Positions 1 through 64,000 of a DNA stretch of 64,000 nucleotides are shown piece by piece. The DNA is taken from NCBI GenBank assembly GCA_963798485.1, contig CAWCTR010000001.1, positions 27,453 through 91,452 of the forward strand. The letters run 5' to 3'. The first letter of the stretch is position 1, and the number at the start of each line of letters is the position of its first letter. The stretch is from an uncultured delta proteobacterium (GTDB taxonomy: Bacteria; Desulfobacterota; Desulfomonilia; UBA1062). Under the pieces are notes generated by a model. It did not search any database. It was not told where the DNA came from and worked only from the letters and a program-made list of their open reading frames with translations. A program made the position numbers and the translations under genes.

Positions 1-1
1 T

Positions 2-403
2 TGGGAGGTGGAGAATAGTGCTTACCATGGCATGTATCTGGTCCTTGCCTGCATGGCCGTAGCCGCAGGTGGCCTTCTTGACCTCGGTGGGCGTGTATTC
101 AAACACCGGTATATCAAGCATGGCAGCGGCCAAGAGGATGGCGCCTCTTGCCTGTCCGAGCTTGAGGGCTGTCTGGGAGTTCAAGGCATGAAAGGAACTC
201 TCCACCGCCACCTCCTCAGGGTTAAACTGCCGGAATATGTCCGTTAATCCGTCAAAGATCTCTTTAAGCCGTCCTGCCGTGTCATCGGAGAAGGGTTTTA
301 TTGTCCCATGCGCCACATGGACCAGGCTCGAGGTCGATGAATGCATGTCAAGGATGCCGTATCCCGTGGCCTTGTTTCCTGGATCTATTCCGCAGATTAT
401 CAT
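2..403 (-). CDS. ruvC: Holliday junction resolvase RuvC (3' end runs off the window)
   Basis: Not in the ORF track. Manual translation gives [16 protein letters not shown]...EEVAVESSF...ALKLGQARGAILL...EYTPTEVKKATCGYGHAGKDQI, which has the RuvC motifs. Its ATG overlaps the yebC stop (TAATG). Confidence 0.95.
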   Translation of the reverse strand, partial: MIICGIDPGNKATGYGILDMHSSTSSLVHVAHGTIKPFSDDTAGRLKEIFDGLTDIFRQFNPEEVAVESSFHALNSQTALKLGQARGAILLAAAMLDIPVFEYTPTEVKKATCGYGHAGKDQIHAMVSTILHLP

Positions 404-1152
404 TATCCCTGGAGCTGGGCCATCTCCTCATCGTCGATATCGAAGTTCGAGGATACCGCCTGGACGTCCTCAAGGTCCTCCAGGGCATCCAGCAGCTTCA
501 AGGCCTGTTGGGCCGACTTTCCGGTAAGCCTAACATTGGTCTGGGGGATCATCTGAACCTCCAGCGAGTTGTACTTGATGCCCTTGGCCTCTAGGGCTGT
601 GCGTAATCCTTCAAGGTCTTCAGGGACCGTGAGGATTTCGAAGCTCTCCCCTGTATCCGATACATCATCGGCCCCTGCGCTTAAGGCCACGTCGTAGAGG
701 GTCTCCTCATCAACGGAGAGCTTGTCGATTGATGCATAGCCTTTCTTATCGAACATCCAGTTCACGCAGCCCGTCTCGCCGAGGTTGCCGTTATACTTTG
801 AGAAAAGGTGCCGGATATCCGCCACTGCACGGTTCTTGTTGTCCGTAAGCACCTTTACAAGCACTGCCACACCGCCCGGGCCATATCCCTCATAGGTGAT
901 TTCCTCGAAGGATACCCCGTCGAGCCCGCCTGAGCCTTTTTTGATGGCACGATCGATGTTGTCCTTGGGCATGTTGGAGGCCTTGGCTGAGCTTACCGCA
1001 GCCCGCAGCCTTGCATTGCCCTCTATATCACCGCCTCCCATGCGTGCTGCTACAGTGATCTCTTTGATGATCTTGGAGAAAAGCTTTCCCCGTTTGGCGT
1101 CTGCAGCGCCCTTCTTGTGCTTAATCGTGGACCATTTATTGTGACCGGACAT
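403..1152 (-). CDS. yebC: YebC/PmpR family protein
   Basis: [22 protein letters not shown] and [11 protein letters not shown] motifs; conserved adjacency to ruvC. Confidence 0.97.
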
Positions 1153-1334
1153 ACACGATCCTCCCCCTTCTCGCTTGAAACCTACTACGTTCACTCGTAT
1201 TTATCACAGTGAATCCATAATGACAAGCAGGCCTAAGCGCCCTATGAAATGATTTCGTTGCAGCGTGACAAAACCCATTGTATACAAGGAACGAACATTA
1301 CAATCCGCATCTATTTTGACAATGGGGGCCAACC

Positions 1335-1820
1335 ATGAAATTCTGTCCACAGTGCGGCCAGGGACTTATGAAAAAGCAGATCGAGGGGAAAGAGAGGCTT
1401 GCGTGCCCATCATCTTCATGCACCTATGTGTTCTGGGACAACCCCACCCCTGTAGTGGCAGCCATTGTGGAACTGGGTGGCAGTGTTATCCTGGCGCGGA
1501 ACAGGCTTTGGCCCGAAAAGATGTTCGGCCTGGTGACAGGATTCCTTGAACAGGGAGAGACGCCGGAGGCGGCAGTGCTGCGTGAGGTGAAGGAAGAACT
1601 CGGCCTCACAGGGACTGTTGCCGATTTCATCGGTTTGTACAGCTTCTTCGAAAAGAACCAACTCATAATCGCCTTTCATGTGGGCGCACACGGCACGGTG
1701 ACCCTGGGAGAAGAGCTTGCAGAGGTGAGATATGTGAGCCCGGAACGTCTCAAGCCATGGCCGTTCGGCACCGGTTATGCGGTGAAAGACTGGCTTGAGC
1801 GGAGAAATTCGCAGATCTAA
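1335..1820 (+). CDS. NUDIX hydrolase with N-terminal zinc ribbon
   Basis: CPQCG...C..C ribbon; Nudix box GFLEQGETPEAAVLREVKEELG. Confidence 0.92.
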   Translation: MKFCPQCGQGLMKKQIEGKERLACPSSSCTYVFWDNPTPVVAAIVELGGSVILARNRLWPEKMFGLVTGFLEQGETPEAAVLREVKEELGLTGTVADFIGLYSFFEKNQLIIAFHVGAHGTVTLGEELAEVRYVSPERLKPWPFGTGYAVKDWLERRNSQI

Positions 1821-1865
1821 AAAAAAGCTCATACTTTACGGATATTAAATCAAACAACCAAGGAG

Positions 1866-2465
1866 TTGGATATGGGAAGGAGAATGTTTATTATTATGAT
1901 GATCTTGTTTAGTCTGCTCAGTACAACAGTTCAAGCCGCCAAGAACCCGAAGGTGGTCCTTGAGACAAGCATGGGGGACATCACCCTTGAGCTTTACCCT
2001 GACAAGGCCCCGGCAACGGTCAAGAACTTCCTTACCTATGTGGATGAGAAGTTCTATGACAACACCATCTTCCACAGGGTCATCAGCGGCTTCATGATCC
2101 AGGGCGGAGGCATGACTGTTGACATGAATGAAAAATCCACCCACAGCCCGATTAAAAATGAGGCCGACAACGGCTTGAAGAATGACCGCGGCACCATAGC
2201 CATGGCCCGCACCTCTGACCCGAATTCCGCCGGCGCCCAGTTCTTTATCAATGCCAAAGACAACACATTCCTGAACTTTAAAAGCAAGACCCTTGATGGA
2301 TACGGATACTGTGTCTTCGGTAAGGTGACAAAAGGCCTGGATGTAGTTGAGGCCATTGAAAAAACCCCCACGACGACCAAAGGGCTCTCTCAGGATGTTC
2401 CGGCCAAGCAAGTACTCATTAAAAAGGCATACCGCTTCAAAGAGAAAAAAGATACTGCCCAATAA
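1866..2465 (+). CDS. Cyclophilin-type peptidyl-prolyl cis-trans isomerase, exported
   Basis: [27 protein letters not shown] and YCVFGKV motifs; signal peptide. Confidence 0.96.
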
Positions 2466-2490
2466 CATCAAGTTCTTTCTGTAGACGATC

Positions 2491-2539
2491 AGAGGCTCTG
2501 CCCCTTATATTCGGCAAAAGGGTCAGGGCCTCTTTTTTT
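2491..2539 (+). terminator. Intrinsic terminator between the convergent PPIase and pfkA genes
   Basis: AGAGGCTCTGCCCCTT...AAGGGTCAGGGCCTCT stem followed by a T run. Confidence 0.75.
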
Positions 2540-2542
2540 AAG

Positions 2543-3646
2543 CTACAGTATCGTCCTCTTCCCGTTGTACCGCTCGACATCATAATACTTATCGACATCC
2601 ACTATCCTGAGCCTGTCGATAACCTCTTTCATGGGCACCGAGGTGATCTCGCCGTGGAGGTAGCTCACCATCCTCCCATAATCTTCGTTCATTATCATGT
2701 CCACGGCCGCGATGCCGAACCATCTGGCCATGAGCCTGTCCCGGGCAGAAGGCGATCCACCCCTCTGGAGGTGGCTCAACGTGACATAGCGGGCCTCGAA
2801 ACCCGTTCTCTTCTGGACCTCATCAGCAATATAAGCCGAAATACCTCCCAATGACCTGTGGCCGAACTCGTCAAGCTTGTCGTCCTTGTAGAACTCTTTG
2901 TCACCGCCCAGCTTGGCGCCTTCAGATACGACAATGATGCTGTACTGAATTTCACGGCCCCTGCGTCCCTGGAGAAGCTCGCAGACCCGCTCTATGCTGA
3001 AGGGGTACTCGGGGATCAGGATGATATAAGCCCCGCTGCATTCACCGCCATGAAGCGCCAGCCAACCTGCATGCCTGCCCATGGTCTCCACCACGAAGAT
3101 CCTGTTGTGAGAGCCTGCGGTTGTACGAAGGCGGTCAATCTCCTCCATGATGATGTTAACGGCCGAGTCGAAACCCAAAGAGTACTCGGTACCTATGAGG
3201 TCACCATCGATGGTCTTTGGAATGCCGATGGTCTTCATGCCTTGCTTGTAGAGCTTGTAGGCCACACCGAGCGTGTCCTCTCCGCCTATGGCGACGATCA
3301 CATCGATCCCGAGCTTATTGATATTTTCTATGACCTTCTCGGAACGGTCCTTTTTCGGGTTGAAGGGATTGGTGCGCGACGTGCCGAGGTTTGTCCCTCC
3401 GTAGCGGTCCCAGGTCCTGACAACCTCCTCATTGAGCTTAATGATATGCTGGGCCATGCTTTCGGGATTATCCGGATCCACCTCCACAAGGCCTTTCCAC
3501 CCATCCTTGATACCGAGCACATCAAACCTGATGGACCTCTTCTCTTCAAGAAGGGGATCGAGCGCTGTCTTGGTTACCCATTTGATCGCACCATTCAACC
3601 CGGGACAATCTCCTCCACCTGTCAGGACAGCTATTCTCATTTTCAC
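2543..3646 (-). CDS. pfkA: 6-phosphofructokinase
   Basis: LTGGGDCPGLN, GTSR, GGED, PKTIDGD, ETMGRHAGW and HLQRGG motifs. Confidence 0.96.
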   Translation of the reverse strand: MKMRIAVLTGGGDCPGLNGAIKWVTKTALDPLLEEKRSIRFDVLGIKDGWKGLVEVDPDNPESMAQHIIKLNEEVVRTWDRYGGTNLGTSRTNPFNPKKDRSEKVIENINKLGIDVIVAIGGEDTLGVAYKLYKQGMKTIGIPKTIDGDLIGTEYSLGFDSAVNIIMEEIDRLRTTAGSHNRIFVVETMGRHAGWLALHGGECSGAYIILIPEYPFSIERVCELLQGRRGREIQYSIIVVSEGAKLGGDKEFYKDDKLDEFGHRSLGGISAYIADEVQKRTGFEARYVTLSHLQRGGSPSARDRLMARWFGIAAVDMIMNEDYGRMVSYLHGEITSVPMKEVIDRLRIVDVDKYYDVERYNGKRTIL

Positions 3647-3814
3647 CCTACCCTCCTGTTTTCAGATCCAAAGCTGTTCTCTTCACGAACGGCCTTTTCA
3701 CCATTATAATCCTGAAATACACCTCGGCAAGATACGTATAAAAATTGAGTATCTTTGGTGTTTGTTTGCATGAAGGCCCATACTTCGGGTAGAATATGAT
3801 AAAAGGAGGGATGT

Positions 3815-4561
3815 ATGAAGGTCATATTCCATGAGGACTTCTACAAGGTGTATACCTCCGACCCGGCGGCTGAGGACGGGAGAATTGAGGCGGTCATGGA
3901 GGTGATCAGCGGCAAGGTTGAGCTTGTCATGGCCCAAAAGGCCACCCTGGATGATATTGAGGCAGTGCACACGCTCTCACATATCGAACAGGTGAAAAAC
4001 ATGGGCCTCCATGACATAGCATCCCTGGCGGCAGGGGGTGCCGTCAAGGCGGCAGAAATAGGCATGAAAGAGCCGAGCTTCGCCCTCATTCGTCCGCCGG
4101 GCCACCATGCCTCTTCAGACTCTGCCTGGGGTTTCTGCTTCTACAACAACATGGCCATCGCCATTGAGCACTTGAAACGCAACAAGGCCATTGAGAGCGC
4201 CTATGTGCTGGACTTCGATCTCCACTACGGCGACGGCACGGTCAACATCCTGGGCAAGAAGGGATATGTGAAGATCCACAACCCCAACTCCTACGAGCGC
4301 GTCTCATACCTCAAAGAGGTTGCCGGCGAGCTTGAAGATGTCAAGGCCGATATCATAGGCATCTCGGCCGGATTCGACAACCATGAGGAGGACTGGGGCG
4401 GGGTGTTGAACACGAATGATTATCGACAGATCGGCAGGCTGGTGAGGGAGACCGCCAAACGCATCGGAGCAGGATACTTCGCCATTTTAGAGGGTGGTTA
4501 CAACCACCGGGTCCTCGGGCATAATGTACTTGCGCTGATTCAGGGGATGGAGGGGATTTAG
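3815..4561 (+). CDS. Histone deacetylase family (Zn-dependent amidohydrolase) protein
   Basis: RPPGHHA, GFCFYNN, DFDLHYGDGT, SAGFD and LEGGY motifs. Confidence 0.95.
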   Translation: MKVIFHEDFYKVYTSDPAAEDGRIEAVMEVISGKVELVMAQKATLDDIEAVHTLSHIEQVKNMGLHDIASLAAGGAVKAAEIGMKEPSFALIRPPGHHASSDSAWGFCFYNNMAIAIEHLKRNKAIESAYVLDFDLHYGDGTVNILGKKGYVKIHNPNSYERVSYLKEVAGELEDVKADIIGISAGFDNHEEDWGGVLNTNDYRQIGRLVRETAKRIGAGYFAILEGGYNHRVLGHNVLALIQGMEGI

Positions 4562-6133
4562 ATGATGATGAAGGTCAGTACCGTTTCCGAGATGAGGGCT
4601 TTTGACAAGGCTGCTCTAGTTCAGTTCGGCATCCCCGAGCTGCTGCTCATGGAGAATGCCGGCCTTGCCTCCTATGAAGTCCTGTCGAGCCGGTGCGGTA
4701 TTGCCGGCAAGTCCTTTATCGTACTGGCAGGTATCGGAAACAACGGCGGTGACGGGTTTGTGGCGGCGCGCAAGATCCTTTCCGGAGGCGGGAGCGTCAA
4801 GGTCTATATCATAGGTGATGCAAGCAAGTACAAGGGCCCTGCCCTTATCAACCTTGAGATTATCCGGAAGATGCCCATCGAAATCATCGAGGTCTCCACG
4901 GCAAGGACTATCAGAAGGGATATTGCCGGGGCCGACGTGATTATTGATGCCATCTTCGGAACCGGACTGGCCCGGGGGGTTGAAGGACTCCACAAGGAAA
5001 TCATCGAGGAAGTAAATTCGAGTAAGAAGATCATTGTCAGCCTGGATATCCCCTCAGGGATAAACGGCGACACAGGCCAGATCATGGGCTGTGCGGTGCG
5101 GGCCAACCATACCGTGACCTTCGGGCTGCCCAAGGTCGGAAGCCTTCTTATGCCCGGATTTCATTACTGCGGCAGTCTCTTTGTCACCCATATCTCGTTG
5201 CCGCCCAGCCTGTACAACTCCGATTCCCTGACGATCGCGATCAACGATCCCCTTTCTCTCCCGCCAAGGGACACTGACGGCCACAAGGGCGACTTCGGAG
5301 AGGCACTCTTCATTGCAGGGGCAAAGGGATACTACGGCGCACCGCATTTTGCCGCTCTGTCCTTCATGAAGGCAGGCGGAGGGTACTCGCGTCTCGCCAC
5401 ACCGGGATCCATAGCACCCTTCATCGCATCCATGGGCAGCGAGATCGTCTTTCTTCCCCAGGAGGAAACCGCATCAGGGAGCATCTCTCTGACGAACAAA
5501 ACCAGGCTTCTCGAAATCTCCGACAAGATGGACTTCGTGGTTTTGGGCCCGGGACTTTCACTCAATGAGGAGACCTCCACGCTCACCCGCGAACTGGCAC
5601 GCAGGATAAAAAGGCCCCTGCTCATTGACGGCGACGGTATAACCGCTGTCTGCCAGGACCTCACCTGTATTCAAAAAAGGAAGGCGCCCACCATCCTCAC
5701 CCCGCACCAAGGCGAGATGGCCAGGATAACAGGTATACCGGTTAAGGACATCGACAGTGACAGAATCGGGACTCTCAGGAAAGCCGCAGGCCGACTCGGC
5801 GCCATCATCGTGCTCAAGGGTGCACATTCTCTCATCGGGTGTCCTGATGGCAGGGTATTCGTGAACTTGAGCGGCAACTCGGGTATGGCCACTGCAGGCT
5901 CAGGCGATGTCCTTACCGGGACCATTGCCGCCATGTATGGGCTTGGTCTTTCCCTTGAGGATGCGGTGTGCAAAGGGGTCTTCATACACGGGGCCTCCGG
6001 CGACCTGGCGGCGCAAGAAAAAGGTGAAGACGGTATCACGGCCAAGGATATCCTTAATTACCTCCCCAACGCTATGGTCCTGGACAGGCAGGAGGCCCTT
6101 GCCGCACAGTATGCCTTACCTATAATTCTCTGA
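4562..6133 (+). CDS. nnr: Bifunctional NAD(P)HX epimerase/dehydratase (YjeF/Nnr)
   Basis: LMENAG, GNNGGDG, DAIFGTG, HKGDFG, TPHQGE and AGSGDVL motifs. Confidence 0.96.
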   Translation: MMMKVSTVSEMRAFDKAALVQFGIPELLLMENAGLASYEVLSSRCGIAGKSFIVLAGIGNNGGDGFVAARKILSGGGSVKVYIIGDASKYKGPALINLEIIRKMPIEIIEVSTARTIRRDIAGADVIIDAIFGTGLARGVEGLHKEIIEEVNSSKKIIVSLDIPSGINGDTGQIMGCAVRANHTVTFGLPKVGSLLMPGFHYCGSLFVTHISLPPSLYNSDSLTIAINDPLSLPPRDTDGHKGDFGEALFIAGAKGYYGAPHFAALSFMKAGGGYSRLATPGSIAPFIASMGSEIVFLPQEETASGSISLTNKTRLLEISDKMDFVVLGPGLSLNEETSTLTRELARRIKRPLLIDGDGITAVCQDLTCIQKRKAPTILTPHQGEMARITGIPVKDIDSDRIGTLRKAAGRLGAIIVLKGAHSLIGCPDGRVFVNLSGNSGMATAGSGDVLTGTIAAMYGLGLSLEDAVCKGVFIHGASGDLAAQEKGEDGITAKDILNYLPNAMVLDRQEALAAQYALPIIL

Positions 6134-6306
6134 GAAGGGAAAAGGGCAATAGACACCAACCATGATCCGGGTATTGGAAGACCTTTCCTTGGCCTAAGGT
6201 ATAACCCCTAAGGCCTGAATAAAAATATTTTCATTTTCCTGTTAAGTAATCTGGTCTTCATGTCGATAGAGTTACTAGCCAGAAATAGTCAACACTCTCT
6301 TCGTAA

Positions 6307-6338
6307 CGCCAGGCCTCGATAGCTTGGCTTTTTTTTTA
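6307..6338 (+). terminator. Intrinsic terminator
   Basis: GCCAGGC-ctcgata-GCTTGGC followed by a T run. Confidence 0.7.
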
Positions 6339-6347
6339 CAAAATAGT

Positions 6348-9300
6348 TTATCGCTGATCTAAAATATCCCTGATCTTCTTCGAAAACTCGGCCATGCTGA
6401 AAGGTTTCTGGATAAAGCCTTTGCATCCGCTTTTCATAATATCCTTTGCCTGACCATCCAGACTGTAGCCGCTTGAAAGCAGCACCTTTACATTGGGATT
6501 TACGCGGCACAAGGTGTCGAAGGTCTCTTTCCCGCCGAAATCGGGCATTATCATGTCAAGGATCACAAGCTCAATCTTATCCCTTGCCTGTTCATAAATC
6601 TGTAGACCTTGCCTGCCTCCGGGTGCTGCAAGCACCTCATAGCCGAGACCCTCGAGCATCTTTGAGCCGATATCCAGGATCATCTCTTCATCGTCAATAA
6701 TCAGTACCGTCTCATACCCTTTCTTAATCTCACCATTTGTCTTGTGCTCACCTGGAACATCTTTATCCGAGGCAGGGAGATAGATCATGAAGGAGGTACC
6801 GAGGTCTTTTTCACTCTCTACATGAATGAATCCGCCGTGATTCTTAATTATACCATATACCGAGGCCAAACCGAGGCCGGTTCCGCGGCCACGCTCCTTT
6901 GTGGTGAAAAACGGTTCAAAGATCCTCTCCTTTACCGAATCTTCCATCCCAATACCGGTATCCGTGACAGTCACCTTTACAAATCTCCCGGGCATGATAT
7001 CATAGGGACTCACTTCAATTTTATCCAGATTGATATTTTCAACAGAGAGGAACAGATCACCGCCGCCGGGCATGGCCTGCCATGCATTCACGAACAGGTT
7101 GAGCATTACCTGCTCCATCTGCCCCCGGTCTACATCAACGGCATATAGATCTTGGGCGACCTTGTGATGGATCCGTATCTCCTTCTTGGTCCTGCCGAAC
7201 ATCTCAGAACTCTTCTGAATGAATTCACCGAGATGAGTAGGCTTTACCTCATACTTCCCCCCCCTGGCAAACCCGAGCAACTGCTTTGTAAGGTCGGAAC
7301 CGCGCTGTACATACTCCTCCACGCTCTTGAGGCGATCAAAGAATGGATGCGATTCGTCAAAGTCCATGAGCATGAGGGATACATTGCCGAGGATGCCCAT
7401 GAGCAGATTGTTGAAGTCATGGGCAATCCCGCCTGCGAGGGTGCCCACTGCCTCCATCTTCTGTGCACGGGTCAGCTGCTGCTCAAGGTTCTTCTTCTCG
7501 GTCATGTCGATGAGAAAGCCCCTCAACCCTGCAGGCTTGCCTTCATGGTTGATTGCAGTAGTATTTATCAAGGCAGGGAAGGTGCTTCCATCCTTTCTCT
7601 TGGCTGTATACTCGTTAAGGCCTATATACTCTCCCCGCAGAACCTTTTGAAAGTTCTGAATTATACGTTCATGATCCTCCGAGACTATTGCCTCCAGGAA
7701 GTTCAAGCCTTTTTCCACTTCTTCTCTCGTGAATCCGAATCGCGCCAGAGAGCTCTGGTTCACAAAGGTCACTCTCCCGTTTTCATCGGTCTCGAAGACC
7801 GTCTCGGGCATGAGGCTTACCATATCCCTGAATCGTTCCTCGCTCTCTCGCAAAGCCTTTTCGGCATTCTTCCGGTCAGTGATGTCCATGAGTGAGGCAA
7901 CACTTATCGTGCTGCCTGGTATGAGGGCTACGCTCAGAAAGATGTCCCTGGACTCACCAGAACGGTTGAAGAACCTGAATTCATAGGACCTGGGGATAGA
8001 ATCGATCCCCTCCCGGCGCCCTTCATGGTAACGTTTCATCCTCTCCAGGTCTTCAGGGGAAACGAACGCCGTCCAGCTCATCTTACCCTCGACCTCATGG
8101 CGCGAGTAGCCGGAGAGCTTTTCGAAATTGGAGTTTACCAGCAGGATCGTCCTCTCCTCCCCGAGCAGCACTGATGCATTCCCCGTGTTCTCAAAGATGG
8201 CGCGGTACCGCTCCTCGCTCTTCTTAATGGCCTCCTCAGCCTGTTTGCGGCTGGTGATATCCCTGACAACGCCACTGAACCCGATCGGTGCTCCATTGGC
8301 ATCCTGCCTCAATGATGCCGATGCCTCAACAAAGATTTCCTGACCTTTCTTATCTTGCAGTTTCCAATCGACATTAGCGATAGTCTCTCCGGTAATGAAG
8401 CAATGATGATATACATTGAAGACCTTCTTCGCATTCTCATCATCCATATATTGGCGGTAGTTAATCCCCATGAGCTCTTCATATGCATAGCCAAGCCGTT
8501 GTGCAGGCCTGGGATTGAAAAAGGTGAAGTTGCCTCTTAGGTCCACTTCATAATATGCCTCTTCCATGTTGTCGAGGATGGTTCGATAACGCTCTTCGCT
8601 TTCCCGAAGGGCCTTTTCGGCCTGCTTGCGTACGGTTACATCACGCACCACTACATGGAACCCCTTTGGCTGTCCCGATGCCTCCCGCATGAGCCCGACA
8701 GACAGCTCGTTGTCATGGAGAGAGCCATCCTTGTGGATCACCTTGTAATCCACCATCAGCTCCGGAGTTCCGGTTGTATACACCCTGTTGAATGCCTCAA
8801 ACATGAGCTTTGCAGTTTCGGGTGTGGCGTATCTGTGATAATTCATGCCAAGCAGTTCATCGGCGTCATAACCGGACATCCTGCATGCAGCTTCGTTGAA
8901 AAACGTAAAGTTTCCAGTCTAGATCGACCTCGAAATAGGATTCCTCCATGCTTTCCAGGATTCTTCTGTACTTTTCCTCACTGATACGCAAGGCTTCCTC
9001 AGACTGTTTGCGCGCTGTGATATCAATATGATTGGAAATACTTTCATTGGTCCCTGGTATGAGGGTAACCAAGGCAAGGATATCCCTGGCCTCTCCTGCC
9101 CGGGTAATAAACCGGAATTCGTAGGATTCAGGTGCAGAGCCCGGTTTCTCCCGCCGCATTCTGTGATAGTCTTTCAATCGTTCAAGGTCTTTCTCGGAAA
9201 TAAAAGATTCCCAGCTCATCTTGCCCTCAATCTCGTGGCGGGGATAGCCGGAAAGCCTTTCGAAATTGGAGTTCGCAAGCAGGATTGTCTTGTCCTCGCC

Positions 9301-9828
9301 TATGAGGATAGTGGCGTTGCCCGTATTCTCGAAGATGGTGCGATAGCGTTCACCGCTCTTTCTCAAGTGTTCCTGGGCATTCTTCCAATTGGTGATGTCT
9401 CGGGCGATTCCCTGGATGGCATAGGGCTCCCCTGACCTATAAATGACAGAAGTCCTTGTCTCCAGCCAGACAAAGCTCCCATCTTTGCGTCTAACCATAT
9501 ATTCGTCGGATTCTTTCTGTGTCCCTGTCTCCCTCAATTCCTGTATGGTGCTGAACACCAGGGGAATTTGTTCGTCGGTAAGCAGCGTGGTCAATGTGAT
9601 AGTGCCCAGCTCTTCCCTGGAGTATCCGAGCAGATTGAAACCGGCATTACTGGCATCAAGAAATTTGCCTTCAAAATCGAGGATAAAGACCACATCAAAA
9701 GATCGCTCAAACAAGGCCTGGTAGCGTTCTTCACTCTCTTTGGCAGCCTCTATGGCCAAGCGGTGTTCCTGCTCAAGGTCCTTGAGCCTCTTTTCCAGTT
9801 CCTCATAGCTGGGCCTCTCACACATCAA
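6348..9828 (-). CDS. Hybrid sensor histidine kinase (6 PAS + HisKA + HATPase + receiver), one frameshift near 8920
   Basis: ORFs 8866-9828 and 6348-8879 join as EVDL-TGNFTFFNEAACRMSG if one base is removed. H-box AGGIAHDFNN, FEPFFTTK, GTGLGL; receiver DMIMP. Confidence 0.93.
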
Positions 9829-9939
9829 CTTCTCCTCCTGGAGGATATAACCGTATCTTTTCCTTTGTCTTGCTAAACAAGATATACGTGTAGCACCTGT
9901 TTTCTCTTTATCGGCATTTCACCATGCTGAGGCTTAGCC

Positions 9940-11799
9940 TTAGGTAATAATATTTTTGAAGCCCCGGCCCCACAGCATGTTGTTCAGGCCGGAGACACGA
10001 TGGGTCCGTCTGGATACTGCGGCAGAGAATATCTCCATAGCGGCCCAGATCTCGATTGCGCCCCTGGCCCTGGTTATGCCGGTATAGACGAGTTCCCTGG
10101 TGAGCACGGGAGAGTCACGCTCCGGCAGTATGAGCAGCACGTTCTCGAACTCGGACCCCTGGCTCTTGTGGACCGTCATGGCAAAGGCGGTCTCGTGTGC
10201 CGGCAGCCTTAAGGGTGAAATCTTTCTGACAGACCCGTCCCTAGCCACAAAGCAGGCGCGCAGGTCATCCCCATCGCTTACGATGAGCCCGATATCGCCG
10301 TTCATGAGCTTCAAAGTATAGTCGTTTTCTGTGACGAGCACGGGCCTGCCGTGGTAATGCAGCCTGCCGGGCTCGATCAGGCCCGCGCCCTGCAGGATCT
10401 CCTCGACGCAGCGATTCAGCGCCTTTACACCGTATGGTCCTTCGCGGACAGGGCTCAGGATGCGCAACGTCTCGAAGAGCTGGAAGCACTCATGGATGTC
10501 GTCCGAAACAAGAAAACTTCCATATCTCTTGGTGACGATCTCTCTCAGTGACCTTTTCAATTCTCCCGGCAAAGGCAGTTCCTGCCGGCTAAGATCCTTT
10601 CCGTGGCCTGAGTGGAGTATCTCAAGGGATCGGCTGATATCTCCCGAGTTTACTGCCTCGCCCAGGGCGAAGATGGCGCTGTCTTTGCTGAACCGGTAGG
10701 TCCGGGTGAGCTCCACCAGCGAGTCCTGCATACCGCCTTCATCGCCTGCGGGCACGGCGCACCCTGTGGTCCTGGCCACAAGCCCGGCAAAGTCAGCCGA
10801 ATAGGCGTGCGAGCCGCCCACATCGCAGATATCCCCGAGCACGTAGCCTGCCTGAACGGAAGCGAGCTGATTTTTGTCGCCCAGGAGGATAAGGCGGGCG
10901 TTTTCCTTGAGGGCCTGGACGAGGTATGACATGAGGGCCAGGTCCGCCATAGACGCCTCATCTATGGCGATGACATCTGCACTTAAGGGGTTTGCTGCGC
11001 AGTGCCTTGGCAGTGTTGACCCGGGAGAGAATCCGAGGAGCCTGTGGATAGTGGTGGCCTCGTGGGGGATCATGGCCTTGATCCCCGGTGCGCAGTCCAT
11101 GAGTTCAAGGCTGCGCTGGATGGACTCTTCGATCCTGCGGGCCGCCTTGCCCGTAGGGGCCGCCAAGGCGATCTTCAGGTGAGGCTCCTGCTCGAGGAGC
11201 AAAGCCATGATCCTGCAGACGAGCGTGGTCTTGCCCGTGCCCGGCCCGCCCGTGATCACGCATAAACCCCTGGATACGGCAGCCGCAGCCGCTGCCTTGT
11301 GCCGGTCATGCCCGTCGGTCCCGTCCGGGGGAAACATGCGAGCGAGCCCCCTGGTGAAAAGGGCTTCGTCAAAGGGCATGACCCGGGCGTTCAAACGCAG
11401 CAGGACATCGGCCAGTCTCCGTTCGTTCTCATAGGAACGGTGGAGATAAAGCCTGCCTGACCCGTCCAGGATCAGGGGCCGATAATCGCCCGGGCCGCCC
11501 ACTACCGGGCACAACCTCAGGGCTGATATCCAGGCATCAGGTGATGGCAGGTCCAGGACAGCAGGCCCGGCTTCTTTGCCAATCATCCCTGTATTGATTT
11601 CGTTCAGATCCAGGCAGGTGTGCCCTTCCCTGCTGAGCCTGCTCACAAGGGCCGCTGCAAGGGCAAGCTCAGCGCTCTTCGAGCCTGCAAGCTGCACCAT
11701 GAACCGGGCGAAGTGCACATCAATGGGCTCGAAGAGACCTTCGGGCAGCATCAGGCCCTGCTCAAGACCTTTCTTGAAGTCAACAGCATCATACGCCAT
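9940..11799 (-). CDS. recD: Exodeoxyribonuclease V alpha subunit
   Basis: ITGGPGTGKTT, APTGKAA, TIHRLL, DEASM, GDKNQL, TVHKSQGSEF and YTGITRA motifs. Confidence 0.96.
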   Translation of the reverse strand: MAYDAVDFKKGLEQGLMLPEGLFEPIDVHFARFMVQLAGSKSAELALAAALVSRLSREGHTCLDLNEINTGMIGKEAGPAVLDLPSPDAWISALRLCPVVGGPGDYRPLILDGSGRLYLHRSYENERRLADVLLRLNARVMPFDEALFTRGLARMFPPDGTDGHDRHKAAAAAAVSRGLCVITGGPGTGKTTLVCRIMALLLEQEPHLKIALAAPTGKAARRIEESIQRSLELMDCAPGIKAMIPHEATTIHRLLGFSPGSTLPRHCAANPLSADVIAIDEASMADLALMSYLVQALKENARLILLGDKNQLASVQAGYVLGDICDVGGSHAYSADFAGLVARTTGCAVPAGDEGGMQDSLVELTRTYRFSKDSAIFALGEAVNSGDISRSLEILHSGHGKDLSRQELPLPGELKRSLREIVTKRYGSFLVSDDIHECFQLFETLRILSPVREGPYGVKALNRCVEEILQGAGLIEPGRLHYHGRPVLVTENDYTLKLMNGDIGLIVSDGDDLRACFVARDGSVRKISPLRLPAHETAFAMTVHKSQGSEFENVLLILPERDSPVLTRELVYTGITRARGAIEIWAAMEIFSAAVSRRTHRVSGLNNMLWGRGFKNIIT

Positions 11800-11956
11800 T
11801 TGTTTTGACCCTTTACTCATCAACAAGTATAATATCAGTTCATCCGGAACAAGCCTTCTTTGCCAGGCACTGAACATAACTTGCTTTGATCGTATACTTT
11901 GCTTTCATCATGAATACTTTGCATTGATCATATATCCCTCCCCAATCGACAATCAG

Positions 11957-12390
11957 GTCCCCTCCCCCCTTGCGGGGGAGGGACAGGGAGAGGGGTATGA
12001 ATAAAATTAATCTCCAACGAGCAAGAGATCTGAGAAAACGATCCACAGACGCGGAACGCCTCCTGTGGAAGCACCTCCGCACAAAGAGGATGAACAACCT
12101 GAAATTCAAGCGGCAGCAACCAATCGGTAATTATATTGTGGACTTCATCTGCTTTGAGAAAAGGATCGTTATCGAACTCGACGGCGGGCAGCATGCACTC
12201 CAGAGAGACAAGGACAAGGGGCGCGACTCCTGGCTGGAAGGCCAGGGCTTCCTCATCCTGAGATTCTGGAATAATGATGTCCTCACCAATATCCATGGTG
12301 TCATGGAGGTTATCATACGTACTTGTTCTGAAGCCCATAGCCTTTAATCTGCCCCCTCTCCCTGTCCCTCCCCCTTGCGGGGGAGGGGAC
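11957..12390. mobile_element. DUF559 nuclease gene enclosed by ~38-bp inverted palindromic arms (family A, gene-carrying form)
   Basis: 11957-11995 GTCCCCTCCCCCCTTGCGGGGGAGGGACAGGGAGAGGGG is the reverse complement of 12352-12390 except for the loop. The arms abut the start and stop codons, and the unit separates recB from recD. Confidence 0.7.
11997..12347 (+). CDS. DUF559 / Vsr-like endonuclease domain protein
   Basis: RARDLRKRSTDAERLLW, KFKRQQPIGNYIVDF, IELDGGQH, RDSWL and LRFWNNDV motifs. Confidence 0.93.
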   Translation: MNKINLQRARDLRKRSTDAERLLWKHLRTKRMNNLKFKRQQPIGNYIVDFICFEKRIVIELDGGQHALQRDKDKGRDSWLEGQGFLILRFWNNDVLTNIHGVMEVIIRTCSEAHSL

Positions 12391-12452
12391 TTAAATCCCC
12401 CAACCTATTATGGAACATCCTCATCATATTAGCACTTTCGAGGGGCCAATTA

Positions 12453-12492
12453 ACTCCTCCCCCCTTGATGGGGGAGGCTGGGAGAGGGTGAA
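12453..12492 (+). repeat. Family A palindrome, solo copy
   Basis: ACTCCTCCCCCCTTGATGGGGGAGGCTGGGAGAGGGTGAA is nearly identical to 13185-13223 inside recB. Confidence 0.9.
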
Positions 12493-12509
12493 TATGGAAT
12501 AATTCCTTA

Positions 12510-16375
<3,866 letters not shown>

Positions 16376-16382
<7 letters not shown>

Positions 16383-19300
16383 TTGCCAGCCTCCAGAGAG
16401 TCGATGAGAGGACCGTACACCGTCATGGCCAGCTCGCGGAACTCGTCATCCAGGGGATCAGTGCCTGCAAAGCAGATCCGTATGGCCGCATCTTCGCTTT
16501 CACCGCTCTTATTCCAGCCCCCGCTCCAGGCCTTGCCAGCCTCCTGCATGGCCCTCTGTTCATTACCCGTCTTCTTCATGTGCTCTGCATAGGCGTACGA
16601 GCTTTTGGGGAAGAAATGGAGCGGCCGGCACAGGCCCTGCCAGTACACGTCCAGGAGCCCCTTCAGCACGGCAAAAGGCTCCTCCCCAGAGCTGATGCAG
16701 GCCTGCCCTGCCTTGTGGATGTGCATGCCCGCTACCTGCGCACCCGGGCTCACGGCCTTGAGCAGGAGCACGCTGACCCAGGCCCGCATGAGGTCGCCCG
16801 GTTTCAGGTCCGCATAGCGGAACGAGAGGAACCCGCCGCGGCCAAGACAGTCAACTGCCCCGGTGATCGTGAAGGCGCCCACGGTCACGCTCACGTCTTT
16901 CCTGACCATCTCATAGCCCGCCATGGCCCGCCTGATGAGCGGGAGGAAGGCATCGATCTCACTGGCAATGCCTGCAAGCGCCAGCTCTCCCGGCACGCCG
17001 TGGGGCAGCACCCCTTCGGCCCTGAGCCGTGCCACGTCCGTCTCGCAGCCCTTTCCTCTCAGCCTCTCAGCCAGGATCCGCTGCTGCAGTCCGTATTGAT
17101 CGAGACCCGTTATGGCAAAGGGCTCCCGGTCGAGGAGTGCATCTTCCTCCCGGGGCAGCACAGCGCCAAGGCGGTGCCTCAGGAAGAACCGGGCCGGGTT
17201 CCGGAAGAACTCCAGGAGGCGCTCCATGTTCACGCCCAGCCATTCTTGCTCGGGTTCGGAAAGCCTCACCGCCTCCCCCTGCCCTGCCTGTGCCCCTGTG
17301 CGGAGCGCCCTGGCAGCGTCCGCATTGTCCCTGGAATAGCTGAACAGGCCCGTGCCTGCGGTGAAGTATTTGGGGTTGAAGGCCTGGAGGCAGTGGCGCT
17401 TCACCACTCGCTTGCTCACCGGCCCCTCCGGGCTCGTAAAGGCCCTGTCGAGGTATTCCAGCAGGCTGCTCACCACCACCGAGGGCGGGATAGCGGCATT
17501 GTCCTGGATGCCCTGGCCCACGTGGCTGATGGAGAGCACGTTACGGGCCGAGAGCAGGGCCTCGAGGAAGAGGTAGAGGTCGTCTTCGCGCCGGGAGCGG
17601 TCGCCCTTGCGCGGGTGCATGGACATGAGATCGAGCCCGCTTGCGTAGTCCCTGCGCGGGAAGGATTCATGGTTCATGCCCATGAGGCAGATCACCTTGA
17701 ACGGGATGCTCCGCATGGGCAGCATGGAGCAGAAGGTGACCCCGCGCTCCAGGAACCCGGCCCCTTCCGCGGCACTGCCGAAGGCGTTGCCCAGGTGGTG
17801 CCGCACCACGTCACAGCTCACCGTGCCGGTGAACCCGGCATCCCGCGCGATCTTCTCCAGGTTCCGCACAGCGGATTTCAGCCGCAGAAGCTCCGAAGGG
17901 TCTCCTCATCCGCAGCAAACAGGTCGTCGATGATCGTGAGGAGCACCTGTGACCATTCGCCAAGCCCCCGCTCCTGCCTGAGCTCGTCGACTATGGCAAA
18001 GAGCCTCTCCACGAAATCCACAAAGCTGCCCAGGAGATCTGCCGAGGCAGGGTCCATGCCGGTCAAGGGTGCGATGCCCTCGAACAGCTCTTCTCCCCCG
18101 CCATGGCATAGCCCAGCAGGAGCCTCTTCAGACCGAAGCCCCAGGTGTTCTCCTCAAACCCGGGCAGGCCCATTGCCTCTTTATCACGACCGTCCCTGCC
18201 CCACCGGATGTTGGCCCCAGTAACCCATGCATGGACCTTCCTCACCGCCTCCTCGTCCATGCCGAACCGCGCCCGCACCGGCGCCTTGTCCAGCAGATCC
18301 ATGACGAGCGAAGCCTCGAAGCGCTGCCCAGGCAAATCGAGCACAGCCATGAGCGCATCCGCCAGCTGGGAGCTGCGCCTGAACGACCGGTCCGAGATGC
18401 TGTAGGGTATGCGGCGCGAATCCCCCCTATCCATATCGAACACGGCCCGTATAAAGGGCGCATAAGACTCAATATCAGGCGCCATAACCAGCACGTCCCG
18501 CGGCTCCAGCCCTTCCTTGCCCTCCTCCCCCTCCTTATCTTCCTCTCCCCTCTGGGGAGAGGACTGAGGTGAGGGGTACCTTTTACCCTCCTCCCCCCTG
18601 GTGGGGGAGGATTGAGGAGAGGGGGACAAAGGAGAGGGGGAATTCTCGAAGAGTTCCAGCAGCGTATCCAGCAGCACCTCCACCTCCCGCATGGGGCTGT
18701 GACACGAGTGCACCTGGATAGAGCAATCGCCAACCTCCACCTCCTCCGCCCCCTCATCGCCGCTCGTCCTCAAATTCAATATGTCATCCTGAACCTTAGC
18801 CAGCATGGTAGCTCGCCCGCCCCCCACAAACAAATCCGTCTCCTCAGGCTCCAGATCAATGACCATGTCCAGGAAGTTCCTACCAAGCCTGCCCATGCTT
18901 GCCAGAAGATCATTGCGCGATTCCAGGTGCAAATCCGCCTCCGGCACCTTGCTAACGAACCTGGTGATGCGCCTTTCCGGCATGATGTCCGCCCAGTATT
19001 CCCTGCAGGGGTTCAGGCAGTAGAGGCTGACATCCATCAAAGCGGAAAGACCCTTCAGCACCTCCAGATGGAATGCAGGCAGATACGAGATGCCGAAGAT
19101 GGACACCCTCTCGGGCAGCTTCGACACATCCGAGCGCGCAAGCCCGCTGCTGAAGAGCTGCTTGAGCCGGGCGCGGTGGTTCGCATCGTCCCCTTCAACA
19201 ATCTTGTTCCAGAGCACGGCCTGCCAGTTCTCCGGGTAGCCCGCAGGCGCATTGCCGCCCTCTTCCCACCCGAGCACCAGCTCGGGCCTGAATATGACAT

Positions 19301-19715
19301 ACTGGTCATAGATGTTCGCCATCATGGCGCTGAACTGGTAGAGCTTCATGCCTGCAGTGTCGCCCTGGAGGTAGTCCCTGATCCGGCTGAAGCCGCCCAA
19401 GCCCAGGAGCCCGGGCAGACAGTCCATGATGCGCAGCGTCATGGCATCCTTCTCGAACAGAGCGGGCTGCGTGACCCCCGGCAGGATGCGCGAGAACATG
19501 TCCAGCACAAAGGCATTGGGAAACGGCCAGCTGACGTTCGCGCACACCCCGCTGCTGCGCGCCAGCTCCATGGAGAGCCAGCGCTGCATGCCGCGGCTCT
19601 GCACAACGATGACCTCGGGAGCAATCGGCGATGAGAGCGGTTCGGACAAAGATAGAGCAAGGGCCTGCGAAAGGACCTCGAGCCGGTTGCTCTCAATAAG
19701 TCTCAGGCCTGACAA
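16376..19715 (-). CDS. recC: Exodeoxyribonuclease V gamma subunit; frameshifts near 18090 and 17880; in-frame repeat insertion
   Basis: SNRLEVL, VVQSRGMQRWL, LNPCREYWADI, HSCHSPMREVE, PRDVLVMAPDI, FCSMLPMRSIPF and FLEALLSAR motifs; upstream of recB. Confidence 0.95.
18511..18640. repeat. Two tandem family A palindromes inside recC
   Basis: 18541-18576 TCCTCTCCCCTCTGGGGAGAGGACTGAGGTGAGGGG and 18588-18625; they encode PSPQSSPTRGEE and PSPQSSPQRGEE. Confidence 0.88.
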
Positions 19716-19777
19716 CTAGATGCCTCCGGATATGACATGGCGGGCATAGTATATCCCTTTTCCTGTACGGCATGAAC

Positions 19778-20995
19778 TCATAATGCATGGAATGGGGTTG
19801 CCGTGATATTGGGAGCCAGCGGCAGGGATGTACTGCCGAGATGGACAAGCCAGCCCTTTTCGGTTTTGGCGGAATAGTCTTCCATGAACGAGATCAGGCC
19901 GGACGCCATGGAAGGCCTTGGTGTGGCGGTCTGCTTGACCTCAACAGGGATGAGCCGTCCATGGTGTTCGATGACAATATCCACTTCCTTTCCGTGGGTT
20001 GTCCGCCAGAAGTACAGACGCGGTTCGAAACCACTGTGGAACGATCTCTTGACAAGCTCGGAGATGACAGCAGTTTCGACGATCGCCCCGGCGAGTGGTC
20101 CTGCCGAGGCGTGGGCCGGATCACTGAGCCCTGTCAGGTAACAGAGCAGGCCCACATCGGTGAAGTAAACCTTCGGTGTCTTCACGAGGCGCTTGCCCAT
20201 GTTCTCGAAATACGGCCTAAGGACGATGACCTGAAAGGTCGCTTCCAGCACCGAAAGCCAGGCCTTTGTCGTGTTCACCGCAATGCCTAAGTCCCTCGAG
20301 ATATCCGTGAGGTTGAGCAGCTGTGAGCTGCGGGCCGCCAGTACGCGCAGGAAATTCTGGAACCCGGAAAGGTCCCCGATCTGCTTCAACTCCCTGACAT
20401 CCCGTTCGAGATAGGTCTGAACATAACTGGAGAACCACAGCGCCTGGCTTCGATCCGGCTCGACGGCAAGCTCAGGGTATCCTCCCCTGAGAAACCGTTT
20501 CCAAATGTCCTGAAGGGGCACTTCCCTGTTCTGCACTGCACGGCCCCGCTCCCAGGGGAGCTTTGAGCGGGGATTGCGGTCAAGCTCGCTCATTGAAAGC
20601 GGCAGCAGCCTCAATATTGCACTCCGCCCTGCAAGGGACTCGGTCACCCGCTTCATGAGCATGAGGTTCTGTGATCCGGTTATGAGGTATCGGCCCTTGA
20701 GCGACCGCTCGCTGTCTATGCTTTCCTTGATATACGGCAGCAGTTCGGGGGCATACTGGACCTCATCCAGGATGACCGGAGGTCCGTAGATATCGAGAAA
20801 CCCCCGGGGGTCTGAGAGTGCAGCCGAACGCACATCCGGCGCCTCAAGGGACACATACCGGTGGCTCTTGCCGAACAGATGCTTGAGTAGTGTGGTTTTT
20901 CCTGACTGCCTGGGCCCGGTCAGGACCACTGCGGGAAACTCCCTTGCAGCCTTTTTCAATACCGGCTGGAGGGATCTTTCAATGTATGCGCCCAT
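19778..20995 (-). CDS. AAA+ ATPase with DUF4143-type C-terminus
   Basis: LTGPRQSGKTT, LDEVQ, TGSQ, ESLAGR, RGGYP, TYLERDV, PKVYFTDVGL and EVDIV..IPVEVK motifs. Confidence 0.92.
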   Translation of the reverse strand: MGAYIERSLQPVLKKAAREFPAVVLTGPRQSGKTTLLKHLFGKSHRYVSLEAPDVRSAALSDPRGFLDIYGPPVILDEVQYAPELLPYIKESIDSERSLKGRYLITGSQNLMLMKRVTESLAGRSAILRLLPLSMSELDRNPRSKLPWERGRAVQNREVPLQDIWKRFLRGGYPELAVEPDRSQALWFSSYVQTYLERDVRELKQIGDLSGFQNFLRVLAARSSQLLNLTDISRDLGIAVNTTKAWLSVLEATFQVIVLRPYFENMGKRLVKTPKVYFTDVGLLCYLTGLSDPAHASAGPLAGAIVETAVISELVKRSFHSGFEPRLYFWRTTHGKEVDIVIEHHGRLIPVEVKQTATPRPSMASGLISFMEDYSAKTEKGWLVHLGSTSLPLAPNITATPFHAL

Positions 20996-21149
20996 GATCA
21001 CCTCAATTGTGTAATTATGCATTCAGATTGCACGATTGCACATAGCATGTCAAGAGGTCTCCGTTTTATGTCAGGGCTTTCAGTTTGACACGCCCTGAAC
21101 CGGAATGTACTATTACTATATAGCCTGTGGATAAAGAAAAGGGGAAGTC

Positions 21150-21383
21150 ATGAAAAATCCGATGAAACGGATCGAATTGAACCCGAAGGTATGCAATGGT
21201 AAACCGTTCATCAAGGGGACGCGTATTCCTGTATCTGTTATCCTGGAGCAGATAGCAGAAGGTGTATCCTGGGATGATCTCCTTAAGGGATACCCTGAAC
21301 TTGTGAAAAACGATATCCAGGCTGCCTTGATCTATGCCAGAGAATCTCTGGATCATACAGAGATCCGGACGGCACATGGCTGA
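21150..21383 (+). CDS. DUF433 domain protein (putative antitoxin)
   Basis: RIELNPKVCNGKPFIKGTRIPV...YPEL...DIQAALIYA. Confidence 0.92.
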   Translation: MKNPMKRIELNPKVCNGKPFIKGTRIPVSVILEQIAEGVSWDDLLKGYPELVKNDIQAALIYARESLDHTEIRTAHG

Positions 21384-21468
21384 GCGATACAGGATATACC
21401 TGGATCAGATGTTCCGGGTATATATTTCTGTACCTTTAAGGAAGGGAAAAACTGGGGGAAATCAGTGA
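21376..21468 (+). pseudogene. Truncated PIN-like (DUF5615-type) toxin remnant
   Basis: Overlaps the DUF433 stop, starts MAERYRIYLDQMFR and ends after 30 codons inside a repeat arm. Confidence 0.55.
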
Positions 21469-21556
21469 AAGCAATTAAGGTATGGAAATCAATCTGTTTC
21501 AGTTTTGTCCTCTAAAAATCAGTATGGTGTCCCCAGATTTTCACCTTTCCCCTGGA
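21447..21556. repeat. Family F (GGGGAC-type) imperfect inverted repeat at the left edge of the AT-rich island
   Basis: AAATCAGTATGGTGTCCCCAGATTTT (21516-21541) with a degenerate opposite arm AAAAACTGGGGGAAATCAG. Confidence 0.55.
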
Positions 21557-22823
21557 GTTCACGCCTAAATTTCTAGAAGGGAATGCCTTCGTCCTCCTGG
21601 TTAATAGACATCTCAAATAAATTTACCGGTGGTAACGTTGCACCCTTGGGATCCAACCTTCCAATTAGCTTGAATCGACCGACGTCGATAAGACCACCCA
21701 CATCGGTGGCTAACTCTCTTATATGCTCCGTCACTACGCAGATAGATTGCTTGTCATTGACTCTAAACTTGGTCTTGGTCTCTGATTCGATTCGCGCACA
21801 GAGGGGTATTGCGGTTGACCAACCGAGATCAGTTATTTGCGAATCAATAAATGGACTCGTCTCTTTGGTCGAGCACATCGTGTAAACGAGCGCCACTCCG
21901 AGACGCGATGCTACGTGCCGCAGGGCAAAAGCTGTCCGAATAGCTGCGTCAATATTCTTAATACGAAGCCAACAACCATCGTTGTCTGACGTCTCAATAA
22001 ACACTGATGCATCGGTTGAAAACATCGACATTAACTGGCGCTGAATGGCCTCTATAATCTCCATACGATTCTTTGGCTCGTAGCTACTTGAATTAGCTAA
22101 ATCATATAGAAGGACGATTTCATTCTGGACGGGCTCCTTGATAAGTTCAGGAACAAGATGTTGCACGTATGATTCATAGATATCGCTGACTATGCGGATC
22201 ACAGTATCTGCATGTTCAAACACACTCTGTTGAACAGCCAATACTAAATCGGCGGACACTAACAAAGGAGGGCCTGGCAAAGTGAAACGACGCATATGTG
22301 GGTATTTTTCGAGCAGTGTCGAAAGCGCACTTCCCACCTCCGCCCAACGAGACGCAAGGTCAATTTCAGGGATGCTATCCCGTTCATCCCGAATCAGGCC
22401 GCAGGTGGAGAAAAGAGTGCGAAAGTATGTCGTCAGTTCACGAAGTAAATTATTGAACCAATAGAGTATCCCTATAATGTCTCGATTTCGAGGACTGAGT
22501 TCTGGATTAATAATCGATTTAAGATACTTATTTGCAAATGGCTCTAGAGCAAAGAAGGGTGCTCTCTCATCGGTGAACAAAGCAGAGATTCTACTACGTA
22601 AATCGAGCCCAATTGCTTTGAATACTTGCGCCTTGTTTCTGGCTTGTAGACAGTATGTTGCAAGGTTTTCAAGCGTCTTTGCAATCTCATTGAGTAGACG
22701 TTGATATTCTGTAGCCGTATTGTCGCCGTGTAAGTCCAAAAGATCATGCCATGATTTCAGTAGGTACTCAATATTGTATTTTGGGTGCCTAAACCAAAGC
22801 CGAGGTAATTCACGAACAGCATC

Positions 22824-23446
22824 AGTCATAACCTCCGGCAAAGCCGGAGGCTTGATTAAACCATGAACCGCTCAAAGCGGTTTAACCCGAGTACCTTTGT
22901 CCCTAGCTGAATATGTTCATCTGCTCAAGCCGCTGGTCTTCTTGCTCCTGCTTCTTGATGTATGACCGGACAACTTCCTCATCCATCCCTACCGTGCTCA
23001 CATAGTAGCCCCTGGCCCAAAATTGCTGACCCGTGAAATTCTTCCTCCGCCCCAGGTATGCCCGTGCTATATGTATCGCACTCTTCCCCTTGATATACCC
23101 GATCACTTGGGATACCGAATACTTCGGCGGGATCGATATCAGCATGTGTATATGGTCCTGCATCAGATGCCCTTCGATAACTTCGCTCTCCCTCTGTATG
23201 GCCAGTCTCTTCATCACCTCACCAAGATACTTCCTCAACTGCCTATACAACGCCTTCCTTCGATATTTCGGTATCCATACAACATGATACTTGCATTCCC
23301 ATCGGGTGTGCCTTAGACTCTGTTCTTCTTCCATGTTTTGCCTCCTCTTCTGTAAACTTTGAGCGGTTCACAGTTCGGAGGCTCTTCAATTTTCCCGGAA
23401 TTGTCAAACTCCGGTGAGTCACCCCGGCATAGCCGGGGGTTTACCT
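22824..23446 (-). mobile_element. IS200/IS605-family insertion sequence (tnpA only, ~623 bp)
   Basis: Subterminal hairpins CCCCGGCTATGCCGGGG and CCTCCGGCTTTGCCGGAGG; GAACCGCTCAAAG inverted at both ends; no target duplication seen; inserted after TTAT. Confidence 0.92.
22903..23334 (-). CDS. tnpA: IS200-family Y1 (HUH) transposase
   Basis: KYHVVWIPKYRRK, DHIH (HUH), IKGKSA, FWARGY and SYIKKQ (catalytic Tyr) motifs. Confidence 0.97.
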   Translation of the reverse strand: MEEEQSLRHTRWECKYHVVWIPKYRRKALYRQLRKYLGEVMKRLAIQRESEVIEGHLMQDHIHMLISIPPKYSVSQVIGYIKGKSAIHIARAYLGRRKNFTGQQFWARGYYVSTVGMDEEVVRSYIKKQEQEDQRLEQMNIFS

Positions 23447-25668
23447 ATAAGAAATTATATCTTCCTGTTTGCCGCACGTGGAAAGAGCAAGTAGGCGTTC
23501 ACCGGGAACACCTGAAATCGAGTTCACCGCAGTATCATCGCCAATAAAAGCCAAACAAGTCTGCACAAAACCCGATAGATCAGGCAAAAGATGACGATCA
23601 TCAAGCGGTGAATTTTGAAGTGGGTTTCTTCGGATCCATTTTTTCGAGATACTTATTTCTGTACGGCTACTTTTTCGTTCCACATTAAAGAGTCCAATGT
23701 TCTCTCCCCAATTGGCAAGCGTTTGACGCTGGCCTTCTGTATTTGGTTCAACACGTGCACCAAATTCGTCAATCACTCGTTTTAGCTGCAGGTCCCGCAT
23801 GTCAGGGTGATGGCGAAGCCCGGAAAGAAGAACAGCGGATGCAATTTTTTCGAGCATAAACTCCGACAACCATTTACGCTTCTTACTGTATCTTGGAATC
23901 TGTTTCTGCAACTCAAGGACAAGACATGCCATAAAGTACTGAGTTTTCTTTGCCTTTGTACCATATCCGTTCTCGCCATATCTGTAGACTCGGAGCCATC
24001 GCCCTGGCTCGTTATCGTATGGCACATCAAAAACAAATTGAGGAACTGCTGCACCGGTATCCACAAGCTCATCAATTGCTTCAGATAGCTCATATTGAGT
24101 AAGCTTCTTTTTCGAATTCAGAAGGTATCTAAGTTCACCAACACTGAAGCCCACAGAGAGGCGTCTACGTCTGTCTGTTCTGAGTGCACGCTCTCTACGT
24201 TCATGCTCGACGTATGAAATGTTTAGCAACTCTCCGATCAATTCCGTCGATGTTCTCTCTGCCGGTGAAATCGCTTTGAACGGCTCTAAGGATTTCTGAA
24301 CTAGCACGTTTCGTTTGAGCCTCTTTTGTACAAGTTCGGAAGCTTTATCGTATGATGACGACGGATGATCAACATCTGTTGCTATTGTGGGATGCATGCT
24401 CGACCATGTTAGAAGTTCGGTCATTTTATATAAAACTTGCTTCCCTACAATTGGACCGAATAGGTACACAAGGTCCTCAAACGACCAAGAAAGTTCTGAC
24501 AAGTCAACTTGAAGAATGTTGCCGAGAGACAGCTTTTCCCAAGCTTGGCCGAGAATGTGAAGACCGCAAAGGAAGTAGGCAAGAACGTAGGTACGATAAG
24601 AAATACAATCTATATCCGGGTCATGGTTGCAGAATTCTCGGTTTAGGACACTTCGAATTAAGTCGCCATAAGGGTTGTCTACACCAACAGTTTCCTGTTC
24701 AAATAGACTGGCTCTATCTGGTACCCATTCAAACACATGCATTGGAACGATTCTGACCACATTAGTGTCGAAATAGAATCGAATTTTGGAAATGCCTGTT
24801 TCCGAAATACCCAACGTATTCAGAAACGATGGTCGAAATGCATTCTCAGTAAGATCAATACTAATACTCCTCGCACCATCAGATGCGTCACCGACTTTCC
24901 ACACTGCATGGGGAGATATGAGCTTCTCGATCTCATGTATTACTTGTTTTTGCTCAATACGAAGCGGGGCGTTTGCTATAGGATAGTCCAGATCGAACGG
25001 TTTACAGAGTCGACCCATAGCTGTTACTAGTGCATTGTTAAATGTTGATGCTTGCTTAAAGGTCAAACCGAGTGCATATCTTGGTCGGACCAATTCGGTA
25101 TTCAGTTGATATGTATTAATTGCTATAGCATAAGGGATTGGCTTACCTCCACAAGCTGAAACGAGTTGGCATACGTATTTCAAGGTACTACCGTAGATCG
25201 CGATATCATCTATAACAGGAACTTCCTCCCCCTGGAAAAACTCATGCGGTAGGAAAGCGAGACTGCGGTCGGTTAATACCTCCAACCCGTGAAGGTGTTT
25301 CTGTAGTGGTCCCCGTTTGCATATGTCAAATAATCGTGGCCCCTTGCGAGCAAGCGCGACAACATATCTAGCACCAGTGCCTTGGATATCTTCGAGAACT
25401 TTTTCCATGGCATCGTGATAGCGATTCTCAAAAACAGTTTCGTCGTTAATCAATGAGAATGATTTATCGTTCATTGGGAATATGGTTTCTTTATTGGCGA
25501 TAGCAGTCCATAACATCGTATCCATCTGTTCCATACCCGAAACTTGCAACCAATGCAAATCAAAATATCCAGTGTTGTCACCCATATCATAATTTCTAAA
25601 AAATTAACATCATTGATACCCGATTGAAGTCCAGCATTTTTTATTTAGGTTGATGTTCTGGAATAAGT

Positions 25669-25770
25669 AAAGGGGACGTTTCTATTTTCCACTCTCCGTT
25701 ACAAATATTAAATAAATAGAAACGTCCCCTTTTTTCCCCTTTTTTCCCCGAAACGTCCCCTTTTTTCCCC
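25669..25770. repeat. Family F perfect 19-bp inverted repeat with a tandemly re-copied 3' arm
   Basis: AAAGGGGACGTTTCTATTT (25669-25687) and AAATAGAAACGTCCCCTTT (25714-25732), then CCCCTTTTTT repeats and a second GAAACGTCCCCTTTTTTCCCC. Confidence 0.9.
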
Positions 25771-25913
25771 TCAATCTAACTTACTTATTGCATCCTTTTG
25801 ATAAGCCTAAATGATGGTCAAATGCCTTATTTCGGATGAACATAAAAAATGATTCCTCCATATTTGAATATATTACACATAACCTTTTTATAGCTTACAT
25901 TTTCTGTCCTGTT

Positions 25914-28268
25914 TTACCCAATCATATCATTAACAAGAGAAAGGAGATGACGTCCTAGAATACCGTTATCCAGAAATGTTGCTATCTCTTTCCGTAAGTC
26001 CTTATCATCAGATATATTGAGTAACCAATCAATGACATTTGTTATGAAGTGTTTTTCAATTAACTTATGACTTATAAGCAATTCCCATATCCTATCATTA
26101 TAGGGATTGCCTGGCTTGAATCCAGTCTTATGATGACGATATCGAATGGTCTGGAATCCATAATCACCTTTGAATTTCTTAAGTGCTCTAGTAAGAGCAT
26201 CTTCTGCCAAAGCTTTCTTTATTTCTAAACTTATGCCAGTTTTTCTGATTTTGTTAAGTTCATACTCAGATTCCTTTGAGCAACTTGGGTCGACAATCTG
26301 AATCTCATTTTCATTATCACATGAAATAAATGATAGTGTACCATTGAATATGGAATTAATGAACTTGCTTTCAGTTGAAAAGATACAGTTTTTAAACTCT
26401 ACATCTACAAATGTACAACTTATGAATTCAGTATTACATAAATCATATGCTTTCAATTGACCTGTGAATGTCGTTTTACGGAACCTTATGCCATTCTTCG
26501 ACTGTTCGGCCTTCAGAATAGTAGCCAATCGCTTTATACGTTCCTGCTTGTCTTCACCTAGTACGAGCCTGCTGGCGAGATGAAAAAGAGCCATTGATGA
26601 TGCTTTTTGGATATCACTGAATTCAAAATTTTGTTTGTCAGAGATGATATCCATTGCATGATGCATTGCAGAAAGTAGCCTGACTTCATCAAGAGCTCGC
26701 AATTGACGAATCAGCCAATCAAGTACTTGTGTTTTTCCAGTACTGTTCTCAGCAAGAAGTCGGGCAATCTTTGATCTATTTGTCTTTCCTGTAGTATTTA
26801 TTAAACCAAAGGCCAAGAAACGTGCGAGAAAGTATACACAAAGAACCTCATATCTTGGTCCGAACTTTTCTTTGTCTAGCCGTGCGAGAAAAACATGACT
26901 TGTAAACCTCTGTACAACTGATTGGTCTTTTACATCACAGATTATCTCAAGGAATAACCGCAGATCATCTAATGTAAAAGATTCCGGAAATTCTCTAAAA
27001 AGTTCCTCAAATAACTTAAGTTGGACTTGGGGGTCTATCTCAAGTGTTTGGCGTTTGTTTTCGCGGCGACAAATATCTTCGAGAAGACTCGCAAAAGGAT
27101 CGGACTTATAGGGATTAGCTTCTGCATCTGGATTATCATGTACATAGCGTGCTATAAGATCAAGAATAAAAGGTACACCAGATGGTTTGTCTTCATTCAA
27201 ACCTTCCTGTATGATTTCTTCATACACTCCCCCGCTCACTTGCTTTGATATCCTATAAGCAACATCGCGTTCTGAAGGATTAGAAAGGCGTGCGGTAAAG
27301 TATCTTTTTCGCTGTCTGTTATCAAAACCTTTAAGTCTGTAAACACTCAGTGCAGAAGTGTCAATGTCATCCTTAACAGATTCCCAAAAAGTTTCACGTG
27401 CAGTTAGGAGAATTCGAGCTTGTGGAGAGTCATCCTCTGGAGTAGCCAGTTCTATCAATTCTTTTAGGATCTCATCTGGTCGAAATCCTCCACCAGGGAC
27501 TACACATAATTCATCGAAACCATCAAAGATAACTAGAAAAAGTTCTTCACGAACTAAAACTCTTAATGCTGTTTCGTTACCCATTAGACGACTAGCATGA
27601 TCAAAACGCCGAGAAATAGCTCGATCCCATACAGTATTCATTGTTAGAGCTGCCTGCTGGATTAAATGTCTCCATTGATCTGATTCAACAAGAATGGGAA
27701 TAACATTTTCATCTTTTGAATGAAGTCGTTGGCACAACATTCGTGCTACTGTTGTTTTTCCGACACCACCATTAGCAATCAATACTGATATTCCTGAAGA
27801 TGTTTCAATACCAGTTCGTCTAAGCATCCATTCAGAGAGAACCTTTGTAGCTTCGTGTGCGCTTCGGCCATCTGGTAATTCTATATCAGGATCAATAAAA
27901 TATTCATTTTCTGGTACTGGTTTCCAAGAAAAGTTATTTAGGAAACTATCAATTAATAGCTGTTTCGATGTTCTTATGGAAGTAGAGCTAAAAGTTGTTT
28001 TTGTTTGAGATAAATTCTTAGCCAGCTTACTGCCAGGCGTAACAATAACTTCATAACTCGATCCCTTACTCCATTCTTTCCAAAGTCGAAGGTTTTCTGA
28101 TGTAGCCTCCTTCATAGGACATTTATGCTTTAAATACAAATATGAACCCTCAACATTAGACACAGGGGTTCGGTACACAGCTTTCCAAAAATCCCAGTCT
28201 TTCGCTTCGTGTATAAGGTCTATTTGGCTTGCCCCAAGTGTGGAGAGTATCTCATTGAAATGTTTCAT
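25914..28268 (-). CDS. NACHT/STAND-type NTPase with C-terminal pentapeptide-like repeats (putative antiphage protein)
   Basis: Walker A IANGGVGKTT, Walker B VIFDGFDEL, ILLTARE and GVPFILDL; periodic F....F repeats; AT-rich. Confidence 0.85.
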   Translation of the reverse strand: MKHFNEILSTLGASQIDLIHEAKDWDFWKAVYRTPVSNVEGSYLYLKHKCPMKEATSENLRLWKEWSKGSSYEVIVTPGSKLAKNLSQTKTTFSSTSIRTSKQLLIDSFLNNFSWKPVPENEYFIDPDIELPDGRSAHEATKVLSEWMLRRTGIETSSGISVLIANGGVGKTTVARMLCQRLHSKDENVIPILVESDQWRHLIQQAALTMNTVWDRAISRRFDHASRLMGNETALRVLVREELFLVIFDGFDELCVVPGGGFRPDEILKELIELATPEDDSPQARILLTARETFWESVKDDIDTSALSVYRLKGFDNRQRKRYFTARLSNPSERDVAYRISKQVSGGVYEEIIQEGLNEDKPSGVPFILDLIARYVHDNPDAEANPYKSDPFASLLEDICRRENKRQTLEIDPQVQLKLFEELFREFPESFTLDDLRLFLEIICDVKDQSVVQRFTSHVFLARLDKEKFGPRYEVLCVYFLARFLAFGLINTTGKTNRSKIARLLAENSTGKTQVLDWLIRQLRALDEVRLLSAMHHAMDIISDKQNFEFSDIQKASSMALFHLASRLVLGEDKQERIKRLATILKAEQSKNGIRFRKTTFTGQLKAYDLCNTEFISCTFVDVEFKNCIFSTESKFINSIFNGTLSFISCDNENEIQIVDPSCSKESEYELNKIRKTGISLEIKKALAEDALTRALKKFKGDYGFQTIRYRHHKTGFKPGNPYNDRIWELLISHKLIEKHFITNVIDWLLNISDDKDLRKEIATFLDNGILGRHLLSLVNDMIG

Positions 28269-28586
28269 TCTATGCCACCTCCTCGTAGTGTAAATTATCG
28301 ATAGAGAAGAGATGCCTTTGGGGGGTACTCCTCTTTCATGAAATAGAATACATTAATCAAGATATTAATATTACACAGGCATATTACATCTTTATATATA
28401 AAATGGAAACGATTTATTTGAATTAATGGAGAAATCGGGGAACAGGTTCTCATTTCCCATCCAATTTATAGCCCCCCGAACTTTGCATATGGAATGCCTC
28501 CATATTGTGGTATTACGTGATCACAGATGGATAATTGCATACTTGTCTTTTCCCAAACCCTGAACCAAGACTAAGCAGGCCGTTGA

Positions 28587-30779
28587 ATGTCTATCGAGCG
28601 TAATTTTGATATCCCCCTGATCGCCTCCATGGCGCTCAAGGAGAAACAGATACAGCAAAATTACCGGCCCATCATCGCCGTGCATAAGTGGTTCGCCCGC
28701 AGGCCCGGGACCTTGTTCCGGGGGCTGATCCTGTCCGAATTCAGCAACGAACCCTTATCCAAAACCTTCTTCCACGCAAATGACTTTCCCCACAAGACCA
28801 TTGCTGACCCATTCATGGGTGGCGGTACGCCGTTGATCGAGGCCAACCGCGTGGGGTGCGACGTGCTCGGATTCGACATCAACCCCATGTCAACTTGGAT
28901 CGTACGCGAAGAGATCGAACACCTTGACCTCAATGCCTATGGCATTGCTGCACGGGCATTGATCTCGGACCTGGACAAGGAGATCGGCGGTCTCTACCGT
29001 ACCGACTGCCACATCTATGGGGACAAAGACGTGCCGGTGAAGTACTTCCTCTGGGTAAAGGTTCTTCGCTGTGAGAAATGCGGGAAAGACATGGACCTCT
29101 TCCCCGGATACCTTCTTGCACAGAACCGGCGGCACCCCCGCAATGTTCTTATCTGCTCACAGTGCGGGGACCTCAATGAGATAGAGGACCTGCATTCCCT
29201 GGGGCAATGCACGTTATGCAGTGAACCGCTGAAGCTGGAAGGGCCTGCCAAAAAAAACCGGTGCACATGCCCGCACTGCGGCCATACGAATACATACACC
29301 CGGCCTGCGGACGGTCCGCCTCGGCACCGGCTATTTCGCCTTGGAATACCACAATGCCCGGCGCAAGGCCGTCCATATTGGCAGGTTCTTTAAGAAACCC
29401 GATGCCCAGGATCTGGCCCGGTTCGACACTGCCGGGCAAAGATGGCGATCCCTCGAACCTTTATTTGTCCCTGACCAGAACATCCTTGCCGGCGATGAGT
29501 CCGACCGGCTCCACCGCTGGGGCTACGGCAGATACCGGGACTTGTTCAACGAACGCCAGCTCCTGGGCCTTGAGCTCAGCTGCCGCCTCATCGCCGCCAA
29601 TACAAACGAACGTGTTGGCAGGCACTGGCAACGAACCTCTCGGACCTGCTGCGGTACCAAAACATGCTGTGCCGTTATGATGCAATGGCGTTGAAATCGC
29701 TGGACATCTTTTCCGTGCATGGATTCCCGGTGGGCCTGGTCCAGTGCGAATCCAACATGATCGGGATCATCAACGGCTCTGGTGCACCGGTGGGTTCCGG
29801 TGGCTGGAAGAACATCATAGAAAAGTATACAAGGGCAAAGAAATACTGTGACATGCCCTTTGAGACCCGGCAGGTAAACGGACGCAAGGTGATACTGCCT
29901 ATCAAGGGTGAATGGATCGGCGAGCAGCAAAACGGCGGCCCCAAGAGAAAGATTGCGATCAAGTGCATCAGTTCGACCATGGCAGAGATCCCGGAGCAGA
30001 GCCTGGATGCAGTATTCACCGATCCACCCTATTTCGGGAATGTTCAATATGCCGAGCTGATGGACTTCTGCTATGTATGGCTGAGACGCCTTGTGGGAAA
30101 CGGACCGGATGGTTTTGACCAGGAGTCAACGCGGTCCAAGGACGAGCTGACCGGAAACGAGACACAAAAGCGCGGCATCGAGCATTTCACTCAAGGATTA
30201 TCATCGGTGTATCAACGCATGGCCCTTGCCCTGAAACCTGGCGCACCGCTTGCCTTCACCTTCCATCACAACAAGATGGAGGCATACCATGCAGTGGGTG
30301 TGGCCATCCTCGATGCAGGGCTCGTGTGCTCGGCCACCTTGCCATGCCCGGCTGAAATGGGAGGGTCGATCCATATCCACGGCACCGGCTCTTCCATTAT
30401 CGACACGGTCTTTGTTTGCCGTGCACATGGCACTGTCAACCGCAAAAATCTCTTTCAGACTTCCGCTGAACTTGTCGAGTTGGTCCGTGGTGAGATTGAA
30501 CAACTGAGCGCTGCCGGAATGACACCGACTGCCGGTGATATCCGCTGTATCGTGTATGGACACTTCACCCGCATGGGTATTTGGAACCTCCGCACGAACT
30601 GGGACCCGGCAGTGCCGATTGCAAAACGCCTGAAGATTTTTACTCATGCTGTCTCCCACATGGGAGACCTCCAGGATATTATCCACCAAATTACCATGAA
30701 GCCTTTCGAATCCAATTTGCGTATAGCTGAACCACACCAGCTCTACGGATGTGAGGACTGTGATGCCGTTTCCTTTTGA
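28587..30779 (+). CDS. Adenine-specific DNA methyltransferase with Zn ribbons (DUF1156-like N-terminus); frameshifts near 29340 and 29630
   Basis: HKWFARRP, motif I DPFMGGGT, four CxxC pairs and motif IV FTDPPY across three consecutive ORFs. Confidence 0.9.
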
Positions 30780-31792
30780 AGTGCCCTTCGATCAGGTAGA
30801 GGCCGACCCGGATACCTTTGTCGATGAAGTCTTCGCTACCCTTAGCTCGGACTTCCTCACCATGCCCCGGGGAAAAGGTTTTGTTGAATACCCGGTCTTC
30901 GAACAGGGTTATGAGGAACTGAAACGGGTGACCAAAGGATTCAGGAATCTGAGCGTTGGGACAATCGTTGAGACCGTATCCAGGATGCCTATAACCCTTG
31001 TCGTGCTGCGGGCCATGCTTGGCTTCACCCCTCCTGAGTGGGCCTATATTACGACAGAGCAGACATCGGTTGAGGTTCCGCAGGGCGCAGTCCGCACCCT
31101 TGACCGCAACGTGAGGATGAAACCTTTTACCCCGATGCGCATGAACAGCGGTGTAACCGGGCAGCGTATCCACGCCTTGTTGAGACTGCCTGAAGCTCTT
31201 GGCTGAAGCTGTGCCACACACACCGGGTGTGCTCCACCGCCTTGACAAGGCAGATACACGGCAGGGACTCAAGAGCCTGCAACCGCTGGTAGACCTAGGT
31301 GTGCCCTATGCCATGGTGTTGTATGAACGTTTTCTCGGCAGACCTTTTGCCGGACATCGCGATAGTGTCTCCGAACTGGTCGGAGATGTACTTGAAGCAG
31401 CCATTGAGGCGGCCCTATCTGCAGCGGGCATCAGCTTCCGCAAGACAAAGCGGGCGGAAAGGGTGAACGGGTTTGACCAGGCGCCGGACTTCATCATCCC
31501 GGATGAGTTCAACCCGCAGGTCGTCATCGAGGCAAAGATAACCGAAGATGACGGTACGGCCCGCGATAAGGTAACCCGTATACTGCGACTTGCCACTTTC
31601 AGCACCCAAGGCCTTCCACCAAACGAGCCGCCACGCTATGAGGTTATTGCCTGTATCGCAGGACGCGGATTCAAGGTGCGCCGGGAGGACATGAAGAGAA
31701 TAATCCTGGCTACCCGCGGCAAGGTGTTCACCCTGGCGAACATCGAAAAGTTGATTGCGTGCAGCCGCTTGGCAGAGTTCAGGACGAGGTAG
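30763..31792 (+). CDS. Putative PD-(D/E)xK restriction endonuclease; frameshift near 31190
   Basis: Overlaps the methylase stop; FDQAPDFIIP...VVIEAK..EDDGTARDK catalytic pattern. Confidence 0.8.
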
Positions 31793-32112
31793 GGTTCAGC
31801 AATATTCTTCATGGCCTCCCTCAGTCCGATGTTGTCACGATGAAAATGGTTTTCCCCCCGGTACCGGTAACGGAGCAGCCCTTGTGCATTGAATTTGTCA
31901 TCATAGGGACCTTCGGGTGTGGTGGTTATGGTGAGCGGATAGTCAAGACCCTTAGGCCTGAAGATGCCCTGCGGGGATACCAGGGGAATCCTCCGGCCGG
32001 AAAAGACAAAACCTTCTGCAAGCAGCCGCCGAGGGAGCACATCCCCGTGGAGGGCGACCTGCCCTTTCAGCCAGTCAAAGGCCGCTATGCGTATCTCATG
32101 GTCCAGCGACAT
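31793..32112 (-). pseudogene. N-terminal fragment of a putative HNH-type restriction endonuclease
   Basis: IRIAAFDWL..L.EGF.F.G.RIPLVSPQGIF.P..PLTITT..GPYDD..YRYRG...DNIGLREAM, after which it runs into the convergent endonuclease gene; no HNH domain follows. Confidence 0.7.
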
Positions 32113-32312
32113 GGGAGGGCTTCAATCCATCAACATGCATCACAAATCCAGGACAATGACTTTCACTTCTTATTAAATTGCCAGTAATTGATATATTTAT
32201 TTACCAGGAAAGGACATGGTCTGTCAAAGAGGGCAATAATAATCGAGGGCAGATTATGCAGCCTTGCTTATTGGGTGTTGATTTATAATTAATATTTAAT
32301 TATATATTCATT

Positions 32313-32600
32313 ATGATCGGTTTTTCCTGGGACCACCGGAAAAATGCTGCCAACGCACAGAAGCATGGTGTGACCTTTGAAGAAGCCAAGACAGTGTTCT
32401 ACGACGAGCATGCCCTCAGATACTATGACCCGGATCATTCAGAGGATGAAGACCGGTTCATCATGCTGGGGCTCAGCATACACTTGCGGACATTGGTGGT
32501 GCACCACAGTTATAGACAGGAAGATTCGGTCATCAGGATCATATCGGCAAGGAAGGCCACTGCATCCGAGGAAGAAGCCTACTGGAAGGAGCGACCATGA
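32313..32600 (+). CDS. brnT: BrnT family toxin
   Basis: FSWDHRKNAANAQKHGVTFEEA..DPDHSEDEDR..IRIISARKA. Confidence 0.93.
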   Translation: MIGFSWDHRKNAANAQKHGVTFEEAKTVFYDEHALRYYDPDHSEDEDRFIMLGLSIHLRTLVVHHSYRQEDSVIRIISARKATASEEEAYWKERP

Positions 32601-32827
32601 GAAAAGAATACGATTTCAGCAAAATGAAAGCCCAGAAGAACCCGTACATCAAGGAGTTGAAGACCCAGATAACCATACGCCTTGATAGAGAAACCGTGGA
32701 GTATTTCAAGGCTCTGGCCAAGAAGACCGGCATGTCCTACCAGAACCTGATAAACATATTCCTGAGGGAATGCGCCCAGGCAAAGATGGAGCCCACCATC
32801 AAGTTTCACCCCAGGACAGGGACGTGA
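32597..32827 (+). CDS. brnA: BrnA family antitoxin
   Basis: MRKEYDFS..NPY..ITIRLD..VEYFK..YQNLIN; ATGA overlap with brnT. Confidence 0.93.
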   Translation: MRKEYDFSKMKAQKNPYIKELKTQITIRLDRETVEYFKALAKKTGMSYQNLINIFLRECAQAKMEPTIKFHPRTGT

Positions 32828-32839
32828 CCTCGAAAACAG

Positions 32840-33105
32840 GGCGGCCAATATTACAACGGCTGTTGCCCGCATGGAACATGGGAACCTGTCCCATACGAAA
32901 CCAATTGGACATGGGGTTTATGAGAACAAGGTCGACTTTGGACCGGGGTAATCGGGTCTATTTCGCCAATGATGGGGAAAGGGTTATTATCCTTCTCGGC
33001 GGTGGGTCGAAAAAGGGACAGAGCAGGGACATCAGACGCGCACAGGAATACTGGAAAGACTATAAGCAGCGCAAACACAGGAGCAAACACCATGGCATTG
33101 ACTAA
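32840..33105 (+). pseudogene. RelE/ParE-like addiction-module killer protein, N-terminally truncated and frameshifted
   Basis: AANITTAVARMEHGNL..GVYENKVDFGPG/YRVYFANDGERVIILLGGGSKKGQSRDI; the expected N-terminus is absent. Confidence 0.7.
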
Positions 33106-33429
33106 ATCATTCCGTGGGACCGTGCAGAAGAGGGTCAAGAACGACCCTGCATTCGGGAAGCGCACCTGCTCGAGGAAGCCCTGAACTGTTTCCTGGCAGG
33201 AGATATCGATCCGCCGGGGAAGAACCTCCTTCGGGATTATCTGAATGCCACTGAATCAACACACATCATAGCCGATACAATCCAGACAAAGGTCAAAAGC
33301 CTTCAAAGAGATGGTCGGCCCGAAGGGTAATCCCACGCTCAAGAGACCTGTTCGCTCATTTTCAATGCATATACGATCAACGAAGGGATAAAAGTGTGCG
33401 GCGCAATCCGGTCAGCCCCTGCCGCTTAG
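33092..33429 (+). pseudogene. Addiction-module antidote (HTH) gene with several frameshifts
   Basis: MALTKSFRGTVQKRVKNDPAF / LLEEALNCFLAGD..GKNLLRDYLNAT / GPKGNPT. Confidence 0.7.
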
Positions 33430-33634
33430 GCAGCCGGGACGAATGCAAGGAAAAGCCTGACAGCCCATCATGCGGAGGGAGATAGGGGAAGATCGCCACC
33501 GCCACCGGTCGAGATCGACCAGCAGTCTACCAAAGTGCGAAGACGATGTTTCTTATATTCAAAGCCGGTTCAGCAGTCCTCTCTGAAGGGAAATATCGAG
33601 AAATTTGTCCTCTTTCTCTCTTATGATCCGCCCT

Positions 33635-34480
33635 TCAATCCTCCCTATAGGGCGCATGTTGATGATACAAACCGGGGTGGTAATGTTCAGGGGGGTTGCC
33701 GTGCTCATCGCGGGGCAGGATCGGATCCCGCAGTCGTTTGATGGATATGGCCTTCTCGGGGCAGGCATAGAAACACAGCCCGCAGCCGAAGCAGTTCCCC
33801 TCGGTCCTGCTCCTGCCGTCCACGCTCCTGCGGGCCGAGAAGGGGCATACCTCGATGCATTTCCCGCAGGCCTTGCACCTTTCAGAATCGGTCACCGCCA
33901 TGAAGTAGCCGTCGATGAGCGGATAATTCCGTTGCGAGAGCTCGCGGTTGATGATGTAGGGCACGCAGCCGCACGTGCAGCAGTTGCAGATGACGTATTC
34001 GTTGTAGAGATTGATCGGGCAGTAGATAAAGACCATGTGGAACATGCCGAGCTCGTGGGTCTGCTTCACAATGGCCTTGGCCTCTTCCTTTGAGATCCGG
34101 CGGTACTGGCTGGGAAAGGCCTTCATCCAGGCATCATACCCGGTGCGCATGACGATATCGGTCTCAAGGGGGTGGGGGCACGACCTGTGGCCCATCCGGC
34201 AGCGGCACGGGCCCACCGCGATGGGTCCTGTCAGGCCATCGATCATGGCGAGCACCTCGTCAAAAGGCATGGGCCGGGCGGTATCTCCCAGGTAGCCTAA
34301 GGGCCGGGCAAGCAGGAACCCCGCCACGGCACGGAACCAGCCGATCCGGCCGATCCACTTGAACTTTCCCCTAAGGAGGTGGAAACAGATCTTCAGGAGA
34401 GGGACCTCGACAAAGGCGAAGATATAGAGCGTAAAGCGCCTGAAGCGGCTCTGCTCTGCCGTGATGCCGTGGACGAGCAT
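33635..34480 (-). CDS. 4Fe-4S dicluster binding protein
   Basis: PCRCR, ICNCCTCGC, CKACGKCIEVCP and CFGCGLCFYACP motifs. Confidence 0.9.
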   Translation of the reverse strand: MLVHGITAEQSRFRRFTLYIFAFVEVPLLKICFHLLRGKFKWIGRIGWFRAVAGFLLARPLGYLGDTARPMPFDEVLAMIDGLTGPIAVGPCRCRMGHRSCPHPLETDIVMRTGYDAWMKAFPSQYRRISKEEAKAIVKQTHELGMFHMVFIYCPINLYNEYVICNCCTCGCVPYIINRELSQRNYPLIDGYFMAVTDSERCKACGKCIEVCPFSARRSVDGRSRTEGNCFGCGLCFYACPEKAISIKRLRDPILPRDEHGNPPEHYHPGLYHQHAPYRED

Positions 34481-34486
34481 GCAGGT

Positions 34487-35825
34487 CTACTCGACCTTCC
34501 GGGCTTTGGAGAACAGGCCCTTCGCCTGTATCACGCCCTTGAAGAATCTGAGGAGAACCGGCCGCAGGAACTTTGCCGCGATGAGAGGCTCCAGTGGCTT
34601 GAGCAGGGCAATGCGGTCTTTCCACTGCGGGAACTGATTCGGGTTCATGGCGATCGGCTCCAGCCACATGCGCCCGCGAAAGCGGCCCATGTATGAGGCG
34701 CACTTGTACAGGGCCGTTGCCGTGATGAAGTCATCGGCCCGTTCCTGCTCCCTCGCAACAGGCTGCTCGCCCGTTGCCGTCTGCAGCAGTTCCAGGAAAT
34801 AGTGCAGAGGCTGTGAATCGGGCCACAGGCGCTTGGCCGTGGAGAGCATGTGCGTGCAGCCGGTGCAGAAGGTGACGAAGATGTCGGCCCTTGTTGCGAG
34901 CCCCTCTTCCACCCTGCGGTGGGCCACCCCTGCCATGCGCTCGACGTCGAAGGTCGTGCATCCGCAGCCGATGCCGCAGCACAGGGACGTCTTCCGGTTA
35001 TGCCTCATCTCCACAGGGGTAAGTCCCAGCATGCTTAAAAGGTCGCGGGCCAGGTCGTAAAACTTGTCACCATAAGGCCTGAAGAAACAAGGATCGTGTA
35101 TCGCAGCGGTCCCTGAAAGACTGTTCGTTATCTTGATTTTCCCGGAGTCGATCCTTTCACGCAGCACCTCCAGCAGGTGCACCACTTCGAAGCCATGATC
35201 CACTCCCAGCTTCTCGGGGTGGAATCTGCCGAACATGTAGTTACATCCGGCGCAGAAGGTGACCATTCGCTGGAGCCCCATCTTCTTGAAATGGGATCTG
35301 GAGGCGCACGGCGATCTCTTTCGTCGTGTCCATGAAGCCTATCTGGTAGTAATAGGTCCCGCAGCAGAGCTTCTGGCTGCCGTGGATCTTCATCCCATCG
35401 AGCAGCTTCGTCTGCGTGATGAAGGGCAACAGAGAGGTGTTGCAACCAGGGAAAAGGATCTCATCGGCCCGGCAAGGGATCTCCCACTCATCGAGCAGCT
35501 TCTTCTCGTCTGCAGGGAAACGCGCCTGGACGTAACTCCACAGGTTCGGCTGCTGATAGGGAAGAAGCACTCCACCCTTTTTCGGCAGCCCGGTAGCCCG
35601 GTATCTCTTCTCCAAGAGGCCCAATATCAGGTCGTACGGGTCGTTCCCCTGCGGGCATAATTCCGTGCAGGCCAGGCAACTCGCACAGCTCTCCAGAAGC
35701 CGTTGCGAGGGCGAACCGTAGATCGCCCGTACTATCTCTTCTTTCGCCTCGATAAGCGGAAGCTCCATGAAGGGGCATTTATGAAGACAGATGCCGCATC
35801 GTGTGCATGCCTGCTCGTCAAACAT
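34487..35825 (-). CDS. (Fe-S)-binding CCG-domain protein (HdrD/GlpC-like); frameshift near 35280
   Basis: CTRCGICLHKCP, CASCLACTELCP, FPGC, CCG, HDPC and SLCCG..FCTGC motifs. Confidence 0.9.
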
Positions 35826-36039
35826 CCGTCGCCTCCTTGTTCAGTTGCATCCATCTTATAAAAAGGAGACCTCCATGACAAGGAAAGTCAAGGGAAAACG
35901 GAGATTTCCCTTTTATCATCACGGATGCCCCGAGTTCCGTTGAGTTCTATTTGAATAAATGAATAAATCGGGTCATAGACGATTCTCTCTTTCACCGACA
36001 CAGACCTTATTTATATCAATGCCCTTGCATTCCCCAGCA

Positions 36040-37428
36040 TCATCCCCTCGACACCTTGTACCGGTAGTACGCGCTCATCCTCGCATACGCCCGCAGCGCC
36101 CTCTCCGGTGTGGAATAGACAGGGATTCCGTGCTCATGCAGGGGCTTGAGCAGATTCTCCTGGTCGATCTGGACAAATCCGGGATATGCAATGGCGATCA
36201 CATGTTTGTCCGAACGCTCCTTAGCCCGGATAAGCCCCTGGATGTAGTCCGCACTCATGTCTGACGATGCCCCGCCCCCGAGCATGACTACGGCATCCAC
36301 CCCCGGGTCGTCCAGGATGATTTCAAGGGCCCCCTGATAAAGCCTGAGGTCGAAGGATGCGCTGAGTCCCACATCGATGGGGTTTGCCGGGGATGTCCCG
36401 GTGGGCGGGAGCAGTTCCTTGAGCCTGCGGATACTCTCTTTCCCGGGAACCGCCATGGAAAGACCGTTCCTTTCCACTGCATCGGCAGCGGATACCGCAG
36501 GCCCGCCCGGCCCGGACACGATGGCCACCCTGCCGGACCCTACAGACACCATATGGTAGAATGCCATGGCAAGGTCGCACATCTCCTCGATGTCGTACAC
36601 ATCCAGGATGTGGAACTGTCTGAAAAGGCTCCTCCACAAGTCGCCCTGCCCGGTCAGCGCCCCGGTATGGGATGCGGCCGCCCTGGAACCGGCCTTGGTG
36701 AGCCCTACCTTCCACATGATCACGGGTTTTTTCGGTGTTGTTTCCCTCAAGGCATCGAGCAGCCTGCCCGAGTCCCGGACGCCCTCGCAGTAGGTGCATA
36801 TGACTCCTGTCTGTTCGTCCCGGCCCATCCATGCGAGAAGATCTGCCAGGCCGATGTCTGCACTGTTGCCGCTGCTGACCACGTGACTGAAGAAGAGACC
36901 TTCGGCTGAACAGCGATTCACGAAGAGGTTCACCAGTGAACCGCTCTGGCTGATAAACCCGATTTTTCCCGGGGTCTTGGGCATGCCCGGAAAAGGGGCG
37001 ATCCGCGAGCCCGGGGAATATATGCCCATGCAATTGGGCCCCAGAAGGCGGAAGCCGCCGCCGTGTGCAATCTGTCTCATGCGCGCTTCATCGTCCCGCC
37101 CCGCAGCTTCTCCCAGCTCGGAAAACCCCGATGTATAGAGGATCACCGCCCTGACCTGCTTACGGGCACATTCTGTAAGGGCATCGAAGACCGTCTCCTT
37201 CGGGGACATGATAATGACCAGGTCCACCGGGCCGGGCACCTGATCGAGGTCCGGGTATGTCTTGATGCCGTCGATCTCCTGTGCCGTGGGGTGGATGAGG
37301 TATATGGGCCCGGGGAATCCCTGATCGAGGAGCCCCAGGAGGAACACCTTGCCGGGCTTGAGCCCCCTAGGAATCCCGTATAATGCTATGGACTTAGGAG
37401 AAAGCAGGCCTTGAATCGTATCATGCAC
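36040..37428 (-). CDS. CoA-binding protein, NDP-forming acyl-CoA synthetase alpha-subunit family
   Basis: SGFSELG, LGPNCMG, ISQSGS, RAAASHTGAL (phospho-His) and NPIDV motifs; no ATP-grasp domain. Confidence 0.92.
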   Translation of the reverse strand: MHDTIQGLLSPKSIALYGIPRGLKPGKVFLLGLLDQGFPGPIYLIHPTAQEIDGIKTYPDLDQVPGPVDLVIIMSPKETVFDALTECARKQVRAVILYTSGFSELGEAAGRDDEARMRQIAHGGGFRLLGPNCMGIYSPGSRIAPFPGMPKTPGKIGFISQSGSLVNLFVNRCSAEGLFFSHVVSSGNSADIGLADLLAWMGRDEQTGVICTYCEGVRDSGRLLDALRETTPKKPVIMWKVGLTKAGSRAAASHTGALTGQGDLWRSLFRQFHILDVYDIEEMCDLAMAFYHMVSVGSGRVAIVSGPGGPAVSAADAVERNGLSMAVPGKESIRRLKELLPPTGTSPANPIDVGLSASFDLRLYQGALEIILDDPGVDAVVMLGGGASSDMSADYIQGLIRAKERSDKHVIAIAYPGFVQIDQENLLKPLHEHGIPVYSTPERALRAYARMSAYYRYKVSRG

Positions 37429-37722
37429 GGTGTCACCTCCGCTCGCAGGAACTGGAAAAATCTATCTGCACACAGGTGCAGGCAAGAAAATACATCCACA
37501 TAGTATCACCAGTTCAGATGTGCATCAATGGAGGGAAGGATAAGGGGGCAGATTTAATTTTCAGCCTCTCCGGGTCGTCCTCGACCACGCAATTCTATCC
37601 TGATGCTTAGCCAGGATCCCGGGAAGCAGGGTCAGAGACGATTTTTTATAAATCTACTCCTCCCCATTTTCACAAAGGATATCTTCGGGCTTGAGAGAAC
37701 CGGGGCTTAAGGTTGCGATCAC

Positions 37723-38472
37723 CTACGGTTGCCGGAGGACGGGTCTGATGTCGTGGATGTCAAGGCTCACCAGTGTCGGCCAGGGAAGCGGTCTGCTACC
37801 GATGAGGAGAGGATATACACGCCTTCTGACCGGCATCTTGATGCCGCCGAAGTCCCGGTAATCGCCGCACAGGTGTGCTGCATGAGCCCAGGGGCCCACG
37901 ACCCGGGCAGTATAATCCAGCCGCCTCAGCAATCGGTGTTCATCAAAATAAAAGATCTGGGTCTCTGAATGGGTAGGGATGTCTTGAGGAAACTTCACCT
38001 TCAGGCGCAACCACGATTCATGTGCAGTCTGAAAGGGGTTAAGCATTTCGAACTCAAAGCCTTCTCGTAGGAATAAAAACGGCGCTGTCAGATAATTCCA
38101 TGTGGCATAGCCTCCGAAATAGATGAAATCAAGGTCATCCCACGCAAACTGGCGGCTTATTCTGGTGAATGACTCCCTGGGGTTATGCCTTACTGCAGTG
38201 ACTTTCCCCCCAGAGTCTTTGATGTTCACCTCCTCATTCCCGATGAGTTCACCGGTGAACCCTTCCCGGGGAAAATCGAAAAAGGTAAACCTTGGCTCAT
38301 GGGCAAAGGCCCGCATGTGCACGCGGTCAAGAACCGGCCTTCGTTTTGCCTTGAATAGGAAACCCGAGGCACTGATCACGGCATCGAGTGCTTCGATGCT
38401 GTTCCATAAAGCTTCTCCGCCATGCGCATCGATTACTTCCCGGATCAAATCAGTAGGATATTCCTTGTCCAT
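37723..38472 (-). CDS. Conserved hypothetical protein
   Basis: 249-aa ORF with a GGGAGG RBS; AHGG..W, WDDLD..YF.GYA.WNYLT.PF and HS..Q.FYFD look like conserved blocks. Confidence 0.8.
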   Translation of the reverse strand: MDKEYPTDLIREVIDAHGGEALWNSIEALDAVISASGFLFKAKRRPVLDRVHMRAFAHEPRFTFFDFPREGFTGELIGNEEVNIKDSGGKVTAVRHNPRESFTRISRQFAWDDLDFIYFGGYATWNYLTAPFLFLREGFEFEMLNPFQTAHESWLRLKVKFPQDIPTHSETQIFYFDEHRLLRRLDYTARVVGPWAHAAHLCGDYRDFGGIKMPVRRRVYPLLIGSRPLPWPTLVSLDIHDIRPVLRQP

Positions 38473-38675
38473 AGCAAACCTCCCGACTCTTCATGTAGTA
38501 AGGTCACCGGATCTGAAATCAATAGTCAGGGGATACAGGATATAAAAACTAATGAGAAATCAGGGACGGGGTCGAAATGACAAGGGACATGCATTATGTG
38601 ATGCCGGATTGACGGGAGGTGTTGAAAATATGATAGTGGGGGAGTGATGTCTTTGAATGGCGAGCGGGAACGGTC

Positions 38676-41600
38676 ATGAAGGATCAGGAAAGGGCCATGG
38701 CCCTGTTCCACCCCCTTATCCGGAAATGGTTTGCAGGGCGTCTGGGCACGCCCACTGATATCCAGGTGAAGGCCTGGCCGGCAGTCGCCAGAGGCGCCCA
38801 TGCCCTGGTGACGGCGCCCACGGGCAGCGGCAAGACGCTTGCGGCCTTTCTCTGGGCGATAAACCAGCTCATCACAGGCGCCTGGGGCTTAGGCCGGACG
38901 CGGGTCCTCTATGTTTCGCCGCTCAAGGCGCTGAACAACGATATCAGGCGGAACCTTACCACACCCTTGGAGGAGCTTGCCGCATGTTTCCGAGAGGCCG
39001 GGGAGAGCTTCCCGGAAATCGGCATCCTCACGCGCAGTGGAGACACCCCTGCAGAAGAGCGGCGGCGCATGCTGAAAAGACCGCCGGAAATCCTCATCAC
39101 CACGCCCGAGAGCCTGAACATCCTTTTAAGCTCCCGGAGCGGCCTGGCCATGCTGGCGGGGATCGCGACGGTCATCCTGGACGAGATCCATGCCGTCGTG
39201 GGCACCAAGCGGGGAACGCATCTGATCACGGCCGTGGACCGCCTTGTACGCCTCACCGGCGAGTTCCAGCGCCTCGCCCTGTCGGCAACGGTGAAGCCTA
39301 TGGAGACCGTGGCCGGGTTTGTGGGCGGGTATATGCACATAGGCGACGCCCGCCCCGGTAGCTATGAAAAACGCCCTGTGGAGATCATCCGGTCCCGGGA
39401 CAAGAAACGCTATGCCATCGACGTGAGATTTCCTCAGGATGCCCGGGAGAAAATGGTGGATGCCTCCTGGTGGCCGGTCCTCGTCGAATCTTTCAGGGAG
39501 ATCATAAAGGCCCACCGTTCGACCCTGCTTTTTGTCAACAGCCGTAGGACCGCGGAGAAGGTCACGCGCCTGATCAACGAGGGCGAGCCCATCGAGCTCG
39601 CCTACGCCCACCACGGCTCGCTATCCCGCGAGATCCGCCTGGCCGTGGAGCAGCGGCTCAAAAACGGGGAATTGAGGGCCATCGTGGCCACGAGCTCTCT
39701 CGAACTCGGGATCGATATCGGCGATCTCGAAGGGGTGATCCTCATCCAGACGCCGCCTTCCATCTCGTCGGCCATCCAGCGTATCGGCCGCTCGGGCCAC
39801 AGCGTGGGCGGCGTGAGCAAAGGCCTCCTCTACCCCACCCACGGCAGCGATTTCTTAAGCGCCGCCGTGATGGCGAAGAGTGTGTCAGACCAGGACATCG
39901 AGGCAGTCAGGCCCATCGAAGCACCTTTAGATGTCCTGGCACAGGTGATCGTCTCTATGACCGCCCTGGAAAGGTGGGACATCGACGAGCTCTTTGCCTT
40001 TATCAGAACAAGCTACCCCTACCATGGCCTCACGCGCACTCAGTTCGACCTCGTGCTCTCCATGCTCGCGGGAAGGTACGCGGACACGAGGCTACGCGAG
40101 CTCAGGCCCCGCATCTCCCTGGACAAGCTCGACAACACGGTCCATGGGAAGGAAGGGGTGCAGCGGCTGATCTACCTCTCCGGCGGCACCATCCCGGAGA
40201 GGGGCTACTTTGACCTGAGGGTCGAAGGATCGCGTGCCAAAATCGGCGAGCTCGACGAGGAGTTCGTGTGGGAACGGGGCATCGGAGACACCTTCACTCT
40301 GGGGGCGCAGGTCTGGCGCATCCGGAAGATCACACCGAACGACGTCGAGGTGGTACCGACCGAGGCCACGCCCGCCATCTTCCCCTTCTGGAAGGCAGAG
40401 GACATGAGCCGGGATTTCCATTACTCGGAAAAGATCCTCAAGTTCCTGGAGCATTACAACCCCCGGCTCGACGAGGCTGCCCTGCACCATGAGCTCGTGG
40501 AGGATTATTTCCTTGACGAGTGGGCTGCCCATGAACTGATCAGCTACCTGAAGCGGCAGCGGGAGGCGACCGGGGCCGACCTTCCCCACCGCGGCCATGT
40601 GCTCATCGAACATTTTGAAGACCCTTTGAACACCTCGGACTCAAAACAGGTAATCCTCCACACCCTCTGGGGCGGACACGTCAACCGGCCCTTCGGACTG
40701 GCCCTGCAGGCTGCCTGGGAGGGAAAATACCACTATCGCCTGGAGATCATCGAAAACAACGACTGCCTCCTCCTCATGCTCCCCCATGAATTTTCCGTGC
40801 ATGATATCTTTTCCCTCGTGACTCCGGAGAACCTGGAGCGGCTGCTGCGCCAAAGCCTGGAGAAGAGCGGCTTCTTCGGGGCCAGGTTCCGCGAGAACGC
40901 GGGCCGTGCGCTCCTGCTCCCGCGGGCGGGCTTCATGAAGCGCCTGCCGCTCTGGCTGAACAGGCTGCGCTCCAGGAAGCTCATGGACGCGGTCCTGGCA
41001 TACCCCGATTTTCCCATCCTCCTGGAGACATGGCGCACCTGCCTGCAGGACGAGTTCGACCTGGAGAGCCTGCGCCGTGTCCTGGACGAAATCCGCTCCG
41101 GGCAGATACGGTTGTCCGAGGCAACCACCAAGGCGGCCTCCCCCTTCGCGGACGGCCTGGTCTGGAAACAGACCAACACGTACATGTACCAAGACGACTC
41201 GCCCCTGTCCGGCAAGGCCTCACGTTTAAGTGGGGAGCTGTTGAAGGAGGTCCTCTTCTCCACGAGCCTCAGGCCCCGCATCCCCCGGGTGCTGATCGAG
41301 ACGCTCGAAACCAAGCTGCAGCGGACGGCGCCGGGTTATGCCCCAAGGTCTGCGGATGACCTCCTGGACTGGGTAAAGGAGCGCTCCCTCATCCCCGAGC
41401 CCGAGTGGCAGACGCTGCTGAGCGCCATTAAACGCGATCATGACCTGAGCGCAGATGAAGCGGTTACGCCGATAAGGGGCAAGATCCTCTCCATACGGCT
41501 GCCCGGTGCATCCCTCAGATCGGTCTGTGCCCTGGAGAATCTGGACCGCATCGCCCGGTCCTTTTCAACCCCTACCGGTAACCTTGACATCAGTGATATA

Positions 41601-43184
41601 TTCACCCGGGAATCCATCAGCGTTGACGCCCTTGGCTCCAAAGAGACCAGGCAGGCAAGTAGCGGCCCGCTGCCCCAGGGGAACCAGGACGATGGTGTGC
41701 TGCCCGAGATCTTCCTGCAGTGGCTCTCATTCTACGGACCAATACCAAAGGCCGTACTACCGGAGGTGCTCGGCCTGGATGAGACCGCCATAGATGACCT
41801 GCTGGCCGGTCTTGTGGAGGACGAGGCCGTCATCATCGATCTCCTCACAGAGAATGCATCGGAGCTGGAGATTTGCGACAGGGAAAACCTGGAGACCCTC
41901 CTGCGGATGGCCAGGAAATCGCGGCAGCCGTCCTTCAGGGCGCTTTCCATCGAGCGTCTCCCGTTGTTCCTCGCGTCCTGGCAGGGGCTTGTCGCGCCGG
42001 GGGGTGCAATGGATGACCTGCAGGACCGCCTGGATCAACTCTTCGGCTACCCGGCCCCGGCCGAGGCGTGGGAGAAACAGATCCTGCCGGCCCGCCTGTC
42101 GCCCTACTACAGCTCCTGGCTGGACAGCCTGATGCAGACCAGCGGCCTCACCTGGTTCGGATGCGGGAACAAGAAACTCGGCTTTGCCTTTTTTGATGAT
42201 TTCGAGCTCTTTATGGAACGTTCCGGCAGCGTCATCTCAGCGGAAGACGTAGATGAAGATACCCTGCCGGAAGAGCTCTCACGTCTGTTCCCCAGGAAGA
42301 TCGGTCGGTACAGCCTCATAGACATCGTCCGGTTCTCGAATGCGGACACCCACAGCGTTACCAAAAAGCTATGGGGTCTTGTCTGGAAAGGGCTCGTGAC
42401 CAACGACACCTTCACTGCGCTGCGCCAGGGGATCCTGACGGACTTTGCGCCCGACAGCCTGAAACCCGGGCGGGCCCGGCCTTTCCGCACGGGTTACAAC
42501 CGGTGGGGCGCCGGCCGTCCCTTTCCGGGCAACTGGTACGCCCTTGAGGTATCAGGGCTGGAAAAGGATTCCATTGACGAGGCCGAGCTGGTCAAGGACC
42601 GCGTCCGCCAGCTCTTCAAACGCTACGGCATCCTCTTCAGGGAGATCCTGGCATACGAGCTGCCGCTCCTCCAGTGGTCCGCGGTCTTCAGGGCCTTGAG
42701 GCTCATGGAGCTCTCAGGCGAGATCCTTTCCGGACACTTTTTCGAGGGGATTCCCGGCATCCAGTTCATATCCCACGAGGCCTTCAGATTCCTGAACGAA
42801 CCCGCCTACGAAGAATCCATCTACTGGATTAACGCCGCGGATCCTGCCTCGCTCTGCGGCATCAGGCTGGACACGCTGAAGGGCGTGCTGCCCAGTCGCA
42901 TCCCCTCGACCCATCTGGTTTATCGCGGGGATAAACCGGTTCTCGTATCGCGCCGGAACGGCAGCGTGCTCAATTTCCACGTGCCGCCCGATGATCTGCA
43001 GATCCCCGGCTATCTTTCCTTTTTCAAGGTGCTCCTTGCCCGGGAATTCAACCCCGAGAAGATCATTATGGTGGAGACGATCAATGGCAAACCTGCACTG
43101 GAGAGCGACTATGCCCGGCCGTTGAAAGAATCCGGCTTCTTTCGGGGGTACAAGGGATTGGAGCTGGAAAAGAAGTATTCATGA
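38676..43184 (+). CDS. lhr: Lhr-family SF2 helicase with long C-terminal domain
   Basis: APTGSGKT, SPLKAL, TTPESL, DEIH, HHGSLS, SSLELGIDIG, QRIGRSGH, GELDEEFV and ADPASLCG motifs. Confidence 0.95.
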   Translation: MKDQERAMALFHPLIRKWFAGRLGTPTDIQVKAWPAVARGAHALVTAPTGSGKTLAAFLWAINQLITGAWGLGRTRVLYVSPLKALNNDIRRNLTTPLEELAACFREAGESFPEIGILTRSGDTPAEERRRMLKRPPEILITTPESLNILLSSRSGLAMLAGIATVILDEIHAVVGTKRGTHLITAVDRLVRLTGEFQRLALSATVKPMETVAGFVGGYMHIGDARPGSYEKRPVEIIRSRDKKRYAIDVRFPQDAREKMVDASWWPVLVESFREIIKAHRSTLLFVNSRRTAEKVTRLINEGEPIELAYAHHGSLSREIRLAVEQRLKNGELRAIVATSSLELGIDIGDLEGVILIQTPPSISSAIQRIGRSGHSVGGVSKGLLYPTHGSDFLSAAVMAKSVSDQDIEAVRPIEAPLDVLAQVIVSMTALERWDIDELFAFIRTSYPYHGLTRTQFDLVLSMLAGRYADTRLRELRPRISLDKLDNTVHGKEGVQRLIYLSGGTIPERGYFDLRVEGSRAKIGELDEEFVWERGIGDTFTLGAQVWRIRKITPNDVEVVPTEATPAIFPFWKAEDMSRDFHYSEKILKFLEHYNPRLDEAALHHELVEDYFLDEWAAHELISYLKRQREATGADLPHRGHVLIEHFEDPLNTSDSKQVILHTLWGGHVNRPFGLALQAAWEGKYHYRLEIIENNDCLLLMLPHEFSVHDIFSLVTPENLERLLRQSLEKSGFFGARFRENAGRALLLPRAGFMKRLPLWLNRLRSRKLMDAVLAYPDFPILLETWRTCLQDEFDLESLRRVLDEIRSGQIRLSEATTKAASPFADGLVWKQTNTYMYQDDSPLSGKASRLSGELLKEVLFSTSLRPRIPRVLIETLETKLQRTAPGYAPRSADDLLDWVKERSLIPEPEWQTLLSAIKRDHDLSADEAVTPIRGKILSIRLPGASLRSVCALENLDRIARSFSTPTGNLDISDIFTRESISVDALGSKETRQASSGPLPQGNQDDGVLPEIFLQWLSFYGPIPKAVLPEVLGLDETAIDDLLAGLVEDEAVIIDLLTENASELEICDRENLETLLRMARKSRQPSFRALSIERLPLFLASWQGLVAPGGAMDDLQDRLDQLFGYPAPAEAWEKQILPARLSPYYSSWLDSLMQTSGLTWFGCGNKKLGFAFFDDFELFMERSGSVISAEDVDEDTLPEELSRLFPRKIGRYSLIDIVRFSNADTHSVTKKLWGLVWKGLVTNDTFTALRQGILTDFAPDSLKPGRARPFRTGYNRWGAGRPFPGNWYALEVSGLEKDSIDEAELVKDRVRQLFKRYGILFREILAYELPLLQWSAVFRALRLMELSGEILSGHFFEGIPGIQFISHEAFRFLNEPAYEESIYWINAADPASLCGIRLDTLKGVLPSRIPSTHLVYRGDKPVLVSRRNGSVLNFHVPPDDLQIPGYLSFFKVLLAREFNPEKIIMVETINGKPALESDYARPLKESGFFRGYKGLELEKKYS

Positions 43185-43290
43185 TAGTGACATGTATGCT
43201 CATTTCTCAGCCTTCCTGGGTCGTCCGCAGCCCGTTTTATCCTTTTTATCCTTTCACAAGTTGCTATACTATCCCTACATCACCTGTATA

Positions 43291-44091
43291 TCACTTGCCA
43301 AATACAGGCGGCAGATTGATATCGAGCTGTATGGTCCACTTCCATTTACCGTTGATGGCCTCCTCGTTGAACCACATAGGGCCGGTGAGAAGGCTGATAT
43401 CCTTTGTGAAGAAATAATAGAGCCCGAACCCGCCCCCGCCGATGGCGTTCTTCCCTGAGGCATAATCGGCGGCAAAAACTATTTTGCTGTACTCATTCCC
43501 TTCGTGGTCCTTCACAGGGATGAAGCCGCGGTCATAGGCAACCATAAAGCCGGTATTCGCTTTGTCTCCATCCTTATCAACCAGGACATTCTTGTTGCCG
43601 ATATACGGGCCAGCAGAAAGCCTTCCGAGAATAGGGATGGTCTTTCCTATCGTACCATAAAAGGTATTCTGATTGGTGACATCCTTTTTCGTCCCAGCAT
43701 TAAAAACGCCGAGATAAAGGGCGGGAGAACCTTGAAAGAGGGTGTTTTCAGGGCTTCCGATCTTGGCATTGAAAAAGAGGGGGTAGTCTTTACCCGTGGT
43801 TGGGTCATTGGTCGGGTCCACAAGATCGGCGCCGATTTCCATCTGCAGTTTCTCAAAGGGCAGCACACCTATCTCCAGTAAGGTAACATCCGGTGAAAAG
43901 GACTGGGCTTTGTCTTGTGCATTTCTAAAGAGAGTGAAATAATTATCTACACCGATATGTGGTACACCGTAAGACTGGATATCCGGGGTCATAGGTGTCC
44001 AATATGTAGTGGACGGAGTGGCGTAAGCAGTGATGCTCAATGCCAATAGAGATAGTAAGGTTGCTACAAAAAGGTTAATTTTATGATGCAT
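43291..44091 (-). CDS. Exported protein of unknown function, possibly an outer-membrane beta-barrel
   Basis: Signal peptide ending AYA; amphipathic beta pattern; C-terminal WTIQLDINL. Confidence 0.75.
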   Translation of the reverse strand: MHHKINLFVATLLSLLALSITAYATPSTTYWTPMTPDIQSYGVPHIGVDNYFTLFRNAQDKAQSFSPDVTLLEIGVLPFEKLQMEIGADLVDPTNDPTTGKDYPLFFNAKIGSPENTLFQGSPALYLGVFNAGTKKDVTNQNTFYGTIGKTIPILGRLSAGPYIGNKNVLVDKDGDKANTGFMVAYDRGFIPVKDHEGNEYSKIVFAADYASGKNAIGGGGFGLYYFFTKDISLLTGPMWFNEEAINGKWKWTIQLDINLPPVFGK

Positions 44092-44146
44092 TTCATCCTC
44101 CTACTATAGTTGATGTTGGATCTGATCAGATCGTTGATAGTATAGG

Positions 44147-44161
44147 GCAATAAACATGCCA
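44147..44161 (-). promoter_or_regulatory. Sigma-54 (-24/-12) promoter of the exported-protein gene
   Basis: Minus strand TGGCATGTTTATTGC (GG-N10-GC), ~55 bp upstream of the ATG. Confidence 0.7.
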
Positions 44162-44191
44162 GGGGTCAATCCGAGTCAACACATTGATTCT

Positions 44192-44229
44192 TAAATGATT
44201 TTACAAATATTAAATGATTTTACATATAT
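44192..44229. repeat. 19-bp AT-rich tandem duplication
   Basis: TAAATGATTTTACAAATAT / TAAATGATTTTACATATAT. Confidence 0.8.
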
Positions 44230-44299
44230 TAAAAAGAACACTAATGAACCAATAAATTAGTAAAATAACAAATATGAATCGGTAGAAAAGGTGTCACTC

Positions 44300-44488
44300 A
44301 TGAAAAGGTCTTATAAAAAGCTTAAGGAGCGCTATGAGCTCGAACAAAGAAGAACCGAGAAGATAGCGAAAGATCTCGATATCAAGCCCGGATCGTATAG
44401 CAGCGAAGATGACTCCTCGATAGGGGAAAACAAGAAAGAAGACAACCCTTACCTGGGTGAAGCCCTGACACAGCTACACCCCAAGTAA
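44300..44488 (+). CDS. Small hypothetical protein
   Basis: 62-aa charged ORF with an AAGGTG RBS, filling the intergenic gap. Confidence 0.55.
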   Translation: MKRSYKKLKERYELEQRRTEKIAKDLDIKPGSYSSEDDSSIGENKKEDNPYLGEALTQLHPK

Positions 44489-44508
44489 TTTATTTTTCAT
44501 TCCTTCCC

Positions 44509-45759
44509 CTACTCCTTCATCGTCACCTTCACCCTGACGATACGGTTGCCGCGCATGCGCTCTATCTTCAGCTGCATATTCCCATACGCCAGGGTGTCGC
44601 CCTCCTCGGGTATGCGGTCCAGCTGCCCGTAGATGAGGCCGGAAAGGGTGTCATAGTCGCTGGGAAACTCCTGGCCGATAGCGCGCTCAAGATCAAGCAG
44701 GCTCATGCTGCCTGTCACGATGAAGCTCTTTCCGCTCACCGGCACCAGGGGAGGCCGGATGATGTCGTGCTCATCGGCGATGTCTCCCGTGATCTCTTCG
44801 ATGATATCTTCCAGGGTGATCCCGCCTTTCACCGTGCCGTACTCATCCACAACAAAGGCCATGTGCAGGTGCATGTTCTGAAAGTCAATGAGCTGCGTCA
44901 GAATGGACTTGGTCTCAGGCACAAAATGGGCTTCCCTCATGTTGTCCTTCACAACAAACCCTGAGCGCTTCTTGATAAAGGGCCATATGTCCTTGATATG
45001 CAGATATCCGACGATATTATCCTTCCTGTCCTTGTATACCGGGTATCTGCTGTGGTTCTTCGTAGTGACGGTCCGCACCACATCATCAAAGGTGCTGTCA
45101 GCCGAGATGAACATCATCTCGTTGAGCGGCAGCATTACCTTTCTCACCGGGATCGAGTCCATATCCATGATGGCGATGAGCATCTTGGCCTTTGCCTCGG
45201 GGATAAAACCCTCCTTGTGCCCCATGGTGAGGACCGATCCCACATCGGCTTCCGTGAAGTCTTCGATCTTGCCCATCTGCAGACCCAACAGCGAGAGAAA
45301 TCCTCCGGCTATTTTGGTGAGCATCTGTGAGAGGGGATTGAGAATGATAACAATCACCCTTATGAACCTTGAGAAAAACAGGGTAATCGCATAGGGACGG
45401 TATGCGGCAACGGTCTTGGGGATGATATCGCCGAAGATAAGAAGGGTAAACGTCATGGCGATTGTTGCATAGAGGATTCCCCGCCCCCCGAAGATGGAGA
45501 TAAAAAGTGCCGTGGCAATGGCGGATGCCAGGATGTTGACAAAGTTGTTTCCCAGCAGGATCGCGCTGATAAGCCGCCCCGGCTCCTTGAGGATATCCTC
45601 GACCCTTTTTGCCTGGACATTGCCCTCTTCCGCAAGCCTCCTGATCCTAAACCGGTTCGCCCTCATATAGGCGGTTTCACTACTCGAGAAGAAGGCTGAT
45701 ATTGCAATAAGAAAGATGAGGAGAATGGTGTACGTTATCTCATCCGCTCCTGTGATCAT
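44509..45759 (-). CDS. CNNM/DUF21-CBS-CorC family transporter
   Basis: SAFFSSSETA, ILLGNNFVN, IIPKT, HSRYPVY and VVDEYG..LEDIIEEITGDIADE motifs. Confidence 0.95.
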   Translation of the reverse strand: MITGADEITYTILLIFLIAISAFFSSSETAYMRANRFRIRRLAEEGNVQAKRVEDILKEPGRLISAILLGNNFVNILASAIATALFISIFGGRGILYATIAMTFTLLIFGDIIPKTVAAYRPYAITLFFSRFIRVIVIILNPLSQMLTKIAGGFLSLLGLQMGKIEDFTEADVGSVLTMGHKEGFIPEAKAKMLIAIMDMDSIPVRKVMLPLNEMMFISADSTFDDVVRTVTTKNHSRYPVYKDRKDNIVGYLHIKDIWPFIKKRSGFVVKDNMREAHFVPETKSILTQLIDFQNMHLHMAFVVDEYGTVKGGITLEDIIEEITGDIADEHDIIRPPLVPVSGKSFIVTGSMSLLDLERAIGQEFPSDYDTLSGLIYGQLDRIPEEGDTLAYGNMQLKIERMRGNRIVRVKVTMKE

Positions 45760-45782
45760 ACTGTTAAACTACCCCCTTGAGT

Positions 45783-48700
45783 TCAATCGAATAAGACCAT
45801 CTGATCGGGCTTCGGCTTCTTGTGCTTCACCCTTGTATCTTCAGAATATGTGGCAGGGATCCGGCCCACGAACTCCGACGGGAGCTCTTGCGGGCATACA
45901 AGGTAGAGCAGGTCTTTTGCCCGGGTCATGCCGACATAAAATAGGTTCTGCTCCTCCTCAAGGGAAGACCCGGCCAGCGGGAATACCCCCCGCATGAGCC
46001 CTGCCATGAAGACGCACCTGAATTCAAGCCCCTTGGCAGCGTGCGCCGTGATGACATGGACCTTCTCGGCGCCCAAGGCACTCTGGTCATTACTGAGCCG
46101 GAGGAACTCCACAAAATTCTCCACGTTATCACCAAACAATTGTGCATATTGATAAAAAGGACTGCGGGCATCCAGGTCCGGGAGCTTGAAAATCTCCGAG
46201 GCATCTATCTTCGTGAGCCGCGCAGAAACAGACCCAGTCAATCCTTCCAGGAAAACCCCGGCCTGTTTAATCTTGTCTTGCATATGGCCAGCAGGATACT
46301 GTCCTGCTTGAATATTTTTCAAGGCCTGTTCCCCTACCCCTTTTACCGAAGGCTCCCATTCTTTGCCCACAAGCAGCCCGATGCGCTCCCTGATTCCGCG
46401 CATCTCGGCAAAAGGCTTGGCATAGGCGGTATCATGGGGGATTGATGCCCGTGCGAGGGCCTCCATAACGGGCATTGCCTGGCTTTTGGTGCGAACGATT
46501 ACTGCCATATCACTTAATCCGTATTCACCCTTTGCCTTGCCCACGCTCGAATGGGTAAGCCCGCCTGAAAGGGCCTCGATCTCCCGGGCAATGAAGTCAT
46601 ACGGCCTGTCGGTTCGAACGACCCTTATGGGTGATGTTTCCCGCTGAGCGCATACCGCATCGTGTCCGATAAAGGCGTTCGATGCAAAAGCTATATGGGC
46701 GCCCAGCCGGTGGGTGGCACTCAGGTGTATCTTCATACATTCGGGGCTGTCTTGAATAAAATCCTCAAAGGAGGCCTTGCTGCTCCCCCGGAAACCGTAT
46801 ATGGCCTGGTTCGGGTCGCCGATGACCATAACGCTCTTGGCGCCTTTGCTTAAGGCCTTAAGGAACGTGTATTGCAGAGGGTTGATATCCTGGAACTCAT
46901 CCACCATGACATGCTGCCAGTGCTGCGCACCCGCACCCGATGAAACGAGCCGAGTCGCTTCTTCGATAAGCCCCTCGTAGGTGAGAAAACCCTGTGACCT
47001 CATGAGGGAAAGCAGTCCCGCCTGCTCCCGGTCAAGGGCCTGCCCTGTGCTCTGACGCAGCAGGAGCCCATCAACCCATTTTTTTACATCCTTGATGAGA
47101 GCCTCATCCCCCTCACCCCGACCTCTCCCCCTGGCAGGGGGCGATGGGGAGAGGTCCTTGCCGATTGCCGGTGCAGCCGCCTTTTCCAGCATGGCTTCAT
47201 CGGCAATCTCAAAGCCCATACCTGCATCGTGCATGATCCTGGCCGCTAAAGAGTGGAAGGTAGTGACCTCTTTTTCTATTGGCTCCTCATTTTTGAGGTC
47301 GACCTTACCCAGCCTGTCCCTGATCTCCTGTGCAGCCCGGTTAGTGAAGGTAACGGCCAAGATCGGGGTTTCGCCCCTGTCAATCAGCTGCCTGACGCGC
47401 TCAACCAGGACACGGGTCTTGCCCGTACCCGGCCCGGCGATAACGGTGATGGGGCCTTCATCCCATGCAACAGCCGCGCATTGTTCATCATTGAGTTGCA
47501 ACTCGCTCCGGTCAGGCGCATCCTCGATCTTCTTCCCTAGGTATGTTCTCTTCTTTCTCACCGGTGCATCTACCAATCCTTGGGCAAAGAGCATGTCCTG
47601 CTCGTTATCCTTGAACACCCGTACGCGGCCGAACTTGCCGTCGTATCCAGCCTCTTTGTCCACCTCGCCCAGCCTCATGCGCTTTACAGCCAGTGCAAGC
47701 GTTTCTCCGGCCACGGACCTTATCTCATCTAACTCCGCATCCAGAAGCAGCGGCAGCTCGCCGCCAAGCTGCCCGGTAAGCTTCTCGGATAGAGCCATGA
47801 CCTTGTTCGTGGGGCTCGCAACATGCATGATCTCAGAGAGGATCTCTGTGAGCGGGATGAGTGAATAAAAATCCCTGGCGCTTTGAGGCCTCTCACCTTC
47901 GGGCCGGTCGGCAAGCTCCTCCACACGGTTCAATACGCCCACAGTGAGCGGCTTGCCGCACACGGGGCAGATGCCTTTATACTCCCTTGTCTGCTCCGGC
48001 ATGACCACCACACCACAGTCCCGGTGGCCGTCCAGGTGGTACTTGCCCTCCTCGGGGAAGAACTCCACGGTGCCCAGCAAGCCGACGCCGGTTACCATGG
48101 CCTTGCGGATAGCATAGTAGTCAAGTCACGGTCTCAAAGACCGTTGCCTCACGCCCCAGCTTTTCCGCAGAGTGGGCATCGGAGTTGGAGATGAGGTGAT
48201 ACCTGTCCAGGCTCTTCACCATCCAGTTCATGGGCGGATCGGAAGACAACCCGGTCTCTACGGCAAAGATGTGGGGCTCCAAGTCGAGATAGCATTCCTT
48301 GATGGTATCGAAGCCGGACTTCGACCCCAGGGCGGAGAACCACGGGGTCCAGATATGGGCCGGGATCAGGAAGGCATCCGCGCTTGCCTCCAGCACGATC
48401 TCCAGCAGGTTGCGCGAGGTGATGCCGAGGATGGGCCTGCCGTCCGAGAGGATGTTGCCGACCTTTGCAAGTGAGGCCCCTATCTTCTTTGCTATTGCTA
48501 GGTCCGGCGCGCCGATGACGTGGTGCACCTTGCGGACCCGCTCGCCTTGTTTATATATGGTGCTGATCTCACCGGTCAGGATGAAACGCGTCTGCGCAGG
48601 GTCGTTCCTGAGGCGGTACATGCCGGGCTCGGCCGGGGCAAGCTCCTCTTCCATCTCCTTCAACCATGACGGGTGCGTAAGGTCTCCGGTGCCGAGCACT

Positions 48701-48807
48701 GCTATGCCCTTTCGAACGGCTCCCCTTCCAAGTTCGGGAATGGTAAGGCTCTTGCTCGTGGCGCGGGAAAAGCGGGAATGGACGTGGAGGTCGCAGAAGA
48801 ATCTCAT
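45783..48807 (-). CDS. EndoQ-like PHP nuclease fused to a UvrD/REP helicase; frameshift near 48120
   Basis: DLHVHSRFSRAT, GTGDLTHP, PAHIWTPW, SNSDAHS and GKYHLDGHRDC..CPVCG, then AGPGTGKT, DEFQD, GDPNQAIYGFRG, AHAAKGLEF and YVGMTRA. Confidence 0.92.
47108..47154. repeat. Family A palindrome in frame in the UvrD domain
   Basis: CCCCCTCACCCCGACCTCTCCCCCTGGCAGGGGGCGATGGGGAGAGG encodes LSPSPPARGRGRGEG. Confidence 0.8.
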
Positions 48808-48904
48808 ATAGCCTCCTTATATATGTATTGTCCTCGATACTCTTTCAATTGCCGCGACAAGGTGGCTTGCCGTCGAAGTTCTGTTCTGCTATGGTGTCGG
48901 GCAT

Positions 48905-50560
48905 ATGAACTCTTATCTAAGGTATATTGCATTGCTTTTGGTCTGTGCGGTTATAGTAGCATGCCAGCAGGAGAATCACAAGGCGGTTGTCCCTAAGGCC
49001 TCCGGCAAGGCCATACCAGCCGATACCACCCCTGCCTATGGCGACGTGCTCGTGCTGTCCTCCATCGGCGACGCCAGCACACTCATCCCCATGCTCGCCT
49101 CCGATGCCTCCTCACACGAGGTGGCGGGCTTTCTCTTTAACGGGCTTGTCAAGTATGACAAGGACTACAACATCGTGGGCGACCTGGCCAGGAGCTGGGA
49201 TATCGAGAACGGCGGCAAGCTCCTGCGCTTTCACCTGCGCAACGACGTGCTCTGGCATGACGGGGCAAAATTCACTGCCAGGGACGTCATGTTCACCTAT
49301 AACCTCATCATCGACCCCAAGACCCCTACGGCCTATGCCGAGAAATACAAGCTCGTGAAGAGGGCGCGCATCCTCGATGAGTATACCTTTGAGGTGGAGT
49401 ACGACAAGCCGCTGGCGCCTGCCCTTATCAGCTGGGGATCGCTTCAGGTCCTGCCCGAACATATCCTCAAAGGCGTGGACATCACCAAGACACCCTTTGC
49501 ACGCGCGCCCGTAGGCACCGGCCCCTTTGCCTTCGTGAGCTGGCAGACAGGCCAGAAGATTACTCTGAAGGCCAATGAGAAATACTTTGACGGCATGCCC
49601 TTTTTCACCGGCATCAACTACCGCATCATCACGGACCAGAACACCGAGTTTCTGGAACTCAAGTCAGGCAGTCTCGACATGATGGGGCTTACCCCGCTGC
49701 AGTATCTCCGCCAGACCGAGACGCCTGAGTTCAAGAAGATGTTTGCCAAATACAAGTTCCTCTCCGACGGCTACACCTACCTGGGTTTCAACCTGAAGAA
49801 AAAGCCCTTTGATGACAAGCTGGTCCGCCAGGCCATCTCGTACGCCATCGACAGGGACGAGATCATCAAGGGTGTGCTCAACGGCCTGGGCGAGCCGACC
49901 ACCGGCCCCTACAAACCGGGCACCAAGTGGTACAACGCCAATGTCACGAAATACCCCTACAGCCCGGACAAGGCCAGGGAGCTGCTGATGAAGGCCGGTT
50001 ACCTCGACAGGAACGGGGACGGCATCGTGGAAAAGGACGGCAAAGACCTCACCATCACCATCCTCACCAACCAGGGCAACCCGCTGCGCGAGAAGACCGC
50101 CCAGATCGTCCAGCAACGGCTCAAGCAGGTCGGCATTGCCGTAAAGATCCGTATCATCGAGTGGACCGTGTTCCTGAAGGAATACGTGGACAAGGGCAAC
50201 TTCGACGCCGTGATCCTCGGCTGGAACATCCTGCAGGACCCTGATTTGTATAATGTGTGGCATTCGAGCCAGGCAGTCAAAGGCGGGCTCAACTTCGTAA
50301 ACTATAAGGACCCCGAGGTAGACAGGCTGCTCACGGACGGCAGGCAGACCTTTGACGAGGCAAAACGCAAGAAATGCTATGACCGCTTCCAGGAGATCCT
50401 GGCCGACCAGCAGCCCTATATCTTCCTCTATGCGCCCTACAGCCTGCCCGCGGTGAGCGAGCGCATCAAGGGGATCGTGCCCGCCCCTGCCGGTATCACC
50501 TACAACATCGAAAAATGGTACGTGCCCAAGGCTTATCAGAAATACACCACCTTACAGTGA
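48905..50560 (+). CDS. Peptide ABC transporter substrate-binding lipoprotein
   Basis: Lipobox IVAC; WHDGAKFTARDV, PVGTGPF and VRQAISYAIDR motifs. Confidence 0.95.
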   Translation: MNSYLRYIALLLVCAVIVACQQENHKAVVPKASGKAIPADTTPAYGDVLVLSSIGDASTLIPMLASDASSHEVAGFLFNGLVKYDKDYNIVGDLARSWDIENGGKLLRFHLRNDVLWHDGAKFTARDVMFTYNLIIDPKTPTAYAEKYKLVKRARILDEYTFEVEYDKPLAPALISWGSLQVLPEHILKGVDITKTPFARAPVGTGPFAFVSWQTGQKITLKANEKYFDGMPFFTGINYRIITDQNTEFLELKSGSLDMMGLTPLQYLRQTETPEFKKMFAKYKFLSDGYTYLGFNLKKKPFDDKLVRQAISYAIDRDEIIKGVLNGLGEPTTGPYKPGTKWYNANVTKYPYSPDKARELLMKAGYLDRNGDGIVEKDGKDLTITILTNQGNPLREKTAQIVQQRLKQVGIAVKIRIIEWTVFLKEYVDKGNFDAVILGWNILQDPDLYNVWHSSQAVKGGLNFVNYKDPEVDRLLTDGRQTFDEAKRKKCYDRFQEILADQQPYIFLYAPYSLPAVSERIKGIVPAPAGITYNIEKWYVPKAYQKYTTLQ

Positions 50561-50572
50561 CGGGGGTCGGCG

Positions 50573-51547
50573 ATGCTCCGCTACCTGATCAGGCGCCTTA
50601 CCATTCTCCTCCCCACCTTCATCGGCATCACGATCGTGTGCTTTGCCGTGATCCATTTGGCGCCTGGCTCGCCGACGGACCTGCAGACCCAGATGAACCC
50701 CGACATCACACCACAGGCCATTGAACAACTCAACAAGCACTACGGGCTCGACAAGCCGCTCACGACCCAGTACTTCCTGTGGATGAAAAGCCTGGCCCTG
50801 CTCGATTTCGGAAATTCCATTTCTTCGGATGCCAGGCCCGTGTGGGACAAGATCAAGGAACGCCTGCCCATAACCATCTACATCAACATCTCATCCATGA
50901 TCATCATCTTCCTGGCCGCCATCCCCTTAGGCGTCATCTCTGCGCTCAAAAGGGGCAGCGCCCTGGACCGGTCCATTACGGTCTTCGTGTTCATCGGCTT
51001 TTCCATCCCGGGCTTCTGGCTGGCGCTTATCTGCATGGACCTTTTTGGAGTGAGGCTCGGCTGGCTGCCAATCTCGGGCATCCACTCGCCCGAGTATATA
51101 AACCTTCCGCTATGGGGCAAGGTGGTTGACACCACAAGGCACCTCTTCCTGCCGGTCTTCATCTCGGCCTTCGGGTCGCTGGCGGGCATGAGCAGGTATA
51201 TGCGCTCCAGCATGCTGGAGATCATCAAGCAGGACTATATCCTCACGGCCCGGGCCAAGGGGCTAAGCGAGCGGACCGTGATCTACAAGCACGCCATGCG
51301 CAACGCCCTGCTGCCTGTCATCACCATCTTAGGCCTGTCCATCCCGGGGCTCATCGGCGGCAGCGTTATCTTCGAGAGCATCTTCGCCATCCCGGGGCTC
51401 GGCAAACTCTTTTACGAGGCCATCATGATGCGCGATTACAACATGATCATGGGCAGCCTTACCATCGGCGCAGTGCTTACACTGCTGGGCAACCTGATTG
51501 CGGACATTGCCTACAGCATTGCGGACCCCCGCATACGGGTGACATAA
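50573..51547 (+). CDS. Peptide ABC transporter permease (OppB/DppB type)
   Basis: [20 protein letters not shown] and IFAIPGLG motifs. Confidence 0.95.
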
Positions 51548-51548
51548 T

Positions 51549-52376
51549 ATGGGTTTCTTCTCGCGGCTCTTGAGGGATAAGCTGGCAGTGGTGGGGCTGG
51601 CGATCGTGCTCGGTTTCTTCGTACTGTCCGCCCTGACGCCCACCATCGCGCCATATAACCCCAGCACCATCGATGTGAACAATATCCTGGCGCCGCCTTC
51701 AAAGGCACACCTCTTCGGCACCGACGATCTGGGCCGCGATGTGTTCACCCGCATGCTCTACGGCACCGGCATCTCGCTGAAGGTGGGGTTCGTTGCGGTG
51801 GGCATCGCCGTGCTCATCGGGACCGTGCTCGGGGCCTTATCGGGCTATTATGGCGGGATTCTGGATGTGATCATCATGCGCTTTGTGGACATCATGCTCT
51901 GCTTCCCATCCTTCTTTCTGATCCTGGCCGTGATCGCCTTCATGGAGCCCTCCATCTTCAACATCATGGCCGTCATCGGGTTCACCTCGTGGATGGGCAT
52001 CACGCGGCTGGTGCGCGCCGAGTTCCTGAGCCTCAAGGAACGTGACTTCGTACTGGCTGTCAGGGCCATGGGCGCAAGCAACGCCCGTATTATATTCGGC
52101 CACATCCTGCCCAATGCCATGGCCCCGGTGCTCGTGTCCGCCACGCTCGGCATCGCCGCCGCGGTGCTCACCGAATCCGCGCTGTCCTTCCTGGGAATCG
52201 GCGTGCAGCCGCCCACACCAAGCTGGGGCAACATGCTCACCCAGGGCCAAAACGTGCTGGGCATCGCATGGTGGCTCTCCTTCTACCCGGGCATGGCCAT
52301 CTTGATAACCGTGCTTGGCTATAATCTTTTAGGCGAAGGGATCAGGGACGCCATAGATCCGAGGCTGAGGCAGTAG
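51549..52376 (+). CDS. Peptide ABC transporter permease (OppC/DppC type)
   Basis: HLFGTDDLGRD, HILPN and LSFLGIGVQPPTPSWG motifs. Confidence 0.95.
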   Translation: MGFFSRLLRDKLAVVGLAIVLGFFVLSALTPTIAPYNPSTIDVNNILAPPSKAHLFGTDDLGRDVFTRMLYGTGISLKVGFVAVGIAVLIGTVLGALSGYYGGILDVIIMRFVDIMLCFPSFFLILAVIAFMEPSIFNIMAVIGFTSWMGITRLVRAEFLSLKERDFVLAVRAMGASNARIIFGHILPNAMAPVLVSATLGIAAAVLTESALSFLGIGVQPPTPSWGNMLTQGQNVLGIAWWLSFYPGMAILITVLGYNLLGEGIRDAIDPRLRQ

Positions 52377-52431
52377 GGCTGAGACACAATGACGGACTTG
52401 ACCGTGAAAAAGGCACAGCCCGGGTACATAA

Positions 52432-52530
52432 GTAGGTTGGTTTGAGGAACGAAACCCGACACTTAGAAAGACATTCGTATTCCCTATGATGAAGGTACAT
52501 GTTGGGTTTCGCAGGCTCAACCCAACCTAC
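52432..52530. repeat. GTAG-type REP doublet (REPIN-like, family E)
   Basis: GTAGGTTGGTTTGAGGAACGAAACCCGACA with the inverted TGTTGGGTTTCGCAGGCTCAACCCAACCTAC. Confidence 0.85.
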
Positions 52531-52535
52531 CTTCC

Positions 52536-52615
52536 CTTTTCATGCGTCATTCCCGCGAAGGCGGGAATCCAGTGTTTATCAGGATCCCTGGATCCTAAGC
52601 CTTCGCGGGGAAGAC
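52536..52615. repeat. Family C palindromic unit (ATTCCC-N8-GGGAAT core)
   Basis: GTCATTCCCGCGAAGGCGGGAATCCAG ... CTGGATCC..CCTTCGCGGGGAAGAC. Confidence 0.85.
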
Positions 52616-52670
52616 AAAGAGAACACGCTTTTTGAGCAGCCCCGCCATGGCAGCGGAAACCGGCCTTTCC

Positions 52671-53257
52671 ATGAGATTATTACACGTAATCAGACACCTG
52701 CCATTATTTTAATCCCCATGCTGGCCTTGATCACAGGCTGCGCCCACCGTCCGAGTGTGCCTCCGGGCTGTCAGATGGAGAAGCCATGCGATACGTGCAT
52801 CAAAGGAGTTCCCAATTTTGGTAAAGTCTCTGACGCCCTCTGGCGCGGCTCTCAACCGACACGCGAGGGATTCCGCAACCTGGAGACGGCTGGGGTGAAG
52901 ACCATTGTGAATCTCAAGTATTCCGAAGATGACCTTCCCATGCTTTCCGGCACAAAGCTAAAATACCTCTGGCTGCCCGAATTGCCGGGGTTTCCGGACG
53001 ATCAGGATCTCATCATCTTCCTGAAGGTCCTCGAAAATCCGGATAACTGGCCCGTATTCGTGCACTGCGAATATGGCAGAGACAGGTCCGGTTATATGGT
53101 TGCCGCATACCGGATCATTGTTCAGGACTGGTCGGTAGACGATGCGATCCACGAGATGTTCGACTTTCATTTCAACACGATCTTTTTCGAAAACCCCATT
53201 TTTCTACGCGCCCTGGATAAAGAGAATATCAGGCTGCGTGTCAAACGCGTGCCTTAG
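52671..53257 (+). CDS. Dual-specificity/tyrosine phosphatase family lipoprotein (CX5R)
   Basis: PNFGKV..LWRGSQP and PVFVHCEYGRDRSG motifs; lipobox LITGC. The start is probably 52671 (with a frameshift in a T run) or 52718; the ORF-track extension to 52499 is repeat DNA. Confidence 0.88.
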
Positions 53258-53390
53258 CTGATCCTTTACCAAATGCCTGCAACCACGACCTCCATATAAC
53301 TTGATCCTATCCTTCTTCTTACTGCCAGAGCCTGCCTGCTGCCTGTCAGCCATTGCTTTCCTGGCCTCTGAGGATTATTACTTCTTTATA

Positions 53391-53578
53391 AGAGGCAGTT
53401 GCAAAACTCACCAAAGTGTCACCCCCGCGAAAGCGGGGGTCCAGTAGGCTGTAAAGAAACTGGATTCCCGCTTTCGCGGGAATGACGCATGAAAAGAGAT
53501 CACCCTGAGACATGAAAAGACGGTATAGTTTCATGCTATGTCCTTCTCCCCTCGCGGGAGAGGGTCTGGGTGAGATGG
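53391..53578. repeat. Family C unit (53418-53486) and family A palindrome (53541-53578)
   Basis: GTCACCCCCGCGAAAGCGGGGGTCCAG...CTGGATTCCCGCTTTCGCGGGAATGAC; CCTTCTCCCCTCGCGGGAGAGGGTCTGGGTGAG. Confidence 0.88.
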
Positions 53579-53724
53579 TTATTTATTATCGTAGGAATGA
53601 CGCCGTGGACGGTTTTACGCCCCAAGGTATGGAACGATTTCGTCGGAAGACGATCTTGGACTTTTTAATTGATTCATAAGCCGGTACAATAACTGAACTG
53701 CTGTTCCAGGGGAGCAGATAGTTG

Positions 53725-55581
53725 ATGTCTCAACCACAAGACTACGAACAGGCCATAAAGGAAATCGAGACACTGAGGCAGCGGGTCTATGAGCTTGAGG
53801 CCTCGGAAACCCGGCTGAAACAGACCGAGGACGAATTACAGGCCTCGGAGAAGAAATACCGGACCATCTTTGAGAACACCGGGGCCGCCACCATCCTCAT
53901 CGAGGCGGATACGCTCATCACCATGGCGAATACGGAGTTCGAAAAGCTCACGGGCTTTTCCCGCGAGGACATCGAGGGCAAGATGTCCTGGGTCAGTTTC
54001 ATCCATAATGATGACAGGCCGCGGATGGTGGACTACCACAACCTACGCCGCGTCAATCCCGCATTGGCCCCCAGAAACTACGAATGCCGGTTCATCAACA
54101 GGGCCGGAAAGATACTCTCCTGCTACCTTACGGTTGCGGTCCTCCCCGGAACAACCCGGAGCATAGCGTCGTTCCTTGACATCACCGATATGCGTGAGGC
54201 GGAAAAAGCCCTGAAGGCCCAGGAAGAACAATATCGCCTGCTCGTGGAAACCATGAACGACGGCATCGGTGTGCAGGATGCCGCCGGTGTCATCACCTAT
54301 GTGAACGACCGTGTCTGCGAGATGCTCGGCTATACCCGTGATGAGATGATCGGCAGGCAGACCTCCGAACTTCTCAATGAGGCGTCAAAGGGCGTATGGG
54401 CTTCTGAGATGGCCAAGCGGAAGGTCAACCAGTATGAACCGTATGAGGTGGCCTGGCAGAACCGCGATGGCGAGCTCATCCACACCATCGTATCCCCCAT
54501 GCCGCTCCATGACGCCGACAGGAACTTTACCGGCAGCTTCGCGGTGTTCACCGACATCACAAGCCGGAAAAAGGCGGAAGAGGACCTGAGGCTCTCGGAA
54601 GAGAAGTTCGCCAAGGCCTTCCGGTCGAGCCCGGATGCCGTCACTATCACCACCCTGAAAGAAGGGCGCTTCTTGGACGTCAACGAAGGATTCCTCAAGA
54701 TCACGGGCTATGACCGCAGCGAGGTGATAGACCACACGTCCATAGAATTGGGCATCTGGCCGTCGCCTGAGTTCCGCCAAGACATCATGGACCAAGTGGC
54801 GGCCAAAGGCGGCATCAGTAATCTCGAGGTCGAGTTCCGCATCAAGTCAGGCGAGCTCCGCAAGATCGTCTATGCCGCCGAGTCGATTGATCTCCAGGGT
54901 CGGCCGTGCCTCATCTCCATCTTCACCGATGTCACGGGGCAGCGCAGGCTAGAGCGCGAGATCCTTGATGTGGGCGAGCGCGAGCGGCAGAAGATCGGCC
55001 AGGACCTGCACGACGACCTCCAGCAGCACCTCATCGGCATCGAGGCCCTTGCCCTGCTGCTGGAAAACCGCCTGGAGCTGGTCTCAAAGCCCAATGCCTC
55101 TCTCGCGCATGACATGGTCGCGCTTATCCGCGAGGCCATTGCCAAGACCCGGACCATTGCGCGAGGCCTGAGCCCGGTATACATAGACGAGGCCGCCCTG
55201 TTCACTGCCATACGGGACCTTACCAAACAGATCGAGTCCATCTTCGGCGTCTCCTTCCAACTGGATGTGAGCAAGGCGGCCCATGTGAAAGACAACGCAA
55301 CCGCGGTGCACCTCTTCCGCATCATCCAGGAGGCGCTGAACAATGCGGTGCGCCACGGCAAGGCCAGGCACATCGCCATCACTCTCAAGCCGAAGAAAGG
55401 CTCGATCATGCTCAGCATTGCCGATGACGGCATCGGCCTGCCCGACGAAATCGACCCGAAAAAGGGTCTCGGTATGAGCATCATGCACCACCGAGCGCGC
55501 ATGATCGGGGCCGAGCTGGTAATCAAGAAAAACCCCAAGGGAGGGACCTCTGTCATATGTCAGCTCACTCACGCATCATGA
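53725..55581 (+). CDS. PAS sensor histidine kinase (3 PAS, HisKA_3)
   Basis: ERQKIGQDLHDDLQQ, QEALNNAVRH, DDGIG and GLGMSIM motifs. Confidence 0.95.
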   Translation: MSQPQDYEQAIKEIETLRQRVYELEASETRLKQTEDELQASEKKYRTIFENTGAATILIEADTLITMANTEFEKLTGFSREDIEGKMSWVSFIHNDDRPRMVDYHNLRRVNPALAPRNYECRFINRAGKILSCYLTVAVLPGTTRSIASFLDITDMREAEKALKAQEEQYRLLVETMNDGIGVQDAAGVITYVNDRVCEMLGYTRDEMIGRQTSELLNEASKGVWASEMAKRKVNQYEPYEVAWQNRDGELIHTIVSPMPLHDADRNFTGSFAVFTDITSRKKAEEDLRLSEEKFAKAFRSSPDAVTITTLKEGRFLDVNEGFLKITGYDRSEVIDHTSIELGIWPSPEFRQDIMDQVAAKGGISNLEVEFRIKSGELRKIVYAAESIDLQGRPCLISIFTDVTGQRRLEREILDVGERERQKIGQDLHDDLQQHLIGIEALALLLENRLELVSKPNASLAHDMVALIREAIAKTRTIARGLSPVYIDEAALFTAIRDLTKQIESIFGVSFQLDVSKAAHVKDNATAVHLFRIIQEALNNAVRHGKARHIAITLKPKKGSIMLSIADDGIGLPDEIDPKKGLGMSIMHHRARMIGAELVIKKNPKGGTSVICQLTHAS

Positions 55582-56213
55582 TCGTCGACGATCACCCCAT
55601 CTTCCGCAAGGGCCTTGCACAGCTCATAGGCGAGGAGCCGGACATGGAGGTGTTAGGCGAGGCCGAGGATGTCCCCGATGCCAAGAGACTCTTCGAGAAG
55701 CTCAAGCCGGACATGGTGATTGTGGACCTCTCCCTGAAAGGGGCGAGCGGCCTCGAGCTCATAAAATACATCCATGAGCTCTCACCTGGCCTGCCCGTGC
55801 TGGTCATCTCCATGCATGACGAGCAGGTATATGCCGAACGGGCGCTGAAGGCCGGTGCCAGGGGCTATATCATGAAGCAGGAGATGACGGGCAAGGTCGT
55901 TACGGCCATCCGTCAGGTGCTGAACGGCAAGATGTTCTTCAGTGAAGACATCGTGGATTCCATCCTGGGCCGTGTCGCAGTAGCCTCCACTGCCGTCCAT
56001 AAAGACCCGGTGTCCACCCTGTCGGACCGGGAGCTGGAGGTATTCACCTTCATCGGACACGGCATGGGCAGGAAAGAGATGGCATCTGCCCTGAACGTGA
56101 GCATCAAGACCATCGGCACCTATAGGGAGAAGATCAAGGAGAAGCTTAACATCAGAAGCTCGCCGGAGCTGGCAAAACGCGCCGTGGAATGGGTGCAGTC
56201 GCAGGGGGGATGA
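55557..56213 (+). CDS. NarL/LuxR family response regulator
   Basis: IVDDHP, VDLSL, GARGYIMK and LSDRELEV..SIKTIGTYR motifs. Confidence 0.95.
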   Translation: MSAHSRIMIVDDHPIFRKGLAQLIGEEPDMEVLGEAEDVPDAKRLFEKLKPDMVIVDLSLKGASGLELIKYIHELSPGLPVLVISMHDEQVYAERALKAGARGYIMKQEMTGKVVTAIRQVLNGKMFFSEDIVDSILGRVAVASTAVHKDPVSTLSDRELEVFTFIGHGMGRKEMASALNVSIKTIGTYREKIKEKLNIRSSPELAKRAVEWVQSQGG

Positions 56214-56214
56214 A

Positions 56215-56927
56215 GAGACCGCCACGTCGGGCTTTCAGCGCTCCTCGCGATGACCTGACTTTGTCATTGCAAGGAACAGAAAGACGACTCGGAAAACCAT
56301 CTAAAGAACTTGCAAGCATTCGTTCTGAGATAGCTACGGTGCATGAAATATACGCCTTACGATGATTGATAAAGGGTCATTGCGAGGAGCCGAAGGCGAC
56401 GTGGCAATCTTACCTTCAGTGTAGTTATGAACAAACAATATTATATTTATATCATGACCAATAAGAACAACACATGCCTGTATACAGGGGTGACAAACGA
56501 CCTCAAGAGGCGTGTCTATGAACACAGGAATAAATTGGTGGAAGGATTTACGAAGAAATACAACATAACAAAACTGGTGTATTATGAGATATGCGATGAC
56601 CCTTACAATGCCATATCGAGGGAAAAACAGATCAAGAAAGGATCGAGGAAGAAAAAAGACGACTTGATTACAACGATGAATAGTGAGTGGAATGATCTGT
56701 ATGAGGGGATACTTTAGATTGCCACGCCCCCTACCGGGGCTCGCAATGACCGGCTAATAACATCGCACATATAAGAAGCTACCATCATAAATTTAATGAT
56801 GTGCACTACCTGAGATCGCCACGTCGCGCTTTCAGCGCTCCTCGCGATGACAAATTCAGGGTCATTGCGAGGACATAATAGGGGTCATTGCGAGGAGGCA
56901 ACCGTTGGTTGCCGACGTGGCAATCTC
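56215..56927. mobile_element. Family B repeat cluster centred on a GIY-YIG gene (gene-carrying form 56376-56750)
   Basis: Left arm GTCATTGCGAGGAGCCGAAGGCGACGTGGCAATCT; right arm AGATTGCCACG...CTCGCAATGAC overlaps the stop codon; further arms at 56215, 56263, 56812, 56861 and 56884. Confidence 0.75.
56427..56717 (+). CDS. Stand-alone GIY-YIG nuclease
   Basis: YYIYIMTN..LYTGVTNDLKRRVYEH..FTKKYNITKLVYYE..AISREKQIK. Confidence 0.95.
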   Translation: MNKQYYIYIMTNKNNTCLYTGVTNDLKRRVYEHRNKLVEGFTKKYNITKLVYYEICDDPYNAISREKQIKKGSRKKKDDLITTMNSEWNDLYEGIL

Positions 56928-57106
56928 GTTTTAAGACACATTCCTTTTATATATCTCTAAGAATCTCTGAGGTCTTTTGCCTATAGGCATTCTACCTACC
57001 CTACCCGCCTCATTAAACGCACCCGACATTCAGCCCTGTGCCGATTTTTAAATGAAGCCGCCTGCCGTATAGACATACATGAAAGCGAATCTTAAGGAGG
57101 TGGCCC

Positions 57107-58447
57107 ATGAACCACAAGGAAGAGTATGAAAGGAAGCTCGCAAACGCCGAGGATGCCGTACGCGTGGTGAAGTCCGGTGATTGGGTCGACTACGGCCATT
57201 TTACCTGTGCGCCCACGTATCTTGATGCGGCGCTTGCCAGGAGGGCCGCTGAGCTCCGCGATGTCAAGGTCCGTGCGCTCACCTTCCCGGGAATGGCGGC
57301 CATCGCGACAGCAGACCCGGGGCAGGACCACTTCACCTACAACAACTGGCACTTCAGCGGCGGCGACCGCTCGCTGCACGACAAGGGTCTGTGCAACTAC
57401 ATCCCGTTGCTCTACCACGAGGGCCCTTCCCTTTACAGCATCATCGATACGGACGTCTTCATGGTCAAGGTGGCGCCCATGGACAAAGACGGCTTTTTCA
57501 ACTTCGGCCCTTCCAACTCCATCTCGAAGCATATCGCAGACCGTGCAAAGACCGTCATCGTTGAGGTGAACACGAATGTGCCCTACTGCTACGGCGGCAG
57601 GAACGAGTCCATCCACATCTCCAAGGTGGACTATATCGTAGAGTCCGACAACAGGCCCCTGTTCTGTGTGAGCGAGCCAAAGATCAGCGATGTGGACAGG
57701 AAGATCGCATCGCTCATCGTGGAAGAAATCCCTGACGGCGGCTGCCTGCAGCTGGGCATCGGCGCCATGCCCAATGCAGTGGGCAAGCTGATCGCGCAGA
57801 GCGACCTCAAGGATTTGGGCGTGCATACCGAGATGCTCGTAGATTCCTACGTTGACATGTATATGGCAGGCCGCGTCACCAACATGAAAAAGCATGCGGA
57901 CAAGGGCAAGATGGTCTACACCTTTGCGCTGGGCAGCCAGAAGCTCTATGACTTCATCGACCAGAACCGCTGCTGCGCCTCCTATTCGGTGGACTACACG
58001 AACAACCCCGAGAACATCAGGGCCAACGACAACACCATTGCCATCAACAATGCCGTGGAGGTCGACCTCTTCTGCCAGGTGTCTTCCGAATCCTCGGGCA
58101 CGCGCCAGATCTCCGGCACGGGCGGCCAGTTCGACTTCGTGTTCGGGGCCTTCCACTCTAAGGGCGGCAAGTCCATCATCTGCCTGACCTCAACCACCAA
58201 GGACAAGAACGGCGCGGTGAAATCACGCATCCGCCCAATGCTCGAGCCCGGCTCCATCGTGACCGTGCCCCGCACCATCGTGCACTACGTGGTGACCGAA
58301 TACGGCAAGGCCATGCTCAAGGGCAAGAGCACCTGGGAGCGGGCCGAGGCGCTCATCAACATCGCCCACCCCGACTTCCACGACGAGCTCGTCTGTGAGG
58401 CCGAGAGGATGGGCATCTGGAGAAGGTCCAACCGTCTGGCCGCATAA
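57107..58447 (+). CDS. Acetyl-CoA hydrolase/transferase family (butyrate/4-hydroxybutyrate CoA-transferase-like)
   Basis: LQLGIGAMPNA, LGVHTEM, SGTGGQFDF, VVTEYG and IAHPDF motifs. Confidence 0.95.
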   Translation: MNHKEEYERKLANAEDAVRVVKSGDWVDYGHFTCAPTYLDAALARRAAELRDVKVRALTFPGMAAIATADPGQDHFTYNNWHFSGGDRSLHDKGLCNYIPLLYHEGPSLYSIIDTDVFMVKVAPMDKDGFFNFGPSNSISKHIADRAKTVIVEVNTNVPYCYGGRNESIHISKVDYIVESDNRPLFCVSEPKISDVDRKIASLIVEEIPDGGCLQLGIGAMPNAVGKLIAQSDLKDLGVHTEMLVDSYVDMYMAGRVTNMKKHADKGKMVYTFALGSQKLYDFIDQNRCCASYSVDYTNNPENIRANDNTIAINNAVEVDLFCQVSSESSGTRQISGTGGQFDFVFGAFHSKGGKSIICLTSTTKDKNGAVKSRIRPMLEPGSIVTVPRTIVHYVVTEYGKAMLKGKSTWERAEALINIAHPDFHDELVCEAERMGIWRRSNRLAA

Positions 58448-58457
58448 TGTTACCCGA

Positions 58458-58870
58458 TTATTGCGAGGAGCCACAACGGGTTTCACCCCTGTGGCTCCTT
58501 GAAATAAACTTGGCATAGACCCTGTTTATTCAAGTCCCCCTCCTTTCTAAGGAGGGGACAGGGGAGATTTGTTTTTATATGTGTCATTCCCGCGGAGGCG
58601 GGAATCCAGTCTTTTCAAGAACCTCTGGACCCCCGCCTTCGCGGGAGAGACACCTTTTTTGAGTTATCATCTACAGGAACAGTCACGACTGCTCCCTACA
58701 AAAATCTCCCCCCTACCCGCTTTTTTCCAAAGGCAGGAACCTGCCAATAACCCTATGTCGGTCATTGCGAGCGTAAGCGAAGCAATCCCTGCATCTTGGC
58801 ACAGTATACAGATTGCCACGCCGCCTTCGGCTCCTCGCAATGACCGATGGTTAGGTTATGCAAAGGTCTC
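58458..58870. repeat. Intergenic mosaic of family A, C, E and B palindromes
   Basis: A arms at 58534-58570 and 58701-58736; C unit at 58583-58651; GTAG-type arm at 58672-58699; B unit at 58761-58844 with outer GGTTATGCAAAGGTCTC. Confidence 0.85.
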
Positions 58871-58945
58871 GAAGTTTTATCATTCAGTTTCCTGAAGACA
58901 CATCGACTGATTTGAAATATACCTTTGTGATTACGGAGGAAGACC

Positions 58946-59950
58946 ATGACCAGGAGTGCCGATTTCGCACACCTCACACCCGAGGTGTTGCTCGATGTGA
59001 TCGAGGATGCCACAGGCGTCCCCATGACCGGGCTCACCATGCCGCTGCCCAGCTATATCAACCGGGTCTACGAGCTTCAGAGCAAGGCGGGAGAACGCCT
59101 CATCGCCAAGTTCTACCGGCCCGGGCGCTGGAGCAAAGAGGCCCTTGAGGACGAACACCAATTCCTGGCCGACTGCGCGGGAGACGAGATACCCGTGGTA
59201 TGCCCCCTGAAGCTGGCCGACCACAGCACCCTGGGAAAGACCGGCAGCACCTTTTTCGCCCTGTTCCCCAAAAAGGCCGGCCGCGCCTTCGAGCTGAACA
59301 ACGATGAAGACTGGACGCGTGTGGGCACGCTTATCGGGCGCATCCACCTCGCGGGCGAGCGGCGCACCCCGCAGGACAGGATCACCTTGCACCCGCTTAA
59401 GTCCACCCGGGACGACCTGGATTACCTCATCAAAGGCGGGTTCGTCACCCCCGAGCACAAGAGAGCCTTTACGGACCTGACATCCAGCATCGTCGAGGGC
59501 ATATCCGGCCTCTTTGAAGGCACCGAGCTGATCCGCATCCATGGGGACTGCCACCGGGGCAACCTCCTTGAACGCCCGGGCGAAGGCCTGATGGTGATCG
59601 ATTTCGACGATATGATGACAGGCCCCCCTGTCCACGACCTCTGGCTGCTCCTGCCAAACCACGCGGGCCATTCGCGCCGCGAGATCGACCTTCTGCTCGA
59701 AGGCTATGAGCAGTTCCGCGAATTCGACCACTCGTCCGTCCTCCTCATAGAGCCCTTACGGTTCATGCGCATCGTCTATTTCCTGGCCTGGTGGGCCAGG
59801 CAGGCAGACGATTACGACTTCAGGAACAACCACCCCGACTGGGGCACCGACGCCTTCTGGAACAAGGAGATCCTGGACCTTAACCACCAGTTCCAGGTCA
59901 TCATGGAGCACAAGGTGGCATGGGAGGAAGGCAGGTTCTTCGGGGGGTGA
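58946..59950 (+). CDS. srkA: Stress response Ser/Thr kinase SrkA/RdoA
   Basis: SYINRVY, IAKFYRPGRWS, RIHGDCHRGN, DFDD and IEPLRFMR motifs. Confidence 0.93.
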   Translation: MTRSADFAHLTPEVLLDVIEDATGVPMTGLTMPLPSYINRVYELQSKAGERLIAKFYRPGRWSKEALEDEHQFLADCAGDEIPVVCPLKLADHSTLGKTGSTFFALFPKKAGRAFELNNDEDWTRVGTLIGRIHLAGERRTPQDRITLHPLKSTRDDLDYLIKGGFVTPEHKRAFTDLTSSIVEGISGLFEGTELIRIHGDCHRGNLLERPGEGLMVIDFDDMMTGPPVHDLWLLLPNHAGHSRREIDLLLEGYEQFREFDHSSVLLIEPLRFMRIVYFLAWWARQADDYDFRNNHPDWGTDAFWNKEILDLNHQFQVIMEHKVAWEEGRFFGG

Positions 59951-60019
59951 AGTCTTCTTTTAGGTTCTTCACTGTGAAGCATACTTTATGATTTACATTC
60001 TTTTCCCAGCTGTTGTTTC

Positions 60020-60274
60020 CACCACGAAGGACACGAAGAAAGGAAATTTATTGAATTAGCGGACCAGTTCAAAGAATCCAAGAGTGAGGCATTTACATAA
60101 CCCCATATCAGTCATTGCGAGCGTAGCGAAGCAATCCCTGCATCTTGGCAGTGCCTGGTTTTTTGAGATTGCCACGTCGCCTTCGGCTCCTCGCAATGAC
60201 CGATGAGTAGATTATGTAAAGGTCTCAGAGTGTTTGTTCTGCATATTTAGATCTTCTTCGTGCTCTTCGTGGTG
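60020..60274. repeat. Three-layer nested inverted repeats (family D > TIR-like > family B)
   Basis: CACCACGAAGGACACGAAG / CTTCGTGCTCTTCGTGGTG enclose GAGGCATTTACATAA / TTATGTAAAGGTCTC, which enclose the B unit at 60111-60200. Confidence 0.85.
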
Positions 60275-60302
60275 AGTCATCTCTTTGTGTGCTCCCATCT
60301 TC

Positions 60303-61597
60303 TCACCTTGCGGCCATCTTATGCAGGAGCCGCTTCATGCGGTGCTCCAGGGATTGGCGTTCCACCACGCCCAGATGCCGGGCTTCATCGAGGATCCTGC
60401 GTACGAGCTCCATTGCCATACCGAATTCCCGGGCGTGGTGCTCATACCATTTGGCGAGCTCTTCGGCGGCAAATACGTCATGCGGGTGCATGGCGATGAT
60501 GTCCTTCCAGAGGCTGACCGCCTCTTCCCACTGTAACGCCCTTTTGTGGATGAGCGAGAGCGATTTCCGCGCGTTCAGCGCTATGTCCGGCTGTGAACAC
60601 CCTTTGAGCGGCTCGAGCATCCGCCTGGCCGCTGCAAGGTCGCCCCGGTCGTGGTGGAGCCGCGCCGCGCACAGGAGGTCGCCGGGATGAGCGTCCGGCA
60701 TTTCATTGCCGCCCTCTACGAGACCGGCCAGGTGTTTTAAAAGCGCTGCCATGGACACGATGTCCAGCCGGTTGTGGCGGAACACTGCATCCATCAGCCT
60801 GCCGTCGCGCCTTTTGAGCCAGTCGAAATAGCGCTGGGGTATCTCATAGCCCGGCACGTCGTCTTCGCGCCTGACGCCGAGCACATGGGCCTCGATGGTC
60901 ACAAGCCTGGCGTTCTCCAGCCGGTGCGCAAGCATCCTCCTGCTCGGGTGCAGCAGGTCGATGTGGGGCATGCCGAAGAGCACGTCTTGTGAACGGTTGA
61001 GGATATACCGGCTGGAAAGCAGGTTCAAGTCATAGGCGCGTCCGTTGAAGGTCACCAGGAACTTCTTTGTTGCTGCCAGATCGCCCAGGAATGCAAGCAT
61101 GGCACTCTCTTCGGAGAAGTCGCGGGCAAAGAGTTGGCTTGTCACGAATGATCCATTTTCAAACCACCCGAGCCCGATGAGGAAGGGGAACGTGCCGGTG
61201 CCCCCTGCCAAGCCGGTGGTCTCGGTGTCGAGGAACAGGCCGTCTTCCAGCGAGAAGCCGCTGAGCGCCTGGGAACCTGCAAGGAAGGCCGCTGTGTCCA
61301 TGCTCAAACAGGCAAGGTCGCTCACCCGCGAATGACCGTGGAAATCCGATCCTGCCAAGGTACTGCGGGAACAGAAAAACCTGCCGTGCTCGGTTTCCAC
61401 TTCCTCGCCTGCAACCACGCGCTCCAGGAGAACCGCTGCGCTTCTCGGCTGAGGCACAACCGCCGGGGCGATATGCTCCCTCCGGTTCATGACCTCTTCG
61501 ATCCGCTTGCGCAGCTCGCTTATCCGTTCCTGTTTGGGATCAGTCTGAACAGGCTTCGGACCCTCTCCGGTGAGGCGGTTTATCCGGTCTTTGAGGC

Positions 61598-61601
<4 letters not shown>
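60303..61601 (-). CDS. RNase H-like (DEDD) exonuclease with TPR tail, YprB/MrfB-like
   Basis: FLDTETTGL, VTFNGRAYD, HIDLLH and HNRLDI motifs; helical C-terminus; coupled to a DUF1998 helicase gene. Confidence 0.9.
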
Positions 61602-63960
<2,359 letters not shown>

Positions 63961-64000
63961 TGCCCTGCCTGACGGATGCGTGATGAACGGTTTCGCATGT

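Follow-up and report, generated by a model that had tools for sequence, protein, structure and literature searches.

Repeats of the BoxC/PIT/TM type have been known since the 1990s, and DUF559 is a very common protein family of unknown function to which E. coli YcjD belongs. Short palindromic repeats that are tolerated in frame within protein genes are familiar from the Rickettsia palindromic elements and other MITEs, for which we know of no partner gene of the kind described here. The search rule for BoxC/PIT/TM repeats requires three consecutive blocks in the order C-G-G (class II purine motif), with stems of 6-15 nt and loops of 1-6 nt (Holder et al., NAR 2015, PMC4666352). In the portions of that article available to us, TM repeats are described from hundreds of bacterial genomes and tied to genome instability, their origin and function are left unexplained, and no transposase or integrase is reported near them, nor any mobility function associated with them. 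According to the same portions, the E. coli copies lie exclusively between genes and are associated with local rearrangement; where these are paired and inverted, type A (TTA) is always found together with type B (CCG). Holder et al. mention neither ycjD nor DUF559, and full-text literature searches, with subscription journals outside their coverage, returned no paper linking DUF559 or YcjD to these repeats.

The window analysed here is a 64,000-nucleotide stretch of DNA from an uncultured delta proteobacterium, in which a DUF559 gene lies between recB and recD, enclosed by two inverted arms. The gene (Pfam PF04480, 116 aa) occupies 11997..12347 on the forward strand, with its ATG at 11997 and its TAA at 12345-12347, and is antisense to its neighbours recD and recB (3' end). 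The left arm (11957..11996, forward strand) comprises a Y-arm (11959-11969), a TTGC loop (11970-11973), an R-arm (11974-11982), an ACA spacer and a purine tail (11986-11995); this 37-nt element leaves 1 nt between its tail and the ATG. The right arm (12352..12390, reverse strand) is the inverted left arm and opens 4 bases past the stop codon; read on the forward strand, it consists of a Y-tail (12352-12362), TGT, a Y-arm (12366-12374), a TTGC loop and an R-arm (12379-12388). An inverted-repeat search paired both arms (I1, 46 nt at 78%; I2, 12 nt at 100%), and this search, the coordinates and the Pfam assignment together bear out the boxed arrangement between recB and recD that a preliminary description had proposed. 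Gene and arms form one inserted unit of about 435 bp, hereafter the cassette.

On one side of the cassette lies recD (9940..11877, reverse strand), identified by Pfam RecD_N and AAA_19/AAA_30 and by alignment of the junction with relatives; its true start is likely near 11790 (MAYDAVD...), which would match the relatives. On the other side, recB (12510..16391, reverse strand; C-terminal part 12510-14345) contains two frameshifts (near 15075 and 14305) that spread its reading over three frames; no repeat coincides with either of them. A promoter-like site matching the consensus at 11/12 positions (TTGACC-17-TATAAT, 11805..11833, forward strand; consensus match only) lies outside the cassette and is aimed at the DUF559 gene; three such sites were found, with 0.9 expected. 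The purine tail of the left arm is likely the Shine-Dalgarno region of the gene, and in 37 of the 51 DUF559 loci with both arms in this orientation (see below) the tail lies at most 12 nt before the first in-frame start codon. A search of 11700-13400 against Rfam at E 1 gave 27 rows, all far under the gathering scores, and thus no RNA family match. Nine public runs, none of them listed as RNA, were matched as Logan contigs (best share 0.19); four runs covered 10800-13800 in short, low-depth pieces, weak data in which no excision or inversion joint was seen at the cassette. One X6 contig omits 12904-13320; at 85% likeness, it possibly derives from another organism.

The cassette protein matches PF04480 with an E value of 4.8e-43 and 145.9 bits (cut-off 20.6), over profile positions 4-108 of 109, and DUF559 and MTES_1575 are its only Pfam matches. 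Its nearest solved structure is PDB 3hrl (E 4.1e-29). Furthermore, a profile built from 14 DUF559 domains matched 3r3p, the catalytic domain of I-Bth0305I, at E 3.2e-5 over positions 12-106, in agreement with the part of the EDxHD family description available to us (Taylor et al., NAR 2011, PMC3239194) and with the grouping tabulated by Steczkiewicz et al. 2012. The residues D49, E60, D62, H66, D73 and R76, invariant or nearly so in the 14-sequence alignment, are all present in the cassette protein, and by family analogy their role is presumed to be catalytic. Judged from these profile matches, the protein is a Vsr-like PD-(D/E)xK nuclease, as had been anticipated, and a sequence relative of the EDxHD homing endonuclease catalytic domain. 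Two further assignments were considered and rejected: membership in a listed defence system, for which the PADLOC rows were weak and at the level of domains only (DpdF 1.3e-4, Hhe 0.002), and the NCBIfam YcjD model PRK09767, which the protein matched with 121.5 bits, under the 218-bit cut-off.

In relatives, the DUF559 domain is also found in larger contexts. Within DNA methylase ORFs (loci L005 and L018) it stands in frame with translated arms on either side, while in intein-like segments (L011, L012 and L021), whose intein matches fall below the Pfam cut-off, it occurs without arms. These contexts add to the likeness with the EDxHD homing endonucleases such as I-Bth0305I, which share the Vsr-like catalytic domain and are selfish genes residing in conserved host genes. 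The cassette protein differs from them in that the N-terminal NUMOD DNA-binding region is absent, leaving a catalytic domain of 116 aa alone. It differs also in its vehicle, which is neither an intron nor an intein here; instead, it is a pair of repeat arms that are dispersed through the genome as well.

The left arm falls under the BoxC/PIT/TM rule, with an 11-nt Y-arm, a 4-nt loop, a 9-nt R-arm, a 3-nt loop and a 10-nt tail. As DNA, its hairpin was estimated at -11.1 kcal/mol and that of the right arm at -11.4 to -11.8 kcal/mol (z about -2); for the hairpin part alone, folding of the arms gave about -11 kcal/mol, with z from -0.8 to -2.3. When the tail was compared with the purine arm in 113 distinct arms from DUF559 loci, the mirror image was the better match in 60 and the direct copy in 18, with 31 ties and 4 symmetric arms, a count that overstates independence because the arms are interrelated. 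By their sequence layout, the arms fit BoxC/PIT/TM-type repeats and would be compatible with a class II purine-motif intrastrand triplex. They share with the described repeats the three-block C-G-G order, the mirror purine tail, the short loops and a length of about 37 nt, as well as the many dispersed copies and the inverted pairs of two different variants. What sets them apart is their position at either end of a cassette that carries a nuclease gene. In the DUF559 loci, a CC/CT second loop was present in 15 of 62 downstream arms and in one of 55 upstream arms; given this downstream bias and the A/B pairing in E. coli, the E. coli pairs look like gene-less cassettes.

Copies of the repeat without the gene occur throughout the window, at all the places listed in the preliminary description (12453, recB, recC, 47108, 53541, 58534 and 58701). 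A solo element (12455..12488, forward strand), recovered by inverted-repeat and pattern searches, lies between the cassette and the stop codon of recB. Within recB, three repeats are translated in frame, at 13238-13266 (reverse strand), 13187-13219 (forward) and 13131-13172 (reverse), together with a partial copy at 12932-12958 that is in frame and retains purine blocks only; the RecB linker that holds these four spans about 136 residues here and about 30 in one relative (G003). Two further in-frame sites, 18527-18576 and 18584-18624, fall in recC, an ORF with Pfam Exonuc_V_gamma, where they belong to a ...SPSPLSPSPQSSPTRGEEG... stretch, and another (47108..47154) is in frame in a 779-aa UvrD-like helicase ORF. 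In total, at least seven copies are translated in frame within recB, recC and the helicase gene, whereas the E. coli copies of BoxC/PIT/TM repeats are described as intergenic. The remaining copies are an intergenic solo repeat (53542..53575, forward strand) and a gene-less pair (58536..58740) made of a good copy at 58536-58566 (forward strand) and a degenerate inverted partner near 58700-58740. Another, different palindromic element lies between the members of this pair.

The 4.3-Mb genome has 80 occurrences of GGGAGAGGG, 11 of them inside the 64-kb window, and the pattern CCCTCTCCC-N(0-30)-GGGAGAGGG gave 2 matches against 0 in 100 shuffles. A broader repeat detector found 115 sites in the genome and 51-71 in three randomised genomes; since it is lenient, its use was confined to local enrichment, measured against an internal control, and families were counted with strict patterns. 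Despite this leniency, the sub-families are plain repeats, of which the genome holds at least six. The arm variant of the cassette is concentrated around the cassette itself, with 5 of the genome's 7 hairpins of that variant lying within 6.7 kb of it. Genome-wide, these arms are not the commonest sub-family, which does not support the suggested flanking by a dominant variant. About eight gene-less pairs face inward, measure about 110 bp and have conserved spacers; four pairs face outward. Furthermore, an internally deleted cassette (C7:589321-589535) retains a C-terminal remnant of DUF559 (10/15 identical, E 7e-6). This remnant and the gene-less pairs suggest that both are decay products of cassettes.

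The genome contains one other DUF559 gene (contig C30, 196743-197066), which is about 51% identical to the first and boxed in the same manner by arms of a different variant, with a C6/G6 hairpin, an A/T loop and a G-run tail. Comparison with relatives revealed empty sites at both cassettes. In the two relatives nearest by RecD (G011 and G007, 77-79% identity), the alignment places recB and recD within about 20 nt of each other, and the RecD match follows that of RecB after 5-12 nt; six relatives further removed show -15 to 44 nt at this point, and this genome (G000) has 636 bp. The second cassette fills the cdsA-dxr junction, which measures 601 bp in this genome, while in 9 of 10 congeners examined no base separates the cdsA stop codon from the dxr ATG, and G013 has a 94-bp spacer. 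Alleles free of the cassette thus exist in relatives at both junctions, as expected from the preliminary description for recB-recD, and gene and arms were inserted as a unit.

At the same recB-recD junction, one further relative (G003) carries a somewhat degenerate solo homologue of the left arm, with the gene and the right arm absent; either the arm predated the gene, or a cassette decayed there. A spacer on the recD side is common to G000 and G003, and in part to G002, and is absent from the nearer G011 and G007, a distribution that needs loss or exchange to explain it. By eye, no target-site duplication was seen at the two cassettes or at the gene-less pairs.

To assess how general the association is, we scanned one genome per species with a 6-sequence alignment as query. 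This yielded 589 confirmed DUF559 relatives, from which we retained the best 80, representing at least 13 phyla; 76 loci were usable after four with a flank of less than 120 bp had been dropped. Among these, an element lay within 120 bp upstream in 62 loci, downstream in 64, on both sides in 56 and on neither in 6, so that in 20 of the 76 an arm went undetected on at least one side. As a control, we scored the parts of the same loci more than 300 bp from the gene; their 168,638 bp contained 27 sites, a density of 0.024 per 150 bp. Both ends of the gene are enriched roughly 35-fold in at least 13 phyla, and the arms keep a constant inward orientation: the tail points toward the gene in 55 of the upstream and 62 of the downstream arms, and on both sides in 51 loci. 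DUF559 genes of this sample are therefore flanked by the repeat far more often than other DNA in these loci, as had been predicted; the sample is the branch nearest the cassette protein and not a random one, so the flanking rate may not hold for all DUF559. In E. coli K-12, ycjD has a degenerate element at its stop codon and a canonical BoxC some 190 bp downstream, and its upstream side carries none; being only partly flanked, it was rejected as a clean boxed example.

The distribution of the gene is patchy. Among the genomes of relatives, DUF559 was found in 15 of 41, and in 3 of 14 congeners, with small DUF559 genes boxed in the same way. Protein identity was unrelated to host phylum (rho 0.013, a value reached by 776 of 2000 permutations). 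Over the 51 loci with both arms in the expected orientation, protein and arms co-varied weakly (rho 0.14, reached by 2/2000 permutations; 0.11, reached by 25/2000), which could be due to co-inheritance alone, and arm similarity was 0.80 within a locus against 0.685 between loci. The expected co-variation of protein and repeat is thus visible in the two DUF559 genes of this genome, with their different arm variants, and is faint across loci. A purine-arm-plus-tail pattern matched 100 times in G028, a genome that is 97% complete and gave no DUF559 match even at E 1, and 19 times in G002 and 15 times in G003, where no DUF559 match was above the cut-off. Five or more copies of the pattern were present in 8 of 15 DUF559-positive and 5 of 26 DUF559-negative genomes. 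The abundance of the repeat and the presence of DUF559 are associated, and the association is not a rule.

The locus had been compared to a REP/RAYT-like system, and several features support that parallel: a single small enzyme gene lies between inverted copies of a short structured repeat, solo copies and inverted pairs without the gene occur genome-wide, and each gene copy has a distinct repeat variant. The enzyme of REP/REPIN-RAYT systems, however, is a Y1 (HUH) transposase, in contrast to the PD-(D/E)xK Vsr-like nuclease of the cassette, and we know of no strand-transfer activity for such a nuclease alone. A third, mirror block in the repeats is a further difference, and the arms, taken for plain hairpins at the outset, combine a hairpin, as had been recognised, with a mirror tail of the BoxC/PIT/TM type. 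Moreover, no repeats of this kind were found within 1.5 kb of Y1_Tnp genes at the 5 loci examined out of 8 matches. The general picture of a repeat family whose candidate autonomous member is a small nuclease holds, but the family is not REP/RAYT. Between the arms, we found no transposase of the DDE, serine or tyrosine type, DUF559 being the only ORF with a family match; the cassette thereby differs from IS elements and MITEs, which are defined by a transposase between terminal repeats or provided in trans by a related IS. From the Rickettsia palindromic elements it differs in looking autonomous and carrying a nuclease gene.

The pairing of gene and arms and their orientation recur across phyla, and solo, paired and internally deleted forms exist. 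We consider it probable that the unit at the recB-recD junction is a selfish nuclease cassette whose ends have, in addition, multiplied without the gene, singly and in pairs. In such a scheme, the nuclease would recognise and cut an arm, whether folded or duplex, or two arms paired without a gene; host repair would then fill the break with a copy of the cassette or of its arms in a homing-like process, for which the arms of roughly 40 bp could serve as homology. The purine tail would work as a ribosome-binding site, and arms free of stop codons would let copies survive in frame inside genes. The action of the nuclease on the arms is our inference. Points against the scheme are the wealth of repeats in genomes that gave no DUF559 match, the faint co-variation of protein and arms, the failure to see a target-site duplication or an excision or inversion joint, the partly flanked ycjD, and the 20 loci in which an arm went undetected.

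Triplex-type repeats might instead spread by other means, through replication or repair by the host at non-B DNA, or through another enzyme, with DUF559 as a passenger or captured gene and the arms as mere expression signals, providing a ribosome-binding site or operon insulation. Such a history would account for the repeat-rich genomes in which DUF559 was not found (G028 with 100 pattern copies, G002 with 19, G003 with 15), for the presence of at least six repeat sub-families alongside two nuclease genes in this genome, and for the tail that, in 37 of 51 loci, lies no more than 12 nt from the start codon. It would also suit the E. coli TM copies, always intergenic, rearrangement-linked and free of a mobility gene in the available portions of the description (Holder et al., PMC4666352). 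We nevertheless regard it as unlikely: capture would hardly give a roughly 35-fold enrichment at both ends in a fixed orientation across at least 13 phyla, gene and arms were gained together at two junctions, and the cassette's own variant clusters around the cassette.

Two other explanations assign the arms or the enzyme a different function. If DUF559 were a structure-specific nuclease serving the host, limiting the instability of triplex or hairpin DNA formed by the repeats, gene and repeat could lie adjacent through co-selection or co-regulation. The related enzyme Vsr is a repair nickase, according to the Pfam clan and the part of Steczkiewicz et al. 2012 available to us; TM repeats reportedly destabilise the genome (Holder et al., PMC4666352, in the portions available); and both cassettes as well as several solo copies lie in or beside repair and replication genes (recB, recC, the UvrD-like gene, polA). 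A housekeeping role, however, would leave unexplained the patchy distribution (3/14 congeners), the protein similarity unrelated to phylum, the insertion between operon genes that otherwise abut, the intein-like and in-frame contexts, and the decay to gene-less remnants, which makes a host-serving nuclease improbable in our view. Alternatively, the inverted arms, being inverted repeats of about 40 bp, could serve to switch the orientation of the DUF559 gene by recombination (programmed inversion), rather than as the ends of a mobile unit. Consistent with this, and also with the selfish cassette, DUF559 is 14-fold enriched among predicted programmed-inversion targets, i.e. genes flanked by inverted repeats, in the part of Milman et al. 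2023 available to us. Yet the cassette holds no invertase gene, the DUF559 gene being its only ORF with a family match, a change-of-strand joint was not seen in the public-run contigs over 10800-13800 (in itself weak evidence), and inversion would not explain the empty sites, the solo copies or the in-frame copies. We judge such a switch highly improbable.

A selfish nuclease cassette thus remains the reading we favour, and it raises the wider question of whether DUF559 is the missing partner enzyme of BoxC/PIT/TM repeats. This broader view, which we put forward tentatively as a real possibility that still falls short of being probable, would make the repeats part of widespread mobile elements devoid of a transposase, in which a minimal nuclease recognises the three-block end, host repair does the copying, and the ends double as ribosome-binding site and translatable linkers.

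On this broader view, the cassette would be able to live between essential genes, or in frame inside them, much as introns and inteins allow other homing endonucleases to do. Should DUF559 and the triplex-type repeats prove to be partners, the puzzles posed by the protein family and by the repeats would both become testable by simple assays in E. coli. Their partnership would represent a new type of mobile element, composed of a nuclease with a restriction fold and a non-B DNA end. Finally, it would account for many odd Gly/Pro/Ser-rich inserts in bacterial proteins, and for the in-frame inserts that pepper the recBCD operon of this genome.

The two arms that enclose the DUF559 nuclease gene at the recB-recD junction (11957-11996 and 12352-12390) both carry the loop TTGC on the plus strand (11970-11973 and 12375-12378), so that their stems are inverted while the loop is not. 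At most other loci, unlike in the window cassette, the loops are inverted together with the arms. The left arm adjoins a spacer upstream of recD that contains three direct 18-nt repeats (ATACTTTGC.T..ATCAT; 11876-11931).

An internally deleted cassette was found elsewhere in the source genome, between a NUDIX-like gene and polA (G000:C7:589321-589535; positions 1022-1236 of the fetched locus L139). Here, two inward arms enclose a 64-codon ORF, the middle of which matches the C-terminus of DUF559 (10/15 identical). Another sub-family of the repeat forms a cluster of at least six copies in 5 kb (G000:C4:137796-142391; locus L138), interspersed with genes for a class I (Glu/Gln-type) tRNA synthetase, an L,D-transpeptidase, a peptidase M15 and a RadC-like protein.

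Among relatives, DUF559 also lies in frame within N6/N4 DNA methylase ORFs, with translated arms on either side (locus L005, 667-3054, minus strand; locus L018). In three further loci (L011, L012 and L021), the methylase motif is broken by an intein-like segment that houses DUF559, and arms are absent. In the ycjD-fabI spacer of E. coli K-12 (locus L042, 3540-4340), a second copy of the last ~23 bases of ycjD follows the gene, and a canonical BoxC sits between this duplicate and fabI.

The recB linker, which holds four in-frame copies of the triplex-type repeat, also contains a different, palindromic element (12985-13070) that is translated in frame. Many contigs from unrelated public runs end at positions 13038 and 13071, and this element is therefore probably a widespread repeat. 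In one contig of the public sequencing run X6 (depth 32), 12904 is joined directly to 13320, skipping the repeat-filled linker; this contig, at 85% likeness, may represent the recB of a relative without the inserts.

The reading frame of recB (12510-16391) changes twice, near 15075 and near 14305, and that of recC (16376-19715) is split between 17869 and 18066. These breaks could reflect a true decay of recBCD or else assembly errors. Repeats are absent from every break point of both genes in the window, and recB of the relative G007 is likewise in fragments.

A Y1 (IS200/RAYT-type) transposase gene on the minus strand (22948-23304; G000:C1:50400-50756) has a 19-nt inverted repeat of its own on either side. 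Eight Y1 matches occur in the genome, and the triplex-type repeat was found near none of the five Y1 loci examined.

Finally, no DUF559 was found in the whole genome of the relative G028, where the purine arm plus tail matches 100 times, many of these matches falling within the outward-facing pairs (tail-hairpin, hairpin-tail) that are numerous in this genome. Such pairs also occur in the source genome (G000:C16:5852-5945 and G000:C22:122765-122858). Their layout is the reverse of that of the cassette, and is the arrangement that fusing a right end with a left end would give.

Follow-up and report, generated by a model that had tools for sequence, protein, structure and literature searches.

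A split gene predicted to join a type I PRTase to a class III nucleotidyl cyclase: a candidate conflict protein interrupted by an IS200-family element

Several described conflict systems use a PRTase-fold domain or a nucleotidyl cyclase. Pycsar is a two-gene system in which a separate effector binds the cyclic nucleotide, and PRTase-like domains are also found in regulators, where they act as sensors of PRPP or ppGpp. The effector of Retron-Eco11 is described as combining a PRTase with a winged helix, and PRPP falls when it is activated (PMC12746101), and PRTase-CE families are given as markers of the effectors of type III-A retrons (PMC13712802). The toxicity of ShosT requires PRPP binding, on the account in PMC12961424. 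Furthermore, the EAD7 domain is said to bring effectors to NTPase-based conflict systems (PMC7159879), and cNMP cyclase domains have been reported in STAND-linked conflict systems (PMC8195603). Our literature search turned up no published class III cyclase with an N-terminal PRTase domain. Here we describe such a fusion, predicted from a broken gene in the window, the whole stretch of 64,000 nucleotides analysed from an uncultured delta proteobacterium. We read the intact protein as, most probably, a conflict protein (anti-phage, of the abortive-infection type) that is self-contained and acts on nucleotide pools, and we would give this reading an even chance.

Two open reading frames, 23441–25585(−) and 21573–22841(−), with 714 and 422 aa in the ORF list, are on sequence comparison one gene with a predicted product of ~1090 aa, cut by an IS200-family element (Table 1). 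The N half is 43% identical to P0001, an intact homologue of 1070 aa (E 1e-165), and the C half aligns to residues 654–1070 of the same protein at 40% identity (E 3e-96). A sequence search with the N half returned five proteins, every one 1070–1088 aa long and covering both halves, as the proposed fusion called for, and in a joint alignment to intact homologues the N and C halves are directly adjoining and in order. The original prediction had the two frames fusing when 22824–23446 is removed, and this deletion does give an open frame with zero internal stops. Its length of ~1129 aa is correct when counted from the first ATG; however, the true start is probably Met38 (25474), because the first ~50 residues are absent from homologues, and the product is then ~1090–1092 aa. 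It is scarcely credible that these are two naturally separate genes with the element sitting merely in an intergenic spacer. Both frames are open and candidate starts for the C half (TTG 22841, as listed, and ATG 22829) lie at the IS end, but the N-half stop codon (23441–23443) and the listed TTG fall inside the IS, in sequence common to copies elsewhere; the frame reconstructed by IS removal gives just one hit against the family profile, and single polypeptides run across both halves in all five close homologues and in 77 of 97 family proteins of at least 950 aa. As read here, the gene no longer yields an active single polypeptide in its source genome, and the insertion looks recent because neither half has lost its open frame and only one of the conserved family residues is not kept. 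The gene is AT-rich, as was first noticed, with 43–49% G + C vs 57–64% in the flanking DNA at lower coordinates.

The inserted element shares with IS200 tnpA-only elements a Y1 transposase of ~140 aa, a length of ~620–630 nt and hairpins at both subterminal ends, and like them it is without inverted terminal repeats; compared with IS200 nothing in it is unusual, its cleavage sites being deduced. It is present as a single copy in its own genome. The left end, TAATTT... from 23457, is common to eight diverged copies in genomes of the same order, and the window and a 2180-nt contig from a metagenome run agree letter for letter over 22831–23457 only and differ on both sides. A short TAAT/TAATT is conserved beside the left end in every copy, and the TAAT(T) at 23454–23457, within the segment common to IS copies, is the probable target. 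Removals that respect this common segment and leave the frame open are 22831–23453 (623 nt, TAAT retained) and 22831–23456 (626 nt). Judged by the copies elsewhere, the borders proposed originally had the right length of 623 nt and lay 7 nt out of position, a shift that alters only 3–4 junction residues.

Table 1. Positions of the broken gene, its predicted domains and key residues, the insertion sequence and neighbouring genes in the window.
Feature	Position	Strand	Basis or remark
Broken gene, N-terminal part	23454..25585	−	first ATG 25585; ORF list and homology to P0001
Broken gene, C-terminal part	21573..22830	−	stop 21573-21575; homology to P0001
Predicted type I PRTase domain	25004..25438	−	fold searches, PDB profile, invariant residues
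RKGPRL loop of PRTase domain	25331-25348	−	coordinates checked
PRPP loop VIDDIAIYGSTL of PRTase domain	25181-25216	−	coordinates checked
First winged-helix-like domain	23969..24262	−	model residues 405-502
Second winged-helix-like / alpha+beta domain	23552..23953	−	model residues 508-641
All-helical region linking winged-helix part to cyclase	22149..22823	−	C-half model residues 1-225
Class III nucleotidyl cyclase homology domain	21588..22148	−	C-half model residues 226-412
Cyclase metal Asp of LLYDL	22101-22103	−	coordinates checked
Cyclase metal Asp of NDG	21978-21980	−	coordinates checked
Cyclase Arg of CARIES	21792-21794	−	coordinates checked
Pro at cyclase Asn position	21804-21806	−	coordinates checked
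Cyclase Val, Arg/Lys in 74/77 relatives	21885-21887	−	residue counts
IS200/IS605-family IS, tnpA only	22831..23453	−	best border estimate: aligned copies and frame test
tnpA, Y1 (HUH) transposase, 143 aa	22903..23334	−	Pfam Y1_Tnp, E 8.1e-38, 129.7 bits
IS left-end subterminal hairpin CCCCGGC-TAT-GCCGGGG	23422..23438	−	read from sequence; kept in other copies
IS right-end subterminal hairpin CCTCCGGC-TTT-GCCGGAGG	22832..22850	−	8-nt inverted repeat, 100% complementary; kept in other copies
NACHT/STAND NTPase, 784 aa, C-terminal pentapeptide-repeat region	25914..28268	−	PF05729 E 3.9e-9, nSTAND3 1e-6
DUF433 ORF	21150-21383		

High-confidence structure models of the two halves, compared with known folds by two independent searches, predict the domain order PRTase, alpha/beta plus helical region, two winged-helix-like domains, helical bundle and class III cyclase. 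The N-terminus is predicted to fold as a type I PRTase and its PRPP loop is intact, which bears out the motif reported there at the outset. In VIA-align (48,161 chains), ranks 1–16 are all type I PRTase folds (Z 9.7–12.2), most of them named PRTases, for example 4z1o_A (Z 12.2, rmsd 2.4, 125 aligned); Foldseek returned PRTases only among the matches listed (E 8e-3 to 3e-2), and a profile search against the PDB matched 1vdm (E 0.0049). R43, D89, D90 and G95 do not vary across 77 aligned rows, and within the PRPP loop the Asp pair and Gly are invariant and the Thr nearly so. Regulators also occur among the fold matches, namely 1w30 PyrR (Z 10.5), 1o57 PurR (Z 8.2) and 5vog with ppGpp (Z 10.5). 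PF00156 was detected in 10 of 44 homologues. The domain falls below the PRTase-CE cut-off (27 bits), with a best score of 24.7 bits in a relative and no hit in the window, and the sole PADLOC match is to ShosT at the PRTase loop (E 0.003).

The last ~187 aa are predicted to adopt the class III cyclase fold, in line with the ~185 aa originally assigned to it. Ranks 1–23 in VIA (48,161 chains) are all class III cyclases (Z 12.2–17.4), such as 3et6_B (Z 17.4, rmsd 2.5, 166 aligned), and GGDEF domains reach only Z 9–10; Foldseek gave 88 matches at E ≤ 0.001, with class III cyclases only among the matches listed. The Pfam model PF00211 misses the domain, and substrate-specifying residues were not found in it. 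Residue counts and coordinates place both metal Asp, and a Pro instead of the transition-state Asn, where they had been predicted, and the hhalign register agrees with the canonical cyclases of the same genome. D241 and D282 are each kept in 76 of 77 rows and R344 in 75 of 77, and the Asn is replaced by Glu in 33 of 77 relatives. A position that is Arg or Lys in 74 of 77 relatives is Val in the window copy, so that its cyclase was possibly weak already when the gene was still whole.

Between these enzyme-like ends, the long helical region foreseen after the PRTase is present in the AF2 model of the C half (pLDDT 88.3). Its matches are to helical bundles only, at Z 9–11, below the informative level for helical folds in VIA, and its Lys64 (K64) is kept in 77 of 77 rows. 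Two winged-helix-like domains had been missed in the earlier description. With moderate confidence, model residues 405–502 (AF2 pLDDT 89.8) are winged-helix-like; this domain holds the family-invariant motifs D..D.G..VP and R.GE and matches winged-helix proteins at Z 6.7–7.4 (7a6h_P, 2mh2, 1tbx_B, 4nb5_A, 1yyv_B), a Z of ~7 being near the noise level of VIA. Residues 508–641 are assigned, with the same moderate confidence, to a winged-helix-like or alpha+beta domain that matches ORC/Cdc6 winged-helix regions (Z 6.9–7.8), and residues 508–677 match 7yk3_D of a DarTG complex (Z 9.6).

On the sequences collected, the gene is a member of a large family without a name, whose genes stand alone and are dispersed over many phyla. 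The family has 1053 clusters at E ≤ 0.001 and 202 at ≤ 1e-30, and record titles include Acidobacteriota, Magnetococcales, Solirubrobacterales, Zixibacteria and Chitinophagales; the gene is sporadic, being found in 2 of 401 genomes of the phylum. Neither window half has a match in Pfam or NCBIfam, the family is unnamed in Pfam, NCBIfam and PADLOC, and it was absent from viral contigs in a scan with two peptide patterns. The cyclase domain is carried by the 77 of 97 long proteins mentioned above, drawn from a set of 153 family proteins. In other relatives its position is taken by a cytidine/dCMP deaminase, with EAD7 (P0067, P0073, P0078) or without it (P0080), or by a C-terminal retron-type PRTase-CE (P0098, E 4.9e-39).

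The surroundings of these genes are mixed. The predicted NACHT neighbour is present, with a PF05729 score of 37 bits vs a cut-off of 26.7, and lies upstream on the same strand after a gap of 328 nt, at a G + C content of 32–42%, below that of the fusion gene. This is probably a gene of its own, with no conserved link to the fusion; no neighbour recurs across 16 other cyclase-bearing loci and a NACHT homologue stands beside none, which supports the single-gene system first proposed. The RM and TA neighbours proposed with it are only partly recovered, as a sub-threshold DUF1156 match on 28587–29393 (21.6 bits vs a cut-off of 24) and the DUF433 ORF. One family locus adjoins BREX BrxL and another a Piwi/Argonaute gene, and insertion sequences break 2 of 17 cyclase-class loci, the window copy and L024, the latter by a DDE transposase. 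The predicted enrichment in defence islands did not emerge clearly: known defence genes are 2 of 34 annotated neighbours at 12 cyclase-bearing loci, and most neighbours are housekeeping (an rpoC piece, gyrA/parC, RND efflux, SCO1, transporters, and pyrF directly downstream in L022). For the proposed defence role, sporadic occurrence, the low-GC island and effector-type swaps speak in favour; that low count speaks against it, as does the lack of any match to a known defence family beyond the one to ShosT. An anti-phage role for the family is plausible, and the domain swaps, the low-GC island beside NACHT, the BrxL and Piwi neighbours and the broken L024 plausibly lend it a conflict flavour. In such a protein the winged-helix and helical middle would sense a trigger, possibly nucleic acid, and switch on both enzymes. 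The PRTase would consume PRPP or phosphoribosylate a target, like the PRTase-plus-winged-helix effector of type III-A retrons and ShosT, and the cyclase would convert an NTP to a cyclic nucleotide and pyrophosphate, as a signal or an NTP drain; it would make a cyclic nucleotide because both metal-binding Asp and the transition-state Arg are kept.

An ordinary signalling cyclase is an unlikely but serious alternative. A PRTase-like sensor would then respond to (p)ppGpp, PRPP or a nucleotide of the purine or pyrimidine kind, like PurR and PyrR, and would control cAMP/cGMP synthesis via the helical linker for metabolic regulation and not defence. Sensor, helical linker and C-terminal class III cyclase are the typical domain order of such an enzyme, a layout that we also counted against defence. 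The top Foldseek matches of the C half are holoenzymes (Rv1264, phytochrome-cyclase, soluble guanylate cyclase), PRTase-fold regulators appear among the N-terminal matches, no partner gene is needed, and the neighbours, pyrF included, are mostly housekeeping. Against this, occurrence in so few genomes of the phylum yet scattered over unrelated phyla is unusual for a housekeeping regulator, and deaminase plus EAD7 or PRTase-CE in the cyclase position are effector-type and not signalling outputs. The low-GC island and the two IS-broken loci also weigh against signalling, and the PRPP and RKGPR loops are invariant, as expected for an enzyme.

The same conservation bears on the distinctly unlikely case that one enzyme domain alone is catalytic, either with a pseudo-enzyme cyclase regulating the PRTase or with a PRTase that only binds ligand, which would leave the cyclase as sole effector, through an NTP drain or a signal. 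The cyclase lacks its canonical Asn, the window copy has also lost the near-invariant Arg/Lys, a class III cyclase-like protein that binds ATP only (6yii_A, Z 10.1) is among the fold matches, and effector domains at the C-terminus of relatives suggest a variable effector end and a constant N-terminal sensor module. However, the cyclase metal Asp pair and Arg are kept in 75–76 of 77 rows and the PRPP-loop residues are just as constant, and so strong a constraint on each domain fits two active sites. It is very unlikely that the upstream NACHT/STAND NTPase and the PRTase-cyclase form a two-gene system, the former sensing an invader and activating or recruiting the latter as effector. Adjacency on one strand in a shared low-GC stretch would suit such a system, as would the EAD7 of relatives, said to couple effectors to NTPase cores (PMC7159879), and the cNMP cyclase domains reported with STAND systems (PMC8195603), but neither NACHT nor another neighbour recurs at the 16 other loci, EAD was not detected in the window's two proteins, and the G + C contents of the two genes differ. 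A self-contained conflict protein remains the reading that we prefer.

Compared with known systems, the fusion family shares with Pycsar the class III cyclase fold (8jsz_B, Z 14.8; 7r65_A, Z 12.9; 8jsf_B, Z 12.2). It differs in having no conserved partner gene and a cyclase fused to PRTase and winged-helix domains, and canonical adenylyl/guanylyl cyclases are no worse matches to this cyclase (Z up to 17.4). Multidomain class III adenylyl cyclases (Rv1264, CyaB, photoactivated) likewise have a regulatory N-terminus, helical linker and C-terminal cyclase with two metal Asp and a transition-state Arg, whereas the fusion's cyclase is missed by PF00211, has its Asn replaced and is sporadic in distribution. 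ShosT of ShosTA also has a PRTase-fold domain, but the weak PADLOC match, to the PRPP-loop region, spans ~45 residues only, the architecture is unlike that of the fusion protein, and no gene like its DprA-like antitoxin ShosA is conserved beside the family. Type III-A retrons differ in their reverse transcriptase, of which there is none among the annotated neighbours of the family, and the fusion protein is three times longer than their effectors (e.g. that of Retron-Eco11) and carries a cyclase domain. In both, however, the N-terminus is a type I PRTase fold that includes a PRPP loop and winged-helix domains of the DNA-binding type come after it, and a role in phage conflict via the nucleotide precursor pool, only suspected for the fusion family, would be common to the two.

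Homologous proteins span both of the long minus-strand open reading frames (ORFs) that flank an insertion sequence (IS) in the window, and the two halves abut in a joint alignment, so that by sequence comparison they are two parts of a single gene. A search with the N-terminal half found five proteins, each of 1070-1088 residues. The best match, P0001, aligns with the C-terminal half over its residues 654-1070 (40% identity, E 3e-96), and a further homologue, P0004, aligns with it more weakly (E 2e-9). In the joint alignment the halves meet inside a conserved stretch (...TCGKQE...PRLWF), and a small 143-residue ORF (22903-23334, minus strand) sits between them in the window. About 50 N-terminal residues of the window ORF are absent from every homologue in this alignment, and the true start is therefore probably Met38 at 25474, giving a protein of about 1090 residues. 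For the annotation of this genome, two 'hypothetical proteins' thereby become one IS-inactivated gene. The surrounding region, 21000-28500, has a G + C content of 32-49%, compared with 57-64% in the low-coordinate flank and 51-58% in the other. There are no tRNA genes near this island (15000-36000), and predicted promoters and terminators within 21000-28700 are no more numerous than in shuffled sequences.

Coordinates of the interrupted gene, the ends of its insertion sequence and neighbouring genes
Feature	Coordinates	Strand	Remarks
N-half ORF, 714 residues	23441-25585	-	ORF list
C-half ORF, 422 residues	21573-22841	-	ORF list
Left subterminal hairpin of IS	23422-23438		
Right subterminal hairpin of IS	22832-22850		
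NACHT NTPase neighbour	25914-28268		N-terminal ~150 residues without family match
Three overlapping ORFs	28587-29393, 29261-29680, 29664-30779	+	
RecC, two ORFs	18063-19715, 16376-17869	-	Exonuc_V_gamma; RecC_C
RecB, two ORFs	15060-16382, 12510-14345	-	UvrD helicase; UvrD_C, PDDEXK

The interrupting element encodes a Y1 (HUH) transposase (ORF 22903-23334; PF01797, E 8.1e-38). It is present only once in its own genome. Among 51 other genomes of its order, 11 carry relatives of the element, the closest being 93% identical. Across the aligned ends of eight copies the left end, TAATTTnnnnnAGGTAAACCCCCGGC, which begins at window position 23457, is conserved, and the flanks outside it are unrelated among copies; at the right end a conserved hairpin is followed by similarity that fades within ~8 nt. 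All nine aligned copies have TAATT 5' of the left end, in the form of a TAAAT variant at one locus, L008. In its subterminal hairpins, lack of terminal inverted repeats and short conserved left-end target, the element has the traits of the IS200/IS605 family. More diverged copies turn up commonly in contigs of peat and sediment metagenomes.

The window segment 22831-23457 recurs without a single difference (627 nt) in a 2180-nt contig from a freshwater-sediment metagenome run, X1; on both sides of it this contig is unlike the window, which bounds the IS together with its left-flank target. Excision of this whole segment produces stop codons. The frame stays open with two removals, 22831-23453, in which TAAT is kept, and 22831-23456. 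Members of the IS200/IS605 family retain a four-base target at the left end, and for this reason we prefer the borders 22831-23453. The original prediction had placed the IS at 22824-23446; its length and reading frame hold, and only three to four residues at the junction differ. Removals of 629 nt outscore those of 623 nt by about 7 bits against profiles of the homologues, a gain that equals what two additional residues cost in the score and so does not tell which junction is the true one. No contig with an empty site across the IS was seen in four metagenome runs, which barely cover the flanks of the gene (only 23841-24000, in X1), and the exact junction is one that we therefore infer.

The N-terminal half was modelled with AlphaFold2 from Met38, using 77 aligned sequences (pLDDT 89.8, pTM 0.92), and fold searches were run with VIA-align against 48,161 chains and separately with Foldseek. 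The core of type I phosphoribosyltransferases (PRTases) is a five-stranded parallel sheet with flanking helices, and residues 13-157 of the model are predicted to have this fold. Type I PRTase-fold chains, mostly named PRTases, occupy VIA ranks 1-16 (Z 9.7-12.2, model residues ~13-157), every match listed by Foldseek is a PRTase (E 8e-3 or weaker), and the family profile matches the purine PRTase 1vdm in the PDB (E 0.0049). In PRPP-binding loops a pair of acidic residues precedes a motif of Gly and Ser/Thr; the corresponding loop here, VIDDIAIYGSTL at 25181-25216, aligns with those of 1vdm and of APRT and OPRT chains. This loop (VIDDIAIYGST) and the RKGPR loop are invariant or nearly so in the 77 rows of the family alignment, with D89, D90 and G95 invariant and T97 nearly so. 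In Pfam, the window N half gives nothing at E ≤0.1 and PF00156 does not reach its gathering threshold; PF00156 is found in 10 of 44 homologues (best E 7e-9), and for P0003 the score is 27.2 bits, the cut-off being 26.3.

Two winged-helix-like regions follow, at residues ~405-502 and ~508-641, with Z values of ~7-8 that are close to the noise level of VIA. The segment 23444-23953 (residues 508-677) matches 7yk3_D, a chain of the Mycobacterium tuberculosis DarTG complex (Z 9.6, rmsd 3.9, 142 residues aligned), at a Z exceeding that of the winged-helix matches of the same region. The ESM Atlas returned nothing for the middle region of the fusion protein.

The model of the C-terminal half (pLDDT 88.3) consists of helices over residues 1-220 and an alpha/beta domain over 236-405, and the latter is predicted to have the class III cyclase homology fold. 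Foldseek matched 88 PDB chains at E ≤0.001; those listed are all class III adenylyl or guanylyl cyclases, and against catalytic-domain chains, Ma1120 for example, the TM-score is about 0.7. In VIA-align, which is independent of Foldseek, ranks 1-23 are class III cyclases (Z 12.2-17.4), the best being 3et6_B (rmsd 2.5 over 166 residues), and 21 of these 23 have an rmsd of 2.5-3.8 over 145-177 residues. The other two, full-length membrane cyclases, superpose badly (rmsd 20.1 over 242 residues and 12.3 over 198). Three Pycsar pyrimidine cyclases fall within these 23 ranks, and GGDEF domains reach just Z 9-10. Matches of the helical region to NasR, to four-helix bundles of chemoreceptors and to designed bundles have Z 9-11, values no higher than the noise expected of helical folds. 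A two-copy complex prediction of the C half scored 0.00 and speaks neither for nor against dimerization.

Each of the presumed metal-binding residues, D241 and D282, is conserved in 76 of the 77 rows, and R344, the Arg of the transition-state Asn...Arg pair, in 75. The Asn of this pair is absent: the window has Pro, and the 77 rows include Glu (33), Val (9), Gln (8), Ala (7), Ile (7) and Pro (4). The original prediction had read the domains in this way, down to the replacement of Asn by Pro, and fold searches, models and residue counts agree with it. The pair of residues that specifies the substrate of class III cyclases is Lys/Asp for ATP and Glu/Cys for GTP; in the consensus, no conserved Lys or Glu lies four residues ahead of the second Asp. 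Codon 21885-21887, in the strand that comes next after the second metal Asp (consensus RxG), gives Val in the window alone, where relatives have Arg (68/77) or Lys (6/77). This is the sole conserved position lost in the window copy and may reflect early decay or a weakened cyclase.

No match to PF00211 was found at E ≤0.1 in the window C half or 44 homologues, and a genome-wide PF00211 search recovered three other cyclases and missed the fusion locus. Aligned by hhalign with three canonical cyclases of the same genome, the family cyclase profile gave weak matches (E 0.0016, 0.36 and 0.1); in two of them (E 0.0016 and 0.36) the metal Asp residues fall on the DIxxxT and GD Asp, an agreement in register only. 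The ESM Atlas gave P0001 weak leads only (0.82), to Guanylate_cyc clusters.

In a profile search of 1.84 billion representatives, 1053 clusters pass E ≤0.001; the count falls to 732 at ≤1e-10 and to 202 at ≤1e-30. Of 153 family proteins collected, 97 have at least 950 residues, and the cyclase-domain profile matches 77 of these. Their source names, where given, are 'hypothetical protein', and no family is assigned in NCBIfam or PADLOC. Members come from Acidobacteriota, Magnetococcales, Solirubrobacterales, Zixibacteria and Chitinophagales; in a sample of the window's phylum, 2 of 401 genomes gave a match, namely the window's own and a weak one. Scanning viral contigs with just two peptide patterns gave 29 matches, with no relative among them; so narrow a scan does not show that the family is absent there.

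The C-terminal domain varies among relatives. When 17 without a cyclase were scanned, a cytidine/dCMP deaminase domain was found in four (P0067, P0073, P0078 and P0080), accompanied by EAD7 in the first three and not in P0080; P0098 carries a retron-type PRTase-CE domain (E 4.9e-39), and the other 12 have no recognized C-terminal domain. A shorter class of ~830 residues, mostly from gut metagenomes, covers the N-terminal 630 profile positions only, having the PRTase and middle module and no cyclase. At 41 of its 45 loci (L021 and L042-L089) the next ORF is on the same strand, encodes ~615-650 residues and overlaps or lies within 28 nt; at the other four the next ORF is shorter, in some cases at a contig end. 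An additional ORF of ~240-385 residues follows this partner at 39 loci. From gene order, the shorter class and the two ORFs that follow it look like a conserved three-gene unit. Neither partner ORF of L021 has a Pfam match.

Near-duplicates aside, no neighbour recurs in 16 loci with a cyclase-bearing homologue, and the NACHT gene of the window has no counterpart beside other family loci. Across 12 of the cyclase-bearing loci, 34 neighbours were annotated. The original prediction had expected homologues to be enriched in defence islands; the enrichment is weak, with known defence genes accounting for two of the 34 (BrxL in L034 and a Piwi protein in L035). Another three belong to mobile elements (two DDE transposases and one terminase-like nuclease), and the remainder are housekeeping genes or have no known function. 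The homologue at L024 (Bryobacterales) lies in three pieces (4632-5507, 7785-9767 and 11639-11989), separated by a DDE_Tnp_1_4 transposase gene (9810-11225) and a 506-residue ORF without a Pfam match (5607-7127), and is a second family member broken by mobile DNA. At L022 (Solirubrobacterales), the homologue is followed downstream after 28 nt by pyrF (11223-12065, same strand), which encodes orotidine-5'-phosphate decarboxylase. This is a lone case and may be chance, though it touches PRPP and pyrimidine metabolism.

In the window itself, the NACHT NTPase gene has the lowest G + C content (32-42%), and the C-terminal region of its product gives a weak pentapeptide-repeat match (PF13576, E 3.3e-4). 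Beyond it, the three overlapping ORFs look, from their arrangement, like a single gene broken by frameshifts. The first of them matches DUF1156 below threshold (21.6 bits; cut-off 24) and contains a ...FMGGGTP... motif that we take to be methyltransferase-like. Of the 'RM' genes proposed for this neighbourhood, these ORFs at 28587-30779, with their sub-threshold DUF1156, are the sole trace. On the other side, a 77-residue DUF433 ORF (E 4.9e-23) lies within 21150-21468, beside a terminator-like hairpin at 21394-21423, and is followed by just a 44-residue ORF; if it was half of a toxin-antitoxin-like pair, its partner seems to be truncated. Further along, recB and recC are each represented by two consecutive ORFs within 12510-19715, and the first RecC piece ends in a low-complexity tail rich in Ser, Pro and Glu. 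These splits could be frameshifts, assembly errors or real.

For a protein of this demonstrated architecture the function is what we infer, and a role in conflict or defence seems to us an even prospect. It is favoured by the sporadic and patchy distribution of the family, and by the position of the gene in a low-GC island beside a NACHT NTPase. The C-terminal slot of relatives points the same way, holding effector-type domains together with EAD7, which is said to recruit effectors to NTPase-based conflict systems (PMC7159879). So does the likeness of the N-terminal module to the retron type III-A effector, which lowers PRPP when activated (PMC12746101), and so does the dependence of ShosT toxicity on PRPP binding (PMC12961424). 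The weak enrichment in defence islands argues against such a role. The rival reading is a signalling cyclase, which we consider somewhat unlikely. A sensor domain leading through a helical linker to a cyclase is the ordinary layout of such enzymes, and PRTase folds act as PRPP or ppGpp sensors in regulators.

In an extended form of the conflict reading, the family would be a new anti-phage system made up of a single protein, whose two nucleotide-directed enzymes are coupled within one chain under winged-helix control and which has modular sisters; this we judge distinctly improbable. The PRTase would form or use up a phosphoribosyl compound, and the atypical cyclase might yield a non-canonical cyclic nucleotide, perhaps starting from what the PRTase produces. 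Such a product is conceivable because the Asn is replaced and the base-specifying pair is not recognizable. Winged-helix sensors would govern both enzymes, and the relatives with deaminase or PRTase-CE domains would be sister systems that share this sensor chassis.

If the family is defensive, current defence finders have missed a large, widespread group, amounting with its relatives to about a thousand clusters at 50% identity and unnamed in PADLOC, Pfam and NCBIfam. It would also join PRPP-directed PRTase effectors (retron III-A, ShosT) with class III cyclases (Pycsar), which to our knowledge have so far been seen in separate systems only. The N-terminal module stays constant where a deaminase with EAD7, or PRTase-CE, takes the place of the cyclase, which suggests a modular chassis that could be mined. 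As a PRPP-sensing signalling cyclase, the protein would provide a new input domain for cAMP/cGMP signalling.

Comparison with known systems shows both likenesses and differences. Pycsar synthesizes cCMP or cUMP and has an adjacent effector with a cyclic-nucleotide-binding domain, whereas such a domain is present in none of the 34 annotated neighbours here. A retron reverse transcriptase domain is likewise found in 0 of these 34 and in 0 of 13 window ORFs scanned near the fusion gene. Models of the retron type III-A PRTase-CE have no match in the window, and the best N-terminal match, in the relative P0078, scores 24.7 bits against a cut-off of 27. The PRTase and winged-helix module of the fusion resembles the type III-A effector (PMC12746101), and the order of PRTase then winged helix is the same in the fusion model (winged helix Z ~7). 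A PRTase-cyclase fusion was not found described in the literature, though the supplementary domain tables of PMC7159879 and PMC8195603 could list it. The component domains, and nucleotide-directed conflict proteins, are already known; what appears to be new to description is their combination and the family as a unit.

Follow-up and report, generated by a model that had tools for sequence, protein, structure and literature searches.

The window, i.e., the whole stretch of 64,000 nucleotides that was analysed, contains on its minus strand two open reading frames of 714 amino acids (aa; 23441..25585) and 422 aa (21573..22841) which, according to the list of open reading frames and an alignment with homologues, are the two halves of one gene, with a third open reading frame of 143 aa (22903..23334, also on the minus strand) between them. 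Intact homologues of 1070-1088 aa cross the break site: residues 51-711 of the N-terminal half align with residues 2-657 of the homologue P0001 (43% identity), and residue 1 of the C-terminal half aligns with residue 658 of the same protein, the match extending to residue 1070 (40% identity, E = 3e-96). Because homologues span the junction, a chance in-frame fusion of unrelated reading frames is ruled out. An IS200/IS605-type insertion has inactivated this gene, which occupies 21573 to 25585 and numbers about 1090 codons; in this genome it is a recent pseudogene, for which the appropriate annotation is a single gene with an IS inserted in it. That the two reading frames fuse once the IS is removed had been proposed in the original prediction and is borne out by the homologues across the junction as well as by the restored frame. 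The length of about 1129 aa given there has to be revised, since homologues begin near residue 49-51 of the open reading frame, so that the real protein probably comprises about 1090 aa and starts perhaps at M38. In the family, the parts follow one another in a fixed order, namely an N-terminal PRTase-like domain, a conserved central domain, a helical linker and a C-terminal cyclase homology domain (Table 1).

Table 1. Features of the interrupted gene and of the inserted element, in window coordinates
Feature	Position	Strand	Basis or remark
N-terminal half of the disrupted gene	23454..25585	-	ORF opens 25585; probable true start near 25474 (M38)
Putative PPi loop LARKGPR	25354-25334	-	motif position
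Type I PRTase-like domain	24755..25417 (approximate limits)	-	profile matches, loop conservation
Putative PRPP loop VIDDIAIYGSTL	25216-25181	-	motif position
KPFDLDYP motif of PRTase-like domain	near 25000	-	
Conserved central domain (RLSVGF, D..VD.G..VP, R..R.GE, EK, GAR motifs)	23735..24187	-	conservation, 84 rows
IS200/IS605-family insertion, 623 bp (best estimate), tnpA 23334-22903, subterminal hairpins	22831..23453	-	3' of TAAT (23457-23454)
Helical region of C-terminal half (four-helix-bundle-like part, then 33-residue helix into cyclase domain)	22155..22830	-	
Class III cyclase homology domain (residues 226-408 of C-terminal half)	21600..22148	-	
D241 (predicted metal-binding Asp)	22103-22101	-	
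NDG motif, containing D282 (predicted metal-binding Asp)	21983-21975	-	
PLCAR motif, containing R344 (predicted transition-state Arg)	21806-21792	-	
K393 (predicted phosphate-binding Lys/Arg)	21647-21645	-	
C-terminal tail and stop codon (21575-21573)	21573..21599	-	ORF list; tail pLDDT low

The 143-aa reading frame between the two halves codes for a Y1 transposase (PF01797, E = 8.1e-38), and inspection of the sequence reveals hairpins at both ends of the insert. With a Y1 (HUH) transposase, subterminal hairpins, an insertion 3' of a short target and no inverted terminal repeats, the element shows the features of the IS200/IS605 family, its cleavage sites being putative. Copies in relatives, together with an identical element that sits in a different genomic context in sequencing run X1, confine the IS to 22831..23457, and TAAT is found at the left edge in four of four aligned copies as well as in the copy from X1. 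Taking this TAAT as the retained target yields the 623-bp element listed in Table 1, the removal of which restores the reading frame. The original prediction had placed the IS at 22824-23446, which agrees in length and frame but lies 7 nt away, and as there are two in-frame placements of 623 bp at this distance, the exact junction is uncertain by about two to three codons. The IS is present as a single copy in this genome; a congener carries a copy that is 93% identical, and weaker copies exist in 13 of 40 relatives. Neither an intact orthologue nor an empty insertion site was found in 51 genomes from the host's taxonomic family or in three sequencing runs, in which contig cover is patchy and no contig bridges the junctions.

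With respect to the N-terminal domain, PRTases accounted for 16 of the 17 PDB matches of profile A1 (best match 1vdm, E = 0.0048), and with profile A3 the same structure was matched at E = 1.1e-5, with PurR among the weak matches to the PRPP loop. The segment VIDDIAIYGSTL aligns with the PRPP loops of solved PRTases and has their pattern of a hydrophobic run, two acidic residues, G and T/S, and the PPi loop follows the first strand, where ARKGPRL aligns with the ARGG..P..RL segment of 1vdm. In an alignment of 84 rows, both the PRPP loop (D89 84/84, D90 79/84, G95 84/84, T97 82/84) and the PPi loop (R43 84/84, K44 78/84, P46 80/84, R47 80/84) are highly conserved. PF00156 was matched in 14 of 88 relatives, two of them (P0022 with 35.6 bits and P0073 with 29.4 bits) above the gathering cut-off of 26.3 bits; the N-terminal half from the window does not reach this cut-off and has no Pfam match at E <= 0.1. 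Taken together, profiles and motifs support a type I PRTase-like domain with apparently intact PPi and PRPP loops, and the PRTase motif that had been predicted near 25200 is found there. The central domain contains a number of near-invariant residues in the same 84 rows (R438, G442, D468, D472, G474, P478, R495, R498, G500, E501, E542 and K543) and has no match in Pfam, among PDB sequences or in the ESM Atlas, the last queried with residues 200-660 of P0001.

With a threshold of E <= 1e-3 the family comprises 1047 representatives (clusters at 50% identity), and with E <= 1e-30 it comprises 201. It is covered by no model of Pfam, NCBIfam or PADLOC, and current defence annotation therefore misses it. 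Likewise, no full-text paper on the PRTase-cyclase architecture was found, although Table S1 and Figure 1 of the Pucsar preprint, which lie outside the text searched, could include it; databases and literature are thus in line with the initial statement that the fusion is not a characterised system. About 850 N-terminal positions are shared in the family, while the C-terminus varies and consists of a cyclase, a deaminase together with EAD7 (five proteins), a retron PRTase_III-A effector (P0098, E = 1.1e-39) or none of these, and a formyltransferase is found as a further module added to the same chassis. According to PMC7159879, EAD7 recruits effectors to conflict systems. A cyclase-like domain is present in 87 of the 153 family proteins collected, 11 of the 87 being outside the training set. 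Twenty-five relatives of 781-902 aa have no Pfam family at all, and in 23 of these (781-860 aa) the C-terminus bears no resemblance to the cyclase domain at profile level (hhalign probability 0.1-0.2%). The PRTase and central core can therefore work without a cyclase, and either end of the protein could be the sensor.

It is possible, though not what we would expect, that the PRTase-like and central domains form a constant chassis for ligand sensing or regulation, to which PRPP or a nucleotide would bind in the manner of PurR-type regulators, and that the C-terminal module is an interchangeable output, the cyclase itself being an effector that drains NTP or floods the cell with cNMP from the slot otherwise taken by the deaminase or the retron-type PRTase. 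The shared N-terminal positions next to a variable C-terminus are consistent with this, as are the weak match to PurR and the order of sensor, helix and cyclase, in which regulated class III cyclases are usually arranged. However, the PRPP and PPi loops are conserved as in enzymes, the known defence PRTases are toxins (PMC12961424), and the 2TM partner of one relative (see below) argues that the product of the cyclase is a signal and not only a sink.

As regards the cyclase, the structure model of the C-terminal half (pLDDT 88.4), in which a 33-residue helix runs into cyclase strand 1, gave 114 Foldseek matches at E <= 1e-3. An hhalign comparison (E = 1.4e-4, probability 53%) matched the first metal-binding Asp to D241 and the catalytic Arg to R344, and placed the second metal-binding Asp one residue off within the same hairpin; D/N281 adjoins D282 in the family alignment. 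The correspondence of K393 is based on motif position, as the hhalign alignment ends before the last hairpin. Among 77 rows, S245 is conserved in 70 and R313 in 68, the latter being missing from the window protein and from its closest relative, G402. The Asn of the transition-state Asn-Arg pair is absent, its position being occupied by Pro in the window protein and by E in 33, V in 9 and Q in 8 of the 77 rows. PF00211 matched three other genes of the window genome and did not detect the cyclase-like gene, the PADLOC models for PycC matched none of 39 family members, and a match of the whole protein to Guanylate_cyc clusters in the ESM Atlas (score 0.82) may serve as a lead only. Model, Foldseek, hhalign and conservation agree in supporting a predicted class III cyclase fold for the last approximately 185 aa, in which both putative metal-binding Asp and the Arg are kept and the Asn is replaced by Pro, just as the original prediction had it.

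Given the loss of the catalytic Asn across the family and of R313 in the window copy, a divergence too great for PF00211, and the inactive cNMP cyclase domains noted in conflict systems by Kaur et al. (PMC7159879), one might suppose that the fold was kept in a catalytically dead form which serves dimerisation or nucleotide binding only. We consider this unlikely, as the two metal-binding Asp (76/77 each), the Arg (75/77) and the phosphate-binding Arg/Lys (63/77; R 55, K 8) have been held, and such conservation would hardly be expected unless the domain were catalytic or at least bound metal-NTP.

The gene is AT-rich, as had been noted before, with a G + C content of 0.443 compared to 0.547 for the window, and lies in an island of low G + C content; together with its absence from all 51 genomes of the host's taxonomic family, this indicates that it is foreign to its host. 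A family member is present in 4 of 1084 species genomes (about 0.4%; 1/400, 2/400 and 1/284 across three phyla), and no match was found in a plasmid collection searched by tblastn or in viral contigs searched with two alignments, while a locus search with alignment A4 yielded two genome loci and one metagenome locus. G402, with 47-56% identity, is also broken, by a frameshift, and has IS-like inverted repeats at both contig ends; that the two closest copies are both pseudogenes fits a costly gene. Altogether the family is rare, patchy and usually stands alone.

The family has no conserved neighbour. Of seven loci with the full architecture, the window included, four lie beside defence or mobile genes and three (L004, L032, L033) among housekeeping genes; neighbours include AbiEi/Eii and a capsid gene (L002), an integrase (L003), and PD-(D/E)XK, TrwB-like and DUF932 genes (L035). 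An eighth locus (L011), harbouring a distant relative without a cyclase match, adjoins restriction-like genes coding for a methyltransferase, an SNF2 helicase and a HerA-like ATPase. The NACHT, restriction-modification and toxin-antitoxin neighbours originally described for the window gene hold in part: a NACHT gene does adjoin it, but the supposed restriction-modification genes are degraded DUF1156 fragments and the toxin-antitoxin gene is a lone DUF433 gene. The NACHT gene, 329 bp upstream on the same strand, was ruled out as a functional partner, a NACHT neighbour being present at none of the seven other loci.

At L003, in genome G401, an open reading frame ending 2 nt before the family gene matches a CBASS 2TM effector (E = 5.9e-40) as well as PycTM (PADLOC, E = 1.1e-25; Pfam, E = 6.6e-11, above the cut-off), and the cyclase part of this family gene, on a second contig, keeps D, S, R and R. 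Such a 2TM partner was found at one of the six other full-architecture loci. PycTM was absent from G000, G402 and G125, and PF18967 from the window genome, with no such gene beside the window gene. The idea of a single-gene system needs qualifying, as the coupling to a 2TM effector in G401 indicates that the system is not always single-gene.

The three loci among housekeeping genes, the lack of a PADLOC match and the fact that most class III cyclases are physiological sensors would suit a PRPP- or purine-sensing adenylate or guanylate cyclase that reports the status of the nucleotide pool, but such a role is highly improbable for a gene that is this rare (including 0/51 genomes of the same family), resides in a low-G + C island, has sister forms bearing defence-type C-terminal modules and a relative adjoining a 2TM effector, and is a pseudogene in both of its closest copies.

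We lean, with moderate confidence, towards the reading of a mobile protein that serves defence or abortive infection through Pycsar-like nucleotide signalling and has been inactivated in this genome, a defence role and catalysis being what we infer for intact members. The upstream domains would control a dimeric cyclase via the helical linker, similar to sensor-coupled class III cyclases, and the activated cyclase would convert an NTP to a cyclic mononucleotide. Where a partner membrane effector is encoded, such as the 2TM/PycTM gene beside the G401 relative, it would read this signal; where none is encoded, the protein itself might do so. The PRPP-dependent PRTase could be a toxic arm that disturbs the nucleotide pool, as with the effectors ShosT and retron III-A, and in the genome studied here the system is dead. 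Both the TM-then-cyclase gene order, typical of Pycsar (PMC13069673), and the requirement of PRPP binding for the toxicity of ShosT (PMC12961424) speak for this reading.

Counted against this Pycsar-like reading were the missing Asn, the hhalign probability of 53%, the silence of the PF00211 and PycC models and the window PRTase without a Pfam match, and further the 2TM partner at only one of six other loci, the three housekeeping loci and the absence of viral and plasmid matches.

Doubtful, in our estimation, is a self-contained second-messenger immune protein which senses infection and whose C-terminal cyclase makes a product that switches on the same protein, in cis or between molecules, thereby freeing a PRPP-consuming PRTase to collapse or corrupt the nucleotide pool, or in which both enzymes jointly build a non-canonical signal nucleotide. 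If it were true, the chassis would amount to a novel platform for defence, open to deaminase, retron-type PRTase and formyltransferase modules, and its signal could be exported to a 2TM effector.

To our knowledge, it is not known how infection switches on Pycsar-type cyclases, and a natural way into cyclase regulation is offered by a class III cyclase whose extensive, conserved N-terminal part contains a putative enzyme domain that binds nucleotides or PRPP. In addition, the swappable C-termini, i.e., cyclase, deaminase with EAD7 and retron-type PRTase, bring together on one chassis three themes of nucleotide-based defence that are otherwise separate.

Compared to Pycsar, which consists of PycC with PycTM or PycTIR, the cyclase homology domain here ends a protein of about 1090 aa, behind a PRTase-like domain and a large conserved region, and an adjacent cNMP-activated effector is absent at the window gene and present at the G401 locus. 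With ShosT and the retron type III-A PRTase (PRTase-CE) the family shares a PRTase with a PRPP loop. Weak matches to ShosT at residues 118-162 of the window protein (45 residues, E = 0.0033) and to PRTase-CE at the N-termini of P0079, P0103 and P0088 are all below the family thresholds, whereas the C-terminus of P0098 is a true retron PRTase_III-A domain. The flanks scanned contained no DprA-like ShosA, reverse transcriptase or ncRNA partner, and the PRTase of the family is instead fused to about 850 further residues. From sensor-coupled class III cyclases such as Rv1264 and soluble guanylate cyclase the family differs in lacking the Asn of the Asn-Arg pair, in its N-terminal PRTase, a module not found with such cyclases in the full texts searched, and in being distributed like a mobile gene. 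With regard to the NTPase-centred conflict systems (Kaur et al. 2020; 'immune clade 1' of the Pucsar preprint), STAND, vWA-MoxR and VMAP components are missing from the window protein, the adjoining NACHT gene is not recurrent, and the preprint, its figures aside, names no PRTase among the domains in its text or legend. As in these systems, however, the cyclase is situated inside a large multidomain protein, and their adaptor EAD7 is found in the sister forms of the family.

A word-indexed search with the N-half of the split gene as the query retrieved five proteins of 1070-1088 aa, one of which, P0001, aligns by BLASTP with both halves without a gap: its residues 2-657 correspond to residues 51-711 of the N-half (43% identity), and its residues 658-1070 to residues 1-416 of the C-half (40% identity, E 3e-96). 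The remoter member P0004 also aligns with the C-half (E 2e-9). Since P0001 covers both halves, the two open reading frames (ORFs) are, as the original prediction had it, a single gene split by an IS200/IS605-type insertion sequence (IS), which carries one GC-rich hairpin close to either end. As both halves are otherwise open and can be aligned end to end, the insertion looks recent. The predicted length of 1129 aa, in turn, did not stand, as the homologues start near residue 49-51 of the ORF, which puts the intact product at probably ~1090 aa.

With respect to the limits of the IS, of the 40 related genomes, 13 hold related copies, the top one, from a congener, being 93% identical and spanning positions 23457-22826 of the window. 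In addition, a 2180-nt contig from the sequencing run X1 matches the window without a difference from 22831 to 23457 and diverges on both flanks; as it shows the element in a second genomic setting, the IS lies within these positions. TAAT is present at the left edge in all four aligned copies and in the X1 copy, and a target sequence retained at the edge is usual for this IS family. If TAAT (23457-23454) is such a target, the IS would comprise positions 22831-23453 (623 bp), the excision of which arithmetically brings back the reading frame. Of the limits first proposed, 22824-23446, the length and the restored frame are thus retained, but the position is 7 nt off. Homologues vary by about 2 residues in the junction segment, and with alternative 623-bp limits 7 nt apart the junction is uncertain by 2-3 codons. 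In run X1 the contig depth is about 7.8 for the IS vs about 2-4 for the surrounding gene; together with the second context, this means that the IS is active or present in several copies in the community sampled, even though the assembly of the window genome has one copy. No IS-free contig was seen in this run, where contig cover is patchy and leaves the junctions unbridged.

A profile run exhaustively against 1.84 billion cluster representatives yielded 1047 family proteins with E <= 1e-3, 729 with E <= 1e-10 and 201 with E <= 1e-30 (counted as cluster representatives). An HMM trained on 77 of the proteins concerned detected the C-terminal cyclase-like domain in 87 of 153 family proteins, 11 of these 87 being outside the training set and about 76 being full-length (1035-1359 aa). 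Neither window half matches a Pfam family at E <= 0.1, the split protein has no match in NCBIfam, and PADLOC gave no match among 39 full-length members and, for the N-half in the window, solely a weak one to ShosT (E 0.0033). The family is real, and it is dead in the window genome.

At the N-terminus, a profile of seven sequences matched 17 PDB sequences at E <= 10, of which 16 are PRTases, all matched at the PRPP-loop region. The top match, 1vdm (E 0.0048), has its PPi loop paired with ARKGPRL and improves to E 1.1e-5 with a profile of 65 sequences, whose 60 listed matches are mostly PRTases, PRPP synthetases or PurR, five being designed helical proteins that match the linker. PF00156 was detected in 9/43 and 5/45 relatives (above the cut-off in two), and an alignment of 84 sequences has R43, D89 and G95 in every row and K44, P46, R47, D90 and T97 in 78-82. 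Together, these matches and the conserved loop make the predicted PRTase assignment sound at the motif level. In the central region, the near-invariant charged residues D468, D472, R495, R498, E501, E542 and K543 mark a second functional site.

The AlphaFold model of the 416-aa C-half (77-row alignment, mean pLDDT 88.4, pTM 0.71) consists of helices up to residue 223, the final one 33 residues long, followed by an alpha/beta domain whose strands and helices are ordered as in a cyclase homology domain. Foldseek returned 114 PDB chains at E <= 1e-3, all among the matches listed being class III adenylyl/guanylyl cyclases, so that both model and matches agree with the cyclase fold originally claimed. 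At the sequence level the relationship is faint: a PF00211 search of the window genome matched three other genes and not the split gene, and profile-profile comparison with these three domains gave E 1.4e-4 and a probability of 53%. In this alignment D241 (C-half numbering) lies opposite the first metal Asp, the NDG hairpin at the second and R344 opposite the catalytic Arg, and Pro takes the Asn position, just as had been read from the sequence.

The split gene resides in a stretch that is AT-rich, as had been noted (GC 0.36-0.47 over 21-29 kb vs about 0.55 overall). The adjacent NACHT gene (see table), with a GC of 0.379 the lowest in the window and a ~150-aa N-terminus without domain assignment, looks to be an NLR-type defence gene in its own right, sharing the foreign island with the split gene. 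The hairpin in the spacer between the two genes is nearly perfect (about 22 pairs, MFE -29.9 kcal/mol, z -3.65), its stability being reached by 0/200 shuffles, and might serve as terminator or operator or be left over from a small mobile element. Further along, two of the DUF1156-type ORFs weakly match the NCBIfam "anti-phage-associated DUF1156 domain-containing protein" (over 185-298 and 559-726 of the 960 profile positions), and the region looks like what frameshifting has left of a larger gene resembling a defence methylase. The scattered recB/recC ORFs may reflect frameshifts or assembly errors.

Features of the window around the split gene and of loci of relatives
Feature	Position	Strand	Evidence or content
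N-half ORF, 714 aa	25585-23441	-	ORF listing
Transposase ORF, 143 aa	23334-22903	-	IS200-type Y1, PF01797 E 8.1e-38
C-half ORF, 422 aa	22841-21573	-	ORF listing
NACHT-pentapeptide protein, 784 aa	25914-28268	-	PF05729 E 3.9e-9; pentapeptide repeats C-terminal
Spacer, NACHT gene to split gene	25670-25790	-	Direct repeats of AAAAAAGGGGACGTTTC and long hairpin
DUF1156-type fragments, three overlapping ORFs in differing frames	28587-30779	+	NCBIfam, two scanned
DUF4143/AAA_14 ATPase	19778-21022	-	PADLOC PDC-S01 candidate system, whole length, E 2.6e-123
Lone DUF433 gene	Neighbour of split gene		Pfam scan
recBCD cluster	9940-19715	-	recB-/recC-like matches spread across several ORFs (12510-14345, 14077-15021, 15060-16382; 16376-17869, 18063-19715)
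L002 (genome G402)			AbiEi/AbiEii, KfrA, phage capsid gene
L003 (genome G401)			Integrase; 182-aa ORF ending 2 nt before family gene
L035 (genome G858)			DUF932, PD-(D/E)XK nuclease, TrwB/HerA-like ATPase
L011 (genome G125)	8912-12274		1120-aa distant relative, N-terminal HTH_17 preceding PRTase

Within the host's taxonomic family, a member was found in none of 51 other genomes; in the host's phylum it was 1 of 400 others (solely a partial, distant relative), and in two further phyla 2/400 and 1/284. Searches of the viral and plasmid collections yielded no member. Seven loci were inspected besides the window; no neighbour recurs across these eight, and NACHT is confined to the window. The distant relative in L011 has a differing C-terminus without domain assignment or cyclase match and is flanked by a DUF6094 methyltransferase/SNF2 helicase pair on one side and HerA-like ATPase genes on the other. 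In G401, the 182-aa ORF matches Pfam PycTM above the cut-off (E 6.6e-11) and, in PADLOC, a CBASS 2TM effector (5.9e-40) and PycTM (1.1e-25); PycTM was not found in G402, G125 or the window genome. The G401 family gene is truncated where its contig ends; the C-terminal part is on another contig and retains D, S, R and R, the second acidic site being Glu. The high-coordinate end of this other contig, C332 (L014), lies inside the gene and carries adapter-like sequence, presumably Illumina; the split is therefore an assembly artefact and not biology. The G402 copy, closest to the window protein among the relatives (47-56% identity), is broken by a frameshift near window residue 545, with about 87 residues missing, and contigs C282 and C22 (L002/L013, L015) bear near-identical inverted repeats (TTACTAAGGARTACG...) at both gap-side ends, the pattern that the termini of another IS would leave. 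That the window and G402 copies are both broken, two cases only, merely hints at a costly gene.

Upstream domains, a long helix and a cyclase domain form the layout of regulated class III cyclases. From this layout, the largely kept catalytic set and the G401 membrane effector we infer, as the somewhat favoured mechanism, Pycsar-like signalling. The G401 effector is of the cyclic-nucleotide type and takes a typical Pycsar operon position (PMC13069673). By analogy with ShosT, which has to bind PRPP in order to be toxic (PMC12961424), the toxic arm would be the PRTase.

The main rival inverts these roles, the PRTase and central domain sensing and the C-terminal enzyme being the output; it is possible, if clearly less probable. 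The C-termini found on the same chassis, i.e., the PRTase and central region, vary. Five family proteins end in a cytidine/dCMP-type deaminase, accompanied by EAD7 at E below 1e-6 in three, weakly (E 5e-4) in one and not in the last; one ends in a retron PRTase_III-A (PADLOC 1.1e-39; Pfam PRTase-CE 4.9e-39), and in one the cyclase is followed by a formyltransferase. A further 25 proteins (781-902 aa) are Pfam-negative, 23 of them without cyclase profile similarity in their last 330 residues. The cyclase slot is thus otherwise taken by nucleotide-modifying effectors. EAD7 is an adaptor bringing effectors to NTPase-based conflict systems, in which cNMP cyclases are common signal generators (Kaur et al., PMC7159879), and the swaps tie the chassis to such systems.

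That the cyclase is dead is unlikely: amongst 77 relatives, D241 is conserved in 76, S245 in 70, D282 in 76, R344 in 75 and R/K393 in 63, thus most of the catalytic set is under selection, which favours, but does not prove, enzymatic activity or, at the minimum, binding of metal-NTP. On the other side, Asn is not conserved at its position (E, V or Q), and the window copy has Val where 68/77 have Arg (R313). A sensor cyclase without defence role, with which the housekeeping genes that alone surround L004, L032 and L033 would agree, is less likely still.

As to known systems, the view that this is not a characterised one holds, no description of a PRTase-class III cyclase fusion having come up in full-text searches of the literature. 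The survey text of the Pucsar preprint, Figure 1 and Table S1 being outside the comparison, names NACHT, AP-ATPase, AGS-C, E2 and others, and not PRTase, as partners of immune cNMP cyclases. The fusion would join cyclase-based nucleotide immunity to a defence-type PRTase, each of a kind already known.

Follow-up and report, generated by a model that had tools for sequence, protein, structure and literature searches.

A GIY-YIG gene between inverted hairpin repeats: a probable Ssn nuclease paired with a repeat subtype missed by the published search pattern

Does a small nuclease gene that sits among copies of a hairpin repeat belong to that repeat, and if so, what kind of unit do the two make up? 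The question is raised by a locus in the window, as we call the whole 64-kb stretch of DNA analysed here, where an intergenic region of 890 bp is crowded with copies of one hairpin repeat and also holds a GIY-YIG gene (Table 1). The 96-aa product of this gene matches the GIY-YIG family PF01541 over residues 4-76 (E 1.4e-18, 67.3 bits), and Pfam returned no second domain besides it. No NCBIfam model scored above its cut-off against the protein, and the nearest solved structures by sequence in the PDB are UPF0213 proteins, which match weakly (E 5.4e-5).

Table 1. Features of the window and of the intergenic repeat array (positions are those of the 64-kb window).
Feature	Position	Strand	Basis or remark
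DUF559 gene	11997-12347		between inverted arms
Gene-less doublet, two arms head to head	12981-13071
Upstream ORF, 218 aa	55557-56213	+
Variant arm, GTCATCGCGAG...GCGGTCTC	56215-56254	-	directly 3' of upstream ORF stop
Decayed arm (GTCATTGCAAG...), 1 mismatch in core	56263-56301	+	aligns to an arm of congener G003
Strongly decayed arm	56322-56368	-	assigned solely from collinear alignment to congener G003
Left arm, B-type hairpin, G-GTC-ATTGC...GCAAT-CT	56375-56410	+ (tag strand)
Putative ssn-type gene, 96-aa single-domain GIY-YIG nuclease, ATG start	56427-56717	+	ORF call, PF01541
Right arm, B-type hairpin	56716-56751	- (tag strand)	overlaps TAG stop
Variant arm, direct repeat of 56215-56254	56812-56851	-
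Truncated arm, core only	56861-56882	+
Arm with inner 7-bp hairpin	56884-56927	+
Downstream ORF, 446 aa	57107-58447	+
Gene-less doublet	58761-58844
Gene-less doublet	60111-60200

A reading of this DNA made from the sequence alone (hereafter the sequence-only reading) had described inverted arms around the gene with its stop overlapping the right arm, a 40-bp direct repeat with two mismatches, and further arms clustered nearby, and all of these were recovered. The two arms that enclose the gene are inverted copies of 36 nt with 81% complementarity, separated by 305 nt, and the TAG stop (56715-56717) shares bases with the start of the right arm. The direct repeat formed by the two variant arms spans 40 nt at 95% identity, with 2 mismatches, and additional arms lie around the gene at 56263, 56861 and 56884. 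Arms of this kind, which we call B-type, are laid out as GTC, ATTGCGAG, a variable inner stem-loop, GCAAT and then C. A promoter/terminator scan found no promoter-like site upstream of the gene and gave a terminator-like score to one arm, at 56907-56925; an Rfam scan of 55500-61000 at E <= 1 returned a chance miRNA match only, with nothing on the arms.

When folded as single-stranded DNA (ssDNA), single arms form a stem of ATTGC paired with GCAAT and leave GTC unpaired on its 5' side. Their energies are modestly better than those of shuffled sequences (z -1.0 to -2.7, with one variant arm at z +1.1), the right arm reaching -9.1 kcal/mol (z -2.0) and the arm at 56884-56927 reaching -11.0 kcal/mol (z -2.7). 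The doublet at 58761-58844, folded as 58751-58854, forms one long ssDNA hairpin of -24.3 kcal/mol (z -4.4).

Gene and repeat are linked across many genomes. A scan of one genome per species yielded 567 relatives of the window protein in 600 candidate stretches, and the best 80 of these, 66-77% identical to it, come from Cyanobacteria, Chloroflexota, Planctomycetota, Nitrospirota, Thermodesulfobacteriota/'Deltaproteobacteria', Ignavibacteria, Omnitrophota, Elusimicrobia and one CPR genome. Among the 76 of these 80 loci that have at least 150 nt on each side of the gene (four were dropped), the 10-mer core GTCATTGCGA lies within 150 nt of the gene, on any side or strand, in 74, so that close homologues, far from mostly lacking the arms, nearly always carry them. 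The 10-mer was found on the left at 50 loci, on the right at 54 and on both sides in inverted orientation at 38; the corresponding counts for the exact 11-mer core are 47, 40 and 33. Exact cores concentrate at fixed places in the 80 loci, with 37 on the tag strand no more than 100 nt upstream of the gene and 36 on the reverse strand no more than 50 nt downstream of it; the 143.5 kb that lie over 500 nt from the gene contain just 7. Arm orientation is constant, the left arm being on the + strand upstream and the right arm on the - strand downstream.

More distant homologues in related genomes, at 45-56% identity, are flanked by another hairpin, GTCATTCCCGCG...GGGAATCC, which takes the form GTCATTCCCGCGAAxGCGGGAATCCAG or near variants of it; one such homologue is flanked by GTCATTTCGAACGAAG...GAGAAATC, the homologue flanks in L280 hold the intermediate arm forms CGTCATTGCGAC...GCAATCCAG, and no such arms were found at GIY-YIG frames of 33% identity or less. 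The second set of loci consists of the 80 best relatives of one distant homologue (set C, NTS-type; see below for NTS), 76 of them with sufficient flanks. GTCATTCC occurs near the gene at 52 of 76 loci in the NTS-type set versus 3 of 76 in the window-type (B) set, and the B core occurs at 74 of 76 window-type loci versus 2 of 76 NTS-type loci. A FastTree tree was built of 133 proteins, those of the 160 loci plus the window less 28 rows in which the frame was interrupted by a stop, fell short of 80 aa or extended past the end of the locus. The B/C label switches 3 times on this tree; 200 label shuffles gave 32.2 changes on average and never fewer than 25. Because the two sets were picked for their resemblance to two query proteins, and related proteins carry like labels, this number is no rate of co-evolution. 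The partition of clades by repeat family that the sequence-only reading had proposed as a check is thus present, repeat type follows protein clade, and the view that nuclease and palindrome form a cognate pair is supported. At least 90% of the 133 aligned homologues share residues Y8, Y19, G21, R29, H33, E65 and N85, which we take to be the GIY-YIG catalytic set. At seven positions (10, 17, 28, 31, 32, 72 and 76) the B-armed and the C-armed proteins each have a fixed residue of their own.

The pairing is not new, being already described as the Ssn/SRM system (Chenal et al. 2025, Nat Commun 16:2388, PMC11893778). In the excerpts of that paper available to us, SsnA of N. meningitidis is a 94-aa single-domain GIY-YIG protein (CDD cd10448) that binds the hairpin NTS (CGTCATTCCCGCGMAVGCGGGAATCYRG) as ssDNA only and makes its cut a few bases upstream; cleavage relies mainly on the three bases that precede the palindrome, and binding above all on the C that follows it. 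The gene order in Neisseria is NTS-ssnA-NTS. More widely, the excerpts report at least one Ssn-related motif (SRM) at 71% of homologue loci and motifs on both sides at 42%, a homologue in 137 of the 169 genomes with more than 200 SRM, and cleavage of their own motifs by three further homologues, making four assayed pairs in all, with no cleavage of double-stranded DNA by the homologues tested (PMC11893778).

Several observations place the window protein in this family. It matches a 95-aa frame in a Neisseria oralis genome over residues 4-93 (E 3.7e-21, 44% identity), and this frame has NTS on both sides; this match lies within the homology threshold that the paper sets for tblastn (E < 1e-10), applied here to N. 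oralis in place of N. meningitidis NMV_0044. The hairpin that flanks the homologues at 45-56% identity is the published NTS consensus, which the upstream hairpins of two distant homologue loci (L089, L092) also fit. In 286 arms from 80 loci, counted with ATTGCGA...GCAAT as the sole anchor, the bases before the palindrome are G in 97%, T in 98% and C in 98%, the base after it is C in 93%, and bases further upstream of GTC are variable. The GTC before and the C after the palindrome are the very positions mapped as critical by Chenal et al. (2025). As in the Ssn/NTS system, a single-domain GIY-YIG protein of about 95 aa is encoded between inverted, genome-dispersed hairpin repeats, GTC stands directly 5' and C directly 3' of the palindrome, and the distribution is patchy and crosses phyla, with some repeat-rich genomes devoid of the gene. 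Unlike NTS, the window arms are longer (about 30-36 nt) and imperfect with a variable inner stem-loop, and their stem begins ATTGCGAG where that of NTS begins ATTCCCGC. Taken together, these comparisons indicate, with a probability that we put at about 0.87, that the gene is a member of the Ssn family and that its arms are the cognate hairpin repeats, of a subtype that the published SRM pattern misses.

That pattern, HGTCWYN(0-2)YYVSBRHN(0-5)WNVSBRGN(0-2)RNCYNB, has no match in 56200-56940 and none at the 76 window-type loci, and it matches 43 of the 76 NTS-type loci; it serves Chenal et al. (2025) as a means of searching and does not define the Ssn family. An example is Calothrix parasitica NIES-267, which Supplementary Data 4 of that paper lists with a cd10448 homologue and with 17 SRM against 13.09 in shuffled sequence, a 1.30-fold ratio (PMC11893778). 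We counted 137 B cores in this genome versus 7 for a reversed control, and its homologue at locus L043 is 74% identical to the window protein, the cd10448 listing being per genome. Literature searches found no follow-up work on Ssn besides Chenal et al. 2025, nothing relevant on COG2827/YhbQ/UPF0213/PF01541, no paper linking GIY-YIG with REP, REPIN, RAYT or MITE terms, and, for two core 11-mers, unrelated primer strings only.

The repeat is not confined to the surroundings of the gene. In the window, the core GTCATTGCGAG is present at 14 places when up to 1 mismatch is tolerated; 100 shuffles gave 1.5 on average and never more than 4, which excludes chance. The exact core occurs 28 times in the 4.30-Mb genome assembly that contains the window (G000, 32 contigs), where about 2 would be expected. 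Empty units had been noted from the sequence at 12981, 58761 and 60111, and each is indeed a gene-less doublet. Such doublets, 84-92 bp long with exact cores on both arms, number 8 in the genome, or 10 if 1 mismatch per core is tolerated; they are heterodimers of two arm subtypes and have in common a conserved spacer and, on the outer side of each arm, about 10 conserved bases. In the loaded unit, that is, the arm-gene-arm arrangement, the left arm matches several other sites in the genome at 100% over 36-37 nt. Its right arm is of a different subtype from the second arm of the doublets, whose spacers bear no resemblance to the inner ends of this unit. Of the loaded/empty pair that the sequence-only reading had put forward, the shared arm design therefore stands and the derivation of one form from the other is not supported, as the two have arms in common only, with spacers and right-arm subtype differing. 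We likewise considered the doublets as internal-deletion derivatives of the loaded copy here and rejected this origin because the spacers and second arms differ. By tblastn the GIY-YIG gene is single-copy in the genome, which has three other PF01541 matches, in frames of 103, 587 and 198 aa; the 103-aa frame has no tblastn match to the window protein at E <= 1. A filled doublet of 502 bp (G000:C5:78601-79102) has no GIY-YIG gene inside.

Repeats also abound in genomes that lack the gene. Two of 40 relatives illustrate this: G031, 100% complete, has 300 cores and at least 26 doublets with PF01541 in a 631-aa frame only, and G029, 99% complete, has 88 cores with PF01541 only in a frame of more than 600 aa, and from their size we take both frames to be UvrC. 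Doublets can be numerous, with 114 in G028 and 65 in G026. Across an evenly sampled set of 150 genomes of the phylum, each at least 90% complete, a homologue (E <= 1e-10) is present in 36. By hand tally, 12 of the 19 genomes with at least 20 B cores have a homologue and 7 have none, compared with a homologue in 24 of the 131 genomes with fewer cores, figures in which kin are not independent and in which metagenome-assembled genomes often lose repeats and mobile genes. The association of B cores with the homologue across the phylum is clear but not strict, as it is in Chenal et al. (2025). The possibility that B repeats are abundant without this nuclease and track a different enzyme, which would have spoken against the pairing, is thus partly borne out by the 7 B-rich genomes; an unsystematic look turned up no other enzyme that follows the repeat.

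Comparison of the orthologous site among congeners reveals that the unit is present here and absent elsewhere. In four congeners (G007, G011, G002 and G006) the two flanking genes lie 155-240 bp apart, with the gap in G011 partly masked, and no such gene lies between them, compared with at least 769 bp in the window. In a fifth, G003, global pairwise alignment against its arm array shows that this array is collinear with that of the window arm by arm, including orthologues of the arms at 56215-56254 and 56884-56927, minus a block of about 385-400 bp that comprises left arm, gene and right arm. No target-site duplication was resolvable in this alignment, and the exact junction is not readable because the left border is ambiguous between two arms, the decayed arm and the unit's own. 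The same intergenic region of G003 holds, 5' of the array, an ssn gene of another kind, 55% identical and flanked by NTS-type arms, and of this gene G007 retains only the last ~30 bases together with the right arm. A homologue occurs in 1 of 14 congeners, and the best homologues in the sample of its own phylum (73-76% identity) are about as similar to the window protein as those from other phyla are (73-77%; Cyanobacteria, Chloroflexota, Planctomycetota and Nitrospirota). The absence of the unit from five congeners, its patchy occurrence and the similarity across phyla fit horizontal spread and turnover, whether by gain or by loss at this site and by whatever mechanism.

Contigs of four metagenome runs, covering small shares of the window, gave a view of the unit elsewhere in which uncovered parts carry no information. 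Many match one arm alone, for example 56376-56410, and contigs have loose ends at 56376, 56409-56411, 56716 and 56750. One wastewater contig of 458 nt covers 56375-56768 with 29 differences, and neither joints nor excised forms were seen among these contigs.

How the pair might act can be sketched from the characterised family. By homology with Ssn (Chenal et al. 2025), we infer that the window protein binds and nicks ssDNA. An arm would fold into its hairpin whenever the DNA becomes single-stranded, during replication, repair, uptake or transfer; an Ssn-type protein would bind the palindrome plus the C after it and would place a nick in the strand that bears the tag, a few bases 5' of GTC, leaving double-stranded DNA and RNA uncut. 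Because the arms stand head to head, the predicted nicks would fall at the outer borders of a loaded unit or doublet and on opposite strands. In the host, the pair may serve to restrict incoming repeat-bearing ssDNA, as in Neisseria, to spread or maintain the repeats, or both.

A reading that goes beyond this takes the arm-gene-arm unit as an autonomous IS-like element, with Ssn as its 'transposase' and the doublets as mobilised derivatives of the REPIN or MITE type. It would extend rather than contradict the identification of the gene as an Ssn nuclease, and the same idea is raised in the available discussion of Chenal et al. (PMC11893778). The unit's absence at the orthologous site in G007, G011, G002, G006 and G003 speaks for such an element, as do the other ssn clade with NTS-type arms in the same region of G003 and its remnant in G007, the occurrence in 1 of 14 congeners and 36 of 150 phylum genomes despite 73-77% identity across phyla, the wastewater contig spanning 56375-56768 and the doublet populations of G028 (114) and G026 (65). 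Yet the genome holds one gene copy only, the G003 alignment resolved neither a target-site duplication nor an exact junction, the congener comparison can be read as gain or as loss, and the metagenome contigs contain no joints or excised forms. The doublets, moreover, lack the loaded unit's spacer sequence and have a different second arm, and the predicted nicks on opposite strands offer no obvious single-strand 'peel and paste' route. We also know of no strand-joining activity in GIY-YIG enzymes, and on balance we regard autonomous transposition as possible but doubtful.

A free-standing homing endonuclease that invaded an existing repeat, cutting empty doublets and being copied into them by double-strand-break repair through arm homology, is very improbable. 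GIY-YIG enzymes do include homing endonucleases according to the excerpts of Chenal et al. (PMC11893778), the arms around the gene do occur elsewhere without it, and several further sites in the genome match the left arm at 100% over 36-37 nt. However, those excerpts report no cleavage of double-stranded DNA by the Ssn homologues tested (PMC11893778), Pfam finds no DNA-binding domain beyond the catalytic one, and a single doublet is occupied while the 8 short exact-core doublets are not; as the spacers and second arms of these differ from the occupied one, they are not its cognate empty sites. A last alternative makes the arms REP-like hairpins of the ordinary regulatory sort, acting as terminators or mRNA stabilisers and neighbouring a housekeeping nuclease by chance. 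This would accord with their intergenic position, the terminator-like score at 56907-56925 and the roles ascribed to REP-type repeats in the available text of Di Nocera et al. 2013 (PMC3733652), but it is scarcely credible given a core at 74 of 76 homologue loci in many phyla, a repeat type that switches with protein clade and a constant arm orientation.

As an Ssn nuclease with its hairpins, the find is in itself an ordinary one, a further member of a described family. What it adds is, first, a record of the repeat subtype GTC-ATTGCGAG...GCAAT-C. As the published SRM pattern fails to pick this subtype up, its carriers, such as Calothrix parasitica NIES-267, are missed in the published tallies of genomes with repeats. 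Second, it offers what appears to be a natural enzyme/site pair with a predicted specificity unlike that of the four assayed pairs, which bears on the proposed use of Ssn proteins as ssDNA tools. Third, the orthologous-site comparison supplies circumstantial evidence on whether Ssn units move, since five congeners lack the unit that this genome has, and one of the five carries a different ssn clade and different arms in the same intergenic region.

Beyond the Ssn/NTS system, the closest resemblance of the repeats themselves is to the CGTC-tagged REPs (Di Nocera et al., BMC Genomics 2013, PMC3733652). In the available parts of that paper these have an unpaired CGTC or TGTC tag, a stem starting with AT and a CCA tail, occur mostly as head-to-head dimers and fall into four families whose stems measure 8-9 bp and whose loops measure 4-5 nt; the Neisseria repeat dRS3/NTS is CGTC-1, and the repeats are judged to be apparently without a dedicated transposase (PMC3733652). 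The B arms, too, are short palindromes with a GTC tag at one end, a stem beginning with AT and a short tail, and they form head-to-head dimers, but they have a longer, imperfect stem-loop, in this genome GTC is mostly preceded by G or A, and the tail is CT or CC. Chenal et al. seemingly do not cite the 2013 work, 'CGTC' appearing in the available text as three motif strings (PMC11893778).

The sequence-only reading had also drawn a parallel with a DUF559 gene elsewhere in the window, and a quick look agrees with it: this gene also lies between inverted arms, and a motif of G/C runs is shared in the flanks of 39 of 80 DUF559 homologue loci. One could speculate that arm-ssn-arm units are self-mobilising and that Ssn proteins are the missing mobilisers of the whole (C)GTC-REP superfamily, with the doublets as REPIN-like dependants and DUF559 as a second instance built on another fold, a proposal that we consider less probable than its alternative. 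The B subtype, common in Cyanobacteria, Chloroflexota, Nitrospirota and Thermodesulfobacteriota, would tentatively be included in such a superfamily.

The analogy with RAYT/REP, which Chenal et al. raise in the available discussion along with the IS-like layout while leaving the role outside Neisseria open (PMC11893778), can be made specific for this locus. As in the REPIN-RAYT systems, in the descriptions of Bertels & Rainey 2011 and Nunvar et al. 2010 available to us, a single-copy nuclease gene lies between inverted tagged hairpins, dispersed doublets are able to form a long hairpin, and the RAYT enzyme acts on ssDNA hairpins. In contrast, the fold here is GIY-YIG, where RAYT proteins have the HUH/Y1 fold (IS200/IS605-like), and the tag is GTC rather than GTAG; and unlike RAYT genes, which according to the same descriptions are mostly inherited vertically, the window gene occurs patchily, and its similarity to homologues from other phyla nearly equals that found inside its own phylum. 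The Ssn unit thus resembles a REPtron in layout only.

The DUF559 gene of the window lies between inverted arms made of a G/C-run repeat (window 11960-12388), distinct from the B arms, the GTC-tagged hairpin repeats with an ATTGC/GCAAT stem that enclose the GIY-YIG gene, ssn.

DUF559 gene of the window and its enclosing arms
Feature	Position	Strand	Details
DUF559 gene	ORF 11970/11997-12347	+	PF04480, E 2.2e-42
Inverted arms enclosing the DUF559 gene	11960-12005 / 12343-12388		46 nt, 78%

For comparison, we used the best 80 homologous DUF559 loci, at 49-64% identity and from many phyla, and matched upstream against downstream flanks at the 60 of these 80 loci with at least 120 nt on either side. 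Inverted-match scores of at least 14 were obtained at 27 of the 60 loci, and at 1 of 60 when the downstream flank was shuffled as a control; direct flank matches were equally common (28/60). The sequence GGGAGAGGG was present in the flanks at 39 of the full 80 loci. Our literature search found no paper describing a DUF559 gene with flanking repeats.

Beyond the window, the same genome contains a 502-bp stretch between two B cores in doublet (head-to-head) orientation (G000:C5:78601-79102). A GIY-YIG gene is absent from this stretch, which contains a degenerate inner arm and palindromes of the G/C-run kind that is associated with DUF559. On several contigs of G029, a related genome that lacks a small GIY-YIG gene, B cores were observed in same-orientation arrays with a period of 82 bp (e.g. 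C21:20552-21127); these arrays are tandem-arm forms, not doublets.

Units of this kind seem to accumulate preferentially at the intergenic site of the window ssn unit, an apparent hotspot. The orthologous region of one congener (G003:C41, locus L115) was seen to hold an ssn gene of a second clade, 55% identical to that of the window, with arms of the NTS type (GTCATTCCCGCGAAGGC... / ...CGCGGGAATGAC), the hairpin described by Chenal et al. 2025, which in our comparison flanks more distant ssn homologues. In another congener (G007, L113), just the final ~30 bases of the second-clade gene and its right arm are left.

Counting a position as fixed at 80% or more in each arm group, we found seven ssn protein positions that are fixed differently in B-arm and NTS-type-arm proteins, namely 10 (M/L), 17 (V/T), 28 (R/Q), 31 (Y/W), 32 (E/Q), 72 (G/W) and 76 (K/W; B residue first in each pair), which are, speculatively, candidate specificity determinants.

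Arms of intermediate form were observed on the flanks of an ssn homologue of 52% identity (L280, G048:C30:3559-6840), reading CGTCATTGCGAC...GCAATCCAG and CGTCATCACGAG...GTGATCCAG. They combine the B stem with two NTS features, a CGTC tag and a CCAG tail, and the second of them is similar to the variant arms that surround the window ssn unit as a direct repeat (56215-56254 / 56812-56851).
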